Source of the DNA: a phage
Sequence record: PV467749.1
Strand: one strand, 5' to 3'
DNA: 64,000 bases
Shown: positions 1 through 64,000 of the stretch, piece after piece
How the letters are laid out: each line of letters begins with the position of its first letter
How positions within the stretch are numbered: position 1 is the stretch's first letter
Program-made: the position numbers and the translations under genes
The notes under the pieces: model-generated
The model's database searches: none
Told to the model about the DNA's origin: nothing
Seen by the model: only the letters and a program-made list of their open reading frames with translations

Positions 1-176
1 ATGTAATTATACACATTGGCTTCTTGATAGTTAGTTCCCAGTGTAGCTTGAACATAGATTTCATTTAACTTAATAATTTTATCAGTATCTGGTAGTTTTG
101 ATGTGTTAATGGCAAATAACTTCAAAAACAGTCCATTTAAGATTGTTAGGTATTCTTCGTCGGTAATGATTCGCAT
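1..176 (-). CDS. family-1 small protein (LGTNYQ motif), C-terminus cut by window edge
   Basis: Minus frame reads MRIITDEEYLTILNG..ATLGTNYQEANVYNY and runs off the left edge; same layout as the copies to its right. Confidence 0.6.
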   Translation of the reverse strand, partial: MRIITDEEYLTILNGLFLKLFAINTSKLPDTDKIIKLNEIYVQATLGTNYQEANVYNY

Positions 177-382
177 TTGCATTGGATAAACCTTTTTAGT
201 TCTTTGATGTAATCATTAATATTGCATTCTTGATAGTTAGTCCCTAGGGTAGCTTGAACATAGATTTCACTCATTAGAATATTTTTTTCTTCATCAGGTA
301 AATCTGTGGTCTTTGCTATATACAATTTTAGAATTAAACTACTTAATAGTTCGTGGTATTCACTTGGTGAAAGGATTTTCAT
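146..382 (-). CDS. family-1 small protein (LGTNYQ motif)
   Basis: Motif ATLGTNYQE. Start set at MKIL, giving an ATGA overlap with the upstream stop (track start 388 adds MQ). Confidence 0.75.
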   Translation of the reverse strand: MKILSPSEYHELLSSLILKLYIAKTTDLPDEEKNILMSEIYVQATLGTNYQECNINDYIKELKRFIQCKCESLPTKNT

Positions 383-594
383 TTGCATGTTCTCAGTACA
401 GATTCTTTAAGTTCATCGATGTAGTCCTCAACGAATTGCTCTTGGAAGTTAGTTCCAACATATAAAAGAACTCTTAAATCTGCTCTAAGTAACTCTTTTT
501 CATCATCATCTATATCAGACAATGTTATGTTTAAGAATTTACTTGTATTAAAGATTAACAATTCTGTTTGTTCACTGTGGCTTAAAATTTTCAT
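379..594 (-). CDS. family-1 small protein (LGTNYQ motif)
   Basis: Tandem paralog, motif YVGTNFQEQ, N-terminus MKILSHSEQ. Confidence 0.75.
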   Translation of the reverse strand: MKILSHSEQTELLIFNTSKFLNITLSDIDDDEKELLRADLRVLLYVGTNFQEQFVEDYIDELKESVLRTCK

Positions 595-802
595 AATCTC
601 TTTTTGCTTTCCTCGCCAAAAGGTACATATACGATTCTTCGTATTGTGCTTGGTAGTTTGTGTTTAAGAGTCGAAACAACTTCTGTTCTGCTAGAACGAG
701 TTGCTTATCTTCATAACAACGATAGCGTATCAACTTTTTGTATTCGATGTTGATTACATCCATTACTATAAGCCCATGTTCATCATCTGTCAAGTGTTTC
801 AT
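572..802 (-). CDS. family-1 small protein (LGTNYQ motif)
   Basis: Tandem paralog, motif LLNTNYQAQ; ATGA overlap with upstream gene. Confidence 0.75.
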   Translation of the reverse strand: MKHLTDDEHGLIVMDVINIEYKKLIRYRCYEDKQLVLAEQKLFRLLNTNYQAQYEESYMYLLARKAKRDYENFKPQ

Positions 803-1041
803 GCATTTTTTCTTTTTCTTATATGTTTAGTTAAAAGGTATATTAGTTTTCTGATGTATTCTTCTTGGTAGTTTGTTCCTAGGAGTGCAAGAAGCTTTGC
901 TTCAACTAGAGCTAATTGACGTTCTTCAAATGTGTGTTCCAGTATGTACTTTGGGTTTGATTTTTTAGAAATTGCACTATTAGTTTTCATTACAATCTTA
1001 TGATATTCATTAACTGTTAGGATTTTTAAATTCTTGAGCAT
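799..1041 (-). CDS. family-1 small protein (LGTNYQ motif)
   Basis: Tandem paralog, motif LLGTNYQEE. Confidence 0.75.
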   Translation of the reverse strand: MLKNLKILTVNEYHKIVMKTNSAISKKSNPKYILEHTFEERQLALVEAKLLALLGTNYQEEYIRKLIYLLTKHIRKRKNA

Positions 1042-1255
1042 GTACCTTTTCCTTTATAGAGAATTTAAGATATCGAAGCATACTTTCAATGTAATACTCT
1101 TGTCTGTCAGTTCCAAGAAAGTACATGAGTTGAATGTATAAAACTTCTGCACTCCTTTCGGCAGGTGACTTGTTTGTGTCGTTTGGAAGTTGATTTGTAA
1201 GTTTTCTGGATTTAATTAATCGTTCTTTTAACTCATCGTCTGTTAAGTATTTCAT
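1010..1255 (-). CDS. family-1 small protein (LGTDRQ variant)
   Basis: Motif FLGTDRQEY. Start set at MKYLTDDE, 1 nt after the upstream stop (track start 1267 adds MQNE). Close to copies at 1257 and 1477. Confidence 0.75.
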   Translation of the reverse strand: MKYLTDDELKERLIKSRKLTNQLPNDTNKSPAERSAEVLYIQLMYFLGTDRQEYYIESMLRYLKFSIKEKVHAQEFKNPNS

Positions 1256-1256
1256 T

Positions 1257-1475
1257 TCATTTTGCATTTACTTTTTCCATAATACTCATTACAAGATGTT
1301 CAATCATATTTTGAACCATAAATTCTTGTTTATCAGTTCCAAGAACGTATTGTAGCTTCTGAAACAATACATTCGCAGACATTTCATATATTGATTGATT
1401 TGGAACGAACTTAAGAGTAATGTTATTGGCTTTTAACATCTTCTCTTGAAATTCTTCATTCGTTAAGTATATCAT
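1257..1475 (-). CDS. family-1 small protein (LGTDKQ variant)
   Basis: Motif VLGTDKQEF; start set at MIYLTNEE (track 1487 adds MQSE). Confidence 0.75.
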   Translation of the reverse strand: MIYLTNEEFQEKMLKANNITLKFVPNQSIYEMSANVLFQKLQYVLGTDKQEFMVQNMIEHLVMSIMEKVNAK

Positions 1476-1476
1476 T

Positions 1477-1701
1477 TCACTTTGCATTTATTTTTTCCAT
1501 AATAGTGATTTTAAGATATTTAATTATACGTTCAACGTGATACTCTTGCCTATCAGTTCCAAGAAGGTATGGTAATGACTGGAATAAAACTTCTGCACTC
1601 CTTTCCGCTGGGGTTTGGTTTGGGTTGTGTGGAAGATATTTTGTAAGTTTTTTGGATTTATCTAGTCTTTCTGTTAACTCATCATGTGTTAAGTATATCA
1701 T
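1477..1701 (-). CDS. family-1 small protein (LGTDRQ variant)
   Basis: Motif LLGTDRQEY; start set at MIYLTHDE, giving an ATGA overlap (track 1713 adds MQNE). Confidence 0.75.
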   Translation of the reverse strand: MIYLTHDELTERLDKSKKLTKYLPHNPNQTPAERSAEVLFQSLPYLLGTDRQEYHVERIIKYLKITIMEKINAK

Positions 1702-1940
1702 TTCATTTTGCATTTAATGTTCCTTACGTAAATTGTCTGGATTAAAAGTGAAATCCATTTTTCTACATATTGGTTTTGATACTGTGTACCTAAGAGGAAC
1801 TGCATTTTAAACTCTGCTTCAAGTTCATATCTCTTTTCTATAGAAAAGCTTAAATGACCATATTCCTTATCGTATCGTCTCATAGCTTCCCCAATTCTAT
1901 CAAATCTTTCTGCTAATCTGATGTTATTCACAATATTCAT
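1698..1940 (-). CDS. family-1 small protein (LGTQYQ variant)
   Basis: Motif LLGTQYQNQ; ATGA overlap upstream. Confidence 0.7.
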   Translation of the reverse strand: MNIVNNIRLAERFDRIGEAMRRYDKEYGHLSFSIEKRYELEAEFKMQFLLGTQYQNQYVEKWISLLIQTIYVRNIKCKMK

Positions 1941-2194
1941 CGATCAGTACACCTCAGTGGTTGGGTCATTTGATAAAAGTACAGCTTACCTTTGATTTCC
2001 AATAGTAACTCCGCGATTAAGCGATTTACTTCTGGCTCTTGATAGTTTGTTCCTAAGAATACACCCATCTTTAACTCACGCATCATAATCATTTTCTTAC
2101 TGTGTTGAATTTCTGGGTTGTGATAGATTGTATTACGTTTGTGTGTAATTTTTGTCATACGCTCGGTATATTCATCTTTACTTAAATTGATCAT
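1937..2194 (-). CDS. family-1 small protein (LGTNYQ motif)
   Basis: Motif FLGTNYQEP; ATGA overlaps on both sides. Confidence 0.75.
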   Translation of the reverse strand: MINLSKDEYTERMTKITHKRNTIYHNPEIQHSKKMIMMRELKMGVFLGTNYQEPEVNRLIAELLLEIKGKLYFYQMTQPLRCTDR

Positions 2195-2427
2195 TTTTTA
2201 TTCTCCAAAGCATCGCATTTATTTTCGATACAATTCATTAGTTCTCTAAGATAGTTTTTTACCTTACCTGCCTGATAGTTCGTCCCCAGGAAGTTGCATA
2301 ACTCTGCTTCTATTATTTTGATTCTTCTGTTATCAGGTTTCAATTTTTTGTTATTGAAGATTTGAATCCTTATATCCCTTGATGCATTTAAACGTTTTTG
2401 ATAATCATGGTAAGATAAATGAATCAT
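2191..2427 (-). CDS. family-1 small protein (LGTNYQ motif)
   Basis: Motif FLGTNYQAG; ATGA overlaps. Confidence 0.75.
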   Translation of the reverse strand: MIHLSYHDYQKRLNASRDIRIQIFNNKKLKPDNRRIKIIEAELCNFLGTNYQAGKVKNYLRELMNCIENKCDALENKK

Positions 2428-2636
2428 TTACTTTGTATCTCTCTCTTGAGGGCATCAATTAACAACAGTACAGCATTCTCTTGATAGTTTGTTCCTAAGA
2501 CTGAAAGCATCTTAATCTCATTTACTACAATCAACTTCTTTGAGCGTTCAATAATGTTACTATTATAAACGGCGTTACGTGCTGGATAAGTTTTTGCAAG
2601 ACGATCATAATATTCATCTTTACTTAAATTAATCAT
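2424..2636 (-). CDS. family-1 small protein (LGTNYQ motif)
   Basis: Motif VLGTNYQEN; start set at MINLSKDEY, giving an ATGA overlap (track 2642 adds MQ). Confidence 0.75.
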   Translation of the reverse strand: MINLSKDEYYDRLAKTYPARNAVYNSNIIERSKKLIVVNEIKMLSVLGTNYQENAVLLLIDALKREIQSK

Positions 2637-2851
2637 TTGCATTTACTTTTGACCTCTTTCAGTAGAGCATCAACCCATATGTCTACATACATTTGTTGAT
2701 AGTTTGTGTCTAATAGTGCACCTACATATAGTTCAGCTACCATTGCGTGCTTTAGGTCAACAGGGATGCTCTTATCAGATTGAATCTTTACCCTTCTGCT
2801 TCCACATGTTTTCAGAAGCTTAACATATTCGTAACCTATTAATTTTCTCAT
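2633..2851 (-). CDS. family-1 small protein (LDTNYQ variant)
   Basis: Motif LLDTNYQQM; ATGA overlap. Confidence 0.75.
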   Translation of the reverse strand: MRKLIGYEYVKLLKTCGSRRVKIQSDKSIPVDLKHAMVAELYVGALLDTNYQQMYVDIWVDALLKEVKSKCK

Positions 2852-3063
2852 TCTCTGGATAACACCTTGTTGCGTAAGGCACTTAACAATACGTCAGTGT
2901 AGATGTTTTGATAGTTTGTTCCTACGAAAGCACCCAACTTCATTTCAGCTATTATAACACATTTGTCCTCTTGTGCAATAGACTTGTCTAAAGAAATACT
3001 AACAACTTTCCTTCTTATAGCTTGTAACCTCCAATGATACTGAAACTCATTTAGTGTTATCAT
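2848..3063 (-). CDS. family-1 small protein (LGTNYQ motif)
   Basis: Motif FVGTNYQNI. Confidence 0.75.
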   Translation of the reverse strand: MITLNEFQYHWRLQAIRRKVVSISLDKSIAQEDKCVIIAEMKLGAFVGTNYQNIYTDVLLSALRNKVLSRE

Positions 3064-3298
3064 TATCTCGTCTCCATATCTCGGTTCTAATGTGTTGACA
3101 TTGTGCTTCGATGAACATATCTATTGATTTGGCAATTGCGTTTTTATCTGTGCCAGTCATCAGTACAAGCATCTCGGCCTCACAGTGAAGTAAACGCATG
3201 ATATCATAGGGTAATATTCCAGATACCGTGTCATAGTGTTTCTGTGCCAGTGTCTGTAATAGTTTACAATACATTTTGTGATTTAGTCTGTGTCGCAT
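3047..3298 (-). CDS. family-1 small protein, divergent member
   Basis: Same size and position in the array, but the motif is degraded to MTGTDKNAI. Confidence 0.6.
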   Translation of the reverse strand: MRHRLNHKMYCKLLQTLAQKHYDTVSGILPYDIMRLLHCEAEMLVLMTGTDKNAIAKSIDMFIEAQCQHIRTEIWRRDNDNTK

Positions 3299-3537
3299 TG
3301 TTTATTCCATTCTTTTTTTTTGGCCTTGATGGTTTTATATTGGATTTGGTTTCTTAATGCTGATAAGTATCGTTGAATGAACAGATCTTGATAGTTTGTT
3401 CCAATGAATTTCATAAGATAAAGTTCACCGTTGATAACATCCACTTCAGGTGCACCATATAAGGCATTGTTTTTTCTAAGGGCATGGATTAAAGAGAATA
3501 GGGCAGTTTGATACTCAACTCCTGATAAAATCTTCAT
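3283..3537 (-). CDS. family-1 small protein (LGTNYQ motif)
   Basis: Motif FIGTNYQDL; start set at MKILSGVEY (track 3558 adds MIICSQN). Confidence 0.7.
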   Translation of the reverse strand: MKILSGVEYQTALFSLIHALRKNNALYGAPEVDVINGELYLMKFIGTNYQDLFIQRYLSALRNQIQYKTIKAKKKEWNKQCDTD

Positions 3538-3772
3538 GTTTTGTGAGCAAATAATCATCTAGTTTATCCTGTATAACATTCGTTAATTGTTCGATATATT
3601 CTGTGCAAAACTTATCTTGATATTGAGTCCCCATAAAGTACAGCAACCATAGCTCATTAACTTTAGCTCGCATTTGGTTCCATGTAAGGCTGGGGTCATC
3701 GTAGACTATCCTTGCTATAGGGGTTAGTTTACGGACTATAGTTTCATATTCATCTAGTGTTAAGTGTTTCAT
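3515..3772 (-). CDS. family-1 small protein (GTQYQ variant)
   Basis: Motif FMGTQYQDK; ATGA overlap upstream. Confidence 0.75.
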   Translation of the reverse strand: MKHLTLDEYETIVRKLTPIARIVYDDPSLTWNQMRAKVNELWLLYFMGTQYQDKFCTEYIEQLTNVIQDKLDDYLLTKHEDFIRS

Positions 3773-3987
3773 TTACATTTGTCCCTTATTAGATCAGTGA
3801 GGGCAACTATGTGTGCAACAACATACTCTTCCTGAAAGTTCGTCCCCAGTACAGCCATCATGCGTATATCGGTGGTGTTTATCCTGTGTTCCCTTACACA
3901 TAAACCTTCTGTGTGAGGAAGTGTAAAATATTTGTTTATTGCAGCAACGATAATTTTATTCTTCTCGGAGTTACTTAAATGTTTCAT
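3769..3987 (-). CDS. family-1 small protein (LGTNFQ variant)
   Basis: Motif VLGTNFQEE; ATGA overlaps. Confidence 0.75.
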   Translation of the reverse strand: MKHLSNSEKNKIIVAAINKYFTLPHTEGLCVREHRINTTDIRMMAVLGTNFQEEYVVAHIVALTDLIRDKCK

Positions 3988-4196
3988 AGTTTACTCCTGA
4001 TATAATTCTGAAGTGCAATTAAGTATTCCCCTACATAATACACCTGAAAGTCTGTATCAAGGAATGCACCCATAAGTAAATCTTTTTCTAATACCCTTGA
4101 TAAGTTAAGGTCTGCATTTGAAAGGTATATAAGTAAGATTTCACCCTGTGCGGAATTGAAACGTTTCTTATATTCTTCTGGTGTTAAAAAAATCAT
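3984..4196 (-). CDS. family-1 small protein (LDTDFQ variant)
   Basis: Motif FLDTDFQVY; close duplicate of 4193..4408 (shared DLNL..VLE..LLGAFL and YIRSKL). Confidence 0.75.
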   Translation of the reverse strand: MIFLTPEEYKKRFNSAQGEILLIYLSNADLNLSRVLEKDLLMGAFLDTDFQVYYVGEYLIALQNYIRSKL

Positions 4197-4408
4197 AATT
4201 TGCTCCTGATATATTTCTCAAGAGATGACAAATACTTTTCCTCATAATACTTCTGATAGTCTGTTCCTAAGAATGCACCCAAAAGTATTTCATTTTCCAA
4301 TACCTCGGCTAAGTTTAAATCAGAAGTCTCTTCGTATATTATGAGGATTTCAAGTTGTCTGGCAGCGATGCGTTCAGTATATTGATATGAGTTTTCTATA
4401 ATAATCAT
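4193..4408 (-). CDS. family-1 small protein (LGTDYQ variant)
   Basis: Motif FLGTDYQKY; ATGA overlaps. Confidence 0.75.
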   Translation of the reverse strand: MIIIENSYQYTERIAARQLEILIIYEETSDLNLAEVLENEILLGAFLGTDYQKYYEEKYLSSLEKYIRSKL

Positions 4409-4614
4409 AATTTACTCTTTATATCTTGAATTAAAAATCGAATCCATTCTTCAACATAATCTTCCTGATGGTTTGTGTTCAGTACAGCCAACATGCGGAT
4501 CTCTGCTCTTGCAACTTCAATTTCAGTTTTAGGAAGGTCTTTGCTGATATCCACCATTAAGTCCATGTATTTCAAGATAAGACCGTATGATTGGGTTCGT
4601 GTTATAGTTTTCAT
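4405..4614 (-). CDS. family-1 small protein (LNTNHQ variant)
   Basis: Motif VLNTNHQED; ATGA overlaps. Confidence 0.75.
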   Translation of the reverse strand: MKTITRTQSYGLILKYMDLMVDISKDLPKTEIEVARAEIRMLAVLNTNHQEDYVEEWIRFLIQDIKSKL

Positions 4615-4811
4615 TGTTTCCTCGTGGACAATATTTTATTTTTCAATGTATCCATATATTGAATCACCCATCTTTCCTGATAGTTAGTTCCCAAAGTAAT
4701 CAAAAGGTATAACTCCATTCGTTCTACGTGTGTGTCTGTATTATAAATCTTTGTGAAGTTTTTACGTAACAGTTCTTGATAATCTTCTTTATTTAAAATA
4801 CGCATTTTCAT
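4611..4811 (-). CDS. family-1 small protein (LGTNYQ motif)
   Basis: Motif TLGTNYQER; ATGA overlap. Confidence 0.75.
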   Translation of the reverse strand: MKMRILNKEDYQELLRKNFTKIYNTDTHVERMELYLLITLGTNYQERWVIQYMDTLKNKILSTRKQ

Positions 4812-5005
4812 AGTCTACCTTTTATGTCCCTTCGTAATTCTTGTAAGTATAGTTCGATATACTTTTCTTGATAGTTAGTTCCTATGAAAAGTTTCATAAC
4901 CAATTCACGCTTATATGCAATACCACGGATATGTGACATATGTAGGATATATGCCATGTTGGATATGAGTGTGTGGTTGTGCTCTTCTTGAGTTAAAATA
5001 CGCAT
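4808..5005 (-). CDS. family-1 small protein (LGTNYQ motif), first gene of the array
   Basis: Motif FIGTNYQEK; SD GGAG upstream; a promoter lies just upstream. Confidence 0.75.
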   Translation of the reverse strand: MRILTQEEHNHTLISNMAYILHMSHIRGIAYKRELVMKLFIGTNYQEKYIELYLQELRRDIKGRL

Positions 5006-5035
5006 AGGGACTCCATTAAAAATAATATCAATCCA

Positions 5036-5063
5036 ATAATATACGATTCATATAAAAAGTCAA
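5036..5063 (-). promoter_or_regulatory. sigma70-type promoter for the family-1 array
   Basis: TTGACT-N16-TATTAT on the minus strand, about 30 nt upstream of the ATG at 5005. Confidence 0.55.
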
Positions 5064-5254
5064 TAACATTTTATAAGTAATACCCCTTTATCGAAGTCGC
5101 TAAGGTTACCCGCCCTTTAGCCCCCTACGCATTTTGCCATAGTCCAATCCCTTTTTATTCATAAAAGTCAAGGGATTACCTATGCATTTTTTTAACGCTG
5201 AAGTTTAAAAATGCCTTGACTTTTTTATGATTCAGTACTAAATCCTTTTACGCA

Positions 5255-5464
5255 TTAATCCTTCGTTACGCTTACGATTATCTGTGTATCCCCATAGTCC
5301 TGCCATACTTCCACGCCAGCCGTCGCCCTGGTTAGTCGTGCTGTCATCTGCTTAATGGTCTTAGGCTTTAGTGGAACCTGTTGCAGTACTGTACGCATAG
5401 CACTATCGACGTTATCATGTACGCCTGCAATAGTGCCTAGGACGCTGTATACTGTATAGAACAT
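5255..5464 (-). CDS. hypothetical protein
   Basis: 69-aa ORF, SD AGGAGGG upstream; GGCCGC..GCGGCC stem-loop in the leader. Confidence 0.65.
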   Translation of the reverse strand: MFYTVYSVLGTIAGVHDNVDSAMRTVLQQVPLKPKTIKQMTARLTRATAGVEVWQDYGDTQIIVSVTKD

Positions 5465-5532
5465 ATGTATGCCCTCCTGATATAGTTAAGGCCGCTACAA
5501 GGCGGCCTATGATGTTTGGTGATGTGTAACGC

Positions 5533-5934
5533 TTACAGTCCTAAGATAGTGCGTGCTTCGTTACGTTCCGTACACAGCTGCATGATGTGAGCAAGTAAGT
5601 CCTTGCTAATGTATCCGGTGTTCATAGCTTCACGAATAGATACATCATAAGCACCGAACCCAGTGCGAACGATACGCACATCATTCAGGTTAGTATTATA
5701 GATACCGCCGAGATCAACGGCTTCGAATACTACATCAACAGAATATTCATTGTTGCCATCGTGGAAGTTTTCCAGTGCAATAGTATTGGAAACCGCCCAA
5801 CGTTTGCAGTTTCCAATGATGCGGCACTGTTCCGGTTGGATAGTGCCATTACTTACAGCGTACTCCAGTGCATCTTTACCAAAAGTCCGAGCCAGTACTA
5901 AAACGTCAGCGAAGGAAGTGATTGAGAAGGTCAT
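5533..5934 (-). CDS. hypothetical protein
   Basis: Start moved to MTFSITSF (SD AAGGAG). The 21 extra residues in the track are read-through of the promoter/hairpin cassette. Confidence 0.75.
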   Translation of the reverse strand: MTFSITSFADVLVLARTFGKDALEYAVSNGTIQPEQCRIIGNCKRWAVSNTIALENFHDGNNEYSVDVVFEAVDLGGIYNTNLNDVRIVRTGFGAYDVSIREAMNTGYISKDLLAHIMQLCTERNEARTILGL

Positions 5935-5988
5935 GATAAAACTCCTTAATTTAGGAGGGAGAACCATTTCCCCCTCTCTATGTAAAAC

Positions 5989-6016
5989 ATTATACATGAA
6001 TCTAAGTACTATGCAA
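5989..6016 (-). promoter_or_regulatory. promoter + 5' stem-loop cassette (PeSL-like)
   Basis: TTGCAT-N16-TATAAT, then GAGGGGGAAATGGTTCTCCC hairpin (about 5954-5978); drives 5533..5934. Confidence 0.7.
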
Positions 6017-6023
6017 GTACTTT

Positions 6024-6356
6024 TTACATTTTGATACCTGGATTCAGGTAGCGGTGAGATCCATACTCTGGATCGGTTTCGGTCCAGTACTGTAAATCGA
6101 TAGTACCTTTCGCGTTAATCTTGTCTACCAGCTTATTCATCTTAGCGTATACTACATCAGCATCGATGCGTTTAAAGCCAGTGGCTTTAGTGAAGTAGTA
6201 GTGATTTGCTTCACTATCATTCAGGATGTACCGAGAACCGTTTGCCGTTTGTGCGATAATGATTGAGTATTCTACGTTACGGTCGAGGCCGTCGATGAAT
6301 ACAGAGGAAACATTAGTACGGATGAATGCTTTAACGATAGCGATTGAAGTAGTCAT
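6024..6356 (-). CDS. hypothetical protein
   Basis: 110-aa ORF, SD GGAGAT, own promoter. Confidence 0.75.
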   Translation of the reverse strand: MTTSIAIVKAFIRTNVSSVFIDGLDRNVEYSIIIAQTANGSRYILNDSEANHYYFTKATGFKRIDADVVYAKMNKLVDKINAKGTIDLQYWTETDPEYGSHRYLNPGIKM

Positions 6357-6409
6357 TTTGAATCTCCTAACTTTGTGGGCCGTCGCACCATTGCCGCCCT
6401 ACGAGATAC

Positions 6410-6438
6410 ATTATCGCAGTACTGATATACTTTGTCAA
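6410..6438 (-). promoter_or_regulatory. sigma70-type promoter
   Basis: TTGACA-N17-GATAAT, followed by a GC-rich hairpin; drives 6024..6356. Confidence 0.65.
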
Positions 6439-6550
6439 TACTTTTTTATTAATAGTTTTCACCCCACCAGCAGATAGTTACTCACCGTTATTAACTATAT
6501 ATTTTGGATACACCTATGCACCCTGTGGGCTAGTTTTTGTCTATGCGTAT

Positions 6551-6590
6551 ATAATAGCAAAGGGACTGACCGGAGTCAATCCCTTTTTTT
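6551..6590 (-). promoter_or_regulatory. terminator-promoter fusion cassette
   Basis: Hairpin GGGATTGAC-TCCG-GTCAGTCCC (6562-6583) contains the -35 TTGACT; N17; TATTAT (6551-6556). Sits directly after the stop of 6602..6802. Confidence 0.6.
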
Positions 6591-6601
6591 ATTCTTTTTT
6601 G

Positions 6602-6802
6602 TTAGATGATTCTCCAATCATCAACGATCATGGTAAGATACCGAACCAGTGATTCGAGTGATTCGTGTTCTCGATAGTCTGCCGCTCCACCAGCGGTACA
6701 AGTACAGCCGATTAAGCCGTTTTGTAGTTCCTGGATCTTTACGTCGATCTGGTTGGCTTTAGCTTCTTTCAGTACTGCAACCAGGGCGATAGCGATAGAC
6801 AT
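6602..6802 (-). CDS. hypothetical protein
   Basis: 66-aa ORF, SD GGAG, own PeSL-like cassette. Confidence 0.65.
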   Translation of the reverse strand: MSIAIALVAVLKEAKANQIDVKIQELQNGLIGCTCTAGGAADYREHESLESLVRYLTMIVDDWRII

Positions 6803-6857
6803 AATGTTTTACTCCAAACTATTGGCGGGAGAACTATTCCCCCGCTCTATGTAAAAC

Positions 6858-6885
6858 ATTATACATTACTGGTTAGTACTGTCAA
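6858..6885 (-). promoter_or_regulatory. promoter + 5' stem-loop cassette (PeSL-like)
   Basis: TTGACA-N16-TATAAT, then GAGCGGGGGAATAGTTCTCCCGCC hairpin. Confidence 0.7.
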
Positions 6886-6892
6886 ATAGTTT

Positions 6893-7150
6893 TTATGAAA
6901 TATCTTCGATGTAGTCGGCCCATTTCATTTTTTCAGTACTGTCAATGGCGACCGGATTATTTGGATCAAACCATTCACCATCACCGCAATACATACCCAC
7001 GGCTACGGTTTTATAGCCATCCTGGGCAGTACACCACGACATTGCACGATAGATATGGCCTTTAACTGGTTGCAGTACTGGTAACGTTTTATGGTCTTCT
7101 ACGTAGGCCATAGCTTGTGGATTTACCCGATATTGTGTGAACTGATCCAT
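6893..7150 (-). CDS. hypothetical protein
   Basis: 85-aa ORF with own promoter. Confidence 0.7.
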   Translation of the reverse strand: MDQFTQYRVNPQAMAYVEDHKTLPVLQPVKGHIYRAMSWCTAQDGYKTVAVGMYCGDGEWFDPNNPVAIDSTEKMKWADYIEDIS

Positions 7151-7178
7151 TATGTTTCCCCTTGTAGTTAGTAAAGTT

Positions 7179-7207
7179 ATTACATCAGTACTATCAAGCT
7201 ATGTCAA
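7179..7207 (-). promoter_or_regulatory. sigma70-type promoter
   Basis: TTGACA-N17-TGTAAT; no hairpin. Confidence 0.55.
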
Positions 7208-7226
7208 TAGTACTGAAATAAAACTT

Positions 7227-7451
7227 TTAGATTAGATTATTGAGGCCGTCAATGGTAGACTCACCTTCTTCTTTCTCCCATTGTCGGTAGTACTTCCATG
7301 CTTCATGATAGGTGGCGATTAGTTCATCTTTTTGATCCTGGTTACATGCCAGTACTGAATCACGGTGAGCGGTGTTATAGATAGAATCGAATGATTTCTT
7401 CTCTTCTGCCAGGTTAGCTACTTCCCGCATCAGTTCATCAAAGTTAGCCAT
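7227..7451 (-). CDS. hypothetical protein
   Basis: 74-aa acidic ORF, SD AAGGAG. Confidence 0.7.
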   Translation of the reverse strand: MANFDELMREVANLAEEKKSFDSIYNTAHRDSVLACNQDQKDELIATYHEAWKYYRQWEKEEGESTIDGLNNLI

Positions 7452-7498
7452 TTTATTACTCCTTTTAGTGGGGGAGGATATCTCCCCCTATGCAAAAC

Positions 7499-7526
7499 AT
7501 TATACTTTGTTTTAGTTATTATGCAA
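7499..7526 (-). promoter_or_regulatory. promoter + 5' stem-loop cassette (PeSL-like)
   Basis: TTGCAT-N16-TATAAT, then GGGGGAGATATCCTCCCCC hairpin (7470-7488). Overlaps the stop of the upstream gene. Confidence 0.7.
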
Positions 7527-7782
7527 GTACTTTTTTCATATAAACATTAAATTCTACACCGCCGTAACCTTCCACGATGATATGTTTTGCGTTATCACGT
7601 TTGCACATAGTGAAACCGTTGTTGATGTGTTCTGAATTTTCCAGGGCGACATCACCGATAGCGGCACATACAGCACTAATAACAGTATTCCGCAAAGTAC
7701 TGGTATCATTGGCGGTCATAGTAGTTTGCAGTACTACGTTGTCGTATACGTGTGCATTGATAGTGATTTCGATAGTGTTCAT
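7519..7782 (-). CDS. hypothetical protein
   Basis: Start moved to MNTIEITI (SD AGGAG). The track N-terminus MFYIERGKWF.. is translated cassette sequence. Confidence 0.7.
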   Translation of the reverse strand: MNTIEITINAHVYDNVVLQTTMTANDTSTLRNTVISAVCAAIGDVALENSEHINNGFTMCKRDNAKHIIVEGYGGVEFNVYMKKVLA

Positions 7783-7834
7783 GTTGTATCTCCTGGACTT
7801 GAGGGGAAACCATTTCCCCCTCTCGATATAAAAC

Positions 7835-7862
7835 ATTATACGTTAATCTAACTACAATGCAA
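7835..7862 (-). promoter_or_regulatory. promoter + 5' stem-loop cassette (PeSL-like)
   Basis: TTGCAT-N16-TATAAT + GGGGGAAATGGTTTCCCC hairpin. Confidence 0.7.
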
Positions 7863-7869
7863 GTACTTT

Positions 7870-8061
7870 TTAAATTTTATTTCCGATATAGTCCGGCATG
7901 TTCTTTTCAGTCATACGCTTTGCTAATGTCTGCATATGGCTTATAGCGTTCAAGGTGTCTTCCTCCAGGGATGAATCGAGATAATCAGGATCATTCTTCA
8001 CCTTGCAATGATTATGATAGCGTAGTACTGCCAGTACTTTTTTAACTTCTTCAACTGTCAT
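7870..8061 (-). CDS. hypothetical protein
   Basis: 63-aa ORF, ATGA-coupled to 8058..8330. Confidence 0.65.
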   Translation of the reverse strand: MTVEEVKKVLAVLRYHNHCKVKNDPDYLDSSLEEDTLNAISHMQTLAKRMTEKNMPDYIGNKI

Positions 8062-8330
8062 AATAAGTACTCCACTTCGTTAGCTTTCAGGTTAGTATCA
8101 ATCATCAATGGTTTTTTGTAGTTCACAAAACGATTAGTTTTTTCGATAGCAAATCCCATATAATCCAGCTTACTAACAGTACATTCATTCTTAAAAACTT
8201 CTTTCGCTGCATCGATGGCTGATTGCATGGATAACCGACCATCTAAATTAATGTTTCCAAATGATCCACCAGCAGAAGTAGGATTACCGTTCATATCTTT
8301 AATGATCATAGTAGCGGAGTAGCTGGACAT
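8058..8330 (-). CDS. hypothetical protein
   Basis: 90-aa ORF, SD AAGGAA. Confidence 0.7.
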   Translation of the reverse strand: MSSYSATMIIKDMNGNPTSAGGSFGNINLDGRLSMQSAIDAAKEVFKNECTVSKLDYMGFAIEKTNRFVNYKKPLMIDTNLKANEVEYLL

Positions 8331-8383
8331 AATTTTGTTTCCTTTTATTGGTGGGGAGAACTATTCTCCCCTTGATGTAAACT

Positions 8384-8411
8384 ATTATACAGTACTGATA
8401 TACTTTGTCAA
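8384..8411 (-). promoter_or_regulatory. promoter + 5' stem-loop cassette (PeSL-like)
   Basis: TTGACA-N16-TATAAT (TG-extended) + GGGGAGAATAGTTCTCCCC hairpin. Confidence 0.75.
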
Positions 8412-8417
8412 ATACTT

Positions 8418-8825
8418 TTATTCGCCCATATAGATTAGATTATCATCGCCTACATAGGGATCGCAAACGTTGATTTCTTCGCAGTACTTAGTGAATATAT
8501 CATCATAGTGACCGATATCACGATCCCAAAAACCAGTGCCGTGACCTTCGCGAGTAAGAAAGAGATCATGACCTGCATGACTATAAGTATAATCAGGATT
8601 ATGGTGTTTTTGTACTGTTTCCATATCTTCACCATGTACAGCAAGGAAACGTGAACATGCAATCACTGCCGCTTGATGGGCTTGCTCTGATAATTCATAA
8701 TCTTCCAGGTATTCGCCGTTCTCATTGTGTACTGTACTGAATTGCATAGCTTCAATGTAACCAGCGACCATTGCAGCATGATTTTTATCGTTGGCGATGG
8801 ACCGAGCTTGATTAGTAGTAGTCAT
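8418..8825 (-). CDS. conserved hypothetical protein (GHDLFLTREGHGTGFWDR motif)
   Basis: 135-aa ORF. The H-D-x-F-L-T-R-x-G-H-G-x-G-F-W-D motif resembles a widespread phage/plasmid domain that I cannot name. Confidence 0.8.
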   Translation of the reverse strand: MTTTNQARSIANDKNHAAMVAGYIEAMQFSTVHNENGEYLEDYELSEQAHQAAVIACSRFLAVHGEDMETVQKHHNPDYTYSHAGHDLFLTREGHGTGFWDRDIGHYDDIFTKYCEEINVCDPYVGDDNLIYMGE

Positions 8826-8877
8826 GATTTTATTCCTTTTAGTATCGGGGAGAACTATTCTCCCCTTGATGTAAACT

Positions 8878-8905
8878 ATTATACAGTACTGGTATACTTT
8901 GTCAA
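8878..8905 (-). promoter_or_regulatory. promoter + 5' stem-loop cassette (PeSL-like)
   Basis: TTGACA-N16-TATAAT + GGGGAGAATAGTTCTCCCC; near-identical to the cassette at 8384. Confidence 0.75.
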
Positions 8906-8908
8906 TAC

Positions 8909-9130
8909 TTAATTACGTTTAAAATGATATGTACCTTTATCATCCTGTACGCCCCATACTGATTTACCATTTAAACCAGTGAAGCCGGATTGTAATTCAA
9001 TATGGAAACCATTATTATCAACTACAAAAACTTTTTTATTTTCATCCCGATAGCATTGATATTCTTCACCTGCTTTAAATGCTGCATCATTCAGAAGATT
9101 TGAAGCGTGAACGCAGGTCATAGTAGTCAT
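8909..9130 (-). CDS. hypothetical protein
   Basis: Start moved to MTTMTCVH (SD AAGGAA); 45 track residues upstream are cassette read-through. Confidence 0.65.
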   Translation of the reverse strand: MTTMTCVHASNLLNDAAFKAGEEYQCYRDENKKVFVVDNNGFHIELQSGFTGLNGKSVWGVQDDKGTYHFKRN

Positions 9131-9185
9131 CGTCTTGATTCCTTTTAGTACTAGGGAGAACCATTTCCCCCTCTCGATATAAAAC

Positions 9186-9213
9186 ATTATACGCTCATTG
9201 AGATAGTTTGCAA
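9186..9213 (-). promoter_or_regulatory. promoter + 5' stem-loop cassette (PeSL-like)
   Basis: TTGCAA-N16-TATAAT + GGGGGAAATGGTTCTCCC hairpin. Confidence 0.7.
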
Positions 9214-9307
9214 GTACTTTTTTAAAAATAGTTTTCAGTACTGAATACTTATATAATAGATACACTTCCGCACCCTATGGGTCAGTGAGTTATCTCTCAA
9301 TGGATAT

Positions 9308-9347
9308 ATAATAGCAAAGGGACTGACCGGAGTCAATCCCTTTTTTA
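9308..9347 (-). promoter_or_regulatory. terminator-promoter fusion cassette
   Basis: Hairpin 9319-9340 (GGGATTGAC-TCCG-GTCAGTCCC) carries TTGACT; N17; TATTAT. Follows the stop of 9355..9939. Confidence 0.6.
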
Positions 9348-9354
9348 ATCTTTT

Positions 9355-9939
9355 TTATCGTGTTACCTTACTTGCTGCCACATCACGCTTTTTATAGTAC
9401 TGATTCCAGATATTGCAGGTTAAACCGTAATCAAGTACTTTAATAAGGCCATTACGATCCTGGCCGATATTCTGTTTTCTGATATCTCTTATCGTTAGTG
9501 TTGATAATGTATCATCGACGTGTTGTAGTGCATCAGCAAAGCGGTGCTGGCGTTCGATTGCATTACGTTTAATATTGTACTTTAATTCATTGCACGCGTT
9601 TACGTGCTTCACACTACCTTTGCTTGCAGTACTCAACCGATCCATAACGATAAACATATTATCAGGATCGCATAAATGCATATGCACCTTTGCAAAGTAC
9701 TGTTTCAACTGAGGGCGGTCATAGTCTAAAAAATTCCATACCTTACATTCAGTTTCATTTTGTTCTACACCCGCATCACAATTCGCGACCTTAATCACTA
9801 ACCGATCATTTAAAGCGAAAACTATACGGGAAGAACCAGCACCGATGATCTCCAGGCCAGCTAACCGACAAGCTGAAAGGATCTCTTTGTTGGTTTCCAT
9901 TTCTGACAGTGTACGGATGAATTTAGTATAATTACGCAT
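9355..9939 (-). CDS. minimal protein-kinase-like protein
   Basis: Start at MRNYTKF (SD AAGGAG). IGAGSSRIVF (Gly loop), VIKV (Lys), DIRKQN (catalytic loop), LDYG (DFG-like); ends about 20 aa after DYG. Confidence 0.6.
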   Translation of the reverse strand: MRNYTKFIRTLSEMETNKEILSACRLAGLEIIGAGSSRIVFALNDRLVIKVANCDAGVEQNETECKVWNFLDYDRPQLKQYFAKVHMHLCDPDNMFIVMDRLSTASKGSVKHVNACNELKYNIKRNAIERQHRFADALQHVDDTLSTLTIRDIRKQNIGQDRNGLIKVLDYGLTCNIWNQYYKKRDVAASKVTR

Positions 9940-9967
9940 TGCATGTTCTCCTTGAGTTAATGAAACT

Positions 9968-9996
9968 ATATTACAGTACTTTACTATCAATGGCAA
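9968..9996 (-). promoter_or_regulatory. sigma70-type promoter
   Basis: TTGCCA-N17-TAATAT; overlaps the stop of 9971..10213. Confidence 0.5.
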
Positions 9997-10213
9997 CTAC
10001 TTTTTTAACATTAACGGCGTGGATCACTTCCTTCGTGTTTTTAGTACTGAATACTTTCGCCGCTCCTTGTTCGACCGTGATACGATAGCGACCATTAACA
10101 TCAACCATATTAATAAAGTCCGGCGTGCTGAATGGTGTTGTTTTACATTTGAGTACTGTTAACAGTTCCACCAGCGATGTAGTTTCTTTGATACGTTTTT
10201 CTAAAGTAATCAT
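9971..10213 (-). CDS. hypothetical protein
   Basis: Start moved to MITLEKRIK; the 19 upstream track residues (MTVLKCFST..) are promoter read-through. Confidence 0.65.
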   Translation of the reverse strand: MITLEKRIKETTSLVELLTVLKCKTTPFSTPDFINMVDVNGRYRITVEQGAAKVFSTKNTKEVIHAVNVKKVVAIDSKVL

Positions 10214-10241
10214 TTTGTTTCCCCCGTGTTGGTATGTACAT

Positions 10242-10270
10242 ATAGTACTAAAACATTTGAGTACTGTCAA
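10242..10270 (-). promoter_or_regulatory. sigma70-type promoter (duplicated unit)
   Basis: TTGACA-N17-TACTAT; the same 57-bp unit recurs at 10490-10546. Confidence 0.65.
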
Positions 10271-10489
10271 TTAGATAATATTATATTTCTTAAAATAAAA
10301 TGCGTCCTGTGTTGGTTGATACTCAATTCCATTGCCGTTATTGACTTCAACTAATAAACCTTTGTCAATAAGTTTTTTAATAGTACGATACCCTTGTTGA
10401 AAATTGGTAAAATGTGAATCATTACGAAAGGTATAACCGTGCTTAACTGCTTCATCAATAGTTTTCTTTTCGATTTTAGATAATTTCAT
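10271..10489 (-). CDS. hypothetical protein (possible winged-helix)
   Basis: Start moved to MKLSKIEKK; 72 aa; the KKLIDKGLLVEV segment is helix-turn-helix-like (weak). Confidence 0.6.
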   Translation of the reverse strand: MKLSKIEKKTIDEAVKHGYTFRNDSHFTNFQQGYRTIKKLIDKGLLVEVNNGNGIEYQPTQDAFYFKKYNII

Positions 10490-10517
10490 TTTGTTTCTCC
10501 CGTGTTGGTATGTGTAC

Positions 10518-10546
10518 ATAGTACTAAAACATTTGAGTACTGTCAA
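10518..10546 (-). promoter_or_regulatory. sigma70-type promoter (duplicated unit)
   Basis: TTGACA-N17-TACTAT; copy of 10242..10270. Confidence 0.65.
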
Positions 10547-10797
10547 CGTGATATTAGTTTTATTTTCTTATTGTATTGTTGATGCTCATAAAGGTTTATC
10601 TTTCCTGTGTTCTCGATTACTATCCTGTTGTTAGTGTCCACGTCGATTACACGCAGTTTCCCGTTGCTTAACTTCCTAGGTAATAGGTTACCATTAATAA
10701 ACTCATTAGCAAGCTGTACGGCCTTTGTGATGATTCTCTGAGGTGCTTTATAGTGTACCCGTAAGATGTTATCTTTATATAGTTGAACCTTAATCAT
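10543..10797 (-). CDS. hypothetical protein
   Basis: 84-aa ORF downstream of a terminator hairpin. Confidence 0.65.
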   Translation of the reverse strand: MIKVQLYKDNILRVHYKAPQRIITKAVQLANEFINGNLLPRKLSNGKLRVIDVDTNNRIVIENTGKINLYEHQQYNKKIKLISR

Positions 10798-10810
10798 TTT
10801 GTTTGTCCGA

Positions 10811-10837
10811 TAAAAAAGGCGGGAACTGATCCCGCCG
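10811..10837 (-). terminator. rho-independent terminator
   Basis: GGCGGGatcagttCCCGCC followed by TTTTTT on the minus strand, after the stop of 10859..11254. Confidence 0.7.
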
Positions 10838-10858
10838 TGTTGTTAGTACTGCAAGTTA

Positions 10859-11254
10859 TTAGATAACCTGGCGGCGTTTACTGTATACTGTTACACGATT
10901 ACCCTTACGATCATGTCGGATCTCTTTCTGGTTGCGAATCAGTTCACTTGGACGCTTAAGGTTTGCCAGGTGATCCGCGTGAGTCCATGCGGTGTGGTTT
11001 ACCTGTACTTTGATATCAGAATCAGCGATAAACTCATCTTGTGCGTCAAGTATTGCCGCCAGCATATCCGCTCGTTTTAGTTCTGCTGCTGTCAGTACTG
11101 GCTCAGGTGAATTCACAATATCAGAGATTTCTTTGAACTGTACGGCCCAGCGTTGACCTTTCGGTGCATCTTTGCCCATGTCTTTAAATGCTGCTCCTTC
11201 CTCGCGTGCAACAATACGGGCAGCTTCACGGGTAGCGTAGAATTTAGTAATCAT
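10859..11254 (-). CDS. hypothetical protein, paralog of 22841..23107
   Basis: Shared FATREAAR..FKDMG..KRWA..DRKGNRVTVY; start set at MITKFYATRE (track 11263 adds MYT). Confidence 0.75.
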   Translation of the reverse strand: MITKFYATREAARIVAREEGAAFKDMGKDAPKGQRWAVQFKEISDIVNSPEPVLTAAELKRADMLAAILDAQDEFIADSDIKVQVNHTAWTHADHLANLKRPSELIRNQKEIRHDRKGNRVTVYSKRRQVI

Positions 11255-11298
11255 GGTATACATCCTATTAGTTAAGTTAGTACTACAAGTTAGAGTCT

Positions 11299-11327
11299 AT
11301 TATAAAGTACTATCTGGACAGTGTCAA
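11299..11327 (-). promoter_or_regulatory. sigma70-type promoter
   Basis: TTGACA-N17-TATAAT. Confidence 0.65.
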
Positions 11328-11349
11328 ATAGTACTTTAAATGGATTCTA

Positions 11350-11673
11350 TTACATGTCTTTCTTACGTTTTACATCGTGGTAGCGAACTGTAATTTCTTT
11401 GTTGATCTCTTCCTCGATGCGGTGAATAACTTTTTCTTTCGGGTTGAAACCTATAACGGTTTCTTTAATGATCTCCAAGCCCGTGTATTCGCCTTGTGTA
11501 CCGTAACCGTATGTAAAGGTTTCGTGTCCCAGGTCTTCCCAGCGATCACCAATCAATGCGGACACGTAGCAGGAGTGGTAAGTATTGCCGTGGCTATCAG
11601 TCCACCGATTAACTTTAATGTCAAAGGAGGTTACAATTTTCAGTTCTACTTTCTGGGTAAGGATCATAGCCAT
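11350..11673 (-). CDS. hypothetical protein, paralog of 17861..18184
   Basis: Shared RWTDSxGNTYHSCxVS..FTYGY..V(K/Q)RKKD. Confidence 0.8.
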   Translation of the reverse strand: MAMILTQKVELKIVTSFDIKVNRWTDSHGNTYHSCYVSALIGDRWEDLGHETFTYGYGTQGEYTGLEIIKETVIGFNPKEKVIHRIEEEINKEITVRYHDVKRKKDM

Positions 11674-11729
11674 TTTTATTTCTCTCTCTTTGTTAGGAGG
11701 GGAACCATTCCCCTCGCTTGATGTAAACT

Positions 11730-11757
11730 ATTATACAGTACTAAGATACTTTGTCAA
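11730..11757 (-). promoter_or_regulatory. promoter + 5' stem-loop cassette (PeSL-like)
   Basis: TTGACA-N16-TATAAT + GAGGGGAATGGTTCCCCTCC hairpin; about 85 bp near-identical to the cassette at 11999. Confidence 0.75.
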
Positions 11758-11760
11758 TAC

Positions 11761-11943
11761 TTATTTTTTGGAAAGTTTACGCATTAATTCTACGCTTTCT
11801 TGTGAACGTTTTGCTACCTGGCAAGCTGTATGGGCAGTAAACATTTTTGTATAGTCTGACGCTTTGCCACCGAACCGAGCGGCACGTTCACGGGCACTTG
11901 GAACTAATACTATTTCTTTCTTGCAGATAGTGCACTTAGCCAT
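11761..11943 (-). CDS. hypothetical small basic protein
   Basis: 60-aa ORF MAKCTICKK..; own cassette. Confidence 0.65.
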   Translation of the reverse strand: MAKCTICKKEIVLVPSARERAARFGGKASDYTKMFTAHTACQVAKRSQESVELMRKLSKK

Positions 11944-11998
11944 TTTTATTTCTCTCTTTTAGTTAGGAGGGGAACCATTCCCCCTCTCGATGTAAACT

Positions 11999-12026
11999 AT
12001 TATACAGTACTAAGATACTTTGTCAA
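11999..12026 (-). promoter_or_regulatory. promoter + 5' stem-loop cassette (PeSL-like)
   Basis: TTGACA-N16-TATAAT + GGGGGAATGGTTCCCC hairpin. Confidence 0.75.
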
Positions 12027-12029
12027 TAC

Positions 12030-12305
12030 TTAAGTATTGTAAATGTCGTGAATAGTGATAAAGTTTTTACGACCGTAAACATGTAAATCAGTATCAATGT
12101 AGTGCTTATCAAGTACATCATCGACGCTTAAAGACGTGTCGTGAATATCTTCATAAAATTGTGGATCAACAATCGTGCTTAAGTCATCTGGCGTTAACTT
12201 ATCGTTAAGGCATTGAACCGCCTGGATATCTGCTTCACGTTTCCATTGTTCCAGATTAGTAGTCAGTACTTGCTCGATTTCGTTAGCTGTAAGTAAAGTC
12301 CGCAT
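12030..12305 (-). CDS. hypothetical acidic protein
   Basis: 91-aa ORF downstream of tandem promoters. Confidence 0.7.
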   Translation of the reverse strand: MRTLLTANEIEQVLTTNLEQWKREADIQAVQCLNDKLTPDDLSTIVDPQFYEDIHDTSLSVDDVLDKHYIDTDLHVYGRKNFITIHDIYNT

Positions 12306-12320
12306 TTTAATGTTTCCTTA

Positions 12321-12510
12321 TCAGTGGTTGATGTAAGTATTATACTCGTTTACTTTCTATTGTCAAACTATTTTATCAGGGGAGTTTTTCGTATGTCTTA
12401 CTCCTGGACTACTTAACGGGGTTACTTATTTCGTTCCCCGTCCTGATGTAAAACATTATACTTGATTCTAAGTACAATGCAAGTACTTTTTAAAAATAGT
12501 TTTCAGTACT
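12321..12510 (-). repeat. ~190-bp dual-promoter unit with structured ~75-nt spacer (copy A)
   Basis: Near-identical to 22107..22298. P1 12455-12482 (TTGCAT-N16-TATAAT), two-hairpin spacer, P2 12339-12366 (TTGACA-N16-TATAAT). Confidence 0.75.
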
Positions 12511-12572
12511 AGCCACCAGTAAACAATAGATACATTTATGCACCCGGTGGGCTGATTTGTTTCTATGCGTAT

Positions 12573-12611
12573 ATAATAGCAAAGGGACTGACCGGAGTCA
12601 ATCCCTTTTTC
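12573..12611 (-). promoter_or_regulatory. terminator-promoter fusion cassette
   Basis: Hairpin 12584-12605 with embedded TTGACT; N17; TATTAT; follows the stop at 12620. Confidence 0.6.
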
Positions 12612-12619
12612 AATTATTT

Positions 12620-12769
12620 TTAAACTTCTTTCGGGTTGCGATATGTGATAGCGTTCGGGTACATTTGTTTAATGTTATTCCATGCCTGGTTAACATTATA
12701 ACCACTTGATCGAATCAGTTGGTTATTACCGACACCTTGAAACACTACTTCAAATAAGAATTCTTTCAT
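12620..12769 (-). CDS. hypothetical small protein (49 aa, below ORF-track cutoff)
   Basis: My translation: MKEFLFEVVFQGVGNNQLIRSSGYNVNQAWNNIKQMYPNAITYRNPKEV; ATGA overlap with 12766..12939. Confidence 0.5.
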   Translation of the reverse strand: MKEFLFEVVFQGVGNNQLIRSSGYNVNQAWNNIKQMYPNAITYRNPKEV

Positions 12770-12939
12770 GCTTTCACCTCGCTATCTGCTTTGCCTTTAC
12801 GCCAGGCCGTTGCTAATTGTTCGCGTTGCCATAAGTCGAGTGATACGTAAAGTTTTGCATTATCACCCTTCGGATATTCGCCAGTAGTACCAATCCGATA
12901 AAACAGATCTTTCAGTACTGTTAATTCTACCTGGACCAT
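12766..12939 (-). CDS. hypothetical protein
   Basis: Start moved to MVQVELTVLK; 20 upstream track residues are cassette read-through. Confidence 0.6.
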   Translation of the reverse strand: MVQVELTVLKDLFYRIGTTGEYPKGDNAKLYVSLDLWQREQLATAWRKGKADSEVKA

Positions 12940-12990
12940 TATACTTTCCTCTTTGTTCGGAGGGGAACTATTCCCCTTCCGATATAAAAC

Positions 12991-13018
12991 ATTATACACT
13001 TTATTCAGTACTGTGCAA
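12991..13018 (-). promoter_or_regulatory. promoter + 5' stem-loop cassette (PeSL-like)
   Basis: TTGCAC-N16-TATAAT + GGGGAATAGTTCCCC hairpin. Confidence 0.65.
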
Positions 13019-13026
13019 GTACTTTT

Positions 13027-13239
13027 TTAATCTTTCAGCCAATGATCCTGAATGAATTTTTCACCGGAACCTTGCTGCATTGATTGTAACAGACGTTCGC
13101 GATGAGCGGCGGCGAATTGCTCAGTACTATGCGTTACACCTGGTTGATATCTGGATTCACCATTGGGGGCGATGTATTGTACATCCCACGGTTTTTCGTT
13201 AGTATCAGACCATTTACGAACGATTAGTTGACCTTGCAT
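13027..13239 (-). CDS. hypothetical protein
   Basis: 70-aa ORF, own cassette. Confidence 0.7.
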   Translation of the reverse strand: MQGQLIVRKWSDTNEKPWDVQYIAPNGESRYQPGVTHSTEQFAAAHRERLLQSMQQGSGEKFIQDHWLKD

Positions 13240-13288
13240 TTTTCTTTCCTCTTAGTGGGGAGAATCATTTCTCCCCTTCATGTAAACT

Positions 13289-13316
13289 ATTATACAGTAC
13301 TATAATCTATTGTCCA
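13289..13316 (-). promoter_or_regulatory. promoter + 5' stem-loop cassette (PeSL-like)
   Basis: TGGACA-N16-TATAAT + GGGGAGAAATGATTCTCCCC hairpin. Confidence 0.65.
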
Positions 13317-13324
13317 GTACTTTT

Positions 13325-13513
13325 TTACAGTTTATGAATCAATTCTTTATCTAAGCGATAGCGTACATTATTAATGGTAACAGCATTATTTTTAATGCTA
13401 CGCTGTACGGGTCCACCAGCAATAACAAACGTTGCTTTATTGCCCCGAACAATGATAGCACTTCCAGGATTACCGAAATCATCTTGTACTAAAATACTTG
13501 ATAAGTTTTCCAT
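13325..13513 (-). CDS. hypothetical protein
   Basis: 62-aa ORF, SD GAGGAA. Confidence 0.65.
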   Translation of the reverse strand: MENLSSILVQDDFGNPGSAIIVRGNKATFVIAGGPVQRSIKNNAVTINNVRYRLDKELIHKL

Positions 13514-13560
13514 TTTTATTTCCTCTTAGTAGGGGAAGATGTTTCCCCTTGATGCAAGTA

Positions 13561-13588
13561 CTATAACAGTACTGAAAACTAAATGCAA
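13561..13588 (-). promoter_or_regulatory. promoter + 5' stem-loop cassette (PeSL-like)
   Basis: TTGCAT-N16-TTATAG + GGGGAAACATCTTCCCC hairpin. Confidence 0.55.
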
Positions 13589-13591
13589 GTA

Positions 13592-13948
13592 CTATGATAA
13601 AATCATGATAGGATATTCACTATCGATCAGTACCTCGAATCCGAATCCTTCGTACCATTCTTTAAGATTAAAGGCGTTATCTTCTCCCGTATCGCATTCT
13701 AAGATGATACAATCTGAATCATCGGCGGCATCGATAAAGGCATTCATTAATTCGTTACCTTCACCATTGCCCCGACTATCAGGATCAACATAAAGAGAAT
13801 CAATAAACGCTACACGGTCATAATCAAGATCCGGTGCAATGATTCCACGTTTAACAAACCAGTACTGCAATTGTGCTACTTTGCCCTGTACTTGATAACC
13901 AGTGATCTCGCCATTGTCAGTAGTACGCGTGATATGTTGTATTCCCAT
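13592..13948 (-). CDS. GNAT-family N-acetyltransferase
   Basis: 118 aa; acetyl-CoA motif A-like LYVDPDSRGNGEGNELMNAF, followed by an acidic beta-strand region. Confidence 0.75.
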   Translation of the reverse strand: MGIQHITRTTDNGEITGYQVQGKVAQLQYWFVKRGIIAPDLDYDRVAFIDSLYVDPDSRGNGEGNELMNAFIDAADDSDCIILECDTGEDNAFNLKEWYEGFGFEVLIDSEYPIMILS

Positions 13949-13977
13949 GATTTCAATCCTCAGTTAAGATATAAAAC

Positions 13978-14005
13978 ATTATACACTACTGGATAGTACT
14001 GTCAA
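13978..14005 (-). promoter_or_regulatory. sigma70-type promoter
   Basis: TTGACA-N16-TATAAT, no hairpin. Confidence 0.65.
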
Positions 14006-14011
14006 TACTTT

Positions 14012-14269
14012 TTATCTCATAGATCTATGCCAACAATTACGCGGATCTCTTTTAAAAGTACTATCATGATCCTCCTGGCAAGTAATACAATACATGCACC
14101 CTATAACGGCCTGGCGTCGATTCTCAGGGATTTTATCGCCGCAGTCGAGGCAATGTACTAGTGATTCTCTTTGTGCGTTAATTTGCTTTCTAGCGTGGTT
14201 AACGGCGGCCTGAATCACTGCGTTAATCTCGTCTTGCTCGGCCCCATCTTTCGCGAATCCTACTGCCAT
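14012..14269 (-). CDS. DksA/TraR-family C4 zinc-finger protein
   Basis: 85 aa; CLDCGDKIPENRRQAVIGCMYCITCQ = C-x2-C-x17-C-x2-C, with IP..RR typical of TraR-like proteins. Confidence 0.8.
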   Translation of the reverse strand: MAVGFAKDGAEQDEINAVIQAAVNHARKQINAQRESLVHCLDCGDKIPENRRQAVIGCMYCITCQEDHDSTFKRDPRNCWHRSMR

Positions 14270-14429
14270 TATTTTAACCTCATTATAAAAATACTATAGT
14301 ACTGTAATGCTACAATAATACTACTAGTGTTTATCTTATTCAAACCATATGATACTACATATCCACCAGCATTACCACGGATAGTAACGCCTTTGTACTG
14401 TCTATATAAATTCAACTGCGTATATTGCC

Positions 14430-14512
14430 TTTGATCAAGAATTGATCAGAATTATACTCCTTATGCTAAATTGATCCAGTACTTTTTTGATCATTTATTG
14501 ATCGATATTATA
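14430..14512. repeat. cluster of five TTGATC(A) motifs (GATC sites) in the long leader of the TraR-like gene
   Basis: TTGATCAAGAATTGATCAG (inverted pair), TTGATCC, TGATCA, TTGATCG within about 80 bp. Confidence 0.6.
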
Positions 14513-14565
14513 TAGTTACATTTGTGCACCCTATGGGTTAGTGACGTTCTCGTCTTGATGTAAGT

Positions 14566-14594
14566 ATTATGCCAGTACTGGCATTGTATGTCAA
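14566..14594 (-). promoter_or_regulatory. sigma70-type promoter with downstream CCCAYNGGGTGC box
   Basis: TTGACA-N17-CATAAT; box at 14526-14537; about 290-nt ORF-free leader to 14269. Confidence 0.6.
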
Positions 14595-14605
14595 CAATTA
14601 TTTTC

Positions 14606-14642
14606 AAAAAAAGAAAAAGCCCACCAGCGTTAACCAGTGGGC
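14606..14642 (-). terminator. rho-independent terminator
   Basis: GCCCACtggttaacgctgGTGGGC + T-rich run on the minus strand, after the stop at 14650. Confidence 0.7.
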
Positions 14643-14649
14643 TATAATC

Positions 14650-14793
14650 TTACATCTTGCGGATAATCTTAACAGTATCTTTCACCGATTTACCGTTTTG
14701 CTGACATTGCTCGATCATTGCGTATTGTTCTGCGGTCAGATCCTCGCCAGTTTTTGCCAGTACTGCATCGATGAATGAATCCAGTGCGATCAT
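14650..14793 (-). CDS. hypothetical small protein (47 aa, below ORF-track cutoff)
   Basis: My translation: MIALDSFIDAVLAKTGEDLTAEQYAMIEQCQQNGKSVKDTVKIIRKM. Promoter upstream, terminator downstream; replaces antisense track ORF 14569..14778. Confidence 0.55.
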   Translation of the reverse strand: MIALDSFIDAVLAKTGEDLTAEQYAMIEQCQQNGKSVKDTVKIIRKM

Positions 14794-14837
14794 TTTGTTT
14801 CTCTCTTATGTTAAGTTAACTACTGTTTATAAAACTT

Positions 14838-14865
14838 ATTATACAGTACTATCAAACTATGTCAA
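14838..14865 (-). promoter_or_regulatory. sigma70-type promoter
   Basis: TTGACA-N16-TATAAT. Confidence 0.65.
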
Positions 14866-14884
14866 TAGTACTGGTAATATATTT

Positions 14885-15097
14885 TTAGTTAATGATAGTC
14901 AGTGTAAAATTGTAATCACCTGCCTGGTATAGTACTTTGTCGCCGAACGTTCCAACACGTTTCATATTGCAATAGATACCCATAACACTTTTTACATCTT
15001 TGATATTCCGAACGCCAGTAATATCCTTGTTTAAATGATCGTGATCAGAAAATAAAACTTGTTTTGCATTTTTCAGTACAGTGCAGATATTAGCCAT
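14885..15097 (-). CDS. hypothetical protein
   Basis: 70-aa ORF, own cassette. Confidence 0.7.
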   Translation of the reverse strand: MANICTVLKNAKQVLFSDHDHLNKDITGVRNIKDVKSVMGIYCNMKRVGTFGDKVLYQAGDYNFTLTIIN

Positions 15098-15151
15098 TTT
15101 GTTTTCTCTCTCTGTTAGTGGGGAGAAGTTTTTCTCCCCTTGATGTAAACT

Positions 15152-15179
15152 ATTATACAGTACTATAATCTATTGTCAA
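15152..15179 (-). promoter_or_regulatory. promoter + 5' stem-loop cassette (PeSL-like)
   Basis: TTGACA-N16-TATAAT + GGGGAGAAAAACTTCTCCCC hairpin. Confidence 0.75.
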
Positions 15180-15193
15180 ACTATTTTTTTATA

Positions 15194-15535
15194 TTATTCG
15201 AAATCTTCTGGACCGGACTGATAATCATCTTCACCGCATGCACTTTCTAACGTTTCACCAGTGTAGTCATCAGTTAGTGAGTCATCCTCATAGTTCACGT
15301 CTACGCCAGTGATGTAAAACTGGCTATCGTCTGGATCATTGAAATTAATTTTTTGGATGTTTACAATAACTGTATTGATACCCAGGACACCGCCATCAGC
15401 CGTTACAAAGTACTGATATTTTTCACAACCGCCTGAATTGAAACCGTAATTAATTTCGGCCCGACCATCATTTAAACGCAGTGCCTGGGCGATGATTTCA
15501 TTTTCAAAGTTAGATTGAGCAATTGAGATAGTCAT
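15194..15535 (-). CDS. hypothetical acidic protein
   Basis: 113-aa ORF, very D/E-rich C-terminus. Confidence 0.75.
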   Translation of the reverse strand: MTISIAQSNFENEIIAQALRLNDGRAEINYGFNSGGCEKYQYFVTADGGVLGINTVIVNIQKINFNDPDDSQFYITGVDVNYEDDSLTDDYTGETLESACGEDDYQSGPEDFE

Positions 15536-15586
15536 GATTTGTTTCCTTATTACCAGGGGAAACCGTTTCCCCTTTCGATGTAAAAC

Positions 15587-15614
15587 ATTATACGCTTATC
15601 AGGAAGTAATGCAA
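15587..15614 (-). promoter_or_regulatory. promoter + 5' stem-loop cassette (PeSL-like)
   Basis: TTGCAT-N16-TATAAT + GGGGAAACGGTTTCCCC hairpin. Confidence 0.7.
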
Positions 15615-15617
15615 GTA

Positions 15618-16085
15618 CTATTTCACGTTAATTTCAAAGTACTGCTCTTTGATGTTTTCCTGTTGGTAAATCTCGTTTAATGCTTTAAGATCTAAAACCT
15701 GTTTACCTGCTGCCTGAATATACTTTTTAAGAGTCGCTAACAGCTTCTCAGGCGTGTTTGTAGTCTTACGTGTTGGGATCTTATCGTGCCCCATAGCGTA
15801 ATACTGCTTACGTGCTATAGTACTGATAACACTGCGGTACGGTTCCATGATCAGCTTGTCTGTGTATTCGTCGCTATCCCCAAACTTCATACCGTGGATC
15901 GCAAAGGTCATCATCATGCGGTCGTTATCGCGGATATTGTGGGGGCAGTCGGCAAGCTCGCGAGTCAGTGACATAGTGATCCCCACGTCGCCACCCAGCG
16001 GTAAAGGTCGGGCGATAAAGAAACCGTTAGGGAATACTTTCAGGAAGTTTTCTTGAACTGCTGCGACGAATTCGATGCTATTCAT
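15618..16085 (-). CDS. hypothetical protein
   Basis: 155-aa ORF, SD AAGGAA. Confidence 0.8.
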   Translation of the reverse strand: MNSIEFVAAVQENFLKVFPNGFFIARPLPLGGDVGITMSLTRELADCPHNIRDNDRMMMTFAIHGMKFGDSDEYTDKLIMEPYRSVISTIARKQYYAMGHDKIPTRKTTNTPEKLLATLKKYIQAAGKQVLDLKALNEIYQQENIKEQYFEINVK

Positions 16086-16137
16086 AATTCATTTCCTTAA
16101 TTAGTGGGGGAAACCGTTTCCCCTTTCGATGTAAAAC

Positions 16138-16165
16138 ATTATACGCCTATTGAGATAGTTTGCAA
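16138..16165 (-). promoter_or_regulatory. promoter + 5' stem-loop cassette (PeSL-like)
   Basis: TTGCAA-N16-TATAAT + GGGGAAACGGTTTCCCC hairpin (same stem as the cassette at 15587). Confidence 0.7.
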
Positions 16166-16259
16166 GTACTTTTTAAAAATAGTTTTCAGTACTCAATACT
16201 TATATAATAGATACACTTCCGCACCCTGTGGGCTAGTGAGCTATCTCTCAATGAATATA

Positions 16260-16298
16260 TAATAGCAAAATGGCTGACCGAAGTCAACCACTTTTTTC
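16260..16298 (-). promoter_or_regulatory. terminator-promoter fusion cassette
   Basis: Hairpin TGGTTGAC-TTCG-GTCAGCCA (16272-16291) carries TTGACT; N17; TATTAT. Confidence 0.6.
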
Positions 16299-16300
16299 AT

Positions 16301-16435
16301 TTATTTTTTAGCTTTAAGTACTGCGGCCTTTCGCGTCATGCCTTGCTTGATGTACTCCTTTACTTTCGCTTTTTTAGCGTTTACCTTGTCTGCTTTCGTT
16401 TTAGGAGTACTGTAAATTATACCGTTAGGATTCAT
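16301..16435 (-). CDS. hypothetical small basic protein (44 aa, below cutoff)
   Basis: My translation: MNPNGIIYSTPKTKADKVNAKKAKVKEYIKQGMTRKAAVLKAKK; its start abuts the stop of the 29-aa ORF. Confidence 0.45.
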   Translation of the reverse strand: MNPNGIIYSTPKTKADKVNAKKAKVKEYIKQGMTRKAAVLKAKK

Positions 16436-16525
16436 TTAAATCACCATAAAGAATAGATAGGTTACTAACAATGCCGCGATCAATGCACCGACCAGGGCCG
16501 AACTATAGTAAGCTAATGATTTCAT
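16436..16525 (-). CDS. hypothetical 29-aa hydrophobic peptide
   Basis: My translation: MKSLAYYSSALVGALIAALLVTYLFFMVI (single TM-like helix); ATGA-coupled to 16522..16674. Confidence 0.4.
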   Translation of the reverse strand: MKSLAYYSSALVGALIAALLVTYLFFMVI

Positions 16526-16674
16526 TTTTTAGCCTGAAAATAATGTTTAATTTGAGCGGCGGTCAGTGCACAATTACGCAGGAAGTTTTCTGTATAACTT
16601 TTGCGAGTACTGAAAGAGAATTGACCTTTGCCGTTACCGATAGTAACATCAAACCGAGCGTTGTATTGTTTCAT
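16522..16674 (-). CDS. hypothetical small protein
   Basis: Start moved to MKQYNARFDV (50 aa); upstream track residues are cassette read-through. Confidence 0.55.
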   Translation of the reverse strand: MKQYNARFDVTIGNGKGQFSFSTRKSYTENFLRNCALTAAQIKHYFQAKK

Positions 16675-16724
16675 TTTGATTCTCCTGTTATTGGGGAGAA
16701 TCATTTCTCCCCTCTATGTAAAAC

Positions 16725-16752
16725 ATTATACGCGTTTAAAAACTAATTACAA
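16725..16752 (-). promoter_or_regulatory. promoter + 5' stem-loop cassette (PeSL-like)
   Basis: TTGTAA-N16-TATAAT + GGGGAGAAATGATTCTCCCC hairpin. Confidence 0.65.
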
Positions 16753-16755
16753 GTA

Positions 16756-16902
16756 CTATTTTTTAGATTTACGCAAACTTTCTACCATCTCAGGAGTAAG
16801 GCCCGGCGGGTAGGAAACTACTTCATCAACGAAACGTAATGGGAATACCCCATCTAAGGTTGAACGTGCTTTCTTGTTAGTACTCTTTTTTGATGCTTTC
16901 AT
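16756..16902 (-). CDS. hypothetical small basic protein (48 aa, below cutoff)
   Basis: My translation: MKASKKSTNKKARSTLDGVFPLRFVDEVVSYPPGLTPEMVESLRKSKK; SD AAGGAA 7 nt upstream. Confidence 0.5.
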   Translation of the reverse strand: MKASKKSTNKKARSTLDGVFPLRFVDEVVSYPPGLTPEMVESLRKSKK

Positions 16903-16953
16903 TTCATATTCCTTAATTAGTGGGGAGAATCATTTCTCCCCTTCATGTAAAAC

Positions 16954-16981
16954 ATTATACGCGTTTAAAAACTAATTACAA
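16954..16981 (-). promoter_or_regulatory. promoter + 5' stem-loop cassette (PeSL-like)
   Basis: TTGTAA-N16-TATAAT + GGGGAGAAATGATTCTCCCC; duplicate of the cassette at 16725. Confidence 0.65.
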
Positions 16982-17181
16982 GTACTATTTGAAAGTAAAT
17001 GCTCATACGCTGCATTAACTACGTTTTCAATAACCGACTGTACAGAAAGATCCCCCACGTCCTGGCTATAGTAGAAATTGCTTACAGTGGTGTCATCGTA
17101 TGCAAATACTTTACCAGGTACGGCATCAATCACATACATATTAACCTTTAAGATGTCGATCTTATCCTGTACAGTAAGCAT
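16972..17181 (-). CDS. hypothetical protein
   Basis: 69-aa ORF following 17187..17459. Confidence 0.65.
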   Translation of the reverse strand: MLTVQDKIDILKVNMYVIDAVPGKVFAYDDTTVSNFYYSQDVGDLSVQSVIENVVNAAYEHLLSNSTCN

Positions 17182-17186
17182 ATTAA

Positions 17187-17459
17187 TTACCCTTTTAAGT
17201 ACTGGATTAAGTAGTCTTGTTGATCTTCGGTGATTGCCGCCATCTTCCCTAGTACTGGATTAATGATATAATCCCCGGTAACGTCCTGTAACGCATTCTC
17301 AGGCGGTGAAACGGCTGGGGTAGCCATAGCCATCGCCTGGACTTGTTCGACGCTGTATCGCTCATATAGGCGGCATTCTTCCGGTGTTAACATAGCATCA
17401 GTACGCTTCATCGGTTTAATGATGCTTTCGATCTCATTCAGTACTTGATTAACGTTCAT
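17187..17459 (-). CDS. hypothetical protein
   Basis: 90-aa ORF. Confidence 0.7.
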   Translation of the reverse strand: MNVNQVLNEIESIIKPMKRTDAMLTPEECRLYERYSVEQVQAMAMATPAVSPPENALQDVTGDYIINPVLGKMAAITEDQQDYLIQYLKG

Positions 17460-17510
17460 GGTATAATCCCCAATATAAGCGGCCTGAATCGACCGCTAAC
17501 GATGTTTTGA

Positions 17511-17780
17511 TTAATAGGTGTATGGTTGACGCTCAAACAATGATTGCACGTTGTACGCCCCGCTTATGGGCTTCGCTGGTAAATCAATTTTATATTGTTC
17601 ACGCTTAAAGATAATAAAACGGCAATTGTTTTTAACATCAAAATTGATTGAACGTTCCAGGAGTTTTCCATCGTGCACAAATACAAGATAACCGCTTGCT
17701 ACTTGTTTTGTAGTACTGGTTGCAACCATAGACCGCCGAACATGTGTACCTGCGTCGATTAAAGTACTGATATTTTTCAT
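17511..17780 (-). CDS. hypothetical protein
   Basis: 89-aa ORF, SD AAGAGGA. Confidence 0.7.
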   Translation of the reverse strand: MKNISTLIDAGTHVRRSMVATSTTKQVASGYLVFVHDGKLLERSINFDVKNNCRFIIFKREQYKIDLPAKPISGAYNVQSLFERQPYTY

Positions 17781-17860
17781 TATACGATCCTCTTAAGTTA
17801 ATTTAATTTCTTTCCCCTATGCAGACACTATATCAAAGTATCTGCATAAAGTAAAGCTAA

Positions 17861-18184
17861 TTAAAGATCTTTTTTGCGTTTAACATTCTGTACAGTACAA
17901 TGCAACGGGATATTAAGATCATTGCACAAACGAGTAAGGGAGGTTTCATCAGTATTAAGCCCGTCTACTGATTCCTTTAAGAGAGATAACGCCGTTTGTT
18001 GATATGCATCTTCATAGCCATAAGTAAATGATTCAACCGCCAGATCATTCAAACCGTTATCCAGTTCAACGCTTACATGACAAGAATGATAAGTATTGCC
18101 ATATGAATCAGTCCAACGTTTACCGTCAACATTGATTGCACGGATTGCAGCCAGGGAAACGGTGTTAATGATAGTTTTAGCCAT
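17861..18184 (-). CDS. hypothetical protein, paralog of 11350..11673
   Basis: Shared RWTDSYGNTYHSCHVS..FTYGY..VKRKKDL. Confidence 0.8.
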   Translation of the reverse strand: MAKTIINTVSLAAIRAINVDGKRWTDSYGNTYHSCHVSVELDNGLNDLAVESFTYGYEDAYQQTALSLLKESVDGLNTDETSLTRLCNDLNIPLHCTVQNVKRKKDL

Positions 18185-18225
18185 TTTTGTATTCCTTAAA
18201 TTAATATGTTGTCTTGATAAAATCT

Positions 18226-18254
18226 ATTATGCCAGTACTATCAAACTATGTCAA
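18226..18254 (-). promoter_or_regulatory. sigma70-type promoter
   Basis: TTGACA-N17-CATAAT. Confidence 0.65.
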
Positions 18255-18273
18255 TAGTACTGTGATAATATTT

Positions 18274-18417
18274 TTACTTACTTTTTGCTTTCTTTGCTGC
18301 TTCCACCTGGTCGGCCCATTCTTTACCCCATACTTGTAAATTATAATGGTACTGGCAAAGAGCAACGCCCCGCTTTAAACCAGTAATAGATTTCTGACCA
18401 CATTGACAAGTTTTCAT
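18274..18417 (-). CDS. hypothetical small Cys-containing protein (47 aa, below cutoff)
   Basis: My translation: MKTCQCGQKSITGLKRGVALCQYHYNLQVWGKEWADQVEAAKKAKSK; own cassette. Confidence 0.5.
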   Translation of the reverse strand: MKTCQCGQKSITGLKRGVALCQYHYNLQVWGKEWADQVEAAKKAKSK

Positions 18418-18466
18418 TTTAGTTTCCTTGTAGTGGGGAGAACCATTTCTCCCCTTGATGTAATGT

Positions 18467-18494
18467 ATTATACTTTATTCGATTTACTTTGCAA
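18467..18494 (-). promoter_or_regulatory. promoter + 5' stem-loop cassette (PeSL-like)
   Basis: TTGCAA-N16-TATAAT + GGGGAGAAATGGTTCTCCCC hairpin. Confidence 0.7.
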
Positions 18495-18502
18495 GTACTT
18501 TT

Positions 18503-18730
18503 TTAATTTAATTCATCAAGGCAAAGGATACGCTCAACGCCCAAATCAGTTAAACTAATCGACGGCACTTGATAGGTTTCAATGTATGCTACACTTGCCC
18601 ACTGACCGAACTCATTAACGGCCCAGGTATTCATTGCATTTTGCAATTCCGCACCTTCCTTGTTGGTAATGACTGCAACTACTTGTTCGTTGCCAGTAGT
18701 ACCAGATACGCGAGTAATGATAATAGCCAT
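18503..18730 (-). CDS. hypothetical protein
   Basis: Start moved to MAIIITRV (75 aa); upstream track residues are cassette read-through. Confidence 0.65.
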   Translation of the reverse strand: MAIIITRVSGTTGNEQVVAVITNKEGAELQNAMNTWAVNEFGQWASVAYIETYQVPSISLTDLGVERILCLDELN

Positions 18731-18785
18731 TGTTTTGATTCCTTTGATTTTGAAGGAGAACCGTTTCCCCCTCTCGATGTAAAAC

Positions 18786-18813
18786 ATTATACGCTAATCT
18801 CTTAATCGTGCAA
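18786..18813 (-). promoter_or_regulatory. promoter + 5' stem-loop cassette (PeSL-like)
   Basis: TTGCAC-N16-TATAAT + GGGGGAAACGGTTCTCC hairpin. Confidence 0.65.
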
Positions 18814-18965
18814 GTACTTTTTATTACTTTTTGCAAAATACTTTAAACGCTCTCAATCGCGTTCTTACAGCCTTAACGCCACCAGCTAGGGCAATGCATC
18901 AGATAATCAGTTTAATGCGTTAGAATCGTTTCTAGGCGGTGCTGGTGGCCTGGTAAACGATAAAC

Positions 18966-18994
18966 ACAAAAAAGCCCACCGTTTAAGGTGGGCT
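18966..18994 (-). terminator. rho-independent terminator
   Basis: GCCCACCttaaacGGTGGGC + TTTTTT on the minus strand, after 19016..19498. Confidence 0.75.
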
Positions 18995-19015
18995 AGTGAT
19001 TCAGTACTTTAATTG

Positions 19016-19498
19016 TTATGCTTCAACTTTGCGATGAGCTTCGATCCATTCCTCGCGAGTCATACCACTGGAGTTAATCGCGTCCAGTACTACCGCAATA
19101 CAGTTACCACGCACCGGAATCAGATATTCTTCCCCGTTGTCCAGTACTACCGCTACGCGTTCCTGAATCCATTTTTTGGCTTTTACTTCTGGCTTGTCTT
19201 CCCCATACTTAACCGCCAGGGCTTTTTGTGCCATCTCTGTAACTACTTCCAGATCCAATCCAACTACTGCCGCCTGAATACTTTCGATTGTTGCTTGTAG
19301 TTCTGCTTCACGGGCCGCCTTTGCCGCTTCAATTTCTGCCGCTTTATTTGCTTGTAGTTCTTTCGCAGTACTGTACGCGATGTTAAAATTATTGCGTACC
19401 GCTTTCATGGTATCGTTATCCAGTTCAGCCAGGATCTCAGCCGCTACGTTAGTTTCATTTGCTACCAGTGCTTTGATGAATGATTTTACATTAGCCAT
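19016..19498 (-). CDS. hypothetical protein (Ala/Glu-rich helical N-terminal half)
   Basis: Start set at MANVKSF (SD GAGGAT); 160 aa. Confidence 0.8.
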   Translation of the reverse strand: MANVKSFIKALVANETNVAAEILAELDNDTMKAVRNNFNIAYSTAKELQANKAAEIEAAKAAREAELQATIESIQAAVVGLDLEVVTEMAQKALAVKYGEDKPEVKAKKWIQERVAVVLDNGEEYLIPVRGNCIAVVLDAINSSGMTREEWIEAHRKVEA

Positions 19499-19621
19499 TT
19501 TATAAATCCTCAATTAAAGTTTAGTTTACGTTTATTAGTGTATCAAAGTTTTCTCGACGTGTCCAGTTTTTCGTTCGACTTACTGGCGGTCTACTTAGTG
19601 CTCCCCGTCTTGATGTAATAC

Positions 19622-19649
19622 ATTCTACGCTTTTCTGCGGTAATGTCAA
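19622..19649 (-). promoter_or_regulatory. sigma70-type promoter with diverged copy of the structured leader
   Basis: TTGACA-N16-TAGAAT. The leader at about 19540-19620 resembles the spacer of the 12321/22107 repeats. Confidence 0.55.
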
Positions 19650-19700
19650 CTACTTTCTTAAAACTATTTTCAAAGTATCTCAGTACTACGATACTACAAA

Positions 19701-19725
19701 AACAAAAAAGCCCACCAGGTGGGCT
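19701..19725 (-). terminator. rho-independent terminator
   Basis: GCCCACctgGTGGGC + TTTTTTGTTTTT on the minus strand, after 19732..19962. Confidence 0.65.
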
Positions 19726-19731
19726 ATGTAC

Positions 19732-19962
19732 TTAATCAGTGAGTAAAATATTAAACACTTTACCATTTAACGTTATTGGTGCACTGCTACCAGGCTCAAG
19801 ATCCGTTAATATACCTGCAATCGCTTTATCATTGGCGACCTTTCCAGTGTCCAACAGTACTACAGTACTGATAAGATTAACGCTCGTTTCAATATCATAA
19901 TGCACGGCGTTAAGTAGTTGTGTAGTACTGCTTTCGTTAAGTAAAACAATTCGCTTAGTCAT
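19732..19962 (-). CDS. hypothetical protein
   Basis: 76-aa ORF. Confidence 0.7.
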   Translation of the reverse strand: MTKRIVLLNESSTTQLLNAVHYDIETSVNLISTVVLLDTGKVANDKAIAGILTDLEPGSSAPITLNGKVFNILLTD

Positions 19963-19983
19963 GATGTTACCCCGTAGTATCTA

Positions 19984-20283
19984 TCAACGGCAATTAATAA
20001 CGCCGGTATGCGTTACTTTCTCAGTATCCATTACAGTGACCGAACCGCGTTTAGTACTGGCATCATAATAAATTGTTGTGCTACCGTTTTCGTCTTCTTC
20101 ATGGAACGGGCCGTTTTTAAATGCTTCCGGCTGGATCTCTAAATCCTTTAATACAATCTCGCCAGTACTTTCATCGGTCATTGCAACAGTGCACTGAATG
20201 AATTTTTCACTACTTACATCTAATGACGCATTAACAGCGAAAGAGGAAACAGATAAAGCCAGGGCGATGATTGTAATTTTCAT
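19984..20283 (-). CDS. small secreted protein (signal peptide, two-Cys family)
   Basis: Start moved to MKITIIALALSVSSFAVNA|S; Cys near the mature N-terminus (FIQC) and 1 residue from the C-terminus (VINCR). Confidence 0.75.
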   Translation of the reverse strand: MKITIIALALSVSSFAVNASLDVSSEKFIQCTVAMTDESTGEIVLKDLEIQPEAFKNGPFHEEDENGSTTIYYDASTKRGSVTVMDTEKVTHTGVINCR

Positions 20284-20328
20284 TTGATTATCCTTAGTTA
20301 CCAGGGGAACCGCTCCCCTATGCAAAAC

Positions 20329-20356
20329 ATTATACGCGTTTAAAAACTAATTGCAA
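20329..20356 (-). promoter_or_regulatory. promoter + 5' stem-loop cassette (PeSL-like)
   Basis: TTGCAA-N16-TATAAT + GGGGAGCGGTTCCCC hairpin. Confidence 0.7.
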
Positions 20357-20389
20357 GTATTTTAATAAAAAGTATTTGAAAAATAATTG

Positions 20390-20418
20390 TTGACAACTGC
20401 ATCCAGTACTGGCATAAT
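20390..20418 (+). promoter_or_regulatory. plus-strand sigma70-type promoter with no ORF downstream
   Basis: TTGACA-N17-CATAAT; CCCACCGGGTGC box at 20447-20458. Confidence 0.6.
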
Positions 20419-20424
20419 TACTAC

Positions 20425-20519
20425 ATCAAGACGAAACAGTCACTAACCCACCGGGTGCCGAGATCCGTCTATTAAATGATTCAGTACTGAAAAAGTAACG
20501 GGGAGTTATTATCTCCCCG
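20425..20519 (+). ncRNA. candidate ~95-nt small RNA
   Basis: Runs from the promoter at 20390-20418 to the GGGGAGttattatCTCCCC hairpin (20500-20518). No ORF or SD; contains the conserved box. Confidence 0.3.
20488..20519 (-). terminator. terminator hairpin (possibly bidirectional)
   Basis: GGGGAGataataaCTCCCC, followed on the minus strand by gttaCTTTTT; lies after the stop of 20525..20746. Confidence 0.6.
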
Positions 20520-20524
20520 CGTTG

Positions 20525-20746
20525 TTATTTTGTAAGGTATAAACAGAAGTCGCCTTTATTTGCTACGCCGCCAGTGTAACGCGATGAATAGTTAGAAACG
20601 TCCTGGACTTCTGCTATTACCAGGGTATCATCATTCAATTCGTCGCAGAAGCAAACGGCTGGATCTTGTACGCCGATTTTGTCGGCATGTTCCCGCATAG
20701 ATTTAACCAGTGCTTCCAGTTGGGAAAGAGTAGTGATATTAGCCAT
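20525..20746 (-). CDS. hypothetical protein
   Basis: Start moved to MANITTLSQ (73 aa). Confidence 0.7.
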   Translation of the reverse strand: MANITTLSQLEALVKSMREHADKIGVQDPAVCFCDELNDDTLVIAEVQDVSNYSSRYTGGVANKGDFCLYLTK

Positions 20747-20796
20747 TTTATTTTCCTCATTACCAGGGAGAACCATTTCTCCCTTTGATGTAAACC

Positions 20797-20824
20797 ATTA
20801 TACAGTACTGAAAACTAATTGCAA
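20797..20824 (-). promoter_or_regulatory. promoter + 5' stem-loop cassette (PeSL-like)
   Basis: TTGCAA-N16-TATAAT + GGGAGAAATGGTTCTCCC hairpin. Confidence 0.7.
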
Positions 20825-20832
20825 GTACTTTT

Positions 20833-21093
20833 TCAATATTGTTTGTCGTCGTCTTCCTCGATGAATTGACCGACGAAATGATCTACTTTCGCTTTGAGGC
20901 TTTTATAATCTTCTTCTACTTCCTTTAAACGTTCCTGGTAGTATTCCAATGCTTCAAGATACGCCGCCTCAGCAGTTTTTGCACGCATGGCTAAATTCAT
21001 GCCACGCGTTTCATCAAATAGCCAATAACCATCGGTGCACTGGCTAATAGATAATGTCTTGCTTAGTGCTGTATAGCTAATTACTTTACTCAT
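20833..21093 (-). CDS. hypothetical protein (coiled-coil C-terminus)
   Basis: 86-aa ORF. Confidence 0.7.
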   Translation of the reverse strand: MSKVISYTALSKTLSISQCTDGYWLFDETRGMNLAMRAKTAEAAYLEALEYYQERLKEVEEDYKSLKAKVDHFVGQFIEEDDDKQY

Positions 21094-21131
21094 TAGATAA
21101 CCCTCAGTAAAGGCGGGAACTATTACCCGCC

Positions 21132-21161
21132 ATTATCTCAGTACTGAATATTACATTCCAA
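21132..21161 (-). promoter_or_regulatory. probable promoter + stem-loop
   Basis: TTGGAA-N18-GATAAT + GGCGGGtaatagttCCCGCC; overlaps the 3' end of 21151..21390. Confidence 0.45.
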
Positions 21162-21390
21162 CCATTGCAGCACGGATCGCAGTAGTGCTATATTTGAATC
21201 CGTCCGGCGTTGTAGTAGTACCGTTGGCTTTTAATCTGCGGTACATACATTCCGCAGCAATATCTTTAGTTCTACTTTGTGCGATGCAACTTTGTGCAAG
21301 CCGATACAATGACTCACCGTTATTAATCCAAAGGCTTACATTCCAATGAGTTTTGTTTTTGTGTCCGTTGTAAGTTTTAGTACTAGCCAT
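21151..21390 (-). CDS. hypothetical protein, paralog of 23196..23435
   Basis: Start moved to MASTKTYNGHK. Shared GHKNKTHWNVSLWINN.ESLYRLAQ and TPDGFKYSTTAIRAAMVGM. Confidence 0.8.
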   Translation of the reverse strand: MASTKTYNGHKNKTHWNVSLWINNGESLYRLAQSCIAQSRTKDIAAECMYRRLKANGTTTTPDGFKYSTTAIRAAMVGM

Positions 21391-21440
21391 TTTTAAATCC
21401 TCGTTTGAGCGGGGAACCACTCCCCGCCTTGATGTAAAGT

Positions 21441-21468
21441 ATTATACGCTTTTAAACTTAGTTTACAA
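21441..21468 (-). promoter_or_regulatory. promoter + 5' stem-loop cassette (PeSL-like)
   Basis: TTGTAA-N16-TATAAT + GGCGGGGAGTGGTTCCCCGC hairpin. Confidence 0.65.
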
Positions 21469-21480
21469 GTACTTTTTAAA

Positions 21481-22092
21481 TTAATATTCGATTGATTCCA
21501 CTACGCCATCAATAACATTGAATTGATATTCGTTACCCTCAATCAGTGCAGTAATGTTTTCAGTAGTGAATTGATCCTCATATGCATTCTCTAAATCACG
21601 GTACAACTTACGAGATAATTCACGGATCGCATCAGTCAGTAAGTTTTCCAGGTCATCAGCAAGTGCCGCTTGTTTTACAGTTAAATCAGTGTAGCGAGTA
21701 TCAACGCAACCGCTTACCGTGTTTTCGTGTGCGTAGCGAGAGTGTGAACGTTCTACACTCATTGCCAAATCATCTTCATTCAACAAGTGACGGATTGAAC
21801 GATATTTCGTTAACGCCTTAACCTTGCGTAAAAACTTCTCAGCGTCAACGTGGTTAGTACTGATTGATGCACCGTCACCTTGCGACCAAAAACCACTGTA
21901 TTGCAATTCAGCTTCATCTATGCCGTATTCTGGTAGTACTGTTTCTTTATAGTACTCGATAACGCCCTCAGCAAAGAAATTATCCTCACATGAACGCTCA
22001 CGATCCCGAACCAGTTCGATAGCCGCCGTTTTTTGTTCTGCGTTCAGTTCAGAAAAAGCCATAACAAAAGTAGTAGTAGTGATAGTTTTCAT
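21481..22092 (-). CDS. conserved hypothetical protein (YSGFWSQGDGAS motif)
   Basis: 203-aa acidic ORF. The motif is reminiscent of plasmid/phage-borne families, but I cannot assign one. Confidence 0.8.
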   Translation of the reverse strand: MKTITTTTFVMAFSELNAEQKTAAIELVRDRERSCEDNFFAEGVIEYYKETVLPEYGIDEAELQYSGFWSQGDGASISTNHVDAEKFLRKVKALTKYRSIRHLLNEDDLAMSVERSHSRYAHENTVSGCVDTRYTDLTVKQAALADDLENLLTDAIRELSRKLYRDLENAYEDQFTTENITALIEGNEYQFNVIDGVVESIEY

Positions 22093-22106
22093 TTTGTAAC
22101 CCTCAT

Positions 22107-22298
22107 TCAGTAGTTGATGTAAGTATTATACGCTTTTAAAAACATTTGTCAAACTATTTTATCAGGGGAGTTTTTCGTGTGCCTTACTCCTGGGCTACTT
22201 AACGGGAAGTTACTTATTTCGTTCCCCGTCCTGATGTAAAACATTATACGCTTATTGAGATAGTTTGCAAGTACTTTTTAAAAATAGTTTTCAGTACT
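22107..22298 (-). repeat. ~190-bp dual-promoter unit with structured ~75-nt spacer (copy B)
   Basis: Near-identical to 12321..12510. P1 22243-22270 (TTGCAA-N16-TATAAT), P2 22125-22152 (TTGACA-N16-TATAAT). Confidence 0.75.
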
Positions 22299-22316
22299 GA
22301 ATAGTAAAAAAAAGTA

Positions 22317-22345
22317 TTGACAGCATTATCAAGTACTGGCATAAT
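22317..22345 (+). promoter_or_regulatory. plus-strand promoter, convergent with 22461..22489
   Basis: TTGACA-N17-CATAAT; box CCCACCGGGTGC at 22367-22378; no ORF. Confidence 0.6.
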
Positions 22346-22460
22346 ATACCCCATGACAACAGCTAACCCACCGGGTGCACAATTGTAACTATACTAAACT
22401 AATTTTTCTATAGATACACTCCCGCACCCTATGGGCTACGGCTTATCTGCCAATGAATAC

Positions 22461-22489
22461 ATTATGCCAGTACTGACAAAATAAGTCAA
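22461..22489 (-). promoter_or_regulatory. minus-strand promoter, convergent with 22317..22345
   Basis: TTGACT-N17-CATAAT; box (minus sense CCCATAGGGTGC) at 22424-22435. Confidence 0.6.
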
Positions 22490-22522
22490 TACCGGCAATT
22501 GTAAATTTTTCAAAAAATATGA

Positions 22523-22753
22523 TTATACTGCAATCGCGTCCAGGCTGTAATAATAATAAGTGCCGTATTGGTGTACTTTATTACCTTTTATTTCAGTACT
22601 GAATGAATCCGAACGATTTGCATATGATGTTAATTTAAAGTACTTTGATTTGCTGATACGTTGCCATACACCACAGATCCGCTGTAAGTAAGTAGTTTTA
22701 TTCGTGGTCGTATCTTTTACGGTTTTAACTTCAGTCATATACATATTAGTCAT
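22523..22753 (-). CDS. hypothetical protein
   Basis: 76-aa ORF, SD GGAG. Confidence 0.7.
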   Translation of the reverse strand: MTNMYMTEVKTVKDTTTNKTTYLQRICGVWQRISKSKYFKLTSYANRSDSFSTEIKGNKVHQYGTYYYYSLDAIAV

Positions 22754-22805
22754 TTTTATTACTCCAGGTTATAGGCGGGAAGAGTTCCCGCTCTCGATGT
22801 AAAAC

Positions 22806-22833
22806 ATTATACGCCTTTAAACATAGTTTGCAA
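22806..22833 (-). promoter_or_regulatory. promoter + 5' stem-loop cassette (PeSL-like)
   Basis: TTGCAA-N16-TATAAT + GAGCGGGAACTCTTCCCGCC hairpin. Confidence 0.7.
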
Positions 22834-22840
22834 GTACTTT

Positions 22841-23107
22841 TTATTCAAGTACTGCAATCTTTTTAGTACGGTACACGGTCACGCGGTTGCCCTTTCGGTC
22901 GAGCTTTATTTCTACCACTCGACGCGATACACTATCGGGACTTTTTAAGGCCGCTAACCAGTACTGTAATGATCTGGCGGTACTACGCTTTACAATGGCC
23001 CAACGTTTACCACGTTCCGATTGTACGCCCATATCTTTAAACGTTGCCCCGTCCTGGCGTGCGGCGATCCGAGCTTGTTCACGCGTCGCAAAATACTTAA
23101 TATTCAT
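22841..23107 (-). CDS. hypothetical protein, paralog of 10859..11254
   Basis: Start moved to MNIKYFATREQAR; shared FKDMG, KRWA, DRKGNRVTVY. Confidence 0.75.
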   Translation of the reverse strand: MNIKYFATREQARIAARQDGATFKDMGVQSERGKRWAIVKRSTARSLQYWLAALKSPDSVSRRVVEIKLDRKGNRVTVYRTKKIAVLE

Positions 23108-23195
23108 GCTGTTGCCCTTATCGTTGGTGTATGAATAAAACACTATTATAAAGTACTATCCCCGTGCAATAGTACTTTAAATAAATTCTATTCTA

Positions 23196-23435
23196 TTACA
23201 TTCCAACCATTGCCGCACGGATCGCAGTAGTGCTATATTTGAATCCGTCCGGTGTTTTATCTTGTCCAGTCTGTTCTAAAAATAACATCATATGACGGGC
23301 CGCATCATTGCGATTAGTGCTATCGTTAATAAAGTCCTGGGCCAACCGGTATAATGATTCATCGTTATTAATCCAAAGGCTTACATTCCAATGAGTTTTG
23401 TTTTTGTGACCTAAGAACATTTTTGATTTAGCCAT
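23196..23435 (-). CDS. hypothetical protein, paralog of 21151..21390
   Basis: Start moved to MAKSKMFLGHK (SD AGAGGA). Confidence 0.8.
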   Translation of the reverse strand: MAKSKMFLGHKNKTHWNVSLWINNDESLYRLAQDFINDSTNRNDAARHMMLFLEQTGQDKTPDGFKYSTTAIRAAMVGM

Positions 23436-23486
23436 TTTTTTAATCCTCTTATATAGTGGGGAACTATTCCCCACCTGATGTAAAAC

Positions 23487-23514
23487 ATTATACGCTTTTA
23501 AACTTAGTTTGCAA
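23487..23514 (-). promoter_or_regulatory. promoter + 5' stem-loop cassette (PeSL-like)
   Basis: TTGCAA-N16-TATAAT + GGTGGGGAATAGTTCCCCAC hairpin. Confidence 0.7.
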
Positions 23515-23528
23515 GTACTTTATTAAAC

Positions 23529-23891
23529 TTATTTGTAAATTTTGCCACTTTCTACCCATACCAGGAAACGAGGCATATTATCCCATGCATCTTGCTTTAA
23601 GTTTAAGCCGTGCAATTCCTCAGTTGTTGCCATGCCTGGGACTGGTTTACTATACACCGAGAATTTTTCGCCCATGTACTGATAAACCATCGTCAAATCA
23701 CTGGCGATCATCTTATGGATCATCGCATCAAGCATCACGGTCGCGGCGTATTGTTCACGCTTAAGCGGCAGCATTTTAATCAGTTCGCGGTATGCGTCAA
23801 TGTGAGTTTTAACCGTTGCCGCCGGAAGATCTTTCATCTCGTCGCGGAAGTTAACCAGGTTAGCAATAATTTTGGTGATTTGAGTCGCCAT
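23529..23891 (-). CDS. hypothetical protein
   Basis: Start moved to MATQITKII (120 aa); 47 upstream track residues are cassette read-through. Confidence 0.7.
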   Translation of the reverse strand: MATQITKIIANLVNFRDEMKDLPAATVKTHIDAYRELIKMLPLKREQYAATVMLDAMIHKMIASDLTMVYQYMGEKFSVYSKPVPGMATTEELHGLNLKQDAWDNMPRFLVWVESGKIYK

Positions 23892-23948
23892 CGTTTTAAT
23901 CTCTCTTAAAAGTGAGTTAGGAGCGTTTCCCCCGTCTCGATGTAAAAC

Positions 23949-23976
23949 ATTATACGCCTTTAAACATAGTTTACAA
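23949..23976 (-). promoter_or_regulatory. promoter + 5' stem-loop cassette (PeSL-like)
   Basis: TTGTAA-N16-TATAAT + GACGGGGGAAACGCTCC hairpin; leftmost-pointing promoter at the edge of the ORF-free region. Confidence 0.65.
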
Positions 23977-24199
23977 GTACTTTCTACAAATACTTTTAAA
24001 ATAGTTTTCTTTCTATATAGGGAAACTATCATTCAGTACTGAATCAACCAAATCACTACTACACCCCGTAAAACGGCCTCAATCGCATTCTAACGCATTA
24101 TTACACCTAAGCTATACATTTGCACCATTCTAATCATTCCAGTGCGTTACGGGCCGTTTAAACGCGTTAAATTATTTTCAATTATTTTGTTTTTAGGTA

Positions 24200-24227
24200 T
24201 TGACTCAGTACTAAAAAAGCGTATAAT
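24200..24227 (+). promoter_or_regulatory. plus-strand promoter, no ORF
   Basis: TTGACT-N16-TATAAT; box CCCCAGGGGGTGC at 24255-24267; an opposite-sense box at 24313-24325. Confidence 0.6.
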
Positions 24228-24415
24228 TACTACATAGACGCGAGAAAGCGGATACCCCAGGGGGTGCGGAATTGTGCCCAAAATTCAAGATATAAAAAAA
24301 GGATACACTCCCGCACCCTAGCAGGTAAACGCACTTTCTCAGTACTGAAATATAGTACCATAGTCCGGCCCAGGATAGCAAGCAAATTAATTAAAACTTT
24401 TTTGCTTCCAGGGTA

Positions 24416-24443
24416 TTGCTTTATTTTTTCAGTACTGTATAAT
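24416..24443 (+). promoter_or_regulatory. plus-strand promoter, no ORF
   Basis: TTGCTT-N16-TATAAT (TG-extended); box CCCACCGGGTGC at 24472-24483. Confidence 0.55.
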
Positions 24444-24540
24444 AGTTCCATCAAGTCGAGAAAGACTCAAGCCCACCGGGTGCATAGTTACGCCCAAAAT
24501 TCAGTACTGAAAAAATTTTTAAAAATATCCGTCCAGGTCG

Positions 24541-24569
24541 TTGACATTGCCCCCAGTTTATAAGATAAT
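24541..24569 (+). promoter_or_regulatory. plus-strand promoter reading into the TAGCCRTC iterons
   Basis: TTGACA-N17-GATAAT; GCGGGGAaactaTCCCCaCGC hairpin about 40 nt downstream. Confidence 0.6.
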
Positions 24570-24666
24570 GATTCCAGATTCAGAAAAATCTAACACCAGA
24601 TACTGCGGGGAAACTATCCCCACGCGGTAGGGGAACTATTGGAAAAAACAAAATAAAATTTTGATT

Positions 24667-24778
24667 TAGCCGTCTATACTTCCAGACGTGTAACCATCTA
24701 GCCGTTTAGCCGTCCAAACGTCTAGCCATCCAGCCATCCAGAAATCTAGCCGTTTAGCCGTCTAGATGGATAGCCATC
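24667..24778 (+). repeat. iteron cluster, 8 copies of TAGCCGTY / YAGCCATC
   Basis: Copies at 24667, 24699, 24707, 24723, 24731, 24747, 24755, 24771. Flanked by a CTTCCAGAC pair and RCCCAAAATYC repeats. Confidence 0.8.
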
Positions 24779-25180
24779 TTTACTTCCAGACTTCTGGAGG
24801 GCTAGACATATCTACGCCCAAAATCCATCCAGGGTAACTACACCCAAAATCCGTCAGTACTATACCATAGATCTATCTTTTGAAAGGGAGTATTCAGTAC
24901 TGCCATCATAGCCCTCACTATGTTACCCTAGGAGGATGAAGACTATCATGTAGTACTGAATACTGTTAGAGGGAATCCACCAGCTTGTGCTGGTGGCATA
25001 ATGCTTTAGATTAAAATCAGTACTGACACCATTCTGTTAATATCAGTACTGTTATTACGATTTTCATATGAGGTTCAAAAAGATGTACCACCACAGGAGG
25101 AACTATCTTTTCTGTACTGTCTCACGACAGGAGGTAGAGTAAATGAATTGTTCGCAGCAACTCATCTCTCTATGTAGAAC

Positions 25181-25208
25181 ATTATACAGTACTGAATCAT
25201 AATGTCAA
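25181..25208 (-). promoter_or_regulatory. orphan PeSL-type promoter (no gene downstream)
   Basis: TTGACA-N16-TATAAT with a GTTCTACATAGAGAG leader like the early-gene cassettes, but followed only by ORF-free DNA. Confidence 0.55.
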
Positions 25209-25486
25209 TAGCTTTCTTTCATTATTCAGTACTGATATTCTTGAGAACTACCCGACTACAAACATCATTATATCCCACAAATCATAAACGTCCCAACGTA
25301 AATTTCAACTTTCGAAGAACCAACTTTTATTTCATAGGTACTCCAAAATTTTTAGGATCGAGATTTAGGATGGAGTACTAACCAACTTTTTGCTGGAGCC
25401 TCAAGGGGTAATTGAATTTTACCCCGAAGGGTAAAAGGGTAATTGAAATTAAGGTGAAAGTAATAATTCAGTACTAATCATTGCGT

Positions 25487-25514
25487 GATTACTTTTGATT
25501 ACATTTGATGTAAT
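25487..25514 (+). repeat. three GATTAC-type hexamers phased at 10 bp
   Basis: GATTACttttGATTACatttGATGTAAT. Confidence 0.7.
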
Positions 25515-25726
25515 TTGCAAAATGGAAAAGGAGCTTGGAAACTACAAAGTACGGCAGACTTCCTCTGCCTACTTAGTGACATATCGACACCTTCAGTACT
25601 GAATACTTTTAGGGCAGTACTGAATCCTTCCCTAGCATTCTTGAGTAATCTTGTCTATAATAATCAGTACTGAATCATATATAATCATTCTGTGATTCTA
25701 CGGTGCTCATATAAATGTTTATATAT

Positions 25727-25752
25727 GATTACTTATGACTACATATGATTAC
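25727..25752 (+). repeat. three GATTAC-type hexamers phased at 10 bp (second cluster)
   Basis: GATTACttatGACTACatatGATTAC. Confidence 0.7.
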
Positions 25753-25875
25753 GGGGTTTAGCCTGGGGAGAATCCTAGTGATCGCATTTGTCCAGGCTGA
25801 ATTTTAACAATTCTTCTAATTGTTAAAGCCTGTCCAATGCTTTCCCTGCGGAGCTTCCCCTGTCTATATGTTGAA

Positions 25876-26082
25876 TTACTTCCTATATATAAGCATTAAC
25901 ATATAGTAGTACTGATTATGCTGTACATTCTCTTTAATATTATAAGGGTCTATAGCAATCTCGGTACATCTGTTAAATGCATATCTATTAAATGCCAGTA
26001 CTATTATAGATCTAATCCATGCTTGGTCAGTCGGTGGTAGTTTACTTATATAGTACTCTTTATAGTTTTTTATGTTCTGCAT
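25876..26082 (-). CDS. family-2 small protein
   Basis: MQNIKNYKEYYISKL..YYYMLMLIYRK; last gene of the array. Confidence 0.7.
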   Translation of the reverse strand: MQNIKNYKEYYISKLPPTDQAWIRSIIVLAFNRYAFNRCTEIAIDPYNIKENVQHNQYYYMLMLIYRK

Positions 26083-26093
26083 AGTATACCTTA

Positions 26094-26285
26094 TTATTTC
26101 AAAGTACCATATAGTACTCTTAATAGGAAGTAGTACGTATTAGAGATATCATTAGTAGTTAAAACAATCTTAGTACACATATTAAATTCGTATTGAGTCA
26201 TTGCCAGGGGGATTAAATTGTTAACCCATGCTTGTTCGTTTTCTTTGAGTTTACTTATATAGAAATCTTTATGTTCTTTATTCAT
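26094..26285 (-). CDS. family-2 small protein
   Basis: MNKEHKDFYISKL..YYFLLRVLYGTLK. Confidence 0.7.
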   Translation of the reverse strand: MNKEHKDFYISKLKENEQAWVNNLIPLAMTQYEFNMCTKIVLTTNDISNTYYFLLRVLYGTLK

Positions 26286-26487
26286 ATAGGAATAGTATAC
26301 CTATGATGCCGGAGTACATATTAGTACTGTTATTATTGTCGTTTGCGTTTAAGGTCATTTGAATACAATTATTGTAGCATAATCTGCCGAAATATGTATC
26401 AGTACTTAAAGGTGCTGTAGTCCTTAGAAACATTTGTTCTGTGGGGCTGAGGTGTTTGGAGTAGAATTCTTTATGTTCTTTATTCAT
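26278..26487 (-). CDS. family-2 small protein
   Basis: MNKEHKEFYSKHLSPTEQMFLR..; close to 26861..27067. Confidence 0.7.
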   Translation of the reverse strand: MNKEHKEFYSKHLSPTEQMFLRTTAPLSTDTYFGRLCYNNCIQMTLNANDNNNSTNMYSGIIGILFLYE

Positions 26488-26492
26488 ATTAG

Positions 26493-26678
26493 TTAGTGTC
26501 TGTATATAAGTAATAGTAAGAATACGTACTGCACCTGTTCATCTTTAGTATTGAGTACTGTACGTATTGCGTCATGGAACAAGAATATAGTACTTGGGTC
26601 ATTAGAATTTAAGGGGTTTACGGGGACGGCGTGTTTGTAGTTCCCTTTAACAAATTGTATATAGTATTCTCTATGCAT
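26493..26678 (-). CDS. family-2 small protein
   Basis: MHREYYIQFV..YVFLLLLIYRH. Confidence 0.7.
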   Translation of the reverse strand: MHREYYIQFVKGNYKHAVPVNPLNSNDPSTIFLFHDAIRTVLNTKDEQVQYVFLLLLIYRH

Positions 26679-26679
26679 A

Positions 26680-26868
26680 TCAGTACCTATATATTAGGGC
26701 GAGAATGTAGTACAGTTTATATGTATTATAATCTGGGTTGATAGCACATAGTGTGTGGTAGTGGAATTGTTTGGTATTTTTCTTATCCTTGATATCTATT
26801 GGGATTTGTGGTATAAGCATTTGGGAGTTTAGATCGAGATGGCTTAAGTAGAATTCTTTGTTATTCAT
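26680..26868 (-). CDS. family-2 small protein
   Basis: MNNKEFYLSHL..LYYILALIYRY. Confidence 0.7.
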   Translation of the reverse strand: MNNKEFYLSHLDLNSQMLIPQIPIDIKDKKNTKQFHYHTLCAINPDYNTYKLYYILALIYRY

Positions 26869-27067
26869 AGAAGAATATTAGTCCCATTACGCCTGAGTAT
26901 TGAATATTTTTGTTATTGTTTTCTAAAGCTTCTAGAGTAATACGTATACAATTATTAAAGCAATCTCTGGCGTGTGGTGTATCTAAACGTAAAGGTGATA
27001 CACTCCTTAGAAACATTTGTTCTGATGCACTGAGGTGTTTGGTGTAAAATTCTTTCTGTTCGTTCAT
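26861..27067 (-). CDS. family-2 small protein
   Basis: MNEQKEFYTKHLSASEQMFLR.. Confidence 0.7.
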   Translation of the reverse strand: MNEQKEFYTKHLSASEQMFLRSVSPLRLDTPHARDCFNNCIRITLEALENNNKNIQYSGVMGLIFFYE

Positions 27068-27077
27068 ATTGGCCTCT

Positions 27078-27266
27078 TTAGTACACGAAAGCTAGGTACA
27101 GTACATGATACAGTACTCGATGATAGCTATCAAAATCTAGTATACATGCTTTAGTGCACATAGTAAAGTACACTTTATCGTTTTGAGCATTGATACCGCG
27201 AGGTTTATCTAATAGATTAGTACTGAGGTACATTGGGAAATATTTTGTGTAGTATTCTTTATGCAT
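27078..27266 (-). CDS. family-2 small protein
   Basis: Start set at MHKEYYTKYF (the track adds 15 residues that overlap the upstream gene). Confidence 0.7.
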   Translation of the reverse strand: MHKEYYTKYFPMYLSTNLLDKPRGINAQNDKVYFTMCTKACILDFDSYHRVLYHVLYLAFVY

Positions 27267-27267
27267 A

Positions 27268-27450
27268 TTAGTACCTGAATATAAGTAGGATAGTGTTATA
27301 TAATTGGTCATAGCTACTACTATTTTCTATACTGCGTTCTATGCAATTATTGAATCCCAGTACTGCCAAATCGTTATCCAGGGGGACTTTATATCTGGCG
27401 TAGTGTTCAAATATACTGGGGAGAAATTGTGTGTAGTATTCTTTGTGCAT
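27268..27450 (-). CDS. family-2 small protein
   Basis: MHKEYYTQFL..LYNTILLIFRY. Confidence 0.7.
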   Translation of the reverse strand: MHKEYYTQFLPSIFEHYARYKVPLDNDLAVLGFNNCIERSIENSSSYDQLYNTILLIFRY

Positions 27451-27451
27451 A

Positions 27452-27643
27452 TTAGTACTTATATATTAGTAAAAGGATGTGATACAGTACTCTATTATAG
27501 TCCTCAATATATATCGAGGATTTAGTGCACTGAATGAAGTAGTCTTTTTCGTAGTCTTTTTCTATACTCAATTGTTTTGTTGGTACAAGGTGTTGGAGAT
27601 ACATTGGGAGTTTCTCTATGTAGTATTCTTTGTGGTTATTCAT
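27452..27643 (-). CDS. family-2 small protein
   Basis: MNNHKEYYIEKL..LYHILLLIYKY. Confidence 0.7.
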   Translation of the reverse strand: MNNHKEYYIEKLPMYLQHLVPTKQLSIEKDYEKDYFIQCTKSSIYIEDYNRVLYHILLLIYKY

Positions 27644-27651
27644 ATTATGTG

Positions 27652-27825
27652 TTATTTCGTGAAAACAAGGGTTAGTACTGCATAGTACAAGTCATACGTA
27701 TCTTTAGGGTTAATAGCACCTTTAATACATTCTTTCATTACTTCATTATAGATAATTTTAGTACTGAATGTATTGGATGTTACTATATCGGAATTAAGGT
27801 ACGAGAGGTAGAATTCTTTATACAT
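27652..27825 (-). CDS. family-2 small protein
   Basis: Start set at MYKEFYLSYL (57 aa); 8-nt overlap with the stop of 27818..28477. Confidence 0.65.
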   Translation of the reverse strand: MYKEFYLSYLNSDIVTSNTFSTKIIYNEVMKECIKGAINPKDTYDLYYAVLTLVFTK

Positions 27826-28477
27826 AGTTTGAAATATACGTAATGAGGTGATGAAATTTCTTATCAGTACTGATAAGTTCCTGTACATGTTTTGTTAGTT
27901 TGTACGCGTTTTTATAGAGTCCTGGATTATCGATTACAGTACTGTACATGAATTCTTCTTCCTCGGATAATTCTTTGTGTTCTAGTTCTTTGAGGAATTG
28001 CAGTACTGTATCAGTTTCGTTAGTACGTTGCTTTTGGAAGAAGTGCATGTTATCGTGTATTTTTTCTGAACCCATGCAGTACATATCGCCGATTTGGAAT
28101 TGTGCAGTACTGATATCATGGGTGCTATTACAATTCCCGAAGAAGTATACATTCCCGAAAGATAGAATTATAGTGCACGGGATATTATCCATGTGTATAT
28201 AGATAGATGCATTCTTTAGTGCTTTTGTGCTGGTATTAGTACTCAATACTTTTAAATCAGTATTATAGATATTAATAAAAGCAAGAGCTATATTATTTTT
28301 CTTCAAGTACGATTTGAGGTTCTTAGATACGAGAACATTTCTGGATTTTTTCTTTTTATTTCGTTTCTTTAGTACACACGGGTCGTAAGTATATGCTGGT
28401 GTAAAAGATTCTGCTTGAATACTGTTGAGGTATTTAAAGTGCTTAAGGTATTGTTTGCTGTGTGCATTAAGTTTCAT
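27818..28477 (-). CDS. hypothetical 219-aa protein, distant paralog of 48973..49623 and 62828..63400
   Basis: Basic N-terminus with a family-2-like KQYLKHFKYL. Shared late motif ELSEEEEFMYSTVI vs KLPEEQLFQYSLI vs KLNEEEYFQESIV. Confidence 0.75.
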   Translation of the reverse strand: MKLNAHSKQYLKHFKYLNSIQAESFTPAYTYDPCVLKKRNKKKKSRNVLVSKNLKSYLKKNNIALAFINIYNTDLKVLSTNTSTKALKNASIYIHMDNIPCTIILSFGNVYFFGNCNSTHDISTAQFQIGDMYCMGSEKIHDNMHFFQKQRTNETDTVLQFLKELEHKELSEEEEFMYSTVIDNPGLYKNAYKLTKHVQELISTDKKFHHLITYISNYV

Positions 28478-28487
28478 TTGGTTTCCT

Positions 28488-28667
28488 TTATACAGATGCG
28501 AGAGCGAGGATTTCCCTGAAGGGATTATCTTTTGTTAGTGCGTGATGAATGCAGCTATTGAGATTAATATTTTTAGTACTATTAGTTGCCAGGTTGTAGT
28601 ACTTCACGAAGGTGTCGTACATGAAACGGTCTTTAATGCTTATGTGTTCTATATAGTATTCTTGCAT
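28488..28667 (-). CDS. family-2 small protein (59 aa, below ORF-track cutoff)
   Basis: My translation: MQEYYIEHISIKDRFMYDTFVKYYNLATNSTKNINLNSCIHHALTKDNPFREILALASV. Confidence 0.6.
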   Translation of the reverse strand: MQEYYIEHISIKDRFMYDTFVKYYNLATNSTKNINLNSCIHHALTKDNPFREILALASV

Positions 28668-28675
28668 ATTATTCC

Positions 28676-28864
28676 TTACATAGAGATGAGTTTCAGTACA
28701 TCAATATACATATAACGTTCAGATGACAGTACACGGGTAGTGATAATCTCAATCGATATATTTTTAATTCCATGTGCAGATGATTGATGGTGCTGAATAA
28801 ATGAGTTGTGCATACTTTGTTCTATGTGGTTTAGTTTATTGAAGTAGTACTCAAAAGTGTTCAT
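28676..28864 (-). CDS. family-2 small protein
   Basis: MNTFEYYFNKL..YMYIDVLKLISM. Confidence 0.7.
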   Translation of the reverse strand: MNTFEYYFNKLNHIEQSMHNSFIQHHQSSAHGIKNISIEIITTRVLSSERYMYIDVLKLISM

Positions 28865-28871
28865 GTCTACC

Positions 28872-29051
28872 TTAGATTAAGATTAGTTTAAGTACTTCTC
28901 TGTACGTGTACTTTTCGTTTTGTGCTTCTACTGTACACGAGAGTAGATAACGTTTTTTATCTCTTTTGTTCCCGACTGTGTAGTACCTTTGGAATTTATT
29001 ATAGTTGTATCTATCTTTGTGCTGGAGGTTATAGATATAGAATTCTTGCAT
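28872..29051 (-). CDS. family-2 small protein (59 aa, below ORF-track cutoff)
   Basis: My translation: MQEFYIYNLQHKDRYNYNKFQRYYTVGNKRDKKRYLLSCTVEAQNEKYTYREVLKLILI. Confidence 0.65.
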   Translation of the reverse strand: MQEFYIYNLQHKDRYNYNKFQRYYTVGNKRDKKRYLLSCTVEAQNEKYTYREVLKLILI

Positions 29052-29059
29052 AGAGTACC

Positions 29060-29245
29060 TTAGATTGCTATCAGTTTGAGTACTTCAATATATGTGCGGT
29101 ACTCTGCTTTAATTAAATTTGTACACACTGTAAGGGAATTTCTTTGTATAAGTTTATTGCCGCTTTTATACGCATTTCTCCACACATAGAGATGAGATCT
29201 TTCAGGCATAGATAGTTTATTTGTATAGTACTCAAATGTGTTCAT
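29060..29245 (-). CDS. family-2 small protein
   Basis: MNTFEYYTNKL..YRTYIEVLKLIAI. Confidence 0.7.
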   Translation of the reverse strand: MNTFEYYTNKLSMPERSHLYVWRNAYKSGNKLIQRNSLTVCTNLIKAEYRTYIEVLKLIAI

Positions 29246-29253
29246 ATATTACC

Positions 29254-29436
29254 TCAAATAGAGATTAGTTTAAGTACTTCTCTGTATGTGTACTTTTCGT
29301 TTTGTGCATCTCTTGTGCTTGTATATAGGTATCCTCGACGATATTTGTTGCTCCCGTTCTTGTAGTTGAATTCGAACTTATTGTAGATGAATCTATCGCC
29401 AGGCTGTAATTTACTTAAGTACAATTCAATGTTCAT
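29254..29436 (-). CDS. family-2 small protein
   Basis: Start set at MNIELYLSKL (track 29457 adds MICKENT); ends YTYREVLKLISI. Confidence 0.65.
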   Translation of the reverse strand: MNIELYLSKLQPGDRFIYNKFEFNYKNGSNKYRRGYLYTSTRDAQNEKYTYREVLKLISI

Positions 29437-29446
29437 AGTATTCTCT

Positions 29447-29632
29447 TTACATATCAATAAGTTTCAGTACTGCTCTGTACGTGTACTTAGTTGTTAGTGC
29501 TTCTTTTATAGCAATACAGAAGTAATGTTGTTTGTCTCTTATACTACCGCGTTTGTAGTACCATACATTGGAGTTGTGGGTGTACTTGTCCCTGTCGGAT
29601 AGATTTTGGTAATAGTATAATATATGATTCAT
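29447..29632 (-). CDS. family-2 small protein
   Basis: MNHILYYYQNL..YTYRAVLKLIDM; ATGA overlap upstream. Confidence 0.7.
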   Translation of the reverse strand: MNHILYYYQNLSDRDKYTHNSNVWYYKRGSIRDKQHYFCIAIKEALTTKYTYRAVLKLIDM

Positions 29633-29841
29633 GGTAATGTAATTAGCCTTATTATGTTAAAGTACTCGGTCCCTGGTACACCTTGTAGAATATTATCAAC
29701 TACATTTTCTTGGTGCAGGATTAATACATTCGGTGCGGTTCTTTTAAGGTTTTTTAAAGTACTGTATTCTTGTTTAAGGATGAACTGTACATCTTTAGGG
29801 AGAATATCTAAGTAGTACTGGTGTATGTTCATAGTTTTCAT
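29629..29841 (-). CDS. family-2 small protein
   Basis: MKTMNIHQYYLDIL..YFNIIRLITLP. Confidence 0.7.
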   Translation of the reverse strand: MKTMNIHQYYLDILPKDVQFILKQEYSTLKNLKRTAPNVLILHQENVVDNILQGVPGTEYFNIIRLITLP

Positions 29842-29852
29842 ATAGTACTCTT

Positions 29853-30038
29853 TTAGAACTTAAAGATGAGGTTCATGATAGATAAGTACTTAGTTTCAGG
29901 AAATTGATGTTCTATTGCATAACGTGTCTCCAGTCTGAAGTCAAATTTATAAAAGGGACTATTCATATCCATAGGTTCATTGGGAAATGAATCTCTGTAT
30001 TGTTTGTGCAGCTTACTACAGTAGAATTCTTTATACAT
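29853..30038 (-). CDS. family-2 small protein
   Basis: MYKEFYCSKL..YLSIMNLIFKF. Confidence 0.7.
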   Translation of the reverse strand: MYKEFYCSKLHKQYRDSFPNEPMDMNSPFYKFDFRLETRYAIEHQFPETKYLSIMNLIFKF

Positions 30039-30039
30039 A

Positions 30040-30252
30040 TTAGTGCTCGATTAAAAGGGTTAGGATGTAATAGTATTGCATACTTTCTACCCCTTGTACA
30101 GCATTTCTTATTTTATTATTCCTGTACGAGTTCAAGAGTTTAGGACAATGTTTGAAGTTTATATAATTATTTTGTGTATACAGTAGGCTTTCTCGTAGAC
30201 CTTTTGTTGGTAGTGCATCAATGTAGTACTGTTCAATGTTCATAGTGTTCAT
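30040..30252 (-). CDS. family-2 small protein
   Basis: MNTMNIEQYYIDAL..YYYILTLLIEH; ATGA overlap. Confidence 0.7.
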   Translation of the reverse strand: MNTMNIEQYYIDALPTKGLRESLLYTQNNYINFKHCPKLLNSYRNNKIRNAVQGVESMQYYYILTLLIEH

Positions 30253-30476
30253 AGAGCTACCAGTACTAAGATTTTTGATAATTGTTTATTGCTATCCCCG
30301 CAGATGTTGCTGTGTAAAATACTCACTACAAGGGTATCAAGTGCATTGTTCAGCATAAGGTTACATCCAGTACTGTTATGTGTTTTTAGCTCAATTAGCC
30401 ACGAACTATCCGCGAGAAACTTCGCGTACTCTAGTTCATTTAGAGTATTAATGTAGTACTTAAGTGTAGTTGTCAT
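30249..30476 (-). CDS. family-2 small protein, first gene of the array
   Basis: MTTTLKYYINTLNELE..LSKILVLVAL; SD AAGGAG. Confidence 0.65.
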   Translation of the reverse strand: MTTTLKYYINTLNELEYAKFLADSSWLIELKTHNSTGCNLMLNNALDTLVVSILHSNICGDSNKQLSKILVLVAL

Positions 30477-30485
30477 GTACAGTTC

Positions 30486-30512
30486 TCCTTATATTCCTTA
30501 TATTCCTTCTAT
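30486..30512 (-). repeat. 3 x 9-bp tandem repeat in the leader of the family-2 array
   Basis: Plus strand: TCCTTATAT TCCTTATAT TCCTTCTAT. Minus strand: ATAGAAGGA ATATAAGGA ATATAAGGA (SD-like AAGGA x3). Confidence 0.8.
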
Positions 30513-30539
30513 AGTACATCAGTACTGAAAGGTTGTCAA
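30511..30539 (-). promoter_or_regulatory. sigma70-type promoter for the family-2 array
   Basis: TTGACA-N17-TACTAT on the minus strand, in the divergent gap shared with the RCC1 array. Confidence 0.65.
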
Positions 30540-30565
30540 GGGTTTTCTTTTTGGGGTAAATATGA

Positions 30566-30587
30566 TATAATGAATAAAGGAGGAAAT
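30566..30587 (+). promoter_or_regulatory. RCC1-array leader (-10 TATAAT + SD), copy 1
   Basis: TATAATGAATAAAGGAGGAAAT then ATG; no recognisable -35. Confidence 0.45.
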
Positions 30588-31724
30588 ATGTTACCTTTTG
30601 CAAGAATGGTTAAGTACGGGAACGTAGCACCAGATAAACTAAAAATACGTGATATTGTTGCAGGTGCTAATTCATTATTACTAATAACCGAGGATAATGA
30701 ATTATGGGTGCGTGGTAATAATGCGTATGGCAAATTAGGTATAGGAACTGATACTATAGTGAATGTAACCGAGTGGACTAAAGTTAGAGATGATGTTAAG
30801 TTTGCTTGTGCTAGTAATTTAGTATGCGTTGTATTAACTGTAGATAATAAAATTTTCTACTGTGGTGATCAATGGTTTGAATCTGGTGGTTCGACAAGTT
30901 CTAAAGTTGTTACATGGAAAGATGTTACGACACAATTTAGTGCAGTGAATCTAAGCACAGTTCGTGAAATGAAAATAACTTATTATTGTGTAGGATTACT
31001 TACAAATGATAATAGATTATATGCTAAAGGATATGATAATAACCAATCATTTGGTGGTTCAACAAGCAAAGTTAATGCTGTATTAGTTGCGTCAAATGTT
31101 TCAAAATTCTACACTTCTCTATCTGGTACTATATATTCTAGTACTACTGGTGGTTACTACCGCTGTGGTATAAGCAATACTGGAGCATTGGGTACTAGCA
31201 CAAATTTAACTTCTTATAATTTGTACTCTGCTCCCGAATTTGCATCCGAATGTGCAGTTGGTATGTCAACATTAAACTCTGGTATATTATATTATGATAC
31301 TAATGGTATCACTAGATATGTTATAGCAGGTCAAAATAGAAATTATCAACTAGGTAATTCTTCTTCAAATACCACAAACGTATATTCGTATACAGAATTA
31401 ACCGGATATAGAGGCAGGTTTAGGGATTTGTGGAGTGATATGAATAACTCTGTTCTTTCTTTTGCTATAAGCACAGATGGCAATACTTTATATTATGCTG
31501 GTACTAACAATACACTATCTTCTGGTGATCCTGGTGTTGAATATTCATCTGCATTTAAAGAAGTACCACACGGGTTTAATGATATAACAAAGGTGGTATC
31601 GTTAGCCTATCTATCTATAGTGCAAGATTCAACTGGATGGTATTATTCTGGAAATGCAACTACGTTATATGGTTTGCCATCGAGTGATGAATTTATACCA
31701 TTACCATTACCAACAATAATTTAA
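30588..31724 (+). CDS. RCC1-like seven-bladed beta-propeller protein, array copy 1
   Basis: Start at MLPFARMVKYGN (the track adds MNKGGN = translated SD). Blades e.g. LWVRGNNAYGKLGIG; close to copy 5. Confidence 0.85.
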   Translation: MLPFARMVKYGNVAPDKLKIRDIVAGANSLLLITEDNELWVRGNNAYGKLGIGTDTIVNVTEWTKVRDDVKFACASNLVCVVLTVDNKIFYCGDQWFESGGSTSSKVVTWKDVTTQFSAVNLSTVREMKITYYCVGLLTNDNRLYAKGYDNNQSFGGSTSKVNAVLVASNVSKFYTSLSGTIYSSTTGGYYRCGISNTGALGTSTNLTSYNLYSAPEFASECAVGMSTLNSGILYYDTNGITRYVIAGQNRNYQLGNSSSNTTNVYSYTELTGYRGRFRDLWSDMNNSVLSFAISTDGNTLYYAGTNNTLSSGDPGVEYSSAFKEVPHGFNDITKVVSLAYLSIVQDSTGWYYSGNATTLYGLPSSDEFIPLPLPTII

Positions 31725-31730
31725 ATACAG

Positions 31731-31757
31731 GCCAGTACTTGATACTGGCTTTTTTTG
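31731..31757 (+). terminator. rho-independent terminator
   Basis: GCCAGTActtgaTACTGGC + TTTTTTT. Confidence 0.8.
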
Positions 31758-31768
31758 ATTAAATATAG

Positions 31769-31790
31769 TATAATGAATAAGGGAGGGAAT
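31769..31790 (+). promoter_or_regulatory. RCC1-array leader cassette (-10 + SD), copy 2
   Basis: TTGATTAAATATAGTATAATGAATAAGGGAGGGAAT then ATG. Confidence 0.45.
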
Positions 31791-32939
31791 ATGTTACCTT
31801 TTGTAAGAATGTTTGATTATGGAAATGAAGCTCCTACCAACTCTGGTCGTTATAAAATATATTCCAGTGATTCTATGTATCTTCATGATACTTATACTGA
31901 CAAGTTGTATGCATCTTCTGCGACGAATTGGGGTACTGGTACAGGTGTAGCATCGAGTAAATTTATTCTTTGTGCGGAGAATGTTAAACGAGTTCTATTG
32001 GAAGATAACAGTAGTGATTGTCAATTGTATGAAGAGAAAGGTACTGGAAAAGTTTTTATCACTGGTAACACGAAGGCATTCACTGGTGTAACTGATAGAA
32101 AAACTTTGTGGACGGACTGTACTACGTGGATAACATCAAGTGGTATTAATGTTTCTGATATAAAATACATGAGTAGTTTTTATGATATGAAGGTGAATTT
32201 GATAACAAACGATGGTACATTGTATTGTTGTGGAGCTAACAATATATCGAACATATCATCATTTGGTGATGGCACAAACATTAATTCTTTTAACACATTC
32301 AAAAGAGTAGATACTATAACTTCGGTTAAAAAGGCTGTTGGTAACATTTATTTGCGAGAAGATAATACTTTATGGGGTTGTGGTTTTAACTATTACTACC
32401 AGTTGGGCACGGGTAATCAAACTTCTATTACTGGGGTGACGATGATTTCTTCGGATGTTATAGATTTTAATGTAAGTTATCAGAGTACATTTTTTATCAA
32501 ATCGGATAATAATTTGTACGCTTGTGGTAAACAGTTCGGTGCACAATATGGGAACGAATTTGGTACAGGTGGTACTTCCTCTTCTACTGATATACAATAT
32601 AAAACTCCGACATTATTGAGTTCAGGAGTTTATACTCTATATACTTGTGTTGGTAACATGGCATCACATATTGTCAAAGCAGATGAAGTTCTATATGCTT
32701 CTGGATCGAATAGGTTTGGGCAATTAGGTGTTGGTAATAATAATAATCAGTACTCCTATACTCCTTCATATACTTCGTTTAATACTTCGTGTAATTTGGT
32801 ACGCACTCCATCTGGTTCACTTATACTTACTGACACTTCGAAGTTATATTATTCGGGTGCTTCATTTGTAGTAATGGGTGGTGGTGCTGGACAGAACGTT
32901 CTTAATTATACCGAAGTCGATATGTCATTTGTGCAGTAA
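31791..32939 (+). CDS. RCC1-like beta-propeller protein, copy 2
   Basis: MLPFVRMFDYGN; LWGCGFNYYYQLGTG, LYASGSNRFGQLGVG. Confidence 0.85.
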   Translation: MLPFVRMFDYGNEAPTNSGRYKIYSSDSMYLHDTYTDKLYASSATNWGTGTGVASSKFILCAENVKRVLLEDNSSDCQLYEEKGTGKVFITGNTKAFTGVTDRKTLWTDCTTWITSSGINVSDIKYMSSFYDMKVNLITNDGTLYCCGANNISNISSFGDGTNINSFNTFKRVDTITSVKKAVGNIYLREDNTLWGCGFNYYYQLGTGNQTSITGVTMISSDVIDFNVSYQSTFFIKSDNNLYACGKQFGAQYGNEFGTGGTSSSTDIQYKTPTLLSSGVYTLYTCVGNMASHIVKADEVLYASGSNRFGQLGVGNNNNQYSYTPSYTSFNTSCNLVRTPSGSLILTDTSKLYYSGASFVVMGGGAGQNVLNYTEVDMSFVQ

Positions 32940-32947
32940 ATTAATAT

Positions 32948-32977
32948 GCCAGTACTTGAGTACTGGCTTTTCTTTTT
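32948..32977 (+). terminator. rho-independent terminator
   Basis: GCCAGTACTtgAGTACTGGC + TTTTCTTTTT. Confidence 0.8.
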
Positions 32978-32990
32978 GTATTAAATATAG

Positions 32991-33012
32991 TATAATGAAT
33001 AAGGGAGGAAAT
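32991..33012 (+). promoter_or_regulatory. RCC1-array leader cassette, copy 3
   Basis: TATAATGAATAAGGGAGGAAAT then ATG. Confidence 0.45.
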
Positions 33013-34122
33013 ATGTTACCTTTTGTAAGAATGGTTAAGTACGGGAATATTGCACCAGTACCGAAAAAAATAAAGAAAGTTATAGCAGGATATGATAATT
33101 TATATGTACTATATGGTGATGGTTCGCTATATGGTTGTGGAATCAATAACTATCAACAGTTAAATATTGATGGAACTGCTACACAAAATAATTGGGTACT
33201 AATTACCAATGGTGTTAGTAATGCATGGGCTGGTGGATACAATATTTTATATTTGAAAGAAGATAAATTTATAATGCACGGAACTAATGTCTCATTAGGT
33301 TTAGGAAATACTACAATTCCATTAGGTGGAGTAGATGTAACTTCTTCATTCCCAGATATCTCTAATATTAAAATGATATCCATTGGTTTTGATTCAATGC
33401 ACTATGTTAGTGCTGATGGTACAACTGTATATGGAAGAGGTATGAACACAAATGGTTCTGTTGGTTCAGGTAGTACTTACTCACAGAGTACTTTCACTTC
33501 AGTACTGAATAATGGAACTAATCAGGTTATTGATATATTTGGTAACGTTAATAATACAGTGCTTCTAACATCGAATGGTGAGCTTCGAGCATGTGGGACA
33601 AGTGCTTATGGTTCTATAGGAAATGAAACTGGTAAGTGGACATCGTTTGGTTTAAAATTATCTGGCACTAAAATAATGGGTGGTAATGGGTATAGTACGC
33701 TTGCATATACAAATTCGGGAATGTACCACTCAGGGTGGCAGTTAAATGGGGAACTAGGAAATGGTTTAAATACTAACGTACAGGTATATCCATTTCAATT
33801 TAACTCTAAAACGATAGATAGCAAGATAGATAAAATTGCCAAATCATCATCTGGGTCATATGTTAACATGTACTCAACAACAGAAGGAAAGATATATACG
33901 ACAGGTTCGTTTGGTAAAAACGGGTCAACTACTGCATTGAATTTGTTCACCAATACATTAACACTTATAAATTACAATCCAGATACCGCCTCGTTGTATA
34001 CGTGCACAAACTTCAGTGTTGTGTATGATGGTAATGAAACTATTGCTGTAAGTGGTAGTCCTACATATGTACCAGGGGGCGTTGCCGCTAATAGATGGAC
34101 TACAATTCCATTACCCAAGTAA
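33013..34122 (+). CDS. RCC1-like beta-propeller protein, copy 3
   Basis: MLPFVRMVKYGNIAP; LYGCGINNYQQL, VYGRGMNTNGSVGSG, MYHSGWQLNGELGNG. Confidence 0.85.
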   Translation: MLPFVRMVKYGNIAPVPKKIKKVIAGYDNLYVLYGDGSLYGCGINNYQQLNIDGTATQNNWVLITNGVSNAWAGGYNILYLKEDKFIMHGTNVSLGLGNTTIPLGGVDVTSSFPDISNIKMISIGFDSMHYVSADGTTVYGRGMNTNGSVGSGSTYSQSTFTSVLNNGTNQVIDIFGNVNNTVLLTSNGELRACGTSAYGSIGNETGKWTSFGLKLSGTKIMGGNGYSTLAYTNSGMYHSGWQLNGELGNGLNTNVQVYPFQFNSKTIDSKIDKIAKSSSGSYVNMYSTTEGKIYTTGSFGKNGSTTALNLFTNTLTLINYNPDTASLYTCTNFSVVYDGNETIAVSGSPTYVPGGVAANRWTTIPLPK

Positions 34123-34128
34123 TACTAT

Positions 34129-34155
34129 GCCAGTACTTGATACTGGCTTTTTTTT
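34129..34155 (+). terminator. rho-independent terminator
   Basis: GCCAGTActtgaTACTGGC + T8. Confidence 0.8.
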
Positions 34156-34167
34156 GATTAAATATAG

Positions 34168-34190
34168 TATAATGAATAAAGGAGGGAATT
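34168..34190 (+). promoter_or_regulatory. RCC1-array leader cassette, copy 4
   Basis: TATAATGAATAAAGGAGGGAATT then ATG. Confidence 0.45.
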
Positions 34191-35318
34191 ATGTTACCTT
34201 TTGTTAGAATGTTTGATTATGGGAATATAATCGAAGTTAATAATATAAAGAAAAGTGTTGTTAGTTACACTCTTGAAATGTTTCTAATGCAAGATGGCAC
34301 TGTATATGCACACGGTGAAGATTCAAACTATAATGCGGGTTTAAGTACACAGTTTGTATCGTTAGGAGCAGTTCAACAAATCACAACTGAAGTTGATGAC
34401 TTATGGTTAGGATCGTTTTCCGTTGTTATTAAAGGTGATAAAATATATGGTTCAGGTTCAACATATGCATTCACGAATTCTAATACTTTCCAACAAGGAT
34501 ATACTGACTGGGCTGTGTATTTCACTGGTATAGATGTTACCCAAATTAAAAAAATGTTATGTGGTTATACAGCATTTATATTAATGAAAGACGGAACACT
34601 TTATGGAAGAGGATGGAATCGAAGTGGTGCATTAGGTTTAGGACATAAAAATTATGTTTCAGCGTGGACTGTACTTGACACTAATGTGGATAATATATTT
34701 GGCGGTTACCTTGGCGATACATTGTTTAAGATTAAAAACGATGGAACTGTATATGGTTCAGGTTCAAATAACAGCTTTCAAGTTAAAGCAACATCGGGTG
34801 ATGCAACCACATTTGTTCCATTGTTTGATGATATATCTTATGATATAAAATGCAGTTTTGTTTCTGGTGTTGGTTTTGTAATGATAACATCTGATAATAA
34901 AATATATACAACTGGAACTACTTTTGCTGGTAGTGGTGCACATAGTAAAGTTTTTGATGTTGGTTTTACTATAGGTGATATGAGTAATATATATCATCCT
35001 GATTCGTTGGACTATTCGACTAGTGTTGTATTTTTAATTAATGCAGATACAAACAAACTAATAGCAACTGGGCATACCCCATTTACGGGAAGTAGTTCAA
35101 GTTCCCTTCCATATTTTACAGCATTTCAAGAATTCAATTTTACATCGTTCAATTCGAATACACGATATAGTGGGTCTTTATACTGGAATACATTTTACGA
35201 AGGTAATAATGTATGGATGAATGGATATAATCCTGAAAATACGGGTGGAAAGAATTTCTCATTGTGTTCAATACCGTTAGATACTATTATTACTAAGCAA
35301 ATTGATTTACCTTTTTGA
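34191..35318 (+). CDS. RCC1-like beta-propeller protein, copy 4
   Basis: MLPFVRMFDYGN; LYGRGWNRSGALGLG, VYGSGSNNSFQV. Confidence 0.85.
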   Translation: MLPFVRMFDYGNIIEVNNIKKSVVSYTLEMFLMQDGTVYAHGEDSNYNAGLSTQFVSLGAVQQITTEVDDLWLGSFSVVIKGDKIYGSGSTYAFTNSNTFQQGYTDWAVYFTGIDVTQIKKMLCGYTAFILMKDGTLYGRGWNRSGALGLGHKNYVSAWTVLDTNVDNIFGGYLGDTLFKIKNDGTVYGSGSNNSFQVKATSGDATTFVPLFDDISYDIKCSFVSGVGFVMITSDNKIYTTGTTFAGSGAHSKVFDVGFTIGDMSNIYHPDSLDYSTSVVFLINADTNKLIATGHTPFTGSSSSSLPYFTAFQEFNFTSFNSNTRYSGSLYWNTFYEGNNVWMNGYNPENTGGKNFSLCSIPLDTIITKQIDLPF

Positions 35319-35325
35319 ATACTAT

Positions 35326-35353
35326 GCCAGTACTTGATACTGGCTTTTTTTTT
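35326..35353 (+). terminator. rho-independent terminator
   Basis: GCCAGTActtgaTACTGGC + T9. Confidence 0.8.
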
Positions 35354-35365
35354 GATTAAATATAG

Positions 35366-35388
35366 TATAATGAATAAAGGAGGGAATT
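35366..35388 (+). promoter_or_regulatory. RCC1-array leader cassette, copy 5
   Basis: Identical cassette sequence. Confidence 0.45.
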
Positions 35389-36510
35389 ATGTTACCTTTT
35401 GTTAGAATGTTTGATTATGGAAATGAAGTACCTGATCCTAGTTCGGGATTTCGAATAATAAGTACAGGAGACGCATTACTATTAATTACTAAGAGTGGTG
35501 ATTTGTGGGTGCGTGGTTATAACCGTTATGGTAAGTTAGGTATAGGTAATAACACCACTACCTATGTACTTGATTGGACGAAGGTTAGAAGTGATGTAAA
35601 GTTTGCGTGTGGTAGTGGATTGGTAACAGTTATCTTTACTAAGGATAATCGCATATTGTACTGTGGTGACAAATGGTTTGAAACGGGTGGTGTTGGTAGT
35701 GCACAGATTTTCACATGGACAGATGTTACGCATCAATTTGGGGTAGTAGATTTGAGTACTGTAAGGGATATGAAAATATCTTATTACGCGATTGGGTTAG
35801 TTACTACTAATAATCAATTATACGCTAAGGGATTTGATAATAACCTATCATTTGGTGGGGTTACTAATAAGGCGACTGCTGTGTTTATTGCGAATAATGT
35901 ACAAGAGTTGTATACGAGTTTAGTTAGTACTATCTACGTTGATACAAGTGGTATATTACATCGTTGTGGCATGAGTGATAACGGTTCGTTGGGTAATAAT
36001 GGTAGTTTAACTTCGTATCTAAGTTATTCACAGACTGGTATGACGATTAAGGACATTGGAATGATGACTACGAACACTGGGTTATTATATACTGATTCTA
36101 GTGCACGCACGAGATATTTTATTGCTGGACAGAACTTGAATAAACAGATGGGTAATGCGGCGGGTGCGAGTGCCATTACGAGTACTTACACAGAGCTTTC
36201 TGGTAGTGTTGATAAGTTTTCTTCTTTATGGGAGAATGATGGGATATTGATGACATTTGCTGTGGGTAAGAACACTAATCAGTTATTTTATGCTGGGATG
36301 AATACTTTTCATGCGAGTGGTGGTGAATCTTCATATGCGGATACATATGAGTTAGTCCCGATGGTGTTTAATGACATACAGGAAGTGTTATGTGCACAGC
36401 GTTTATCGGTGGTACATGATTCTACGAAGTGGTATTACTGTGGTGATGCTAATTCAATGTATGGTTTACCGGACGTAAGTACTTTTACTGAGTTACCGTT
36501 GCCCTTTTAA
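35389..36510 (+). CDS. RCC1-like beta-propeller protein, copy 5
   Basis: MLPFVRMFDYGN; LWVRGYNRYGKLGIG; close paralog of copy 1. Confidence 0.85.
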   Translation: MLPFVRMFDYGNEVPDPSSGFRIISTGDALLLITKSGDLWVRGYNRYGKLGIGNNTTTYVLDWTKVRSDVKFACGSGLVTVIFTKDNRILYCGDKWFETGGVGSAQIFTWTDVTHQFGVVDLSTVRDMKISYYAIGLVTTNNQLYAKGFDNNLSFGGVTNKATAVFIANNVQELYTSLVSTIYVDTSGILHRCGMSDNGSLGNNGSLTSYLSYSQTGMTIKDIGMMTTNTGLLYTDSSARTRYFIAGQNLNKQMGNAAGASAITSTYTELSGSVDKFSSLWENDGILMTFAVGKNTNQLFYAGMNTFHASGGESSYADTYELVPMVFNDIQEVLCAQRLSVVHDSTKWYYCGDANSMYGLPDVSTFTELPLPF

Positions 36511-36516
36511 TAATAG

Positions 36517-36546
36517 GTCAGTACTCAAGTACTGGCTTTTCTTTTT
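36517..36546 (+). terminator. rho-independent terminator
   Basis: GTCAGTACTcaAGTACTGGC + TTTTCTTTTT. Confidence 0.75.
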
Positions 36547-36558
36547 GATTAAATATAG

Positions 36559-36581
36559 TATAATGAATAAAGGAGGGAATT
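36559..36581 (+). promoter_or_regulatory. RCC1-array leader cassette, copy 6
   Basis: Identical cassette sequence. Confidence 0.45.
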
Positions 36582-37763
36582 ATGTTACCTTTTGTTAGAA
36601 TGTTTGATTATGGGAACGTCGTTGAGCCACCTGTGGGTACACGTTATACCTGTAGTGACTATAGTGCGACTTATAGTTTAATAAAGGATGGTGTGTTATA
36701 TGTATCTGGGATGAATAACTATTATCAGTTAGGTAATAACACTAACGTAACACGTTACAACGAGTGGTTAAAAGTTCCAGAGACTGATAGTGTTAAGTTT
36801 TGTAGTACTGGTTATAGTCAGACAATGTATCTGACTAACAATGGTAGGATAATGATAGCAGGTGAAGATCCTACTTCCAGTGCGACTTCGGTAAGTGTAA
36901 AGGTTTGGACGGATATAACTTCTAGATTTCGTGCAGTTGATACTAAAAAGATTGTTTATATTTCAATAGAACGCTTTGGTGTAATGATGATCATGGAAGA
37001 TGGTTCAGTATGGGCGTGTGGTGTTGATAATACTGGTTGGAGTGGACAAGGGAGTAAGACTGTTGGTTTCTTTACTTTCAGACAAATATACACCGGAAGT
37101 GCAGGAAGTGCAGTTGCTTGTACTGCTGGTACTGGTACTGCGAGAATTCTGTTAGCTAATGGAACAATCTTGTCCTCTGGTACTAATACATATCATCAAT
37201 GTAATGCTAGTACTAATCCGGCTGTTCTAACATTCACTGAATCATTCCCTGGGGTTGATCCTTCATTGATATATCAAATCAAGATGTGTAATAACAACTG
37301 TATTATATTTTTGAGTGATAAGAGATATTACGGTACTGGCTGGGGAAGTTTTGGTGCATTGGGTGATGGTGATATTACGGGTTCGAATAATAAATTCTAT
37401 GCAGGTACATTGTCAGTTGCTCCTAAAAACATGCGTGCTTATATGTCGTATCTATGTAGTTCTTCTGGGGATTCTAGTATGTACATAGGCGATGATAATT
37501 TCATATACACCTGCGGTTATCGTGGGAGGAACTTAATAAATGCCACTACAGATATTGGTACGTTCACGAAATGCATTCAAAGTGCACAAGGATACAAGAA
37601 TGGACTTATATATAGTGGGAATTATTGTGCTGTAGTTTTTGATCCAGATTTGGGTTCAGGAATGTCATATGCGGTTTCATCACCAAAATTGAATTCTCCA
37701 GCACCACAGGCTAGTGTTCCAGCATTGGGTATGAGTTCGTTACAATCTATCATTTTACCATAA
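36582..37763 (+). CDS. RCC1-like beta-propeller protein, copy 6
   Basis: MLPFVRMFDYGN; LYVSGMNNYYQLGNN, YYGTGWGSFGALGDG. Confidence 0.85.
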   Translation: MLPFVRMFDYGNVVEPPVGTRYTCSDYSATYSLIKDGVLYVSGMNNYYQLGNNTNVTRYNEWLKVPETDSVKFCSTGYSQTMYLTNNGRIMIAGEDPTSSATSVSVKVWTDITSRFRAVDTKKIVYISIERFGVMMIMEDGSVWACGVDNTGWSGQGSKTVGFFTFRQIYTGSAGSAVACTAGTGTARILLANGTILSSGTNTYHQCNASTNPAVLTFTESFPGVDPSLIYQIKMCNNNCIIFLSDKRYYGTGWGSFGALGDGDITGSNNKFYAGTLSVAPKNMRAYMSYLCSSSGDSSMYIGDDNFIYTCGYRGRNLINATTDIGTFTKCIQSAQGYKNGLIYSGNYCAVVFDPDLGSGMSYAVSSPKLNSPAPQASVPALGMSSLQSIILP

Positions 37764-37766
37764 ATG

Positions 37767-37802
37767 ATACCAGTACTGAAATACGTACTGGTATTTTTTT
37801 GT
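37767..37802 (+). terminator. rho-independent terminator
   Basis: ATACCAGTACtgaaatacGTACTGGTAT + T8. Confidence 0.8.
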
Positions 37803-37810
37803 AAATACAT

Positions 37811-37837
37811 TATAATTATTATATGGAGATTTTAGTT
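37811..37837 (+). promoter_or_regulatory. variant leader (-10 + SD), copy 7
   Basis: TATAATTATTATATGGAGATTTTAGTT then ATG. Confidence 0.4.
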
Positions 37838-38968
37838 ATGTTACCTTTTGTTAGAATGTTTGATTATGGGAATACAGTGGCTGCTCCCACTGGTATAAAG
37901 GATTTCCAAGCAAATGGAAGCCACTGTATGGCACTAACATATAGTGGTGAGATGTGGGCTTATGGTACAAGTACAAGTGGATCAATGGGAACCGGATTCA
38001 CGGTGGGTGCTGCTGATAAGGGTTGGTACAAGTCTAACATTAGTAATGTTAAATCATTCAGTTCTAATATGCAGACTAGCACAGTGGCTTTGACAAATGA
38101 TGATAGAGTGCTAGTTTGTGGCTCAACTAGATTTGACAAATTCAGTACTCCAGATATTGCATCATCTAACCTTGATTGGTTGGATGTTACTGATCATATT
38201 CCACAGGAAGTTATTGATGCTGGGATGAAGCAAGTTATTAACCACGCATATTATGTTGCCATTTTTACTGAAAACAATCTATTATATAGTGTGGCATTAT
38301 CTTTGGGTAATACTAGTACTATAATAGATAGAACATGGCGAAGAAATACATTTGGTGATATACAAGTTGAACGTGTTGTTTCGTTGACACAAACCCCAAG
38401 TGGTCCTTTGTGTATAGTTCAAGATGCTGCCGGATACCAGTATGGTATTGGATATAATGGTAATAAGATTATTGATAATACTTCCACTAATTCATATTCT
38501 GTATATACCAAAATGGGTACACTTCCTTACAATGAATTTGCCATATCGAATAGCGGGAAATTCAGTTCAGCGGTATTATCAGATGGGAGAAGTGTTTATA
38601 GTGGTACATTTCCAAAGTCATTCAATGATAGTTTTGGTTCATTTTTGAAAGTTGGTGCGGTATCAAATACTGTGTTTGGTTTAGATGCAAAAAATATGCG
38701 TGGTCAATATGGTCAAAATCAATTACCAATTGCGTCGGCTGATAACAATGCAAGTAATGGCGTTGTGAGCCTTCGTAATGTTCCAGCGGGAACACAAACG
38801 AAAGACATTCGATTTATATGCGGAAATGATGTAAAGAACGTTTATATCATATACACAAATGAAGACGGCATTAGTTCATTTTATGGATTGGGACCAAACT
38901 TTGATCAAAATTCCTCAGCATATGCACAATTCGTCAAAGTGGATTTGCCAGGGGCATTACTAAATTAA
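37838..38968 (+). CDS. RCC1-like beta-propeller protein, copy 7
   Basis: Start at MLPFVRMFDYGN (the track adds MEILV); more diverged blades (MWAYGTSTSGSMGTG). Confidence 0.8.
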   Translation: MLPFVRMFDYGNTVAAPTGIKDFQANGSHCMALTYSGEMWAYGTSTSGSMGTGFTVGAADKGWYKSNISNVKSFSSNMQTSTVALTNDDRVLVCGSTRFDKFSTPDIASSNLDWLDVTDHIPQEVIDAGMKQVINHAYYVAIFTENNLLYSVALSLGNTSTIIDRTWRRNTFGDIQVERVVSLTQTPSGPLCIVQDAAGYQYGIGYNGNKIIDNTSTNSYSVYTKMGTLPYNEFAISNSGKFSSAVLSDGRSVYSGTFPKSFNDSFGSFLKVGAVSNTVFGLDAKNMRGQYGQNQLPIASADNNASNGVVSLRNVPAGTQTKDIRFICGNDVKNVYIIYTNEDGISSFYGLGPNFDQNSSAYAQFVKVDLPGALLN

Positions 38969-38978
38969 GGAGAGAAAT

Positions 38979-47787: not shown

Positions 47788-48939
47788 ATGTTACCTTTTG
47801 CAAGAATGGTTAAGTACGGGAATATTTCACCTGTTCCTGCAACACCAACTATAAAAGATTTTAAGATTGGTTTTACCCATGAAGTGTTATTGGACAGTGC
47901 AGGTGATGTGTGGGGTATTGGATATAATACCGCTGGACAGTTGGGATTTCTGGATGCTAACACAAATTCAATAGGAATGTGGTCTAAGATACATGAGAAT
48001 GTTAGATTAATTGGCGTTACTGCCAAATATACTGTAGTTGTTACAAATGATAATAGAATACTTTACGCCGGAAATAACTTAATTTCTAGTACTACAACGC
48101 TTGGGTGGAACGATATAACGTCCAGTATGGGAGAGGTTGCAGTGGATAGTATAGATACATTATATTGCACAGATGGAATGATGCATATTAAAACTGCTGA
48201 TGGCTCTTTATATGCATATGGACGTAATATGAACGCGAACGCTGGAGTTACAGGCGTTTCTGGCGTTATTAGTGTTGCAACTAAAGTTAATGGTTTACCA
48301 TCGGCAGTGAAGGATATACGATATACGTTTAGTTATGGTTCAGTACTATGCCAATTTGATACCACTTCGGTATATGGATGGGGAAGAAATGTCAATGGTG
48401 AATTAGGTCAGGGGAATGCAGCCGCAGTTCCTGCCCCATACCTATTGGCGGGAGCTTCTATTGTTATAGGTACTTCTTATAATGCTACTGCCATTGTTTC
48501 TGGTACTGGAACGTTAGTTACATGTGGTGGACAAAATAATGGTCAGTTAGGTAATGGTATTACTACTGCTGGTAATGTATACATATATGGTGCTAGGTCA
48601 TACCCTGGCGATCTTAATAATATAAGAAGTCCAGTAGATTGTAGTACAACTTATACTTCCGCATTTATGAGTACAGATGGTATATATTACACGGGTTCGA
48701 ACCGAAGTGTTTTTGGTGGTGCGAGTGGTTCTGCTACTGTTGCATTATATACTAAATGTAGTGATTTGCCAATATTATATTCCAATATAACTCAGTGGGG
48801 TAGTGGTACTATTGGTGGGGCGATATGTAGCAGAACTGAATTATATCAGTGTGGTACAGGTAGATACATTGCCGGAGATGGACAGAACGCAACTAGGTAT
48901 GGGTTTAGAAAGACACCATTACCTTGGGATGTTTATTGA
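47788..48939 (+). CDS. RCC1-like beta-propeller protein, copy 15
   Basis: MLPFARMVKYGNISP. Seven clear blades: VWGIGYNTAGQLG, VYGWGRNVNGELGQG, LVTCGGQNNGQLGNG ... Confidence 0.9.
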   Translation: MLPFARMVKYGNISPVPATPTIKDFKIGFTHEVLLDSAGDVWGIGYNTAGQLGFLDANTNSIGMWSKIHENVRLIGVTAKYTVVVTNDNRILYAGNNLISSTTTLGWNDITSSMGEVAVDSIDTLYCTDGMMHIKTADGSLYAYGRNMNANAGVTGVSGVISVATKVNGLPSAVKDIRYTFSYGSVLCQFDTTSVYGWGRNVNGELGQGNAAAVPAPYLLAGASIVIGTSYNATAIVSGTGTLVTCGGQNNGQLGNGITTAGNVYIYGARSYPGDLNNIRSPVDCSTTYTSAFMSTDGIYYTGSNRSVFGGASGSATVALYTKCSDLPILYSNITQWGSGTIGGAICSRTELYQCGTGRYIAGDGQNATRYGFRKTPLPWDVY

Positions 48940-48944
48940 AATAA

Positions 48945-48975
48945 TGCCAGTACTCAAGTACTGGCATTTCTTTTA
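48945..48975 (+). terminator. terminator between convergent genes
   Basis: TGCCAGTACTcaAGTACTGGCA + TTTCTTTT. Confidence 0.75.
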
Positions 48976-49623
48976 CATATTATATAATGTGAATGCAGTC
49001 ACTTTACCAGTTGTTGTTAGTTCATTATAAAGATACTCCAAGATTCTCGCACACTCTAAGTATATCTCGATATCATCATGAATAAGTGAGTACTGAAATA
49101 GCTGTTCTTCAGGTAATTTGTATTGACTTCCTTTTAATGAATTGAGAATATCTTTCACATCATCAAGTACTGGGTAAAGTACGAAATCTTCATCATATTT
49201 TGAAGCAATAAATTCAAATCCACCACCATCAGTACTAGATATACCAATCAGTACTTTATCAATCAAGTTAATGTTTATATAACGGTTGTGATTTGGGTGA
49301 ATTGAAATCTCAAACATACGAGTACTGTTACAATCAACATCAATATACAAATATACATCATTGAATTTATAAGTTAAACAACCGTACTCAAGAAAATCAG
49401 AACAAATAATTGATGAGTTTTTTCTTGTCTCTGCGTAATGCATCTTGATATTCTTTTCACGCATAAGTAATTCGAACTTTGCACTAAACTTGCCACCAGC
49501 AAGATAGTTAGTATTAGGACGTTTGTAACTTGCAACTGGTCGGTGGGATGATGTAAAGTATTTTTTTGTGAATCGTTTCTGTTTAGTGAAATATTCTTGA
49601 TAGAACTTACTTCTTTTATTCAT
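48973..49623 (-). CDS. hypothetical 216-aa protein inverted inside the RCC1 array; distant paralog of 27818..28477 and 62828..63400
   Basis: Basic N-terminus MNKRSKFYQEYFTKQ (family-2-like); KLPEEQLFQYSLI motif. Confidence 0.75.
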   Translation of the reverse strand: MNKRSKFYQEYFTKQKRFTKKYFTSSHRPVASYKRPNTNYLAGGKFSAKFELLMREKNIKMHYAETRKNSSIICSDFLEYGCLTYKFNDVYLYIDVDCNSTRMFEISIHPNHNRYININLIDKVLIGISSTDGGGFEFIASKYDEDFVLYPVLDDVKDILNSLKGSQYKLPEEQLFQYSLIHDDIEIYLECARILEYLYNELTTTGKVTAFTLYNM

Positions 49624-49700
49624 GAGTACCTCAATTAAATCGCTGTAAAATTGTACATTATAAAATGATTAAATAAAGTATAACACAAGGAGATTTTATC

Positions 49701-50825
49701 ATGTTACCTTTCGTATTGTTATTTGATTATGGGAACGAAAAACAAGAAAGTTCTTATGATGTTAGTGTATATGGAAACAATAACTACATTTTAAATAAAC
49801 AAACTGGAAACCTTTTTGCATCCGGTGCTGCGGCATTCATGGGTGATAACACAGTTAAGTATTATATTACCCAAATAGAATCAAATGTTCATAGCTGTGA
49901 GATAGGTTTCCTATCATCATGGATAATTAAGAAGGACAAAACTGTTTTCATTTTAGGAAACAAAAGCAGTATAGGATTAACTGGTTCGACAACATCATGG
50001 TTCGAAATTACAAATTTATTTTCTGCTGTTCCTGAAATATGGGACAACCTATTTGAATGTAAAGTTCAATTGGGATATAACTGTATACGTGTTATGACAC
50101 CACTAGGATCAATCTATGCGATTGGTACAAACACTTATGGTGCATTGGGTACTGGTACTACATCCTCATCAACTTCGTTCGTTAAAAGTGGTGCTGTGGA
50201 TGCTGTACGCATGGAATCAACAGAACGTTCAGTGTTCTATCAAAACAGTTCTGGACAATGGTTTGGATGTGGTGATAACACATATGGTATACTAGGTCTA
50301 GGAACTACCGCGAGTCGTGTAAACTCATACACCGCACCAGTATGGACTAATGCAGAAGCTGTTAGCTTCTCTAACCGTGGGATCATATACAGCCTCAATG
50401 GTACTCTATACTCATGTGGTGACAAAGTTAATGGTCAGCTAGGGGATGGATATACACAAAGCATAGACGCTGCCAGGAGCACACCATACACCATAGGAAC
50501 CGCATTCCAAATTGGTAAGGCAATAACATCAGCTACACAAGCATCAGCCAACGTATTCATTGGTAAAGATAATAAGTTCTATGGTACTGGTAGTATTGCT
50601 GCTGGTATAAATGGTAGTACTAGTGCTGCATTAAGTAAAGTTACTGCGTTATCAGCAGCACTACCACCTGACATTACATACAATGATATTATAACATTTA
50701 ATACAGGGACCGTAACTTTTATTCAAGCAAAAGGACAACTATATTATGTTGGTAGAAGAACTTACATAGATAATAGTTCAGACGTTACCACACAGTTCAG
50801 TGTAATTGGTGGCTTAGATAATTAA
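49701..50825 (+). CDS. RCC1-like beta-propeller protein, copy 16
   Basis: MLPFVLLFDYGN; IYAIGTNTYGALGTG, WFGCGDNTYGILGLG, LYSCGDKVNGQLGDG; unique upstream region. Confidence 0.85.
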   Translation: MLPFVLLFDYGNEKQESSYDVSVYGNNNYILNKQTGNLFASGAAAFMGDNTVKYYITQIESNVHSCEIGFLSSWIIKKDKTVFILGNKSSIGLTGSTTSWFEITNLFSAVPEIWDNLFECKVQLGYNCIRVMTPLGSIYAIGTNTYGALGTGTTSSSTSFVKSGAVDAVRMESTERSVFYQNSSGQWFGCGDNTYGILGLGTTASRVNSYTAPVWTNAEAVSFSNRGIIYSLNGTLYSCGDKVNGQLGDGYTQSIDAARSTPYTIGTAFQIGKAITSATQASANVFIGKDNKFYGTGSIAAGINGSTSAALSKVTALSAALPPDITYNDIITFNTGTVTFIQAKGQLYYVGRRTYIDNSSDVTTQFSVIGGLDN

Positions 50826-50831
50826 AATTAA

Positions 50832-50860
50832 TCCAGTACTATTATAGTACTGGATTTTTT
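50832..50860. terminator. bidirectional terminator between convergent arrays
   Basis: TCCAGTACTattatAGTACTGGA flanked by T-runs on both strands. Confidence 0.75.
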
Positions 50861-50861
50861 A

Positions 50862-51233
50862 TTATAACATACGTTTTTTACGAATAGTATTGTGGATATT
50901 TTTTAAGTAGTTCACACCTTTACACAACCCATAAAATACACCAGCACATACACCAAATGCAGGTATCATACATGCAAACATCGTTATCAATTCCCACATC
51001 TCCATGCCATCTTGATTCGGTCCAAGGTCAAAGATAACAACCGAAACCAAACCTGTGATACTTAGCATATAATATGCCATGAAGATAATAAAAGAAACAA
51101 TACCAACATCAGAGCGAACTGAATTTAGCATATTATATACTGGGGTTACACAGAAGTAATACAATAACCAAATCAAAGAACCTAAACTAAACACAATAAT
51201 AGTAATGATCGAAAATATTTCACGATAACTCAT
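50862..51233 (-). CDS. small multi-pass membrane protein, TM family member
   Basis: 123 aa, 3-4 hydrophobic helices, basic tail IHNTIRKKRML. Confidence 0.75.
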   Translation of the reverse strand: MSYREIFSIITIIVFSLGSLIWLLYYFCVTPVYNMLNSVRSDVGIVSFIIFMAYYMLSITGLVSVVIFDLGPNQDGMEMWELITMFACMIPAFGVCAGVFYGLCKGVNYLKNIHNTIRKKRML

Positions 51234-51234
51234 T

Positions 51235-51597
51235 TTAGTTCCTCTTACCTAAACGCTCATGGATTTCGGAAATCTTATTATACATCCATGCCAGCAACTC
51301 AACGGATGCACAGAGAATAACCACACACAGTGTTAGTGAACATACCATAATACCAAATGTTATAAAATTCGAACTCGATGTTAATAATGCAACCAGCATT
51401 AGAATAAAACCAAAATTGAATGCTGTACTCAACACAGTATATGCTGGACTATATCTCCTTTGTATTACATCATATATATTTGATAATGGTCGCTTATGGA
51501 AGTACTTCCCAATGCACACGAATGCATTCAGTGAGAAGATAAATGTATACGCCATTACCATTAATTGACCAATAAAAGATAATTCAATATTATTCAT
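51235..51597 (-). CDS. small multi-pass membrane protein, TM family member
   Basis: 120 aa; tail IHERLGKRN. Confidence 0.75.
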   Translation of the reverse strand: MNNIELSFIGQLMVMAYTFIFSLNAFVCIGKYFHKRPLSNIYDVIQRRYSPAYTVLSTAFNFGFILMLVALLTSSSNFITFGIMVCSLTLCVVILCASVELLAWMYNKISEIHERLGKRN

Positions 51598-51598
51598 G

Positions 51599-51970
51599 TT
51601 ATCCTCGTTTGCGGTATTTGATGCTTTGGTGCATTCTCTGAAAATGTGGAACTAATACATATTGTACGGTTTGCCAAATTACCATCAGATTATGGACAGC
51701 ACCACCGAGTAGACCAAACACTACACAGATAATTGCCAGTACTGGATCACCATCTACCATACCCCATTTGAATATATGTAAAATCCATACAGTGATAAGT
51801 AGTAATAAACTAATCCAATACGTAGTAAAAAATCCTGCATGTAATTCATAGTCATCAGCAATTTCATCGTATACGGTTTCCAAGAAGGATACACAGAAGA
51901 ACTTGCCAATAATAATAATTGTACTAATAAACAACATAGCAGTTAATATAATAAGTGCAATTTCCATCAC
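51599..51970 (-). CDS. small multi-pass membrane protein, TM family member
   Basis: 123 aa; tail MHQSIKYRKRG; ATGA overlap upstream. Confidence 0.75.
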   Translation of the reverse strand: MMEIALIILTAMLFISTIIIIGKFFCVSFLETVYDEIADDYELHAGFFTTYWISLLLLITVWILHIFKWGMVDGDPVLAIICVVFGLLGGAVHNLMVIWQTVQYVLVPHFQRMHQSIKYRKRG

Positions 51971-52281
51971 ATCCCTCGTTTACGCTTTTGATTGCGTCTA
52001 AATTCGGTTAGCCCACGACTAATCGGTGGCATCAGACTACATAAAAAAATAACAGTTGTTGGTAATAACATGAAGTCAATCATTGCTGTATTAACAGGTG
52101 GATCACATACCAAATAATACAAACAAGTAATACTAATTATGGTTGACCCAATAAAAGGAATACAAAATTCTTTTATCTGTTTTTCAACATAATCAAACAT
52201 CTTCAATACAAATAAAAATCCAACCCAACACATAATAAAATAGAATGAATAAAGCGTGTAAATCAATGTTACGATATCCAT
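51967..52281 (-). CDS. small multi-pass membrane protein, TM family member
   Basis: 104 aa; tail EFRRNQKRKRGM. Confidence 0.75.
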   Translation of the reverse strand: MDIVTLIYTLYSFYFIMCWVGFLFVLKMFDYVEKQIKEFCIPFIGSTIISITCLYYLVCDPPVNTAMIDFMLLPTTVIFLCSLMPPISRGLTEFRRNQKRKRGM

Positions 52282-52619
52282 TAGTACCTCGCATCAGGAA
52301 CTTTAGCACGTAATTTATGAACGACTGGGAACAACAACAAACTTACATATGCAATAGTTGAACCCCAATAGAATACTAATATAATTGGTTCACCATTGGA
52401 ACGGAACCCTCTACTAATCATTGAGTAGTGAATAATAGGCATGAACATCGCCATACCAAACCATGCGTGTAATTTTAATTGCAGCATGTTATCAGAGATG
52501 AATACTGAAATTGGTCGTTTGAAGAACCACATCAGAAAGTAGAATCCAGCACTAAGGATATAGTACATAGTACTAACTTTCATATACCACGGCAGTAAGT
52601 GTAAAAAATATTCCATCAT
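52281..52619 (-). CDS. small multi-pass membrane protein, TM family member
   Basis: 112 aa; tail KLRAKVPDARY. Confidence 0.75.
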   Translation of the reverse strand: MMEYFLHLLPWYMKVSTMYYILSAGFYFLMWFFKRPISVFISDNMLQLKLHAWFGMAMFMPIIHYSMISRGFRSNGEPIILVFYWGSTIAYVSLLLFPVVHKLRAKVPDARY

Positions 52620-52963
52620 TCCTCCGGTATCTTGTTTCGAAGTTCAATCATAACACAACAAAGTTTAATGGTCAAGTAAAAAACTACACATATCATACCC
52701 AATGTACCGTAAACTGCGGAGAATGCTGGCAGTACCTTTCCTGTGAGTGTTGCTACAATACATGCTATCAATGTTGATGCAAACAACGATTGATTAATGA
52801 AAGAATTCATAAAATCTTCACCATTACGCTTATAGAATTGTCGTTTAAAATACCATCCTAGAAACATAACTACCCAAAATGTTACATAACCTGTTAGAAT
52901 AATCCCTGCAATTGAATGTGCAACAGAACTACTCTTTAAAAACTCAAGATAAGATTCAAACAT
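52616..52963 (-). CDS. small multi-pass membrane protein, TM family member
   Basis: 115 aa; tail ELRNKIPEE. Confidence 0.75.
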   Translation of the reverse strand: MFESYLEFLKSSSVAHSIAGIILTGYVTFWVVMFLGWYFKRQFYKRNGEDFMNSFINQSLFASTLIACIVATLTGKVLPAFSAVYGTLGMICVVFYLTIKLCCVMIELRNKIPEE

Positions 52964-53301
52964 TAGAAGTCCCCACGAATTTTTGCTCTACCATTAATGA
53001 TGAGATTAAACAAGTATATCAGCACCCAAATTAGTAATCCAAGGAATACAATATATTGTGATATTGAGTTCAACTGTGGATTAGCACAATAAATTAAGTG
53101 TGCGATAAGACCAACAATTGCAAACATACCTTGGATAATAGTGAAAAGAAGTAGTGAAATGTTTCCATCTGGATACAGTTTGAAAACGATTTTCTTTTTA
53201 AAATACCATAGTACTACAACTAGTGCATGATAAAAGAAAAAACCAAACAGATAAATCAAAGTAATACTAAGCATTGTATCTGAATTAAAAAACTCAAGCA
53301 T
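52963..53301 (-). CDS. small multi-pass membrane protein, TM family member (first of the operon)
   Basis: 112 aa; tail INGRAKIRGDF. Confidence 0.75.
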   Translation of the reverse strand: MLEFFNSDTMLSITLIYLFGFFFYHALVVVLWYFKKKIVFKLYPDGNISLLLFTIIQGMFAIVGLIAHLIYCANPQLNSISQYIVFLGLLIWVLIYLFNLIINGRAKIRGDF

Positions 53302-53330
53302 ATCGTATCTCCGGTGGTGAATATTAAGTT

Positions 53331-53359
53331 ATAGTACTACACTATGGTAGTACTGTCAA
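53331..53359 (-). promoter_or_regulatory. sigma70-type promoter for the membrane-protein operon
   Basis: TTGACA-N17-TACTAT. Confidence 0.65.
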
Positions 53360-53368
53360 TACATGTAA

Positions 53369-54142
53369 TTAAATTTTCTCAAGGAACATGTTTTCTGCCA
53401 TTGACTCCCAATCATATGGAAATTTATTATACAGACCAGCGATCAGTACTGGCATACGCAGAGAAGGTGAACGCAGCTTTTCTTCGTTGTTCAGCATCCA
53501 GTTTAAGATAGCTTTACAACCATTTTTATTAACCCCATTGTTCTCAAGAATATTAGTCTTGTTCATGATGTTCTCAATGTGAATCATAACTTCTTCGTTA
53601 GTGAACAGTTGAAGATCAACAAAGATACTACGAGTAATCAGTGCATCAATGTGTGGTGCTAAACTGCTTTTACCTTTAGCAATCTGTGACAGGTTTTTGT
53701 TCGTCAGGAAGATTACCTTCCCACGGAATTCAAACTGCTTAGGAATACCCTGCTGTTCCAGGTACTTCCCAGAAGTTGCATAAGATACAACCCGCTTCTC
53801 TGAAGTATCCAGTACTGCTTTGAGCAAGTCAATGTTGGTTTCATCGCTGAAGATATCAACGTCATCAAGTAACAGTACTGAAGCGGCATGACGTGAACGA
53901 TACAGTGCTTCGTACAAACCCATAGTGGTTACTTTACCGCTGATCTTTTTGTAGTCGATTTCAAAGTTATCATCAGCTTTCTGTAAACGCTGGTCAACGT
54001 TGTAAGTTTTACCAACACCACCTTTACCAGATACAATCAGGGAATTGATTGAATTAGCTTGGGTATCAAGTAAACATTCCAAAGCTGCCATCATGCTGTT
54101 GAAGTTCTTTTCGATTTGGATTGCTTTCTCTGTACGGGTCAT
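53369..54142 (-). CDS. P-loop NTPase (AAA-like ATPase)
   Basis: 257 aa; Walker A SGKGGVGKT, Walker B VLLLDDVD, sensor-like FLTN. Confidence 0.85.
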   Translation of the reverse strand: MTRTEKAIQIEKNFNSMMAALECLLDTQANSINSLIVSGKGGVGKTYNVDQRLQKADDNFEIDYKKISGKVTTMGLYEALYRSRHAASVLLLDDVDIFSDETNIDLLKAVLDTSEKRVVSYATSGKYLEQQGIPKQFEFRGKVIFLTNKNLSQIAKGKSSLAPHIDALITRSIFVDLQLFTNEEVMIHIENIMNKTNILENNGVNKNGCKAILNWMLNNEEKLRSPSLRMPVLIAGLYNKFPYDWESMAENMFLEKI

Positions 54143-54170
54143 GTATTCATCCTCTCGTCTTGATGAAATA

Positions 54171-54210
54171 ATTATAGCAAAAAGGGCTGACCGAAGTCAA
54201 CCCTTTTTTC
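54171..54210 (-). promoter_or_regulatory. terminator-promoter fusion cassette
   Basis: GGGTTGAC-TTCG-GTCAGCCC hairpin + T5, with TTGACT as the -35; N18; TATAAT. The HNH gene's TGA stop lies inside GGGTTGACT. Confidence 0.7.
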
Positions 54211-54610
54211 TTTCAATCAAACATAGTCTACCAGAATGTACCATGCGATGGTGATTAGAACAAAGAATCATACACTTTCGAATTTCATCTTTGATAGCAT
54301 CTCGACTTTTACTGAACATAGAACTTGGTGTATGTTCTTTGGTATTAGGGTCAAGATGGTGAAAGTCTAAACATTCTGGATACTTCATCATACAAACACT
54401 ACAACCATAAAATGATTTAACTCTGGTCATGAAATCTTTATTTTTTCTTTTGATTTCTTCAAGTTTTTTGACATCAGTTTTTTTATTTCTGGTTTTCTTA
54501 CTGGTAATATTACTACAACCTTTGCATGTATTTCTATGTTTCCCAGTATCACTTCTTATACCAAATTCACTAATGTCTTTTTCAATATTACACGTGATAC
54601 ACTTCTTCAT
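54197..54610 (-). CDS. HNH endonuclease (free-standing, homing-endonuclease-like)
   Basis: 137 aa; Cys pairs CITC, CKGC, CSVC; LDFHHLDP..K..; ILCSNHHRMVH. Confidence 0.85.
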   Translation of the reverse strand: MKKCITCNIEKDISEFGIRSDTGKHRNTCKGCSNITSKKTRNKKTDVKKLEEIKRKNKDFMTRVKSFYGCSVCMMKYPECLDFHHLDPNTKEHTPSSMFSKSRDAIKDEIRKCMILCSNHHRMVHSGRLCLIERKKG

Positions 54611-54912
54611 TGTTTAATCCATTTATTCAACAATGCACCCAACTTCACAATCTCATACCCATCCAGATAGCCATAGGAACACTCAGGTGTTTCATAAGTT
54701 GAACCATCATGGATACCTTGGCATTGGCTTTTGGAACGTTCAAGCAATCGTTGCAGTACTGATACGTCATCAAGAACGTAATACAAGTTAGCATATGGGT
54801 CCGTCACAATACAGTACTTAAACATACCAAATGTATCAATCGATTTTTCAACCTTAGCAAATTGTTTCTTTTCTTTATTATACAGTGCGTACATATTAAT
54901 CTCCACAATCAA
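54607..54912 (-). CDS. hypothetical protein
   Basis: 101-aa ORF; ATGA overlap with the HNH gene. Confidence 0.7.
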   Translation of the reverse strand: MIVEINMYALYNKEKKQFAKVEKSIDTFGMFKYCIVTDPYANLYYVLDDVSVLQRLLERSKSQCQGIHDGSTYETPECSYGYLDGYEIVKLGALLNKWIKQ

Positions 54913-55267
54913 GTTTAACTAACTTACCACCCAGATACCCAAAGTTTTCTGGCTTCGCATCTGAATAGAAGAAGTCAGTACTCAACTCTGAATCCAATGC
55001 TAAAGCACACAACTCCACCCAAAATAAACCCCTATGTTGTACTGGCTTACAACGTTTCTGTACAGTTACTAGTCCAGTACATGATGACCACAACGTAGGG
55101 CAGATACCACTATCACTACGCTTGGAGTACTGCATCCAAGAACGTTCATTGAGGTTAGCTATCATCCCTGTTAAGAATAGCTTCCAACTTTTAAAGGTTG
55201 GAATCTTGATAGCATATTCCCCAATGAGTATGACAGTTCGGGTTGCACCTTTCAAATCTATATTCAT
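54896..55267 (-). CDS. minimal protein-kinase-like protein (second copy of the architecture)
   Basis: 123 aa; YAIKIP (Lys), DAKPENFG (catalytic loop D-x-K-P-x-N), KLDCGD (DFG-like) at the very C-terminus. Confidence 0.6.
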   Translation of the reverse strand: MNIDLKGATRTVILIGEYAIKIPTFKSWKLFLTGMIANLNERSWMQYSKRSDSGICPTLWSSCTGLVTVQKRCKPVQHRGLFWVELCALALDSELSTDFFYSDAKPENFGYLGGKLVKLDCGD

Positions 55268-55276
55268 ATTTTTTAA

Positions 55277-55528
55277 TTAGAAGAACACAAACCAAGTCCA
55301 GAATAAATTCCACACTACAAATAAAGACATAGTGGTTTTATGTACAATATCAGCAGTACTGGTCCATCCTCCACCGTGTCCTATTCCATTTATGAATAGA
55401 ACTAAGAACAAGATACCATTTACTACAATAGTACATAGTAAGTACACAAACACATTCCATGCAAGTTCAGGGGATACTAACGTAAATGGTAAAACAATTA
55501 GTAGTATTAGAACTAATAAAATTTTCAT
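55277..55528 (-). CDS. small membrane protein
   Basis: 83 aa, three hydrophobic segments. Confidence 0.7.
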   Translation of the reverse strand: MKILLVLILLIVLPFTLVSPELAWNVFVYLLCTIVVNGILFLVLFINGIGHGGGWTSTADIVHKTTMSLFVVWNLFWTWFVFF

Positions 55529-55556
55529 TTATCGCCTCACTTAATTAACGTGACAA

Positions 55557-55733
55557 TTAGTACGAATCAGATTCCCAGTACTCGATTGCTTCTTTCAGCA
55601 ATTCTTTAGCACGTTGTTTTGCAATGCGAGCGGGTAACAGATATGTGTACATTAACTGACGCTTCACTTCATTCAGTGAAAGCTGTTCATGGTACAGTGC
55701 ATCCATCAGTCGATTACGAGTACGTAGTTTCAT
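55557..55733 (-). CDS. hypothetical small protein (58 aa, below cutoff)
   Basis: My translation: MKLRTRNRLMDALYHEQLSLNEVKRQLMYTYLLPARIAKQRAKELLKEAIEYWESDSY. SD AAGGATAA; replaces antisense track ORF 55619..55822. Confidence 0.55.
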   Translation of the reverse strand: MKLRTRNRLMDALYHEQLSLNEVKRQLMYTYLLPARIAKQRAKELLKEAIEYWESDSY

Positions 55734-55744
55734 ATAAGTTATCC

Positions 55745-56299
55745 TTATTTCAAAGAATCATAGTAAGCAGTGTCAAAGATTGGAGTCATAATAACATAGT
55801 CAATACGGTCAATGTAAGTTGAACTCCACATTTCTGGTTTGTCATAAAATTGACGCTCGCGTTCATTCATACGAGTCAGTACTTCTTCCAATTTACTACG
55901 TGAAGCCATCAATGTATTACGCGATCCATAAGTGAAGTACTCAGTCCATTGATATTCATATTCAGTACTGATAGATTGAATAGTACCATCTTTGAAATGA
56001 GCTAAGGCATATCCTTTCTCTACAAAGTTATCAGGTGGAAGAACACTATCTGGATTAGTTTTCAATGCTTTGGTTAACTTTTCTTTAATTTCAGTTAACG
56101 TGCATACTGAACGAATGTTCTTCAGGTTTGATACTTGAAAATCACTGTACTTTCCAAAGAAAAATACACGCCAATCTTTAGGTTCATTATCAGATACGGT
56201 AATATTCGGATGATGGGCGAGTAAACGAAGAAGGCCAGCTTTGTGACCGTTAATGTAGATCTCATGGATGTGGTTAGCAGTTTTCTTAAAAGTAATCAT
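55745..56299 (-). CDS. hypothetical protein
   Basis: Start moved to MITFKKTANH (SD GAGGAA); 184 aa. Confidence 0.8.
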   Translation of the reverse strand: MITFKKTANHIHEIYINGHKAGLLRLLAHHPNITVSDNEPKDWRVFFFGKYSDFQVSNLKNIRSVCTLTEIKEKLTKALKTNPDSVLPPDNFVEKGYALAHFKDGTIQSISTEYEYQWTEYFTYGSRNTLMASRSKLEEVLTRMNERERQFYDKPEMWSSTYIDRIDYVIMTPIFDTAYYDSLK

Positions 56300-56355
56300 G
56301 ACAATTCCTCGATTGTGGGATGAGAAGTTCATCCCCTTGATAAACATTATACAGT

Positions 56356-56383
56356 ACTGAATGAGTTTGTCAACTCAAAATAA
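56356..56383 (-). promoter_or_regulatory. promoter + 5' stem-loop cassette (PeSL-like)
   Basis: TTGACA-N16-TATAAT + GGGATGAacttcTCATCCC hairpin; overlaps the 3' end of 56375..56755. Confidence 0.7.
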
Positions 56384-56755
56384 ATTCATTTCATGTGCGT
56401 ATTGTGGTTCAAGATGCGATAAGTTTTTGAAGCTTTCTTTCAACTCAGCATCATCTACATACACCGTGCCTGGTACATTCCCCATAGTGAAACCTACCCA
56501 CACAGTCATGTCACCAGTCCCTAAGCGTGGCATTGATAGCGAACCATCAGGTGAAACATCAAACGCTACACTGAAGTCATCAGTAACAACGTCAGAACCA
56601 TTTTCGAGAATAATACATCCACTATCTTTAAGCTTCTGAATGTGGATAGCAGCCTCTACAGCACGTTTGAAGTTATAGTAAGACTCTTTATCCTCAAACA
56701 TTGATTGTTTAATCAGACGCTTGTTTAGCTCGGTTACTTTGTGCATTTGACGCAT
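56375..56755 (-). CDS. hypothetical protein
   Basis: 126-aa ORF. Confidence 0.75.
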   Translation of the reverse strand: MRQMHKVTELNKRLIKQSMFEDKESYYNFKRAVEAAIHIQKLKDSGCIILENGSDVVTDDFSVAFDVSPDGSLSMPRLGTGDMTVWVGFTMGNVPGTVYVDDAELKESFKNLSHLEPQYAHEMNLF

Positions 56756-57012
56756 TACTTATCCATCTCCCACAGTTGTAGAATTTCATAAGAGCCTGGT
56801 GGTGCTGGATTCCTGATCTCAGGGAATTGAGTACTTTTAGGATTTCCACCAGCATTAAATTCGTCAAGTAATGATTCCAGTTCGCGACGATCCTGAACAA
56901 CATAAACACAATCACCTGAACCTTCTTCGAGAATCATTTCACTTCCTGCACAATCCCATACTGTTGAGATACATAGAATCTCTTTTGTATTTTTATTACG
57001 CAATGCAAACAT
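56755..57012 (-). CDS. hypothetical protein
   Basis: 85-aa ORF; 1-nt overlap with the downstream start. Confidence 0.7.
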   Translation of the reverse strand: MFALRNKNTKEILCISTVWDCAGSEMILEEGSGDCVYVVQDRRELESLLDEFNAGGNPKSTQFPEIRNPAPPGSYEILQLWEMDK

Positions 57013-57020
57013 AGCACCCC

Positions 57021-57365
57021 CTATCGATTTGGCATTTTATCTCGTAATCTAATGAGATAATCAACCACAGACCATGTTGAAATGAAAGTGATATAAGTAC
57101 CGAAGAATCCTACCAGAATAAAGGCAACAAGTGTACTCCCATTTGGATCTTCAGCTTTAATACCGATGATACCATCAAATACAGTGAAAAATGTAGACAT
57201 ACACGTTAAACAGATGTACATCACCAATAAGAATTCATGTTTCAATGATGGATATAAACGGTCAAAGAGTTTATAAAATTTAAAGTACAGTAGGAGTATA
57301 CCAACAAAGACATAGAAAGTAAACAGTGTTGTTATGATATATGATATTAAATTTAAATTATACAT
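57021..57365 (-). CDS. small multi-pass membrane protein, TM family member
   Basis: Start set at MYNLNLISY (2 nt after the upstream stop); tail LIRLRDKMPNR. Confidence 0.7.
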   Translation of the reverse strand: MYNLNLISYIITTLFTFYVFVGILLLYFKFYKLFDRLYPSLKHEFLLVMYICLTCMSTFFTVFDGIIGIKAEDPNGSTLVAFILVGFFGTYITFISTWSVVDYLIRLRDKMPNR

Positions 57366-57366
57366 C

Positions 57367-57714
57367 TCAACGCTCCGGTAGATTATCACGTAATGTTTTG
57401 ATTCGATTATACAATTTCATTGCTACATTTCCAAATAAACCAAAACCCATTACTAAAATGTATGCGATGATCATAGTAATAATTACAATAGTACCTAGAC
57501 TGTAATGTACTGCACTGATACCCATTATTGTTTCTACAATGATGTGAGCAACAGAAATAATCAAAAGTACTACTACAATTGGATGATTTGGATACATTCG
57601 GTTAAACAATGTTTTGTACTTAAAGAAGTACAGTACTCCACCAAATAAGAAGTACACAATGTAGATTGATGCAACTGCATAAGCAAACGCATTAGTGTAA
57701 AAAATCATTATCAA
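57367..57714 (-). CDS. small multi-pass membrane protein, TM family member
   Basis: 115 aa; tail IKTLRDNLPER. Confidence 0.75.
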   Translation of the reverse strand: MIMIFYTNAFAYAVASIYIVYFLFGGVLYFFKYKTLFNRMYPNHPIVVVLLIISVAHIIVETIMGISAVHYSLGTIVIITMIIAYILVMGFGLFGNVAMKLYNRIKTLRDNLPER

Positions 57715-57717
57715 TCC

Positions 57718-58056
57718 TTACTTTTCAGGGATTTTATTACGCCACTCATCGATGCGATGAAGCAGTTTAAAGAGCAAAAATATCGGAACAGTAGCTATCA
57801 TAGTAGCAATTGTTAGTAATGTCAACACCGATACGAGATTTAATTCGTCAGTACTATATCCACATACCAGTGCTTCAATTATCCCCCACGTACATACACT
57901 GAACATCAAAAATGAAATTGGTGCATCGTAGTATATGCGTTGATACAAGGTCGTGTATCGGAAGAATGCAATAATGTAACAAAACATGTAATACACCCAA
58001 ATTAACGATACTACATAAAATGATACCTTATTAATTAATTCAAAATGATGTTCCAT
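57718..58056 (-). CDS. small multi-pass membrane protein, TM family member
   Basis: 112 aa; tail IDEWRNKIPEK (compare ELRNKIPEE at 52616). Confidence 0.75.
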   Translation of the reverse strand: MEHHFELINKVSFYVVSLIWVYYMFCYIIAFFRYTTLYQRIYYDAPISFLMFSVCTWGIIEALVCGYSTDELNLVSVLTLLTIATMIATVPIFLLFKLLHRIDEWRNKIPEK

Positions 58057-58065
58057 TTTTACCCC

Positions 58066-58341
58066 CTACATATATTCTAAGAATAATGTATTAGCTTCGT
58101 CTATGTTCTTAAGATAATACATGTAATACAGATTTGGTTGTCCGTCTTTTGAACTCAAATCAAAGTACTTTAAACTATGCACCTTCATGACAAAAACAAA
58201 TAATGACTTAAAACCAATCTCACCGTACTTAATAAACAGTTCATCTAAATGAATGTAACTCTTAGTTTCAGATAATTCCTTCACATCATCTTCAATTTCT
58301 TGTAAGCGAAGTTTACCGATTAAGTTTTCAAATGAACGCAT
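58066..58341 (-). CDS. hypothetical protein
   Basis: Start set at MRSFENL (SD AAGGAA); the track start 58368 overlaps the upstream gene. Confidence 0.65.
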   Translation of the reverse strand: MRSFENLIGKLRLQEIEDDVKELSETKSYIHLDELFIKYGEIGFKSLFVFVMKVHSLKYFDLSSKDGQPNLYYMYYLKNIDEANTLFLEYM

Positions 58342-58352
58342 GATGTTGTTCC

Positions 58353-58766
58353 TTATGCTGGTACACAATTTTTTATAATGAATACACGTTTCATGAATGA
58401 ACTTTCATATACGTACTTCAGTTTACCATTTTCACGCATACGATGAAACACATCTTTACCGCTAGTACTCCATGTTGAACCAGTCTCTGCATCAACATTG
58501 TTCATTACACCAGATGTTACATTCACCCCGTACTTGAAGCTAAAGGTACTACCTTCTTCTACTAGAGGGATTGGTGTACTACGTTCATGTTCCAGTACAA
58601 GTTTACTGCCGATGATGTTGTACGAAGTTAGCTTGCATTTTAAAACACCCATCTCTTGTGCAGTTGGGTAATTCTTCTCAAATAAATCAGATACTTCATT
58701 TGCATAACAAACTGAACTAATCATAAGAAGTAATGAACTGATAGAACGGAAAATAACTTTTAACAT
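58353..58766 (-). CDS. secreted protein (signal peptide, two-Cys family)
   Basis: MLKVIFRSISSLLLMISSVCYA|NEV; Cys at VLKC and 3 residues from the C-terminus (IKNCVPA). Confidence 0.75.
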   Translation of the reverse strand: MLKVIFRSISSLLLMISSVCYANEVSDLFEKNYPTAQEMGVLKCKLTSYNIIGSKLVLEHERSTPIPLVEEGSTFSFKYGVNVTSGVMNNVDAETGSTWSTSGKDVFHRMRENGKLKYVYESSFMKRVFIIKNCVPA

Positions 58767-58792
58767 GTTTGCCTCCAGTAGTTGATGAAATG

Positions 58793-58832
58793 ATTATAGC
58801 AAAAAGGGCCGACCGAAGTCAACCCTTTTCTT
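58793..58832 (-). promoter_or_regulatory. terminator-promoter fusion cassette
   Basis: GGGTTGAC-TTCG-GTCGGCCC hairpin + T-run; TTGACT-N18-TATAAT. Confidence 0.7.
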
Positions 58833-59207
58833 TTATATTTTACATGTCATGTCTGGTTTTGGCTTTTCATTCTTTGGCTTTTCAAATGGATTTGGCTTAG
58901 GGGACTTTTTATCTTTGTCATCTTTAGCTTTCTTTTTGTTTTCTTTTTTATCCGATTTGTCAGCTTTGTCTTTCTTATCTTTTGAATCTTTGTCAGCTTT
59001 AGATTGTGGTTCCTCACATACAGCAGTTTTTGGCTCCGGCATATCACATGAGTTATCCACTGGTTTAATGAACTCTTTACAGTTGTAGAAGTATAAACTT
59101 TCATTGGTAGTAAGATTGTGGAATCTAAAGGTATTTTCACCATTAGTATATACTTTCTTAGTACTCTCAATATCATTACACATTGCAACTGTGTCACCGG
59201 AATTCAT
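58833..59207 (-). CDS. hypothetical protein with Lys/Asp-rich low-complexity tail
   Basis: 124 aa; C-terminal KADKDSKDKKDKADKSDKKENKKKAKDDKDKK; preferred over alternative frame 58847..59197. Confidence 0.6.
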   Translation of the reverse strand: MNSGDTVAMCNDIESTKKVYTNGENTFRFHNLTTNESLYFYNCKEFIKPVDNSCDMPEPKTAVCEEPQSKADKDSKDKKDKADKSDKKENKKKAKDDKDKKSPKPNPFEKPKNEKPKPDMTCKI

Positions 59208-59445
59208 GCTCGATACCTATTACATCCGACTTACGTTCAGATAGTATTCCAGACGTATATCGATCTTTGTTATCAAATGCATTGAACCCTATAGTTTTAT
59301 TATTGTCATGTACCAATCCTCTAGTGTAAGACTTGGTATAGAACTCACCGTTTCTAAACTCCTGTCTAGCAATGGAGCACTGGTATTCAGTACTATAAAC
59401 TATATCAGTAAACAATACAAGTGAAAATAAAACATATTTAAACAT
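59194..59445 (-). CDS. small secreted protein (signal peptide)
   Basis: MFKYVLFSLVLFTDIVYS|TEYQC..; 83 aa. Confidence 0.65.
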   Translation of the reverse strand: MFKYVLFSLVLFTDIVYSTEYQCSIARQEFRNGEFYTKSYTRGLVHDNNKTIGFNAFDNKDRYTSGILSERKSDVIGIEHEFR

Positions 59446-59480
59446 TGCATTACCTCTTATAAAACCCTCTACAATATTTA

Positions 59481-59507
59481 CAAAAAAAGGTTGACCGAAG
59501 TCAACCT
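59481..59507 (-). terminator. rho-independent terminator (UUCG tetraloop)
   Basis: GGTTGAC-TTCG-GTCAACC + T7 on the minus strand, after the stop of 59517..61028. Confidence 0.8.
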
Positions 59508-59516
59508 TTTAAATGT

Positions 59517-61028
59517 TTATTTTTTATCCTTTCCAACACCACGGTCGTACTCTTTGAATGAGTTATCAAGTGTAGTTAGTGCATACTCATATGCTTCTGG
59601 TGATTCAATGTCAACATCATCTGCACCATTTACTAAATCAGCCCAAGCCTTTTGAAGTTTACGAGCATTGTTACCAACATTATCTTTAATCCAACTAATA
59701 TTTTTGTTGATACTTTTACTATCAGCACCTGCTTTTTTACCAATCTCGGATATCCACATCATTAACTTTTGAAGTTCATGAATTGATTTATCAGTCATTT
59801 CAAGATGTTCTTCTTCCATACCGTCAGAATCAGATGAACCAACGTCAATTCCATGTTTAGCTAATAGTTTACCAAGTTCAAAGAATGCAGCTTCAGCAGG
59901 GAAGTCATAACCTTTGTCTTTGTAGTTATTCCATGCACTATCAAACTCGTCAACAAAACGGTTAGCATAATCTGGATTTTTAACTAATGCTTTATATACT
60001 GCCATTGCATGTTCAAAACCTTCTTTATCTGACCCAAACTCTTCCATCTCAGGACGATGAATATATCCATCCATATCAACGGTATCAGGTAGATCTTCTT
60101 GTTCAGGTTCTACATCTTTCTGTTCAACTGCACCTTCTTCATCTGCACGCTTTAGATAACCATCTGGTGTTACCTTCTCACCATGTTCTGCTTCATACTT
60201 TTTCATAGTGTTGAATGCAGCATCCATAGCTGTTACGAAGCGACTTTTCTCACCTTGTACATAAGATTTAAGTGCACTGTTAACTGCATCTGATACGAGC
60301 TTAACCTTATCGTCTTTACCTTCTAAACGGTTTTCAAGTTTAGCCAGTACATTCTTGATTTGCTGGGCATTAGCACGGTCTGCTTTACCAATACTATCAA
60401 AAGTTTTAAGAATACCATCAAGACTTGCTTCACCCTGTTCAGGTTCTTTCGAATCTTCTTTGTGTGTACCTTCAAGTGCACGCATGATAGTACTGAATAC
60501 TTCAGTGGGTTCAGTACTCTTATTACCTTTCATTGCATCAAGTACAGCTTGTGCTTTACCTTTGAGTTCTTCTTTAGGAACTGCCTGTAGTGCTTTGACA
60601 ATACCCTGAATCAACTGTGGTTTGTTAGCAAAGATCTTACCTAAGTTATCAGATAACTCTTTAACAGGGTTAGCTGCTTTAGGAGCTTCTGGTTTTGGTT
60701 CTTCTTTAGGAACTGCTTGTTCTTTCTCAGCACGTTCCATATCAGCAAGGCGTTGTTTCTGTGTTGCGTTAAGAAGACCTAATGAGTTAACATAACGTAG
60801 CTTTTCTAGCTCAGTCATGTTCTCAGTACTCTTAACTTCACCTGCTTCTGCGTTTGCCTTACCAGCTAAACCTGTCCCTTGATTACGTGAACCACGTGAC
60901 CCCTGTCCTGCTTGGTAGCTATTTTGACGACGATTGCGTTCACTCCATTTATCAGAGTGACCTGCCATGTTCCCGCCATTTTTATCAGTAAATTGACCTG
61001 GCATTTGATTTCTCTCCATAGATTTCAT
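59517..61028 (-). CDS. large acidic hypothetical protein; N-terminal region paralogous to 61861..62259
   Basis: 503 aa. Shared DKWS/DKWN, Y(V/L)(N/D)SLGLL, PKEE(L/H).(G/A)K. Alternative start at MPGQF (61004) has the better SD, GGAGAG. Confidence 0.8.
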   Translation of the reverse strand: MKSMERNQMPGQFTDKNGGNMAGHSDKWSERNRRQNSYQAGQGSRGSRNQGTGLAGKANAEAGEVKSTENMTELEKLRYVNSLGLLNATQKQRLADMERAEKEQAVPKEEPKPEAPKAANPVKELSDNLGKIFANKPQLIQGIVKALQAVPKEELKGKAQAVLDAMKGNKSTEPTEVFSTIMRALEGTHKEDSKEPEQGEASLDGILKTFDSIGKADRANAQQIKNVLAKLENRLEGKDDKVKLVSDAVNSALKSYVQGEKSRFVTAMDAAFNTMKKYEAEHGEKVTPDGYLKRADEEGAVEQKDVEPEQEDLPDTVDMDGYIHRPEMEEFGSDKEGFEHAMAVYKALVKNPDYANRFVDEFDSAWNNYKDKGYDFPAEAAFFELGKLLAKHGIDVGSSDSDGMEEEHLEMTDKSIHELQKLMMWISEIGKKAGADSKSINKNISWIKDNVGNNARKLQKAWADLVNGADDVDIESPEAYEYALTTLDNSFKEYDRGVGKDKK

Positions 61029-61059
61029 ATTGTTTATTCTCTATGACTATATTTATAGT

Positions 61060-61088
61060 ATAAAGAAAAGGTTGACCGAAGTCAACCC
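61060..61088 (-). terminator. rho-independent terminator (UUCG tetraloop) overlapping a -35 TTGACT
   Basis: GGTTGAC-TTCG-GTCAACC + TTTTCTTT; TATACT/TACTAT -10 candidates follow. Confidence 0.75.
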
Positions 61089-61109
61089 TATTTTCACTGT
61101 ACTATACCA

Positions 61110-61406
61110 TTAGTAGTTACAGTCAGCTTTCGCTGTGAATGTTTTACTTTCACCTCGTTGTGTGGTGATTCGTCCGAGTAAAGTAGTTTTGTCAATAGTC
61201 ATTGTAGTTAGTACTGGAACATTACCTTCAAAGTCAATAGCTTTGAAATTGTAGGTGGTTTCATTCTCCACTACACTTGGACCAAAGAGTTCATATGTGT
61301 TGATTTCAAGTGTGTCACCATCTGAACGCAACAGTGTGCAGTCCAGATTAGGAGTAGCCAGTACTGGGAAAGCCAAACACATCATCATTACAATAATTAA
61401 TTTCAT
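61110..61406 (-). CDS. small secreted protein (signal peptide, two-Cys family)
   Basis: Start moved to MKLIIVMMMCLAFPVLA|TPNLDC; C-terminal KADCNY. Confidence 0.75.
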   Translation of the reverse strand: MKLIIVMMMCLAFPVLATPNLDCTLLRSDGDTLEINTYELFGPSVVENETTYNFKAIDFEGNVPVLTTMTIDKTTLLGRITTQRGESKTFTAKADCNY

Positions 61407-61407
61407 T

Positions 61408-61665
61408 TCACTTCTCCTGTTTTTTCTTAGGATCAACCAATGACCAAATGAAGAATCCGAGAATTACAAGTACCCACAGAATCATGATAAAGAAAGCAAA
61501 CAGTACAATAGTATTTGTCAAAAAGAAATACAATAGAATGTTCGACCCAATACTACATACAATCAATGCAGCTTCATGTTTAACAACACGAATGGCTGTA
61601 ATGAGTGCGGGAAGAAATCCGACAAATAACAGTACTAATGCATATAGTGATAATGTTTCAGCCAT
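61408..61665 (-). CDS. small membrane protein
   Basis: 85 aa, three hydrophobic helices, basic tail. Confidence 0.7.
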   Translation of the reverse strand: MAETLSLYALVLLFVGFLPALITAIRVVKHEAALIVCSIGSNILLYFFLTNTIVLFAFFIMILWVLVILGFFIWSLVDPKKKQEK

Positions 61666-61673
61666 GATATCCC

Positions 61674-61787
61674 TTATTTGGTTTGTTCAACACTAGGTGT
61701 ATTGATATAGGTGTCAATTGAATAACATACTGTACCCACTACAACAGCAGCGATTAGGGCAGTGATGATGAATTTAGTACCTTGCAT
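61674..61787 (-). CDS. hypothetical 37-aa single-TM peptide (below cutoff)
   Basis: My translation: MQGTKFIITALIAAVVVGTVCYSIDTYINTPSVEQTK; SD GAGGT 8 nt upstream. Confidence 0.45.
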   Translation of the reverse strand: MQGTKFIITALIAAVVVGTVCYSIDTYINTPSVEQTK

Positions 61788-61834
61788 AATTTAATACCTC
61801 ACGTTGTTTGTATTTTGTATCACTTGATGAAAAT

Positions 61835-61868
61835 ATTATACGACAAAGGGCTGACTGAAGTCAACCCC
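61835..61868 (-). promoter_or_regulatory. terminator-promoter fusion cassette
   Basis: GGGGTTGAC-TTCA-GTCAGCCC hairpin; TTGACT-N18-TATAAT. The TGA stop of 61861..62259 lies inside GGGGTTGACT. Confidence 0.7.
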
Positions 61869-62259
61869 TTTTAATTATTTTTTTAAACTTATGTTTTTCG
61901 CCTTCAATAGAGTTCACGATGTCATCATGAATCTTGCGAAGGTTATGAGTTTTCTTTAGTGCTTCATGTAGTGCACGGAATGCTGCGTGTACTGTTGCCT
62001 TGAAGTGCTCTTTAGGAGTCACTTTAAGTTTCTCAATGATATCACGTACATAAATTGGATGATCTTCAAATACACGATTCAATTCATGGCCTAGTGATTC
62101 TAGACTGAAAGCTTTTTCACGTGAAGGACGATCATGTGCAAGACTTTGGTCAGGCTTTAGTAGACCTAGTGAATCAAGATACTTATGCTTATGTGCATTA
62201 TCAATTCCAGAAATATCCACATCATGCGATGGATCTTTCTTATTCCATTTATCAACCAT
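61861..62259 (-). CDS. hypothetical protein, short paralog of the N-terminal region of 59517..61028
   Basis: 132 aa; see shared motifs above. Confidence 0.75.
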   Translation of the reverse strand: MVDKWNKKDPSHDVDISGIDNAHKHKYLDSLGLLKPDQSLAHDRPSREKAFSLESLGHELNRVFEDHPIYVRDIIEKLKVTPKEHFKATVHAAFRALHEALKKTHNLRKIHDDIVNSIEGEKHKFKKIIKRG

Positions 62260-62370
62260 TTCATACTCCTTAAAGAGATAAATTACTTTAATATTTATAC
62301 TTCATGTGCTGTTTATTTCAACAGACACTTAAGATTATATCACATATGAAATGGTTGTTCCAACGTCAAA

Positions 62371-62814
62371 TCAGTACTGTTTAAGTTCTGAACTGAAGAT
62401 AAAGGAATCCATATCTTCTAGTGTTAACTTCAAGTTCGGTGTGTACTTTAATATCACACATTCAGGTTTCTTAATGGCAGCTTGATAGGCAGCAATTGCC
62501 AACTGTTGAAGCTGCTCTGGTGTGTAGTTCATGCGTTCTGCATTGAATACGATGTTCTTAATATCACCACCTGGCAGCTTCTCAAACTCACGCATAACAG
62601 CAGCCATCACATCATCAGATGTATTCTTATAAGCCCAATGAGGTAGTTGCATAACGTCATAAATCTCGCCATTGTCGTTCATAAGAGAGATCCATTTTTT
62701 ACCGTCCGATGAACTAAACAGACGACCTTTAATAGCAATGTTCTCTACCAAATTAACAAAGGCAAATATGTCTTGCTCATTTAGCTCAATGCTATTAACG
62801 TTAATCCAACCCAT
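62371..62814 (-). CDS. hypothetical protein
   Basis: 147-aa ORF, SD GGAGAT. Confidence 0.8.
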   Translation of the reverse strand: MGWINVNSIELNEQDIFAFVNLVENIAIKGRLFSSSDGKKWISLMNDNGEIYDVMQLPHWAYKNTSDDVMAAVMREFEKLPGGDIKNIVFNAERMNYTPEQLQQLAIAAYQAAIKKPECVILKYTPNLKLTLEDMDSFIFSSELKQY

Positions 62815-62827
62815 ACTTCATCTCCAG

Positions 62828-63400
62828 TTATAAATCACGAACGACATTCATTAAACACAATTTGGGCTTTATCGCATTCAAAACCCATATGCATTCTTTG
62901 TAAGTTGCTATTATAGCATCTAAATGCTCAGTTACAATGCTTTCTTGAAAATATTCTTCTTCATTGAGCTTTGCTAAATTAGTTACATCACATGTAGGTA
63001 CTATAGGTCTGGATTGTACACCCATTCCATTATTGATATTGGTAAAATGTAAAAAATTGTACTTCACCACACCTTTATCTACATTTATGATACATGACAA
63101 ATGTTCCAACTCAGTTAGTTCTGTATTACAAGTGACATTAATGAATCCAGCATTATAGGCTCTATAATCATCTACTGATATCTCAAAATCATTACGTTCA
63201 AATATAAGTGAAATGAGTTTGTCTTGTGGTTTAACCTTCTGAAATTTTACCGAATTTACGTATGATACGTTAATCTTAGATGAAATTATCTTTTTACTAA
63301 GTGCAGTTAATTCTTCTTTAGCCTTAAAAGTTAAAGTTATAGGTCTAAATCTAGAACTTTTGTTCTTCTTTGATACTTTGAACTTACCTTTTCTATTCAT
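62828..63400 (-). CDS. hypothetical 190-aa protein, distant paralog of 27818..28477 and 48973..49623
   Basis: Basic N-terminus; KLNEEEYFQESIV motif. Confidence 0.7.
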   Translation of the reverse strand: MNRKGKFKVSKKNKSSRFRPITLTFKAKEELTALSKKIISSKINVSYVNSVKFQKVKPQDKLISLIFERNDFEISVDDYRAYNAGFINVTCNTELTELEHLSCIINVDKGVVKYNFLHFTNINNGMGVQSRPIVPTCDVTNLAKLNEEEYFQESIVTEHLDAIIATYKECIWVLNAIKPKLCLMNVVRDL

Positions 63401-63454
63401 TAATTAAACCCCACATAAAGTAAAAGGGATGGCATATTACCAACCCTATATCTT

Positions 63455-63691
63455 TTATTTTTTAATAGATTCATAAAGCAGAAACAACCAAATAAACATT
63501 GATGAACAAACTACTACTGGGATTAATGTAAATTCAGTAAAGAATAAAAGTATTCCATAAGTTAGTATGCAACATAAGTTTACGTACATAATTGCTTCTG
63601 CATTTTTATTTTTCATTTTATATGCAATGAATGTTGGTGACCACATTACCAAAAATGCAAACAACGCACATATGATGATTATAGTTTCCAT
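63455..63691 (-). CDS. small membrane protein
   Basis: 78 aa, 2-3 hydrophobic helices; SD GGAGGTG. Confidence 0.75.
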   Translation of the reverse strand: METIIIICALFAFLVMWSPTFIAYKMKNKNAEAIMYVNLCCILTYGILLFFTEFTLIPVVVCSSMFIWLFLLYESIKK

Positions 63692-63761
63692 ATTACACCT
63701 CCGTAAAATAATGTTCTGTACTGCTATTATTTACAGAGAATATCTGAAAAATTGATCTAGA

Positions 63762-63986
63762 TCAATTTTTAGTCACTTTACAATTTGAATCTTTTTTGTA
63801 CTGAACAATCACATTGTTCTTAAGGAAGATGATGGTCCCATAGGAACCTTGGGCTGCAACTTCAACAATATGGTTCTTATATGTTTCAGTATACCCTTCC
63901 ATCTCGTTGATACACACTACATGATACTTTGGTTTAGCACATACAACAGTACTCAAGAATAGCAGTACTAGTACTAGATATTTCAT
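63762..63986 (-). CDS. small secreted protein (signal peptide, two-Cys family)
   Basis: MKYLVLVLLFLSTVVCA|KPKYHVVC..; C-terminal DSNCKVTKN. Confidence 0.75.
   Translation of the reverse strand: MKYLVLVLLFLSTVVCAKPKYHVVCINEMEGYTETYKNHIVEVAAQGSYGTIIFLKNNVIVQYKKDSNCKVTKN

Positions 63987-64000: not shown

Follow-up and report, generated by a model that had tools for sequence, protein, structure and literature searches.

The DNA analyzed here, a 64,000-nucleotide window of sequence record PV467749.1, comes from a jumbo E. coli phage of the Asteriusvirus type. Between positions 30588 and 50825 it carries 16 related genes, a span of 31.6% of the window, in line with the preliminary description, which had assigned nearly a third of it to one family. 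All 16 start positions given there are ATG codons, and every product opens with MLPF. Two points of this layout required correction: 15 genes are intact at the proposed 369–449 amino acids (aa), whereas gene 11 is frameshifted; and the head-to-tail, plus-strand order holds for the 16 genes, but the array is broken by a minus-strand gene. The locus sits among small accessory genes of unknown function, outside the structural module.

The array is preceded by a divergent intergenic region (30477–30587) that contains the first late-promoter-like box, GGGTAAATATGATATAAT at 30557–30571, and the Shine-Dalgarno sequence AAAGGAGG. Gene 1 (type R, 30588–31724, 378 aa) encodes the leader MLPFARMVKYGN and an RCC1-like propeller, and is 96% identical to copy 1 of G17. 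The following cassette spacer (31725–31790) comprises a terminator hairpin, GCCAGTACTTGATACTGGC, with a T-run, a TAAATATAGTATAAT box, and a Shine-Dalgarno site, and leads to gene 2 (type A, 31791–32939, 382 aa; leader MLPFVRMFDYGN). After a second spacer with hairpin, T-run, late-like box, and Shine-Dalgarno site (32940–33012), gene 3 (type G, 33013–34122, 369 aa) encodes a hybrid leader, MLPFVRMVKYGN. Spacers at 34123–34190, 35319–35388, and 36511–36581 precede gene 4 (type Z, 34191–35318, 375 aa), whose closest relative in the six other compared phages is an EJP2 copy with 63% identity, gene 5 (type L, 35389–36510, 373 aa), whose body is near-identical to an EJP2 copy, and gene 6 (type D, 36582–37763, 393 aa). 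The spacer at 37764–37837 is of a second type (GTAAATACATTATAAT ... GGAG) that is found all through the EJP2 array.

Gene 7 (type E, 37838–38968, 376 aa), gene 8 (type B, 38979–40181, 400 aa), and gene 9 (type C, 40190–41299, 369 aa) are spaced by just 10 and 8 nt, with gene 8 lacking its own promoter or terminator; they probably form one operon opened by gene 7. Cassette spacers at 41300–41369, 42540–42612, 43793–43863, and 45043–45112 precede gene 10 (type F, 41370–42539, 389 aa), gene 11 (type H, 42613–43792), gene 12 (type S, 43864–45042, 392 aa), and gene 13 (type T, 45113–46288, 391 aa), respectively. A spacer with an imperfect hairpin (46289–46367) leads to the most divergent copy, gene 14 (type U, 46368–47717, 449 aa), and another (47718–47787) to gene 15 (type I, 47788–48939, 383 aa). 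The array is then interrupted by an unrelated 216-aa gene of unknown function on the minus strand (48973–49623, phrog_34359). Gene 16 (type M, 49701–50825, 374 aa) encodes the leader MLPFVLLFDYGN and has a variant promoter box, TAAATAAAGTATAAC, like that upstream of the tail-tube gene. A bidirectional terminator hairpin (50830–50856) closes the array.

The leader frame of gene 11 ends after 59 codons at a stop near 42790, and the propeller body runs on in the +1 frame (ORF 42716–43792). Judged against genes 10 and 13, the lesion lies at about 42741–42743, right after 'YMRG', and is consistent with a 2-nt deletion. An identical 59-codon stub of this gene type occurs in WPEC3, EC22.5-2, and ECO103, which indicates an inherited pseudogene rather than a one-off read error.

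Propeller bodies and a shared N-terminal leader

All 16 genes match the PHROG family phrog_4219, and 15 of them match Pfam RCC1, RCC1_2, or WD40_RLD. The RCC1 repeat models often exceed their gathering scores; the whole-domain WD40_RLD model scored 31–116 bits, always under its 150-bit cutoff. Gene 14 had no match in the Pfam scan and matched phrog_4219 with E = 3e-16. AlphaFold2 models were built for genes 14 and 15; the two underlying alignments were shallow, at 16 and 26 sequences. The gene 15 model (pLDDT 78.5, pTM 0.83) matched UVR8 in Foldseek with E = 7e-22 and TM scores of 0.74–0.77, and the gene 14 model, of lower confidence (pLDDT 68.6), still resembles UVR8; fold matches of the models included UVR8, RPGR, HERC2, and RCC1. 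Together, the Pfam, PHROG, and structural comparisons bear out the earlier proposal that each product is a single seven-bladed propeller of the RCC1-like kind and lacks enzymatic and fiber domains. The proteins, of 40–49 kDa, are acidic to neutral (pI 4.8–8.5, net charge −11 to +3).

The phrog_4219 profile extends over 867 positions, and the window proteins cover positions 419–786 only. There was also a weak match to a PHROG tail-protein family. The tail-fiber proteins of Pseudomonas phages Littlefix and PollyC are fold matches to RCC1-like propellers, and that of PollyC bears a T7 tail-fiber N-terminal domain.

As described previously, the blades are strongly diverged compared with the N-terminus, whose first 12 residues show strong conservation; the proposed C-terminal motif F-x-x-[IV]-x-LP is present in only about 9–10 of the 16 products. 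Across 98 genes from seven genomes, the leader consensus is M L P F [VAG] R [MLI] [FVLIM] [KDNET] Y G N (MLPFxRxxxYGN in short form), followed by a proline-rich linker and the propeller. Residues K, D, N, E, and T occur at position 9, and I, V, E, and K at position 13. Invariant residues are retained despite synonymous variation at R6, Y10, G11, and N12. In the gene 15 model the leader has pLDDT values under 50, and in the gene 14 model its mean is about 51; neither model gives it any secondary structure. Given the shallow alignments, this suggests but does not prove that the leader is disordered and lies outside the propeller fold. Sequence comparison and the two models show a layout of leader, linker, and one predicted seven-bladed propeller.

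The leader is confined to array genes in one whole Asteriusvirus genome. In sister genera it is found at the start of LamG-like and Kelch proteins as well, and two of these carry a virion structural annotation. GAP32_002 and GAP32_530 start with the same leader, the former with a weak Laminin_G_3 match and a virion structural annotation; a leader-bearing LamG homologue of CBB is likewise annotated as structural. In XbC2, eleven consecutive genes carry an array-type leader, and annotations and scans assign several of these to RCC1, LamG, or Kelch. The assertion that the propellers carry no anchor is not supported: if there is an anchor or a targeting signal, the leader plus the proline-rich linker is the foremost candidate.

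Cassettes and promoter-like boxes

Alignment of the 16 upstream regions indicates that most array genes form a cassette of their own, consisting of a terminator hairpin, a T4-late-like TAAATA box, a Shine-Dalgarno site, and the ORF. The sequence TAAATAnnnTATAAT occurs in 13 exact copies in the window, every one upstream of array genes, and a late-type box precedes 14 of 16 array genes versus 4 of 95 other candidate ORFs. Compared with shuffled sequences, terminator-like sites are enriched (27 observed, 7.9 expected), and sigma-70 promoters are not (88 observed, 103 expected). Across the complete TH47 genome, apart from a site at 209578, the full box was found upstream only of the array genes, of the tail-tube gene, and of a single gene for a virion structural protein. 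The TAAATA box is also present on tail-tube and baseplate genes.

In the structural region of phAPEC6, nnTAAATA lies 24–66 nt before the ATG of nine genes (gp234, 238, 242, 244, 245, 247, 250c, 253, and 256), and it was not found upstream of the late sigma gene gp237c or of gp246c. GAP32 and CBB encode a gp55-like sigma factor, and their late genes use ATAAATA (PMC5259590). From these motifs we infer that the array promoters belong to the late class and that the cassettes would act as separate transcription units. A TATAAT hexamer occurs in the same cassette, and transcription by host sigma-70 may be possible too.

Repertoires and virion records in related phages

The seven related genomes contain 7–16 copies each, in differing orders and of at least 36 types. 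An all-versus-all alignment of the array gave a median identity of 28% over all pairs. Copies previously taken for recent duplicates are 51% (genes 1 and 5) or 34–39% (genes 10, 11, and 13) identical, and the paralogues are old, since most copies have 90–100% identical orthologues in other phages. The gene 5 body is 99–100% identical in nucleotides to its EJP2 counterpart, compared with 74% for the leader and 65% and 63% for the flanks, and leader variants track the genome rather than the orthologue. Array sets differ even among phages that are 98–99% identical in adjoining DNA, and pseudogenes are frequent. Orthologue dN/dS had a median of 0.23 and was 0.12–0.40 for most pairs, a single pair of low divergence reaching 0.70, which argues that the copies are functional. 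Comparative sequence analysis shows that diversity arises mainly as co-infecting relatives exchange whole propeller bodies, through recombination in the conserved cassette boundaries, rather than by fast point evolution.

The family itself is not new, contrary to the view that no phage role had been described. Multi-copy RCC1 genes were reported in this phage group in 2017 and 2020, copies of 121Q and PBECO4 are listed (PMC5259590), and GenBank names array relatives 'regulator of chromosome condensation'. For phAPEC6, eleven RCC1 genes were counted and eight array genes found in the virion proteome (PMC7247149), namely gp003, 005, 006, 007, 009, 010, 549, and 551, with gp007 truncated to 269 aa. 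GAP32 gp001 is virion-associated according to the literature, and the JP4 virion proteome file holds three MLPF-containing sequences, two of them JP4_581 and JP4_577, with one peptide each. Peptide counts in phAPEC6 and JP4 are low (1–5), and since the phAPEC6 list also includes SSB, thymidylate synthase, a RecA-like protein, and a subunit of a topoisomerase, abundant late proteins may have been carried along as contaminants. New here are the cassette structure, the portable leader, the shuffled repertoire across seven genomes, and the dN/dS and charge data.

Possible roles of the array products

We favor, without quite calling it probable, a model in which the array encodes a panel of interchangeable, late-made, leader-loaded binding modules on the virion. 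Most genes would be transcribed separately from the T4-late-type core nnTAAATA, read by a putative phage gp55-like late sigma factor. The leader would act as a portable loading signal, directing its protein to the surface or the interior of the virion, as the published virion proteomes of relatives support, and the propeller a variable ligand-binding head, most likely an accessory adhesin shown on a hairy, fiber-decorated particle. A role as binding head is suggested by the fold match of RCC1-like propellers to the tail fibers of Littlefix and PollyC, and the partial coverage of the phrog_4219 profile and the weak tail-protein match count in its favor too. Typical receptor-binding proteins, in contrast, are trimeric fibers encoded in the tail module, whereas the array products are predicted monomeric propellers from an accessory region. 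The two readings ranked highest here were already among the candidates of the preliminary description, which had named a panel of ligand- or receptor-binding modules and proteins that are virion-associated or ejected.

Under the main rival, packaged or ejected effectors, which we consider unlikely, the leader would be a capsid-targeting sequence like that of T4 internal proteins and the propellers would be loaded into the prohead, perhaps as part of the inner body present in phAPEC6, to pass into the cell together with the DNA and there bind or inhibit proteins of the host, such as those of its defenses; in that case the shuffled repertoire would follow host defense diversity. The leader, an N-terminal stretch of some 12 residues that is common to otherwise diverse proteins and has a predicted position outside the fold, resembles in form the T4 capsid-targeting sequence of about 10 residues, and BLIP-II is a precedent for an RCC1-like propeller acting as a tight protein inhibitor. 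The late-like promoter, detection in virions by mass spectrometry, and hypervariability of the locus between near-identical phages, like that of T-even internal-protein loci, also fit packaging. However, no conserved protease site follows the leader in the 98 genes from seven genomes, where the T4-type (L/I)xE is absent; the folded, 40–49 kDa, acidic-to-neutral propellers differ from the small, charged internal proteins of T4; and the low peptide counts oppose a bulk role in a multi-megadalton inner body. Folds of the LamG, Kelch, and RCC1 types, together with the RCC1-like matches in tail-fiber proteins of other phages, favor external binding.

Still less likely, the products could be abundant, soluble cytoplasmic effectors made late, or early and late, that bind proteins of host or phage in the infected cell, for example as decoys or inhibitors, their leader serving translation initiation, folding, or partner recognition and their detection in virions reflecting contamination. 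High abundance would be expected from the promoter and the strong Shine-Dalgarno site, the phAPEC6 virion list includes obvious non-structural proteins, JP4 detections amount to single peptides, and the locus is not part of the structural module. Against this, leader-bearing proteins recur in virion data or annotation of GAP32, CBB, phAPEC6, and JP4, including the eight phAPEC6 array genes, one of them truncated; the full promoter box elsewhere marks tail-tube and structural genes; and YGN is kept at the protein level with synonymous variation, which translation initiation alone does not explain.

Eukaryotic RCC1 is a guanine-nucleotide exchange factor for Ran, and Ran is not known from bacteria or phages. 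Condensation or organization of the genome, by RCC1-like ordering of packaged DNA or inner body formation, was suggested by the phAPEC6 authors (PMC7247149), is implied by the database names, and draws on similarity to RCC1 in sequence and fold and on presence in virions, but is very improbable: the label is a name transfer from the eukaryotic protein, the best fold matches (UVR8, RPGR, HERC2) are protein-binding scaffolds rather than DNA binders, the pI and charge ranges are unlike those of DNA-compacting proteins, and a housekeeping role is at odds with 7–16 copies, frequent pseudogenes, and differing sets in phages whose adjoining DNA is 98–99% identical.

If the array instead supplies interchangeable binding modules on the virion, a single virion or lysate would carry a mixed panel of specificities.

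Organization and fold of the array

Each of the sixteen plus-strand genes of the array (30588–50825; genes 1–16 from left to right) was found by ORF listing and direct translation to begin with ATG at the start assigned in the preliminary description and to encode a product beginning MLPF. Fifteen of them are intact and encode 369–449 residues, as had been claimed for the whole set, but gene 11 is broken. The array accounts for 31.6% of the window and sits in an accessory region, outside the tail/baseplate module. Genes 7 and 8 are separated by 10 nt and genes 8 and 9 by 8 nt, and an unrelated 216-aa gene on the minus strand (48973–49623; phrog_34359) interrupts the series between genes 15 and 16. 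This gene occupies the same position in WPEC3; a 219-aa minus-strand gene just past the G17 array is only a candidate for kinship with it.

In gene 11 (42613–43792), the leader frame runs for 59 codons to a stop, and the propeller body lies in the +1 frame (ORF 42716–43792). The lesion falls right after 'YMRG', and comparison with genes 10 and 13 suggests a 2-nt deletion. Because the identical 59-codon stub is present in three related phages (WPEC3, EC22.5-2, and ECO103), gene 11 is regarded as an inherited pseudogene; its downstream body of 358 codons is still free of stop codons. Programmed frameshifting was rejected in view of this apparently simple deletion and of truncated copies in relatives. 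Inspection of the gene 11 sequence by eye revealed no obvious slippery motif.

The RCC1 signal proposed earlier was recovered with the Pfam models for the RCC1-like superfamily (PF00415, PF13540, and PF25390), with 15 of the 16 products matching RCC1, RCC1_2, or WD40_RLD. The gathering score for RCC1 or RCC1_2 was reached by 13 copies (the gene 11 body included) and missed by genes 5, 9, and 14, and no copy attained the 150-bit cut-off of WD40_RLD. Gene 14 has no Pfam match, yet it matches phrog_4219 ('regulator of chromosome condensation'), as do all six copies scanned (genes 1, 6, 7, 12, 14, and 16; E 3e-16 to 2e-56). The window proteins cover only positions 419–786, the C-terminal half, of this 867-position profile.

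Structure models cover two copies, genes 14 and 15. AlphaFold2 predicts the gene 15 product to be all-beta (pLDDT 78.5, pTM 0.83), in agreement with the seven-bladed propeller that had been postulated, and Foldseek matches the model to UVR8 (TM 0.74–0.77) and RCC1 (0.70), within a range of 0.67–0.77 for UVR8, RPGR, HERC2, and RCC1. The gene 14 model is weaker (pLDDT 68.6), its best match still being UVR8 (TMt 0.63–0.65). A profile search of PDB sequences returned RCC1, UVR8, and HERC domains (E 1e-24 to 1e-35), all eukaryotic RCC1-like domains with no phage structure among them, and no fibre domain was found in the array products with Pfam or in the gene 15 model. The phage proteins share the seven-bladed propeller and RCC1 repeat signatures with the eukaryotic domains (RCC1, UVR8, RPGR, HERC1/2). 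Sequence identity, however, is just 16–19%, and the phage proteins add an N-terminal leader and a linker, have much more degenerate repeats, and occur in a viral late-gene context.

By megablast, the window belongs with the jumbo coliphages of the Asteriusvirus group (~350–386 kb; WPEC3, CMSTMSU, EJP2, G17, 121Q, PBECO4, phAPEC6). The right flank of the array is 98.7% identical to WPEC3 along its entire length, whereas the array matches each relative only piecemeal. The RCC1 paralogues of Asteriusvirus and Rak2-like phages (phAPEC6 gp549–551 and gp001–010; 121Q 234–248; PBECO4; GAP32 gp001) are true homologues or orthologues of the array genes, with which they have the leader, the syntenic locus, and the cassette spacers in common; the closest family members are 72–100% identical for 15 of the genes and 63% for gene 4. 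A word-indexed homologue search yielded close phage relatives, a few leader-bearing metagenomic proteins (P0012, P0015, P0016, P0018), and otherwise ordinary bacterial RCC1 surface proteins. An exhaustive search with the family profile (HMMER; 1.84 billion representative proteins) gave 142,580 generic RCC1 proteins, headed by giant multi-domain proteins, and nothing on the leader family.

Multiple RCC1 copies in 121Q and PBECO4 were noted in the CBB paper (PMC5259590), and eleven were counted in phAPEC6 (PMC7247149). The array is thus a member of an already documented, functionally unsolved family, for which no functional study was found in the literature (RCC1 in phages, the leader string, and the Sharanji, fEgEco12, XbC2, and JP4 papers). 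Useful additions to the earlier record are the late-promoter cassette architecture, the occurrence of the leader across folds, and the evidence for cassette exchange.

The RCC1 array lies between a small-gene array and a 3-TM membrane-protein array in WPEC3 and G17 and adjoins the membrane-protein array in EJP2, where the comparison took in that side only; the leader genes of GAP32 and XbC2 are likewise adjacent to a membrane-protein array. In the window, the stretch directly upstream (25876–30476, minus strand) is a second tandem paralogue array, divergent from the first, of ~20 tightly packed genes encoding 59–78 aa, with starts like M-N/Q-x-x-E-Y/F-Y and ends like VLKLI or LIYRx. It is interrupted by a 219-aa gene (27818–28477; phrog_29152), and similarly sized small-gene runs hold its position in WPEC3 and G17. 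Directly downstream, seven tandem genes (50862–53301, minus strand) encode hydrophobic, probably membrane, proteins of 104–123 aa; the one copy scanned matches phrog_27618. A comparable array in GAP32 (522–527, annotated as 3-TM membrane proteins) is next to the leader-gene cluster, and a similarly sized unannotated gene run in XbC2 (569–577) is in the same place, so that RCC1/leader arrays and membrane-protein arrays appear to be conserved neighbours across genera. A further ~1.8 kb (~24050–25870) holds short ORFs only, resembles nothing in the flanking gene arrays, and coincides with a change in the sign of the GC skew near 26 kb.

Cassette spacers, late box, and exchange

When the sixteen upstream regions are aligned, a spacer of ~70 nt emerges that hardly varies. 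It comprises a hairpin (GCCAGTACT-loop-(A/G)TACTGGC) followed by a T-run, a box of the form (G/T)(A/T)TTAAATATAGTATAAT, and a 3' part, AATAAAGGAGG, which is separated from the ATG by ~5 nt. Terminator-like sites number 27, against 7.9 expected, and TAAATAnnnTATAAT has 13 exact occurrences in the window, every one preceding an array gene. The TATAAT hexamer lies 17–23 nt from the ATG, so near that a transcript starting from it would begin in or beside the Shine-Dalgarno site; the TAAATA core at −31/−32 gives a normal transcript leader of ~20 nt. The promoter scan showed no enrichment of sigma-70 promoters. This result and the lack of a −35 element in the cassettes led us to reject a simple reading of the array as early genes under host promoters.

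The TAAATA core belongs to a T4-late-like box, nnTAAATA. In the structural region of phAPEC6, this box stands 24–66 nt upstream of the ATG in nine genes (gp234, 238, 242, 244, 245, 247, 250c, 253, 256), in some as the exact T4-late consensus TATAAATA and in others as the variants ATTAAATA and GGTAAATA, as in the array; the phAPEC6 late-sigma gene gp237c and gp246c have TATAAT only. Within the window, the late box precedes 14 of the 16 array genes, compared with 4 of 95 other candidate ORFs, and across the complete genome of TH47 it was found in full only at array genes, the tail-tube gene, the gene for one virion structural protein, and a site at 209578. From this distribution in phAPEC6 and in the window and TH47 controls, we infer that the array is probably transcribed late by a phage gp55-like sigma factor. 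A late-type TAAATA box also lies 35–42 nt upstream of three non-array ORFs on the minus strand between 59194 and 63691 (63455–63691, 61861–62259, and 59194–59445); virion structural proteins are annotated in the corresponding stretch of WPEC3.

At the syntenic locus, 16 copies are present in the window, WPEC3, EC22.5-2, and ECO103, 14 in EJP2, 13 in G17, and 7 in TH47. Clustering at 65% identity sorts these 98 genes into 36 types, whose order varies between phages. With one letter per type and a dagger for truncated or frameshifted copies, which occur in five of the seven arrays, the order is R A G Z L D E B C F H† S T U I M in the window, A G D E B C F H† N J O I V† U W M in WPEC3, R B C X A a J P† T b V† F Q† in G17, and E C c† A L D B d K e f g S h in EJP2. 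The set of 16 types and its order are peculiar to the window, the set being matched by none of the other genomes among the seven compared. According to the fEgEco12 paper, few genes differ more between phages of one species than the RCC1 genes.

Some copies had been taken for recent duplicates, a view that the all-vs-all comparison does not bear out: identity is 51% between genes 1 and 5 and 34–39% among genes 10, 11, and 13, with a median of 28% for all pairs. Judged by their sequences, the array paralogues are old. Gene 5 and its EJP2 orthologue are 99–100% identical in the body at the nucleotide level; identity drops to 74% across the leader codons and to 65% and 63% in the two flanks. High body and low flank identity is likewise seen for genes 7 and 1. 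Moreover, the leader variant goes with the genome rather than with the orthologue; the core in type A reads VRMFDY in the window, ARMMNY in G17, and ARILEY in EJP2. On these alignments, exchange takes place at cassette boundaries. The dN/dS of orthologues is 0.12–0.40 for most pairs and 0.70 for one low-divergence pair (median 0.23), which indicates that the array genes are maintained by selection and that an old pool, shuffled by cassette exchange, supplies their variety. The values for most orthologue pairs led us to reject positive selection as an explanation of the diversity.

In T4-type phages, promoter-plus-stem-loop cassettes (PeSL) reportedly mediate modular shuffling in hyperplastic regions, as Arbiol et al. 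are said to have described in 2010. The array is similar in that conserved hairpin and promoter spacers flank each ORF and in that bodies move from one genome to another, each recipient retaining its own flanks. It differs from PeSL in its promoter core, which is of late rather than early type, in a homology block that reaches into the first 12 codons, and in cassettes that all encode one protein family.

The N-terminal leader in related phages

The leader MLPFxRxxxYGN is present in all sixteen window genes, and MLPF in each of the 98 genes of the seven genomes, where the consensus is M L P F [VAG] R [MLI] [FVLIM] [KDNET] Y G N, followed by [IVE][AV]-P-x-P. R6, Y10, G11, and N12 are kept although their codons change synonymously, indicating that the constraint acts on the protein. 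The leader is predicted to be without secondary structure in both models (pLDDT <50 for gene 15, mean ~51 for gene 14). Two main leader classes occur in the window and differ at positions 5, 8, and 9, an acidic V-R-M-F-D-Y and a basic A-R-M-V-K-Y; the sets in G17 and EJP2 are comparable and more varied. The classes are independent of body type and could reflect two docking sites or gene conversion.

Leader-bearing genes also occur in more distant phages. Five tandem RCC1 genes read in Yersinia phage fHe-Yen9-04 all start with MLPF. In Xanthomonas phage XbC2, the eleven consecutive genes 581–591 (357194–367543, minus strand) all start with MLPFP; by annotation or scans, 581 and 586 are RCC1-type, 582 is LamG, 590 is Kelch, and 591 is RCC1 at its N-terminus, and one gene of the cluster is annotated 'structural protein'. 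The cluster thereby looks like a mixed-fold counterpart of the Asteriusvirus array. It includes a 688-aa protein with an RCC1 N-terminal part and a C-terminal half of Kelch-like appearance. In GAP32, the 211-aa product of the gene beside the RCC1 homologue (GAP32_002) starts MLPFARIFRYGD, has a weak Laminin_G_3 match, and is annotated 'virion structural protein', and GAP32_530 starts MLPFARIIKFG.

Homologues of GAP32_002 in Vequintavirinae (148-kb phages) are without the MLPF leader, and none was found in Asteriusvirus. PDB sequence searches found no solved virion structure with a family member or a protein of the GAP32_002 type. In the whole Asteriusvirus genome TH47, there are no leader-bearing genes outside the array. 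This array-only occurrence and the leaders of distant relatives mark the leader as a portable N-terminal element that is specific to the lineage and is fitted to ligand-binding folds of several kinds. In Escherichia phage 4MG, gp182 (a GAP32_002 homologue annotated as virion structural) and the similar-looking gp170 have a common alternative leader, MLEAML..GKS. Small lectin-like virion proteins may thus carry lineage-specific leaders more widely.

Candidate functions of the array products

The reading we favour, tentatively and at slightly less than an even chance, is that the array products are accessory adhesins docked through the leader and displayed externally. RCC1, Kelch, and LamG folds are binding scaffolds. 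This property, the fold matches to tail fibres, and the unexplained hairs and fibres described on the tail and capsid of phAPEC6 and CBB particles are the grounds for our preference. The gene 15 model matches annotated (predicted) tail fibres of Pseudomonas phages Littlefix and PollyC (Foldseek E ~1e-16, TMq 0.66), the PollyC protein having a T7 tail-fibre N-terminal domain, and a weak match to PHROG tail family 20500 was also obtained. In the Littlefix and PollyC proteins, however, the propeller is fused to a long fibre, whereas the array proteins add only the 12-residue leader, which means that they could be attached only by docking non-covalently as separate small proteins. Multi-RBP systems (CBA120 tailspikes, G7C, K1-5, and the depolymerase sets of RaK2 and K64-1), which have conserved N-terminal adaptors, resemble the array in their many alternative binding modules, conserved N-terminal element, and horizontal swapping. 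They differ in consisting of trimeric beta-helix spikes with adaptors of ~100 residues or more, encoded in the tail module, rather than small propellers with a 12-residue leader.

A bolder proposal, which we consider rather unlikely, is that MLPFxRxxxYGN is the hallmark of a hitherto undescribed virion display system of 'plug-and-play' type in Rak2-like jumbo phages. On this view, the leader would be a 12-residue docking peptide by which any one of dozens of exchangeable lectin-like heads is attached to one shared site on the particle, the head being an RCC1 propeller in Asteriusvirus and an RCC1, Kelch, or LamG domain in Mimasvirus. Co-infecting phages would trade heads via the late-promoter/terminator cassettes, and each lineage, perhaps each virion, would display its own adhesin mixture. 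Together, the late-promoter cassettes, the cross-fold leader, and the evidence for exchange provide a testable model of leader-mediated virion loading.

The same leader logic would apply to the main rival, a packaged effector comparable to the internal proteins of T4, which have an N-terminal capsid-targeting sequence and are encoded at loci polymorphic among T-even phages. The array shares with them a locus hypervariable between close relatives, presence in virions as reported for its homologues, and, in form only, a short N-terminal peptide on variable late virion proteins. However, the leader is not followed by a conserved (L/I)xE prohead-protease site; there is no conserved Glu at positions 9–18, position 13 being I, V, E, or K and positions 15–17 P-x-P. 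The array proteins are, in addition, large folded propellers, four to five times the size of T4 internal proteins and not highly charged, and we assign packaging as effectors a low probability.

Among the relatives examined, proteins with the leader turn up repeatedly in virion proteomes or under structural annotations. The sole GAP32 homologue, gp001, was detected in virions by mass spectrometry (PMC5259590), and the phAPEC6 virion proteome includes gp003, 005, 006, 007, 009, 010, 549, and 551 (PMC7247149), all eight of which we confirmed as array members, the truncated 269-aa gp007 among them. The JP4 virion proteome contains three leader-bearing sequences, two of them identified as JP4_581 and JP4_577, with one peptide each. 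That such proteins are cytoplasmic effectors present as contaminants seems to us less probable again than packaging. A role as DNA organisers, speculated upon for phAPEC6 (PMC7247149), is highly improbable, since the acidic to neutral pI of the array proteins (4.8–8.5) speaks against DNA binding.

GenBank entries for array homologues are labelled 'regulator of chromosome condensation' or 'DNA condensation protein', and the 'chromosome condensation' name derives from Ran guanine-nucleotide exchange or chromatin binding. To our knowledge, bacteria, the host included, have no Ran partner or homologue; given this, the pI values, and a variable, dispensable set of copies, the 'DNA condensation' label is a transfer of name only. 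Whether the proteins are loaded through the leader or ejected as effectors, the database label 'DNA / chromosome condensation' is misleading and unfit for propagation.

Jumbo coliphages of this group have been proposed for therapy, and ~5% of each genome is given over to this one unexplained RCC1-like family. Were the products ejected effectors, the array would amount to an extensive collection of propeller-type inhibitors directed at host factors. If instead the leader is a virion-loading signal, it would offer a very small tag for the display of foreign proteins on a large phage and would explain why near-identical phages differ chiefly in their array genes.

Follow-up and report, generated by a model that had tools for sequence, protein, structure and literature searches.

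The window analysed here is a 64,000-nt stretch of phage DNA (sequence record PV467749.1), and its source is an Asteriusvirus-like (Rak2-like) jumbo coliphage. Its plus strand carries an array of 16 genes with RCC1-like propeller bodies. A preliminary description of the window reported that all 16 genes begin with a shared dodecapeptide in two alleles, and it offered three readings of that peptide: a velcro strand closing the propeller, a docking or targeting tag, or a recombination homology patch kept uniform by gene conversion.

The array and its intergenic cassettes

All 16 gene starts were confirmed to encode MLPF[VA][RL][ML][FV][DK][YF]GN (hereafter, the tag), with an AGGAGG-type Shine-Dalgarno (SD) sequence 5–8 nt ahead of each start. 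A 32-nt pattern matched 15 of the copies, compared with 0.00 matches expected. The description of all 16 as propeller genes holds for the tag but not for the body of copy 11 (42613–43792; tag 42613–42648), a pseudogene that is frameshifted after ~45 codons, reaches a stop at codon 60 (42792), and resumes its body in another frame to 43792. Among the 15 intact copies, 14 match the Pfam RCC1-like domain and all 15 match PHROG 4219; many copies have a C-terminal [FI]x[IL]xLP motif.

Copy 1 (30588–31724; tag 30588–30623, MLPFARMVKYGN) carries the A allele of the tag. It is followed by copy 2 (31791–32939; tag 31791–31826, MLPFVRMFDYGN), copy 3 (33013–34122; tag 33013–33048, MLPFVRMVKYGN, a mosaic of both alleles), copy 4 (34191–35318; tag 34191–34226), copy 5 (35389–36510; tag 35389–35424, V allele), and copy 6 (36582–37763; tag 36582–36617). 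In copy 7 (37838–38968; tag 37838–37873), the 36 nt are exactly those of the V allele, and the upstream sequence is a variant (TAAATACATTATAAT, SD GGAG). Copy 8 (38979–40181; tag 38979–39014, MLPFARMVKFGN), which has the synonymous changes GCG and AGG and lacks an upstream terminator or promoter, and copy 9 (40190–41299; tag 40190–40225, MLPFVRLFDYGN) are operonic. The A allele occurs again in copy 10 (41370–42539; tag 41370–41405), copy 13 (45113–46288; tag 45113–45148), and copy 15 (47788–48939; tag 47788–47823), between which lie copy 12 (43864–45042; tag 43864–43899) and copy 14 (46368–47717; tag 46368–46403). The tag DNA of copy 16 (49701–50825; tag 49701–49736, MLPFVLLFDYGN) is the most diverged, and a variant promoter, TTAAATAAAGTATAAC, lies at 49669–49684.

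The conservation noted earlier for the tag DNA is real, although the conserved block is wider than 36 nt and also covers an upstream terminator, a promoter-like motif, and the SD. In 12 copies, a stop codon is followed by a GCCAGTACTTGATACTGGC-T-run terminator, then by TTAAATATAGTATAATGAATAAAGGAGG, and then by the ATG and tag. For example, the plus-strand cassette at 31729–31790 comprises a hairpin with a T-run (31729–31751), the TTAAATATAGTATAAT motif (31759–31774), and the SD. Promoter/SD 23-mers like the one in this cassette occur at 30561–30583 (a variant), 32986–33008, 34163–34185, 35361–35383, 36554–36576, 41342–41364, 42585–42607, 43836–43858, 45086–45108, 46340–46362, and 47761–47783. 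The promoter-like motif, TAAATA-N3-TATAAT, lacks a −35 element and does not qualify as a canonical early promoter of the sigma-70 type; it has 12 matches, compared with 0.00–0.29 expected, and within the window it lies ahead of array genes only. A plus-strand terminator hairpin follows copy 15 (48943–48968), and similar hairpins were identified at 32948–32967, 34129–34147, 35326–35344, 36515–36538, 37766–37795, 41306–41324, 42547–42565, 43797–43822, 45047–45069, and 47724–47742; in total, 24 terminator-like sites were found, compared with 8.4 expected.

Nucleotide uniformity and exchange of alleles

As the preliminary description had proposed, the tag is conserved at the nucleotide level and identity then collapses: mean pairwise DNA identity among the 16 copies is 0.99 over nt 1–12, ~0.78–0.80 over nt 13–36, and 0.46 over nt 37–48, and it falls to ~0.3 beyond nt 48. 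Body protein identity between copies is 15–26% (about 20%), with the exception of copies 1 and 5, which share 51%. The comparison of synonymous sites suggested at that time shows that the tag codons in the window are more uniform than amino acid constraint alone predicts, as same-codon pairs were observed at 0.79, compared with 0.47 expected. The tag proline codon is CCT in 16/16 copies, although CCA is the preferred proline codon, and the tag glycine codons are GGG or GGA only, whereas GGT accounts for 59% of glycine codons in the bodies.

The assignment of copies 1, 8, 10, 13, and 15 to the A allele and of the remainder to the V allele was correct, including the mosaic copy 3. The claim that the alleles alternate was too strong, as the probability that no two of five A alleles adjoin among 16 positions is 0.18. 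Tags evolve in concert within genomes: at tag positions 5–9, identity is 0.58 within genomes versus 0.33 between genomes. Orthologues with 91–96% identical flanks have tags that are just 78–89% identical and carry different alleles, and the same body is headed by ARMFK in one metagenomic contig and by VRMFD in another. Within the window, copies 1 and 5 carry different alleles and are mutually closest in their bodies. In this genus, each gene is an autonomous cassette of terminator, TAAATA-N3-TATAAT promoter-like motif, SD, and tag. Recombination and short-tract gene conversion between cassettes homogenise the first 36 nt, give rise to both alleles and to mosaics of them, and move genes around between isolates.

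Recombination or gene conversion is thus supported as a process that accounts for the DNA uniformity, allele mosaicism, and gene shuffling, but not as the reason that the peptide exists. If the 36 nt were purely a nucleic acid element, either a recombination homology patch or a translation-initiation/mRNA element, the encoded peptide would be functionless. The uniform synonymous sites with their fixed non-preferred codons, the contiguity of the patch with the promoter/SD cassette, and breakpoints between related genomes at the SD/tag boundary are all consistent with such an element. We nevertheless consider it very unlikely, because the operonic copies 8 and 9 retain the peptide without a cassette, RNA structure shows no excess over shuffled controls (z from −1.2 to +1.2), and relatives in other genera keep the amino acids while their codons vary nearly as freely as codon usage permits. 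The 15 tagged genes of Salmonella phage Munch conserve the peptide at a same-codon fraction of 0.57, compared with 0.50 expected from codon usage, and the 10 of Erwinia phage Hallingskeid do so at 0.61, compared with 0.45 expected. Most tagged genes in these two phages have no promoter cassette upstream. Other genera of the clade retain the peptide while its synonymous sites vary freely, which indicates selection on the protein.

One peptide on many folds

Across the clade, the tag conforms to the consensus M-[LI]-P-F-x-R-[MIL]-[VLIF]-x-Y-G-N, and a short proline-rich linker comes after it. The search patterns themselves partly dictated positions 1–4 and 10–12 of this consensus, a bias that does not affect the arrays of Munch, Hallingskeid, CBB, and phAPEC6, which are fully annotated. 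Searched against 50,697 phage records (E≤10), a 20-aa query made from the tag matched 61 records at 432 places, and among the matches listed, all of the matching records are Rak2-like jumbo phages. We found no account of the tag in the literature that we searched.

From ~17 Rak2-like genomes or contigs, we collected 160 tagged proteins, no two of them identical, whose bodies BLAST grouped into 12 clusters. Pfam and PHROG assign the bodies to RCC1, Kelch, Laminin_G_3, Gly_rich_2, and phrog_6011 (“virion structural protein”); one body type is an RCC1+Kelch fusion, and further bodies belong to families of unknown function. Tagged bodies therefore span at least 12 unrelated clusters, including RCC1, Kelch, RCC1-Kelch fusion, ConA/LamG lectin folds, and glycine-rich proteins. 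Homologues of the phrog_6011-type body outside the clade align from residue 14–19 only and thus lack the tag.

Structure prediction, which the preliminary description had recommended, speaks against a velcro strand. AlphaFold2 modelled copy 4 confidently (pLDDT 89.2, pTM 0.88) as a seven-blade RCC1-like propeller whose body matches UVR8, HERC2, and RCC1 structures; pLDDT stays below 50 over residues 1–14, which form no secondary structure, whereas residues 19–25 make up the first strand and residues 368–370 the last. Judging by this secondary structure, the velcro contact would be made by strand 19–25 with the C-terminal strand. In an AlphaFold2 model of moderate quality for a tagged lectin-fold protein (pLDDT 66.5, from a three-sequence alignment), residues 1–16 likewise have pLDDT below 50; the structures that match its body are L-type lectins and lectin-like domains from clostridial neurotoxins. 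RCC1-type propellers do close by an N-terminal strand, and the frequent C-terminal [FI]x[IL]xLP motif could supply a partner; however, the idea that residues 3–11 close the last blade against the C-terminal F..I.LP strand is already largely refuted and hardly credible, as the same peptide precedes lectin jelly-rolls, glycine-rich proteins, and other non-propeller bodies, and RCC1 homologues in Clostridioides phages align from residue 14 only.

Tagged proteins in virions and the role of the tag

Tagged proteins have been detected by mass spectrometry in purified virions. In phAPEC6, gp003, gp005, gp006, gp007, gp009, and gp010 were found by ESI-MS/MS of virions (PMC7247149 Table 1); all six begin with MLPF[GA]RM[IVL]KYGN, and their molecular weights fit that table. 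Three of them are orthologues of window copies: gp005 of copy 15 (92% identical), gp006 of copy 13 (86%), and gp010 of copy 10 (92%). CBB_536, 537, 551, and 552 are MS-verified structural proteins of CBB (PMC5259590), and every gene in the cluster that holds them is tagged. In GAP32, gp001 is a structural protein by MS, and both the tag pattern and the 20-aa query match where an RCC1-like gene starts, at the very beginning of the genome; this gene is presumably gp001. The absence from virions that the preliminary description named as evidence against packaging is therefore not what is seen, as the whole proteins are present. The unique peptides were few (1–4), so the tagged proteins could be low-copy or adventitious.

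Of the three earlier readings, the docking or targeting tag agrees best with fold independence, protein-level conservation across genera, and presence in virions. The dodecapeptide is not part of the propeller, and we estimate a probability of roughly 70% that it serves as an N-terminal address label independent of fold. The tag would be an exposed, intrinsically unstructured extension that docks at one shared site on the virion during assembly and thereby loads otherwise unrelated globular binding modules, among them RCC1 and Kelch propellers and lectin folds of the ConA/LamG type. An N-terminal linear motif that is both disordered and conserved would suit any peptide-binding partner. Instead of attaching proteins to the virion, the tag might be read by a chaperone or assembly factor of the phage, or by a modifying enzyme or a protease, for instance to time folding or turnover. 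We regard such a role as improbable, since we found no conserved untagged neighbour of the arrays (the window ORF at 48973–49623 and the DUF1190 gene beside the CBB array are unrelated) and the only known property common to tagged proteins is their presence in virions.

The main alternative on location falls within the address-label reading and its probability. The peptide may resemble the capsid-targeting sequence (CTS) of T4 and bind the scaffolding core, so that the proteins are packed in the head or inner body; they would perhaps be injected, and their polymorphic bodies would then serve as effectors against defence systems or in DNA organisation. In T4, the ~10-residue N-terminal CTS is likewise the sole conserved part of diverse, fast-evolving proteins (IPI, IPII, IPIII, and Alt); it directs proteins and foreign cargo into the virion, and the genes lie in hypervariable regions (PMC3012670). 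This phage group is distantly T4-like, MS abundance is low, and phAPEC6 has an inner body of unassigned composition for which RCC1-like proteins were proposed (PMC7247149). However, the tag has no sequence similarity to the CTS and is not followed by a conserved T4-type [LIV]xE protease site (26/160 proteins have one in residues 9–30, at scattered positions). Whereas T4 internal proteins are small, the tagged bodies, at 40–75 kDa, are propellers and lectin folds of a kind usual for surface binding. Their pI is not consistently basic (median 6.9), and annotation in other phages labels their homologues as structural proteins, of the antireceptor type or other kinds. The tag family is also far larger: a single genome may hold as many as 16 copies, and the bodies form at least 12 clusters. 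An internal location is thus possible, though doubtful.

We favour an external location for the tagged proteins, given the lectin and propeller binding folds, the pI values, and the capsid and tail fibres of phAPEC6 and CBB virions that have no assigned protein; the tail hairs of CBB end in “tiny terminal globular structures.” The binding site could be on such hair-like fibres or at decoration sites, in which case the bodies would be interchangeable adhesin heads. A comparable arrangement is known for the secondary receptor-binding proteins (RBP2) of the Klebsiella phages KP32, KP34, and K11, in which an N-terminal “conserved peptide” (7–11 residues in K1-5/SP6) is a docking element. This peptide is both required and enough on its own for mounting exchangeable modules, whether binding or enzymatic, on the virion; it is transferable to foreign bodies and differs between phage groups (PMC6872550, PMC13352976). 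Like the tag, it is a short N-terminal peptide on exchangeable modules. [quoted passage not shown] As the 20-aa query had no match in RaK2 or K64-1, the conserved N-terminal peptides of those phages appear to be different.

The organisation of the array resembles the promoter-early stem-loop (PeSL) cassettes of T4-like phages, repeated intergenic terminator and promoter units that flank variable genes and provide the homology through which close relatives undergo indels, replacements, and shuffling (PMC2839356, PMC4122927). The array differs in its promoter-like motif, and its repeated unit reaches through the SD into the first 12 codons and so, unlike PeSL, carries a functional peptide. In fold, all 16 bodies are seven-bladed propellers like RCC1, UVR8, and the HERC2 RLD, whereas sequence identity is ~14% and cellular RCC1 proteins have no counterpart of the tag; a Ran-GEF or chromatin function is unsupported, and so is the database label “DNA condensation protein”. 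Because the peptide is portable onto unrelated lectin-like and Kelch virion proteins, it most likely plugs exchangeable binding modules into the particle.

The propeller array and its conserved 5′ module

The window derives from an Asteriusvirus-like jumbo coliphage of the PBECO4/121Q/G17/phAPEC6 group ("Rak2-like," with genomes of ~350-385 kb), and megablast matched positions 30000-42000, patchily, to 37 records of phages of this type. Sixteen consecutive plus-strand genes of ~370-450 codons each (copies 1-16) span 30.6-50.8 kb; 15 of the 16 are intact, and copy 11 (start 42613) is a pseudogene, frameshifted after ~45 codons. Pfam searches identified an RCC1-like domain (PF25390) in 14 of 15 copies, PF13540 in 11/15 and PF00415 in 10/15, and all 15 matched PHROG 4219. 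AlphaFold2 (AF2) modelled copy 4 with a pLDDT of 89.2 and a pTM of 0.88; using Foldseek, we aligned this model to UVR8 (E=2e-17, TM 0.70) and, at about 1e-12 to 1e-13, to the HERC2 RLD and RCC1. Based on the model, the array bodies are predicted to be seven-bladed propellers, superposable on solved RCC1-family structures. Pairwise identity among bodies is 15-26%, except for copies 1 and 5 (51%), and body pI ranges from 4.8 to 8.5, values that do not suggest general DNA binding. In public annotation, the family is labelled variously as DNA condensation protein, regulator of chromosome condensation, RCC1, E3 ubiquitin ligase HERC1, X-linked retinitis pigmentosa GTPase regulator, S-layer protein and Ig domain-containing protein; support for all of these homologue labels ends at the common propeller fold.

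All 16 genes start with MLPF[VA][RL][ML][FV][DK][YF]GN (the tag), immediately after an AGGAGG-type SD. The two alleles of the preliminary description were recovered, namely ARMVK (A allele; copies 1, 8, 10, 13 and 15) and VRMFD (V allele; most others), as was the mosaic copy 3; their supposed alternation along the array is indistinguishable from random order (P=0.18). Conservation at the nucleotide level followed by collapse also held: averaged over pairs of copies, DNA identity is 0.99 for nt 1-12 and ~0.8 for nt 13-36, then 0.46 over the next 12 nt and ~0.3, which is background, thereafter. A comparison of synonymous sites in the first 36 nt with those in the bodies, as had been proposed, revealed greater uniformity than the peptide alone would impose. 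The fraction of same-codon pairs is 0.79 among the window tags against 0.47 expected; the Pro codon is CCT in 16/16 copies, whereas the bodies prefer CCA, and the Gly codons are only GGG or GGA, whereas GGT accounts for 59% of body Gly codons. RNA structure does not account for this uniformity, because the region from -16 to +40 folded no better than shuffles in any of the 16 copies (z -1.2 to +1.2); on these scores, a folded message and an SD masked by the tag sequence were both rejected. An Rfam search of the window gave no matches.

The conserved block is longer than the 36 nt first described: the first 12 codons are indeed uniform, but an upstream terminator and promoter-like motif had been omitted. 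In 12 copies, an intrinsic terminator (GCCAGTACTTGATACTGGC plus a T-run) is followed by the motif TTAAATATAGTATAATGAATAAAGGAGG and then by the ATG and 36 nt. These 12 cassettes have an exact or near-exact 23-mer, and there are at least 12 GCCAGTAC...GTACTGGC hairpins with T-runs. Within the window, the promoter-like motif is confined to sites upstream of array genes (12 matches vs 0.29 expected). It takes a variant form at copies 1, 7 and 16, and copies 8 and 9, operonic with copy 7, lack it. The cassette contains a TATAAT -10 hexamer with no -35 at 16-18 nt. A sigma-70 scan, in which total hits fell below the shuffled expectation, made no call at the cassettes, and a canonical sigma-70 promoter appears unlikely there on that basis; the TAAATA element resembles a late-type motif reported for phage CBB.

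PeSL cassettes (PMC2839356, PMC4122927) are likewise composite intergenic units of a terminator stem-loop and a promoter, repeated many times. They occur at replacement or shuffling breakpoints between close relatives, and so do the cassettes of the window. Unlike PeSL cassettes, that of the window reaches into the coding region, and the promoter-SD-tag unit is not a sequence member of the PeSL group.

Tag and body differ in their histories, since the closest bodies, copies 1 and 5, bear the A and V alleles, respectively. In phage G17, the orthologues of copies 1, 2, 8, 9 and 10 have 82-97% body identity yet carry other tags (VRMLN, ARMMN, GRMVK with Y-A-N, GRMIR and GRMLK). The VRMFD allele was not found in the G17 and 121Q arrays examined and is dominant in two metagenomic relatives; a single body is joined to ARMFK on one contig and to VRMFD on a second. 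Where orthologue pairs have flanks of 91-96% identity, the 36-nt tag reaches only 78-89%, the tag core diverging faster. When copies 2, 8 and 10 are aligned to G17, homology begins at the SD/tag, with 18-46% identity upstream vs 83-95% from the ATG, and the arrays of the window, of G17 and 121Q and of metagenomic contigs vary in gene order and content. The synonymous Tyr codon is linked to the neighboring residue (TAC with AAG; TAT with GAT or AAT), as would be expected of short conversion tracts. At tag positions 5-9, identity is 0.58 within genomes vs 0.33 between genomes; this concert fits gene conversion, co-evolution with one common partner, or both.

Although disrupted by its frameshift, copy 11 (42613-43792) retains a perfect cassette and tag. 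A similar truncated copy of 68 codons is present in 121Q (L002 3628-3422), and 36-codon stubs occur on metagenomic contigs (L046 7106-7216; L050). Decayed copies with an intact 5′ module seem common.

Sequences adjoining the array

A second tandem array of paralogues abuts copy 1 on the minus strand (25876-30476). It comprises ~20 small ORFs of 59-78 aa that have in common the motifs M..[HK]E[FY]Y at the N terminus and Y..[VIL]L.L[IV] at the C terminus, and 18/21 have significant mutual BLASTP matches; their equivalents in G17 and 121Q are annotated as hypothetical proteins. This array is broken by a 219-aa ORF (27818-28477, minus strand), and a 216-aa ORF (48973-49623, minus strand) lies inside the RCC1 array on the opposite strand. 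Compared pairwise, the two ORFs match weakly and colinearly (29% over 55 aa, E=0.003) and may be distant paralogues; the latter matches PHROG 34359 (function not known). Beyond the small ORFs, ~1.3 kb (24563-25876) contains no ORF of ≥60 aa on either strand and gave no Rfam or tRNA match. GC skew changes sign at this stretch (~26 kb), and G17 has a comparable unannotated gap of ~1.9 kb.

Distribution of the tag and the folds that carry it

All 15 array genes of Salmonella phage Munch and all 10 of Erwinia phage Hallingskeid start with M-[IL]-P-F-x-[RK]-[IML]-[ILM]-x-Y-G-N, mostly without an upstream promoter cassette. Their tag codons vary (CCA/CCG/CCT, TTT/TTC, AGA/AGG/CGT and all four Gly codons), and the same-codon fraction is 0.57 vs 0.50 expected in Munch and 0.61 vs 0.45 expected in Hallingskeid, so that the codons appear about as free as codon usage permits. 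These sequences indicate a tag that is older and wider than the array of the window and selected as a peptide. Recombination cannot be why the peptide exists, because selection at the amino-acid level keeps it where the DNA has diverged; the homology patch kept uniform by gene conversion, one of the options of the preliminary description, reflects a real process here, in the form of a PeSL-like cassette, but is not the reason for the peptide. A tag acting solely as a DNA- or RNA-level element would fit the codon uniformity of the window, but given the varied codons of Munch and Hallingskeid we regard it as highly improbable.

When 50,697 phage genomes were searched by TBLASTN with 20 residues of the tag as query (E<=10), 432 places in 61 records were identified. 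The records listed are all jumbo phages (310-386 kb), with hosts in Escherichia, Salmonella, Erwinia, Yersinia, Serratia, Cronobacter, Pectobacterium, Klebsiella aerogenes and Xanthomonas. Neither RaK2 nor K64-1 matched the query at this threshold, and a connection with the "short conserved peptides" described for depolymerases of RaK2/K64-1 (PMC6872550) was rejected accordingly. The tag consensus is M-[LI]-P-F-[APSV]-R-[MIL]-[VLIF]-x-Y-G-N-[IVT]-[AVI]-P, of which positions 1-4 and 10-12 were partly set by the search patterns and were confirmed free of that bias in fully annotated arrays.

More distant genera (Eneladusvirus/Mimasvirus-like contigs; L041, L029, L043/L016, L001 and L038) have two tag classes per genome. 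One, x-I-[IM]-[NS]-x-YGN, lacks Arg6 and is found mainly on propellers of the RCC1 or Kelch type; the second, P-[RQ]-L-x-x-Y[GA]N, occurs mainly on lectin-fold bodies. The two coexisting classes may address two distinct docking sites.

Tagged proteins were gathered from annotated arrays and, via degenerate DNA patterns, from IMG/VR and metagenome contigs; the 160 non-identical proteins fall into 12 BLAST body clusters. Besides RCC1 propellers, the bodies include Kelch propellers, Laminin_G_3/ConA-like lectin domains, lectin-fold PHROG 6011 "virion structural proteins," one Gly_rich_2 protein, a 676-aa RCC1+Kelch fusion and several families without annotation. Tagged proteins of 667-690 aa occur on four contigs (L041 1903-3933; L029 6413-8416, minus strand; L026 140-2161; L067 11752-13824, minus strand); the two that were scanned with Pfam, those of L041 and L029, are fusions of an RCC1 propeller and a Kelch propeller, and such fusions join the RCC1 and Kelch families under single-linkage clustering. 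Asteriusvirus arrays of other isolates encode a tagged protein of 245 aa that is not of the RCC1 type (PHROG 4474; a relative of the Munch Gly_rich_2 protein) (G17_00077, L015 21072-21809; 121Q_243, L002 6143-6880, minus strand; and contig L046 31-768). It is missing from the window; array content therefore differs between isolates. PHROG 6011-type homologues in the unrelated phages CR8, PCH45 and pEa_SNUABM_37 align only from residue 14-19 and thus lack the tag, and for RCC1 proteins of Clostridioides phages the alignment to copy 4 begins only at its residue 14.

In the AF2 model of copy 4, residues 1-14 lie outside the propeller, lack secondary structure and have pLDDT values below 50. The first strand comprises residues 19-25 (moderately conserved "IKK[IV]") and the last residues 368-370 ("IDLP"); judged from secondary structure alone, these two strands, and not the tag, are likely the velcro pair. 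The model of a tagged PHROG 6011-like protein, of moderate quality (pLDDT 66.5, pTM 0.72), also leaves residues 1-16 unstructured, and the body of this protein is similar to carbohydrate-recognition domains of L-type lectins and to lectin-like domains found in clostridial neurotoxins. Both alignments were shallow, with homologue searches giving 15 and 3 sequences, and the second model used only the three. These models predict a conserved peptide that is disordered, followed by a short Pro-rich linker and a globular binding-type domain. The suggestion that the tag is the N-terminal strand closing the propeller was not borne out, as it is modelled without a strand and is also found on Laminin_G_3/ConA-like, Gly_rich_2, phrog_6011 and unannotated families; we consider this reading effectively excluded.

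Tagged proteins in virions

The structural proteome of phAPEC6, obtained by ESI-MS/MS of purified particles, lists gp003, 005, 006, 007, 009 and 010 (PMC7247149, Table 1). When mapped to the GenBank record, all six start with MLPF[GA]RM[IVL]KYGN, and their computed masses agree with the published table. Window copies 15, 13 and 10 have their orthologues among the six, in gp005, gp006 and gp010, respectively (92%, 86% and 92% identity), and gp009 has 63% identity to copy 3. In CBB, MS verified CBB_536, 537, 551 and 552 (PMC5259590). Their genes belong to a small gene cluster of the Kelch, LamG and PHROG 6011 types, in which each gene that was checked starts with MLPFx[RI]..xY[GA]N. The RCC1-like protein gp001 of GAP32 was also identified by MS. 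Both the tag pattern and the tag query match the 5′ end of an RCC1-like gene that lies right at the start of the GAP32 sequence and is presumably gp001. Published MS of three phages maps to tagged genes, an outcome on which the packaging variant of the docking or targeting tag had been made to depend. The shared N-terminus is unmentioned in the phAPEC6 (PMC7247149) and CBB (PMC5259590) papers, and we found no earlier description of the tag in the literature searched. In that literature, the clade-wide tag joining at least 12 body families, with its promoter-SD-tag module moving as one unit, had gone unremarked.

The best-supported function is that of a virion-incorporation tag (probability roughly 0.7), a portable N-terminal label that would bring diverse binding modules into the virion. 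We infer that the tag itself causes incorporation, and what we say of the identity and place of its partner, of tag cleavage and of the ligands of the bodies is likewise meant conditionally. Another protein-level role for the peptide appears unlikely. A conserved untagged neighbor as partner or chaperone was rejected, as the minus-strand ORF at 48973-49623 and the DUF1190 gene adjoining the CBB array are unrelated.

Two routes into the virion have to be weighed. In function, the tag resembles the capsid-targeting sequence (CTS) of T4 internal proteins (PMC3012670), although it is not a sequence member of that group: it too is a short N-terminal peptide on otherwise unrelated proteins (12 clusters, 160 proteins), and published MS places its carriers in mature virions. 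The CTS is removed by the prohead protease at a conserved [LI]xE site, whereas no conserved Glu or [LIV]xE follows the tag (26/160 proteins, at scattered positions), and a T4-type prohead-protease site was rejected. An internal, CTS-like route, in which the proteins would lie inside the capsid and bind the scaffolding core, is a serious alternative, if the less probable of the two. The tag also resembles the "conserved peptides" by which secondary receptor-binding proteins (RBPs) dock (PMC6872550, PMC13352976), again without being a sequence member: in both, a short conserved N-terminus precedes divergent distal modules, but the bodies differ, and the partner, which carries a T4gp10-like branching domain in the RBP systems, may differ too. 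In KP32, deletion of the peptide abolishes incorporation, and its fusion to foreign cargo confers it (PMC13352976).

Within the incorporation reading, we favor an external docking site, at a little short of even odds, because the bodies fold as lectins or propellers, their pI is not consistently basic, no conserved protease site follows the tag, and globular-tipped fibers of unassigned make-up have been observed on these virions. Unassigned hair-like fibers were described for both phAPEC6, on the tail and at the centers of capsid hexamers (PMC7247149), and CBB, whose 119-nm tail hairs are tipped by "tiny terminal globular structures" (PMC5259590). More tentatively, the dodecapeptide could be a universal plug for rapidly reshuffled lectin-like or propeller "heads," up to 16 per genome, which it would mount on the hair-like fibers or on capsid/tail decoration sites of Rak2-like jumbo phages. 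Lineage-specific variants at positions 5, 8 and 9 would then co-evolve with the socket, and distinct tag classes (VRMFD and ARMVK in the window; x-I-[IM]-N and P-[RQ]-L-x in distant genera) would address different sockets. If true, the surface of the virion would carry a natural system of combinatorial display.

The module is a clear example of a functional peptide joined to a mobile promoter cassette, in which regulatory signal, translation start and putative address label travel as a single recombination module. With a 350-kb phage as carrier, a portable tag of 12-15 residues, if it confers incorporation, would be of direct use in phage display or cargo loading; both the CTS of T4 and the docking peptide of KP32 are already employed in this way. 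The RCC1-like family, which occupies ~20 kb per genome, is reassigned as one class of tagged virion proteins, alongside Kelch and lectin-fold proteins. For Rak2-like jumbo phages, the tag may provide a handle on the make-up of the "hairy" fibers, fiber tips or inner body, and on the recruitment of at least 60 virion proteins.

Follow-up and report, generated by a model that had tools for sequence, protein, structure and literature searches.

The 64,000-nucleotide stretch of DNA analysed here (the window) belongs to an Asteriusvirus, a jumbo phage of E. coli whose closest relative is phage WPEC3 (98.6%), and carries on its minus strand two arrays of small ORFs, A1 to A7 and B1 to B3, 4 kb apart (Table 1). 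Judged from sequence comparisons, the ten ORFs are real, conserved genes, and it is well supported that their products form one divergent family of membrane proteins, consisting of subfamily S1 (A1 to A3 and B1 to B3), subfamily S2 (A5 to A7) and an A4 type, with the membership of A4 as the softest link. The family is previously undescribed. As for its function, we tentatively favour, at a probability of about 0.4, the prediction that the members are early accessory inner-membrane proteins that take part in conflicts.

Table 1. Features of the two arrays and their surroundings (3-TM: three predicted transmembrane segments)
Feature	Coordinates	Strand	Description	Orthologs
Hairpin	50830..50856		12-bp, AATCCAGTACTAT-loop-ATAGTACTGGATT; between convergent A7 and RCC1-like genes	
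A7	50862..51233	-	123 aa, 3-TM, S2; tail NIHNTIRKKRML; final array gene	K64-1 gp392 (82 bits, E 1e-24)
A6	51235..51597	-	120 aa, 3-TM, S2; tail EIHERLGKRN	
A5	51599..51970	-	122-123 aa, 3-TM, S2; tail MHQSIKYRKRG	K64-1 gp391
A4	51967..52281	-	104 aa, 3-TM, own A4-type branch; tail EFRRNQKRKRGM	K64-1 gp390, L017 U3
A3	52281..52619	-	111-112 aa, 3-TM (weaker hydropathy), S1; tail KLRAKVPDARY	K64-1 gp389, L017 U2
A2	52616..52963	-	115 aa, 3-TM, S1; tail ELRNKIPEE	
A1	52963..53301	-	112 aa, 3-TM, S1; tail ...GRAKIRGDF; S1 HMM 5e-34	Turkey5 T1, K64-1 gp388
Array promoter	53331..53359	-	sigma-70-type, extended -35 TTGACAGTACTA; in the 67-nt gap between ATPase and A1	
NrdC.10-like ATPase	53369..54142	-	257 aa, AAA+-type, upstream of A1	T4 NrdC.10 (homolog)
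B3	57021..57365	-	114 aa, 3-TM, S1; tail RLRDKMPNR; start probable, ORF reaches 57389	
B2	57367..57708	-	113 aa, 3-TM, S1; tail TLRDNLPER; start probable, ORF reaches 57714	
B1	57718..58056	-	112 aa, 3-TM, S1; tail EWRNKIPEK	
Cluster B operon promoter (candidate)	58793..58822	-	TTGACT-18-TATAAT, 11/12	

Gene arrangement

An earlier sequence-only reading had placed seven minus-strand ORFs at 50862-53301, and these were recovered there, with lengths of 112, 115, 112, 104, 123, 120 and 123 aa from A1 to A7; all seven are also CDSs in the WPEC3 annotation. Its description of the junctions as 1- or 4-nt overlaps holds for four of the six, but A5/A6 and A6/A7 have a 1-nt spacer instead. With the ATG starts annotated in WPEC3, the four overlaps are 1-nt overlaps (TAATG or TGATG), and those of A3 and A5 become 4-nt overlaps with an alternative upstream ATG or GTG start. 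A core SD match was found upstream of eight of the ten genes, which for internal genes lies inside the last codons of the preceding gene. That A1 to A7 form a co-transcribed, translationally coupled operon is well supported. The three further members reported at 57021-58056 are real as well; the family HMMs match exactly these ten ORFs, A1 to A7 and B1 to B3, in the window, and no other 3-TM ORF of 100-125 aa was found in it.

Evidence for a single family

Pairwise BLASTP among the ten proteins linked only B1, B2 and B3 (B1-B2, 2e-12; B2-B3, 2e-9) and, weakly, A1 and A2, while most pairs were non-significant. Since it was insufficient, ortholog-group profiles were compared with hhalign in its place. 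Within S1, A1 was linked to the B group (95%), A2 to A3 (94%) and A2 to the B group (93%); within S2, A5 was linked to A7 (89%, P 2e-6) and to A6 (72%). The merged S1 and S2 profiles matched each other (93%, P 2.4e-7) over 111 columns. A4 matched S2 (69%, P 4e-5) rather than S1 (5.6%). The paralogy of all ten proteins, proposed earlier from the letters of the DNA, was thus borne out when profiles were compared with one another, with reversed sequences and unrelated families as controls, A4 being the weakest case.

The resemblance could in principle be merely convergent, with unrelated hydrophobic ORFs of similar size, or the ORFs might not be genes. Besides the many non-significant BLASTP pairs, the placing of the proteins in seven separate families in PHROGs and the proneness of profile comparisons of TM proteins to compositional false positives speak for convergence. 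However, the true links within subfamilies scored 26.7-49.5, whereas neither kind of control exceeded 21.8, the score of the best of 64 reversed nulls, and unrelated small membrane families gave P values of at least 0.019 against single-group profiles and at least 0.23 against merged ones. Furthermore, distant members act as bridging sequences that match both the S1 and the S2 HMMs, and motifs common to members (W-[YF]-F-K after TM1 and R/H-x-x-phi in the tail) are aligned in register. Purifying selection and conservation across two genera, described below, speak against the view that the ORFs are not genes. Both versions of this explanation are largely refuted, and we give them hardly any chance.

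Protein topology and resemblance to holins

The proteins are multi-pass, as had been stated, but the number of helices is three, not 3-4, according to a hydropathy scan and AF2 models of B1 and A5. At the strict threshold the scan gave exactly three TM segments in nine proteins, and A3 gave three at a lower threshold; consistent TM helices are therefore found in 10/10. The AF2 models, which are of medium confidence (pLDDT 63-70), show a layout common to S1 and S2 of three long helices and a short loop helix (B1, pLDDT 70, helices 2-31, 35-41, 45-68 and 72-108; A5, helices 2-24, 26-39, 43-67 and 75-121). Among 92 distinct members, the mean number of K and R residues was 7.4 in loop 1 and the C-terminal tail versus 0.9 in the N-terminus and loop 2. 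From hydropathy, the positive-inside rule and the AF2 models, an N-out/C-in topology is predicted, with a periplasmic N-terminus, a cytoplasmic K/R-rich loop 1 and a cytoplasmic basic C-terminal helix. The basic tails noted earlier are present, of the LRxK[IV]P type in A2, A3 and B1 to B3 and K/R-rich in A4, A5 and A7. Conservation was 43% in the N-terminus, 42% in TM1, 46% in loop 1, 30% in TM2, 34% in loop 2, 24% in TM3 and 40% in the tail. A focus of conservation on the cytoplasmic face was tested for and rejected, the trend being too weak and the asymmetry across the membrane only mild; on that side lie only the subfamily-invariant residues, F-K following TM1 and the R of the tail.

Class I holins such as lambda S105 and P2 Y are likewise N-out/C-in proteins of about 100 aa with three TM segments and a basic C-terminal tail in the cytoplasm, and the A and B proteins resemble the class I definition in size, three predicted TM segments, predicted topology and charged C-terminus. 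Possible double starts at A3 (ATG-ATG) and A5 (GTG-ATG) also recall holins, antiholins or lysis-timing regulators; holin or antiholin control had been suggested in the sequence-only reading. However, the dual-start motif of lambda S107/S105 has an intervening basic residue, which these double starts lack. Unlike class I holins, the proteins occur in ten copies, which would be unprecedented for a holin, lie outside a lysis cassette and have no sequence relationship to that class; no holin family of Pfam or NCBIfam was matched at E <= 1 / 0.1. Among ten neighbouring proteins scanned there was no lysis-related Pfam family, the immediate neighbours being the ATPase and an RCC1-like gene, and the WPEC3 annotation of this stretch contains no endolysin or spanin. 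In phage 121Q, the endolysin homolog of the clade is gp532 (PMC5259590), far from the arrays at gp207-232. Finally, the promoter is of the type used by host RNA polymerase (sigma-70) and stands amid short accessory ORFs, a setting unlike that of late genes. A role in lysis is thus disfavoured, and we consider it very unlikely.

Promoters and expression

The TTGACA-N17-TACTAT promoter described earlier is present on the minus strand, and a GTACTAC/GTAGTAC palindrome spans its spacer. A bare consensus match is not special (49 sites versus 48 expected in shuffles); the class with the extended -35 element TTGACAGTACTA, which includes this promoter, is over-represented, with 8 sites versus 0.71 expected, all on the minus strand. 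The array promoter is kept in position in six genomes, including WPEC3, PBECO4, ph0011, Turkey5 and JNE01, as TTGAC[AG]-N17-TAC[TA]AT. For the operon that includes cluster B, in which B1 and its upstream gene are separated by only 9 nt, a candidate promoter lies further upstream (Table 1). The hairpin beyond A7 is likely a bidirectional terminator; it is based on the motif AGTACTAT, for which the window shows a 12-fold over-representation.

The related phage PA5oct depends on host RNA polymerase and has TTGAC/TATAATA motifs around its transcription start sites (PMC7318152), and in phage CBB RpoD-like promoters cluster in the suspected early region of short ORFs (PMC5259590). Cluster B is located just 3' of a T7 gp0.7-like kinase gene in PBECO4, ph0011, UE-S1 and phAPEC6. 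Because a promoter of sigma-70-like type is conserved, we infer that the array is transcribed early rather than late, probably by host RNA polymerase. The virion proteome of phAPEC6, with 62 proteins, contains none of the orthologs of this phage (gp012c-017c and gp028c-029c; PMC7247149), small hydrophobic proteins being easily missed by mass spectrometry; most likely, the members are not virion components.

Orthology and hypervariable cassettes

For every position of the A array, Klebsiella phages have a separate collinear ortholog. The counterparts in K64-1 (gp386-gp393; pairings in Table 1) and RaK2 are true orthologs, with a common gene order 3' of a common ATPase (K64-1 gp383, 'P-loop NTPase'), but their identity is only 24-39%, and their annotations read no more than 'membrane protein' or 'hypothetical protein'. 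Positional orthology was also found in a third lineage. The order of the module, ATPase followed by S1-type, A4-type and S2-type genes, is the same in the window and in phages Turkey5, JNE01, A4, PBECO4, ph0011, UE-S1, K64-1/RaK2, L017 and L009. Since the positions are collinear orthologs common with the Klebsiella phages, the seven are an old set, ancient and differentiated, and not recent copies. The composition of the module varies: four S1-type genes but only one A5/A6-like gene are present in K64-1, L009 carries six S1 genes without a clear A4 type, A1 is absent in L017, and phage A4 has one B copy. Lineage-specific duplications gave an extra A1 in ph0011 and UE-S1 and an extra A4 in Turkey5 and JNE01. 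Tb3, Tb5, Tb6, T8 and K64-1 gp384, considered as additional members, are soluble and unrelated; thus there are no large copy-number swings in Turkey5 and JNE01.

The ATPase upstream is approximately 40% identical to T4 NrdC.10, which has homologs in about 1,300 phage records; no function for NrdC.10 was found in the literature. The ATPase directly precedes the A-type array in every array-bearing lineage, with a gap of zero in L009, K64-1 and L017. It is not an obligate partner, as it also occurs in XaC1 and T4-like phages, where there is no array, and in the Salmonella phage SD-2_S15 the array persists with a truncated ATPase. The T4 genes downstream of NrdC.10 (NrdC.9, NrdC.8 and NrdC.7) have no relationship to the array, including NrdC.7, a membrane protein that was examined as a possible relative. 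On the 3' side, K64-1 has genes for a DUF1190 outer-membrane lipoprotein, also found after the array in L017, and a ClpP-like protease, whereas the window has RCC1-like genes there. The cluster B operon contains ORFs with signal peptides.

Compared with Turkey5 and JNE01, the array proteins show 25-54% identity, whereas the ATPase shows 96-99% and the other flanking genes 76-100%, and nucleotide homology stops exactly at the array borders. The split between haplotypes within the genus (32-53%) is nearly as deep as that between genera (24-39%); the corresponding values for the ATPase are 96% and 54%. From these comparisons, the arrays behave as hypervariable cassettes in conserved flanks. Positive selection was not detected: dN/dS against close relatives was below 1 (0.10-0.56, apart from a noisy 0.84 at dS 0.04). 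The pattern could reflect mosaic recombination of old alleles, not an arms race. SD-2_S15, which is 99.7% identical to PBECO4 in this region, has an internal in-frame deletion in A2 in addition to the truncated ATPase, and the remaining array is intact; these deletions could be assembly errors.

Distribution of the family

Searches of Pfam, NCBIfam, PADLOC and PDB sequences with the family gave no meaningful match. Weak matches, among them DUF973, EmrD and MnhG, fell far short of the curated cut-offs and were attributed to noise from TM composition, and the single match to the PADLOC defence profiles was that of A6 to a 2-TM effector (E 0.084), the other members having none. Nine of the ten proteins match PHROGs 19454, 19046, 27396, 33258, 26405, 27618 and 19285, all of 'unknown function', with E values from 1e-46 to 1e-61 except for B3 (phrog_19285, weak, 4e-4); A6 has no match. 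In PHROGs these seven families are kept as unrelated, whereas here they fall into one superfamily in a conserved array. The family comprises only 18 clusters among 1.84 billion representatives, and a pattern scan of IMG/VR gave no relatives. It is found only in Asteriusvirus and Alcyoneusvirus (RaK2 and K64-1), namely, RaK2/PBECO4-like jumbo phages of Enterobacteriaceae. The annotation of ph0011 carries a 'Phi92_gp233' note; no phi92-like phage was among the matches of A2, B1 and K392 in tblastn. In the literature, we found neither a description of the array nor a functional, timing or localisation experiment on its members in any phage.

Possible functions

In the reading that we favour, host sigma-70 RNA polymerase would transcribe the array early, using a class of promoters specific to the phage, and the proteins would be inserted into the inner membrane of the host, where they would serve as accessory 'conflict' factors, each dispensable by itself. 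They may stop DNA entry by superinfecting phages, or neutralise membrane-associated host defence or transport proteins, with each paralog having a target of its own, and would act neither in lysis nor as virion components. Superinfection exclusion and interference with host membrane systems had also been brought up in the sequence-only reading. The hypervariability of the cassettes in conserved flanks fits such a function. That the members are accessory and individually dispensable is suggested by the deletion in A2 of SD-2_S15, the lineage-specific duplications, the absence of A1 in L017 and the single B copy in phage A4; an envelope-directed neighbourhood is suggested by the DUF1190 lipoprotein and the signal-peptide ORFs. 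T4 Imm and Sp, HK97 gp15 and P22 SieA are small, non-essential, early phage inner-membrane proteins that act at the host envelope, and we regard these superinfection-exclusion proteins as the functional analogy of choice. The promoter class, the absence from the phAPEC6 virion proteome and the natural deletions would fit an Imm/Sp-type protein, early timing being predicted from the promoter type. No homology to Imm, Sp or another described exclusion family was found in Pfam (including its Imm family), annotated PHROGs or NCBIfam, and the known exclusion proteins are single genes, whereas here there is a conserved array of seven differentiated paralogs. The diversified set of membrane targets suggested earlier is possible. 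However, because the seven positions are ancient, differentiated and collinear across two phage genera, the picture differs from that of a recently amplified family, and such positions fit a multi-subunit assembly equally well.

The main rival to the conflict reading is that the seven paralogs together make up one hetero-oligomeric inner-membrane assembly (for example, a channel, a gate or a membrane-remodelling scaffold), which may work with the AAA+ ATPase and whose stoichiometry would be fixed by translational coupling. Strict 1:1 collinear orthology with translational coupling would be expected if the paralogs were parts of one complex rather than effectors acting independently, and with conservation only mildly asymmetric no exposed 'target-binding' surface stands out; both points count against the favoured reading. 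In support of an assembly, the S1, A4-type, S2 order and the 1:1 orthologs are kept across Asteriusvirus, Alcyoneusvirus and other lineages despite less than 40% identity, the members of a cassette all diverge together, SD sites are embedded at junctions that overlap or are spaced by 1 nt, and the array directly follows the ATPase wherever it occurs. However, in SD-2_S15 an internal deletion in A2 and a truncated ATPase coexist with intact other genes, and the composition differs among L017, K64-1 and L009 as described above. Furthermore, the ATPase is present in XaC1 and T4-like phages, which lack an array, a conserved promoter stands between the ATPase and the array in the window, TM3 and TM2, where packing of subunits is expected, are the least conserved segments, and cluster B stands alone, without S2 or A4 partners. 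We regard the assembly as rather unlikely. Its more specific form is that the paralogs build a machine unique to the RaK2/PBECO4-like jumbo phages, a DNA or ion gate or channel or a remodelling scaffold, perhaps serviced by the ATPase, with the subunits co-evolving as interchangeable cassettes; this we consider unlikely.

Implications

RaK2/PBECO4-like jumbo phages are in development for therapy, and no function is known for more than 80% of their genes. In the present analysis, seven PHROG families of 'unknown' function, and ten anonymous ORFs in each genome, are united in a single module that is defined and testable, and the A1 to A7 array, at 2.4 kb, is small enough for direct cloning, deletion and assay. 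That this array is a hypervariable cassette in conserved flanks was not known before; ancient architecture combined with hypervariable cassette exchange is typical of loci of phage-phage or phage-host conflict. A hetero-oligomeric machine, if that reading is true, would represent a new type of membrane complex built by phages, without a characterised relative. If instead the proteins keep out competing phages or disable defences linked to the membrane, as the favoured reading predicts, they would affect the design of phage cocktails and host range.

Organization and promoter of the array

Along the whole of region 50000-58500, identity to Escherichia phage WPEC3 is 98.6%; other 350-385 kb PBECO4/121Q-like jumbo phages (genus Asteriusvirus) match it at 85-98%, and the GC content is about 35%. 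In the ORF listing we found all of the genes that the sequence-only reading had named, seven consecutive ones (A1-A7, numbered in transcription order) and three more (B1-B3, cluster B). All ten are hypothetical CDSs in the WPEC3 annotation, in which B2 and B3 start at internal ATG codons that correspond to 57708 and 57365 of the window. Start/stop overlaps had been proposed for every junction; with ATG starts, four junctions have a 1-nt overlap (TAATG or TGATG), whereas a single nucleotide separates the genes at the other two. A core Shine-Dalgarno match lies 5' of eight of the ten genes, for internal genes inside the last codons of the preceding gene, and is replaced by G-rich runs in A2 and B1. 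The richness of the C-termini in R, K, E and G codons is partly due to these Shine-Dalgarno sites embedded in the gene ends, although A7, the last gene, is free of this constraint and has a basic tail too. Our results show that the array is conserved and translationally coupled, behind a conserved sigma-70-type promoter.

This promoter, already named from the sequence alone, was located upstream of A1 (see the table). Bare matches to the promoter consensus are not in excess in this AT-rich window (49, versus 48 in shuffles). TTGAC[AG]-N17-TAC[TA]AT is found at the same position in WPEC3, PBECO4, ph0011, Turkey5 and JNE01, although the bases around it differ. The extended -35 element TTGACAGTACTA occurs eight times in the window (0.7 expected), always on the minus strand, and at five of the eight sites it is followed by a -10-like hexamer, a ribosome-binding site (RBS) and ATG. 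The array promoter is credible because its position is kept across genomes and the extended -35 element is over-represented. A phage-specific promoter class may be written as TTGACAGTACT[AC], 11 nt, a -10-like hexamer, then RBS and ATG, with -35 starts on the minus strand at 6885, 10270, 10546, 14005 and 53359; allowing at most one mismatch, eight sites were counted versus 0.71 expected, and one-mismatch copies of the motif lie inside B1 (57825) and at 59170. The octamer AGTACTAT was found 52 times versus 4.3 expected (12-fold), with 33 copies in non-coding DNA, crudely defined. Many copies are close inverted pairs forming hairpin terminators (for example, 7187/7207, 11306/11328, 14845/14865, 18234/18254, 23152/23169 and 50835/50844), and the array promoter also takes its -10 (TACTAT) from the motif. 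Based on the ScaI palindrome AGTACT, the octamer has the look of a motif that serves regulation or punctuation across the whole phage.

[quoted passage not shown] In phage CBB, RpoD-like promoters are concentrated in the short-ORF region, suspected by the authors to hold early host-takeover genes (PMC5259590). The array would be expressed early by the host RNA polymerase.

Table. Features of the array region and of related loci (positions in the window unless another record is named)
Feature	Position	Strand	Remark
A1-A7	50862-53301	minus	112, 115, 112, 104, 123, 120, 123 aa
B1-B3	57021-58056	minus	three further ORFs
Promoter TTGACA-N17-TACTAT	53359-53331	minus	
12-bp hairpin	50830-50856		between A7 and convergent RCC1-like gene
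ATPase gene	53369-54142	minus	257 aa, upstream of A1
RCC1-repeat gene	49701-50825	plus	
RCC1-repeat gene	47000-49000		with the preceding row, several paralogous genes
216-aa gene	48973-49623		
Cys/His-rich ORF	54197-54610		137 aa; HNH endonuclease in WPEC3 annotation
Small membrane protein	55277-55528		83 aa, unrelated to family
Operon upstream of cluster B	58353-58766, 58833-59207, 59194-59445		
Further small 3-TM ORFs	61408-61665, 63455-63691		missed by family HMMs
Further small 3-TM ORFs, contig L009	10154-11255		missed by family HMMs
Further small 3-TM ORF, K64-1 gp393 (L020)	7214-7573		missed by family HMMs
SD-2_S15 (L008) deletion loci	7036-7236, 7558-7848		

One divergent family of three-helix proteins

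BLASTP among the ten proteins linked only B1, B2 and B3 (E 2e-12 and 2e-9), with a weak A1-A2 match, and PHROGs places them in seven separate families, all of unknown function. We took orthologs from eight further genomes and the protein database, clustered them into groups and compared the group profiles by hhalign. Links were obtained for A1-B (95%, P 3e-8, 97 columns), A2-A3 (94%, P 1.7e-7, 87 columns), A2-B (93%, P 2.6e-7, 95 columns), A5-A7 (89%, P 2e-6, 118 columns) and A5-A6 (72%, P 3.5e-5, 54 columns), and lower values for A6-B (25%, score 25.9, 78 columns), A5-B (16%, score 24.2, 79 columns) and A4-A7 (11%, score 22.6, 86 columns). None of 64 forward-versus-reversed comparisons scored above 21.8, and two unrelated small membrane-protein families of the same phages gave P of at least 0.019 against single-group profiles. 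When merged, subfamily S1 (A1, A2, A3 and B) matched subfamily S2 (A5, A6 and A7) at 93.4% (P 2.4e-7, 111 columns), and S2 matched the A4 profile at 69% (P 4e-5), versus P of at least 0.04 for reversed merged profiles and at least 0.23 for the unrelated families. Furthermore, distant members match both subfamily HMMs (for example, L017_4601: S1 1e-6, S2 2e-9). Thus, with profile links above the controls and members matching both HMMs, the ten proteins are paralogs in one divergent family, as had been proposed; A4 is the softest link. The family HMMs matched exactly ten ORFs in the window. In S1, F-K at the cytoplasmic end of TM1 and the R of the tail motif L-R-x-K/N-phi-P are invariant, and the tail of S2 and A4 reads phi-H/R-x-x-phi, then a K/R run.

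As for the topology, where three to four hydrophobic helices had been suggested, three is the number borne out and four is not. A Kyte-Doolittle scan with a strict threshold gave exactly three TM segments in nine of the ten, and a relaxed threshold gave the same for A3; AlphaFold2 models of B1 (pLDDT 70) and A5 (pLDDT 63) share a predicted layout of TM1, a short loop-1 helix, TM2, and TM3 continuing into a C-terminal helix. The 64-kb window has no other 3-TM ORF of 100-125 aa. Among 92 distinct members from nine genomes, the mean K+R count is 7.4 in loop 1 plus the C-tail versus 0.9 in the N-terminus plus loop 2; thus, an N-out/C-in orientation is predicted for all subfamilies. The family may include still more divergent members, namely the undetected 3-TM ORFs found distally in the L009 and K64-1 arrays.

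Distribution and age of the array

Searches of Pfam, NCBIfam, PADLOC and PDB sequences gave no match to the family, and no relatives were found in IMG/VR. There were 27 family clusters in a 5.8-billion-protein index, and an exhaustive HMM search of 1.84 billion representatives yielded 18 with E <= 1e-3. By tblastn, A2 or B1 found 36 phage records (Escherichia 32, Salmonella 4) and the K64-1 ortholog of A7 found 45 (Escherichia 32, Klebsiella 9, Salmonella 4). The contigs with remote matches have the same arrangement, and one is 96-98% identical to the Klebsiella phages RaK2, K64-1 and Muenster. The order in K64-1 is gp383 ('P-loop NTPase'), gp384-gp393 (six of these bear the label 'membrane protein') and a DUF1190 outer-membrane lipoprotein. 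The proteins form an orphan family of ten small 3-TM inner-membrane proteins confined to two jumbo-phage genera, and we found no description of the array in the searched literature. In the ph0011 record, 'Phi92_gp231/233/234' tags are attached to the ATPase, the A1 ortholog and a 270-nt ORF, which hints at relatives in phage phi92; tblastn with A2, B1 and K392 queries returned no phi92-like record.

In every lineage, the A-type array directly follows a homolog of the 257-aa ATPase, in the order S1-type (two to six copies), A4-type (zero to two) and S2-type (three). Best-hit analysis gave collinear orthologs in Turkey5, K64-1 and L017: T1 and gp388 for A1; T3, gp389 and U2 for A3; T4a, gp390 and U3 for A4; T5, gp391 and U4 for A5; T6 and U5 for A6; and T7, gp392 and U6 for A7. 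Each positional ortholog far outscores the within-genome paralogs (A7-gp392, 82 bits, versus 23 bits for the best window paralog of A7); thus, the seven positions had already diverged when the phage genera of Escherichia and Klebsiella separated. Cluster B arose later, as an expansion of the S1 type. The collinear one-to-one orthology and the translational coupling both fit well with the main rival to the reading we prefer, namely that the array proteins form a hetero-oligomeric complex, which we nevertheless consider rather unlikely.

Against Turkey5 and JNE01, the flanking proteins are 76-100% identical (ATPase 96-99%, n123 94-97%, the 83-aa small membrane protein 99%), whereas each array member is only 25-54% identical. 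Nucleotide homology to these genomes (84-92%) extends until about 140 nt inside A1 and over 54619-56793, but is lost over both arrays. The within-genus haplotype split of the arrays (32-53% identity) is almost as deep as the between-genus one (24-39%), whereas the ATPase is 96% identical within and 54% between genera. The most variable part is TM2-loop2-TM3 (24-34% identity versus 40-46% elsewhere). Among close relatives, dN/dS is 0.10-0.56; thus, the array genes are under purifying selection. The positional differentiation is ancient, yet the genes show cassette-like hypervariability under purifying selection. The small membrane protein of 83 aa provides an internal contrast, being 96-99% identical across the genomes carrying it even where the arrays are only about 35% identical.

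Neighbouring genes

The ATPase is homologous to T4 NrdC.10 and occurs in about 1,300 phage records; the T4 genes around NrdC.10 are unrelated to the array. In the jumbo phage XaC1, the ATPase abuts RCC1-like genes without an array. Salmonella phage SD-2_S15 is 99.7% identical to PBECO4 across the array region, but its A2 ortholog has a 144-nt in-frame deletion that leaves 66 aa (TM1, TM3 and the tail), and its ATPase is cut to 96 aa while the other array members are kept. These two phages rule out the ATPase as an obligate partner of the array, and the deletion means that A2, at least, can be lost, provided that the assembly is correct. Partial A2 coverage was also seen in other SD-series Salmonella phages; the deletions could be host-associated gene decay or assembly artefacts.

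The ATPase is mosaic, 96-99% identical to those of Turkey5 and JNE01 but 59-60% to those of PBECO4, UB and phage A4, and the adjacent array, conversely, is closer to PBECO4; a breakpoint of recombination separates the ATPase from A1. Of the genomes compared, only the window, WPEC3 and ph0011 carry the Cys/His-rich ORF, which was probably inserted as a mobile homing endonuclease. Several paralogous RCC1-repeat genes adjoin the array, and one of them sits between A7 and the 216-aa gene, which comes directly after A7 in PBECO4 and ph0011; the RCC1-like 'DNA condensation' proteins adjoining the array are virion components in phAPEC6 (PMC7247149). Two signal-peptide proteins are encoded in the operon upstream of cluster B, together with a low-complexity protein rich in K and D (KDKKDK repeats). 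In PBECO4, ph0011, UE-S1 and phAPEC6, the segment upstream of cluster B is swapped for a T7 gp0.7-like protein kinase region, and this kinase immediately precedes cluster B in several Asteriusviruses.

Possible roles

The phAPEC6 orthologs (gp012c-017c and gp028c-029c) are absent from the 62-protein virion proteome (PMC7247149). No lysis-related Pfam match was found in the ten neighbouring proteins scanned, the WPEC3 annotation of the array stretch has no lysis gene, and the endolysin of the clade, with an N-terminal TM domain, has its 121Q homolog, gp532, far from the arrays (PMC5259590). The family is thus neither in the virion proteome nor accompanied by lysis genes, and a holin-type role seems very improbable. 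At the inner membrane of the host, the array proteins would have an accessory function. We tentatively favour, with a probability of about 0.4, that each acts on its own as a conflict factor, shutting out competing phages or neutralising host functions associated with the membrane, because of the cassette pattern, the natural loss of single members, the gains and losses specific to lineages, and the envelope-directed surroundings.
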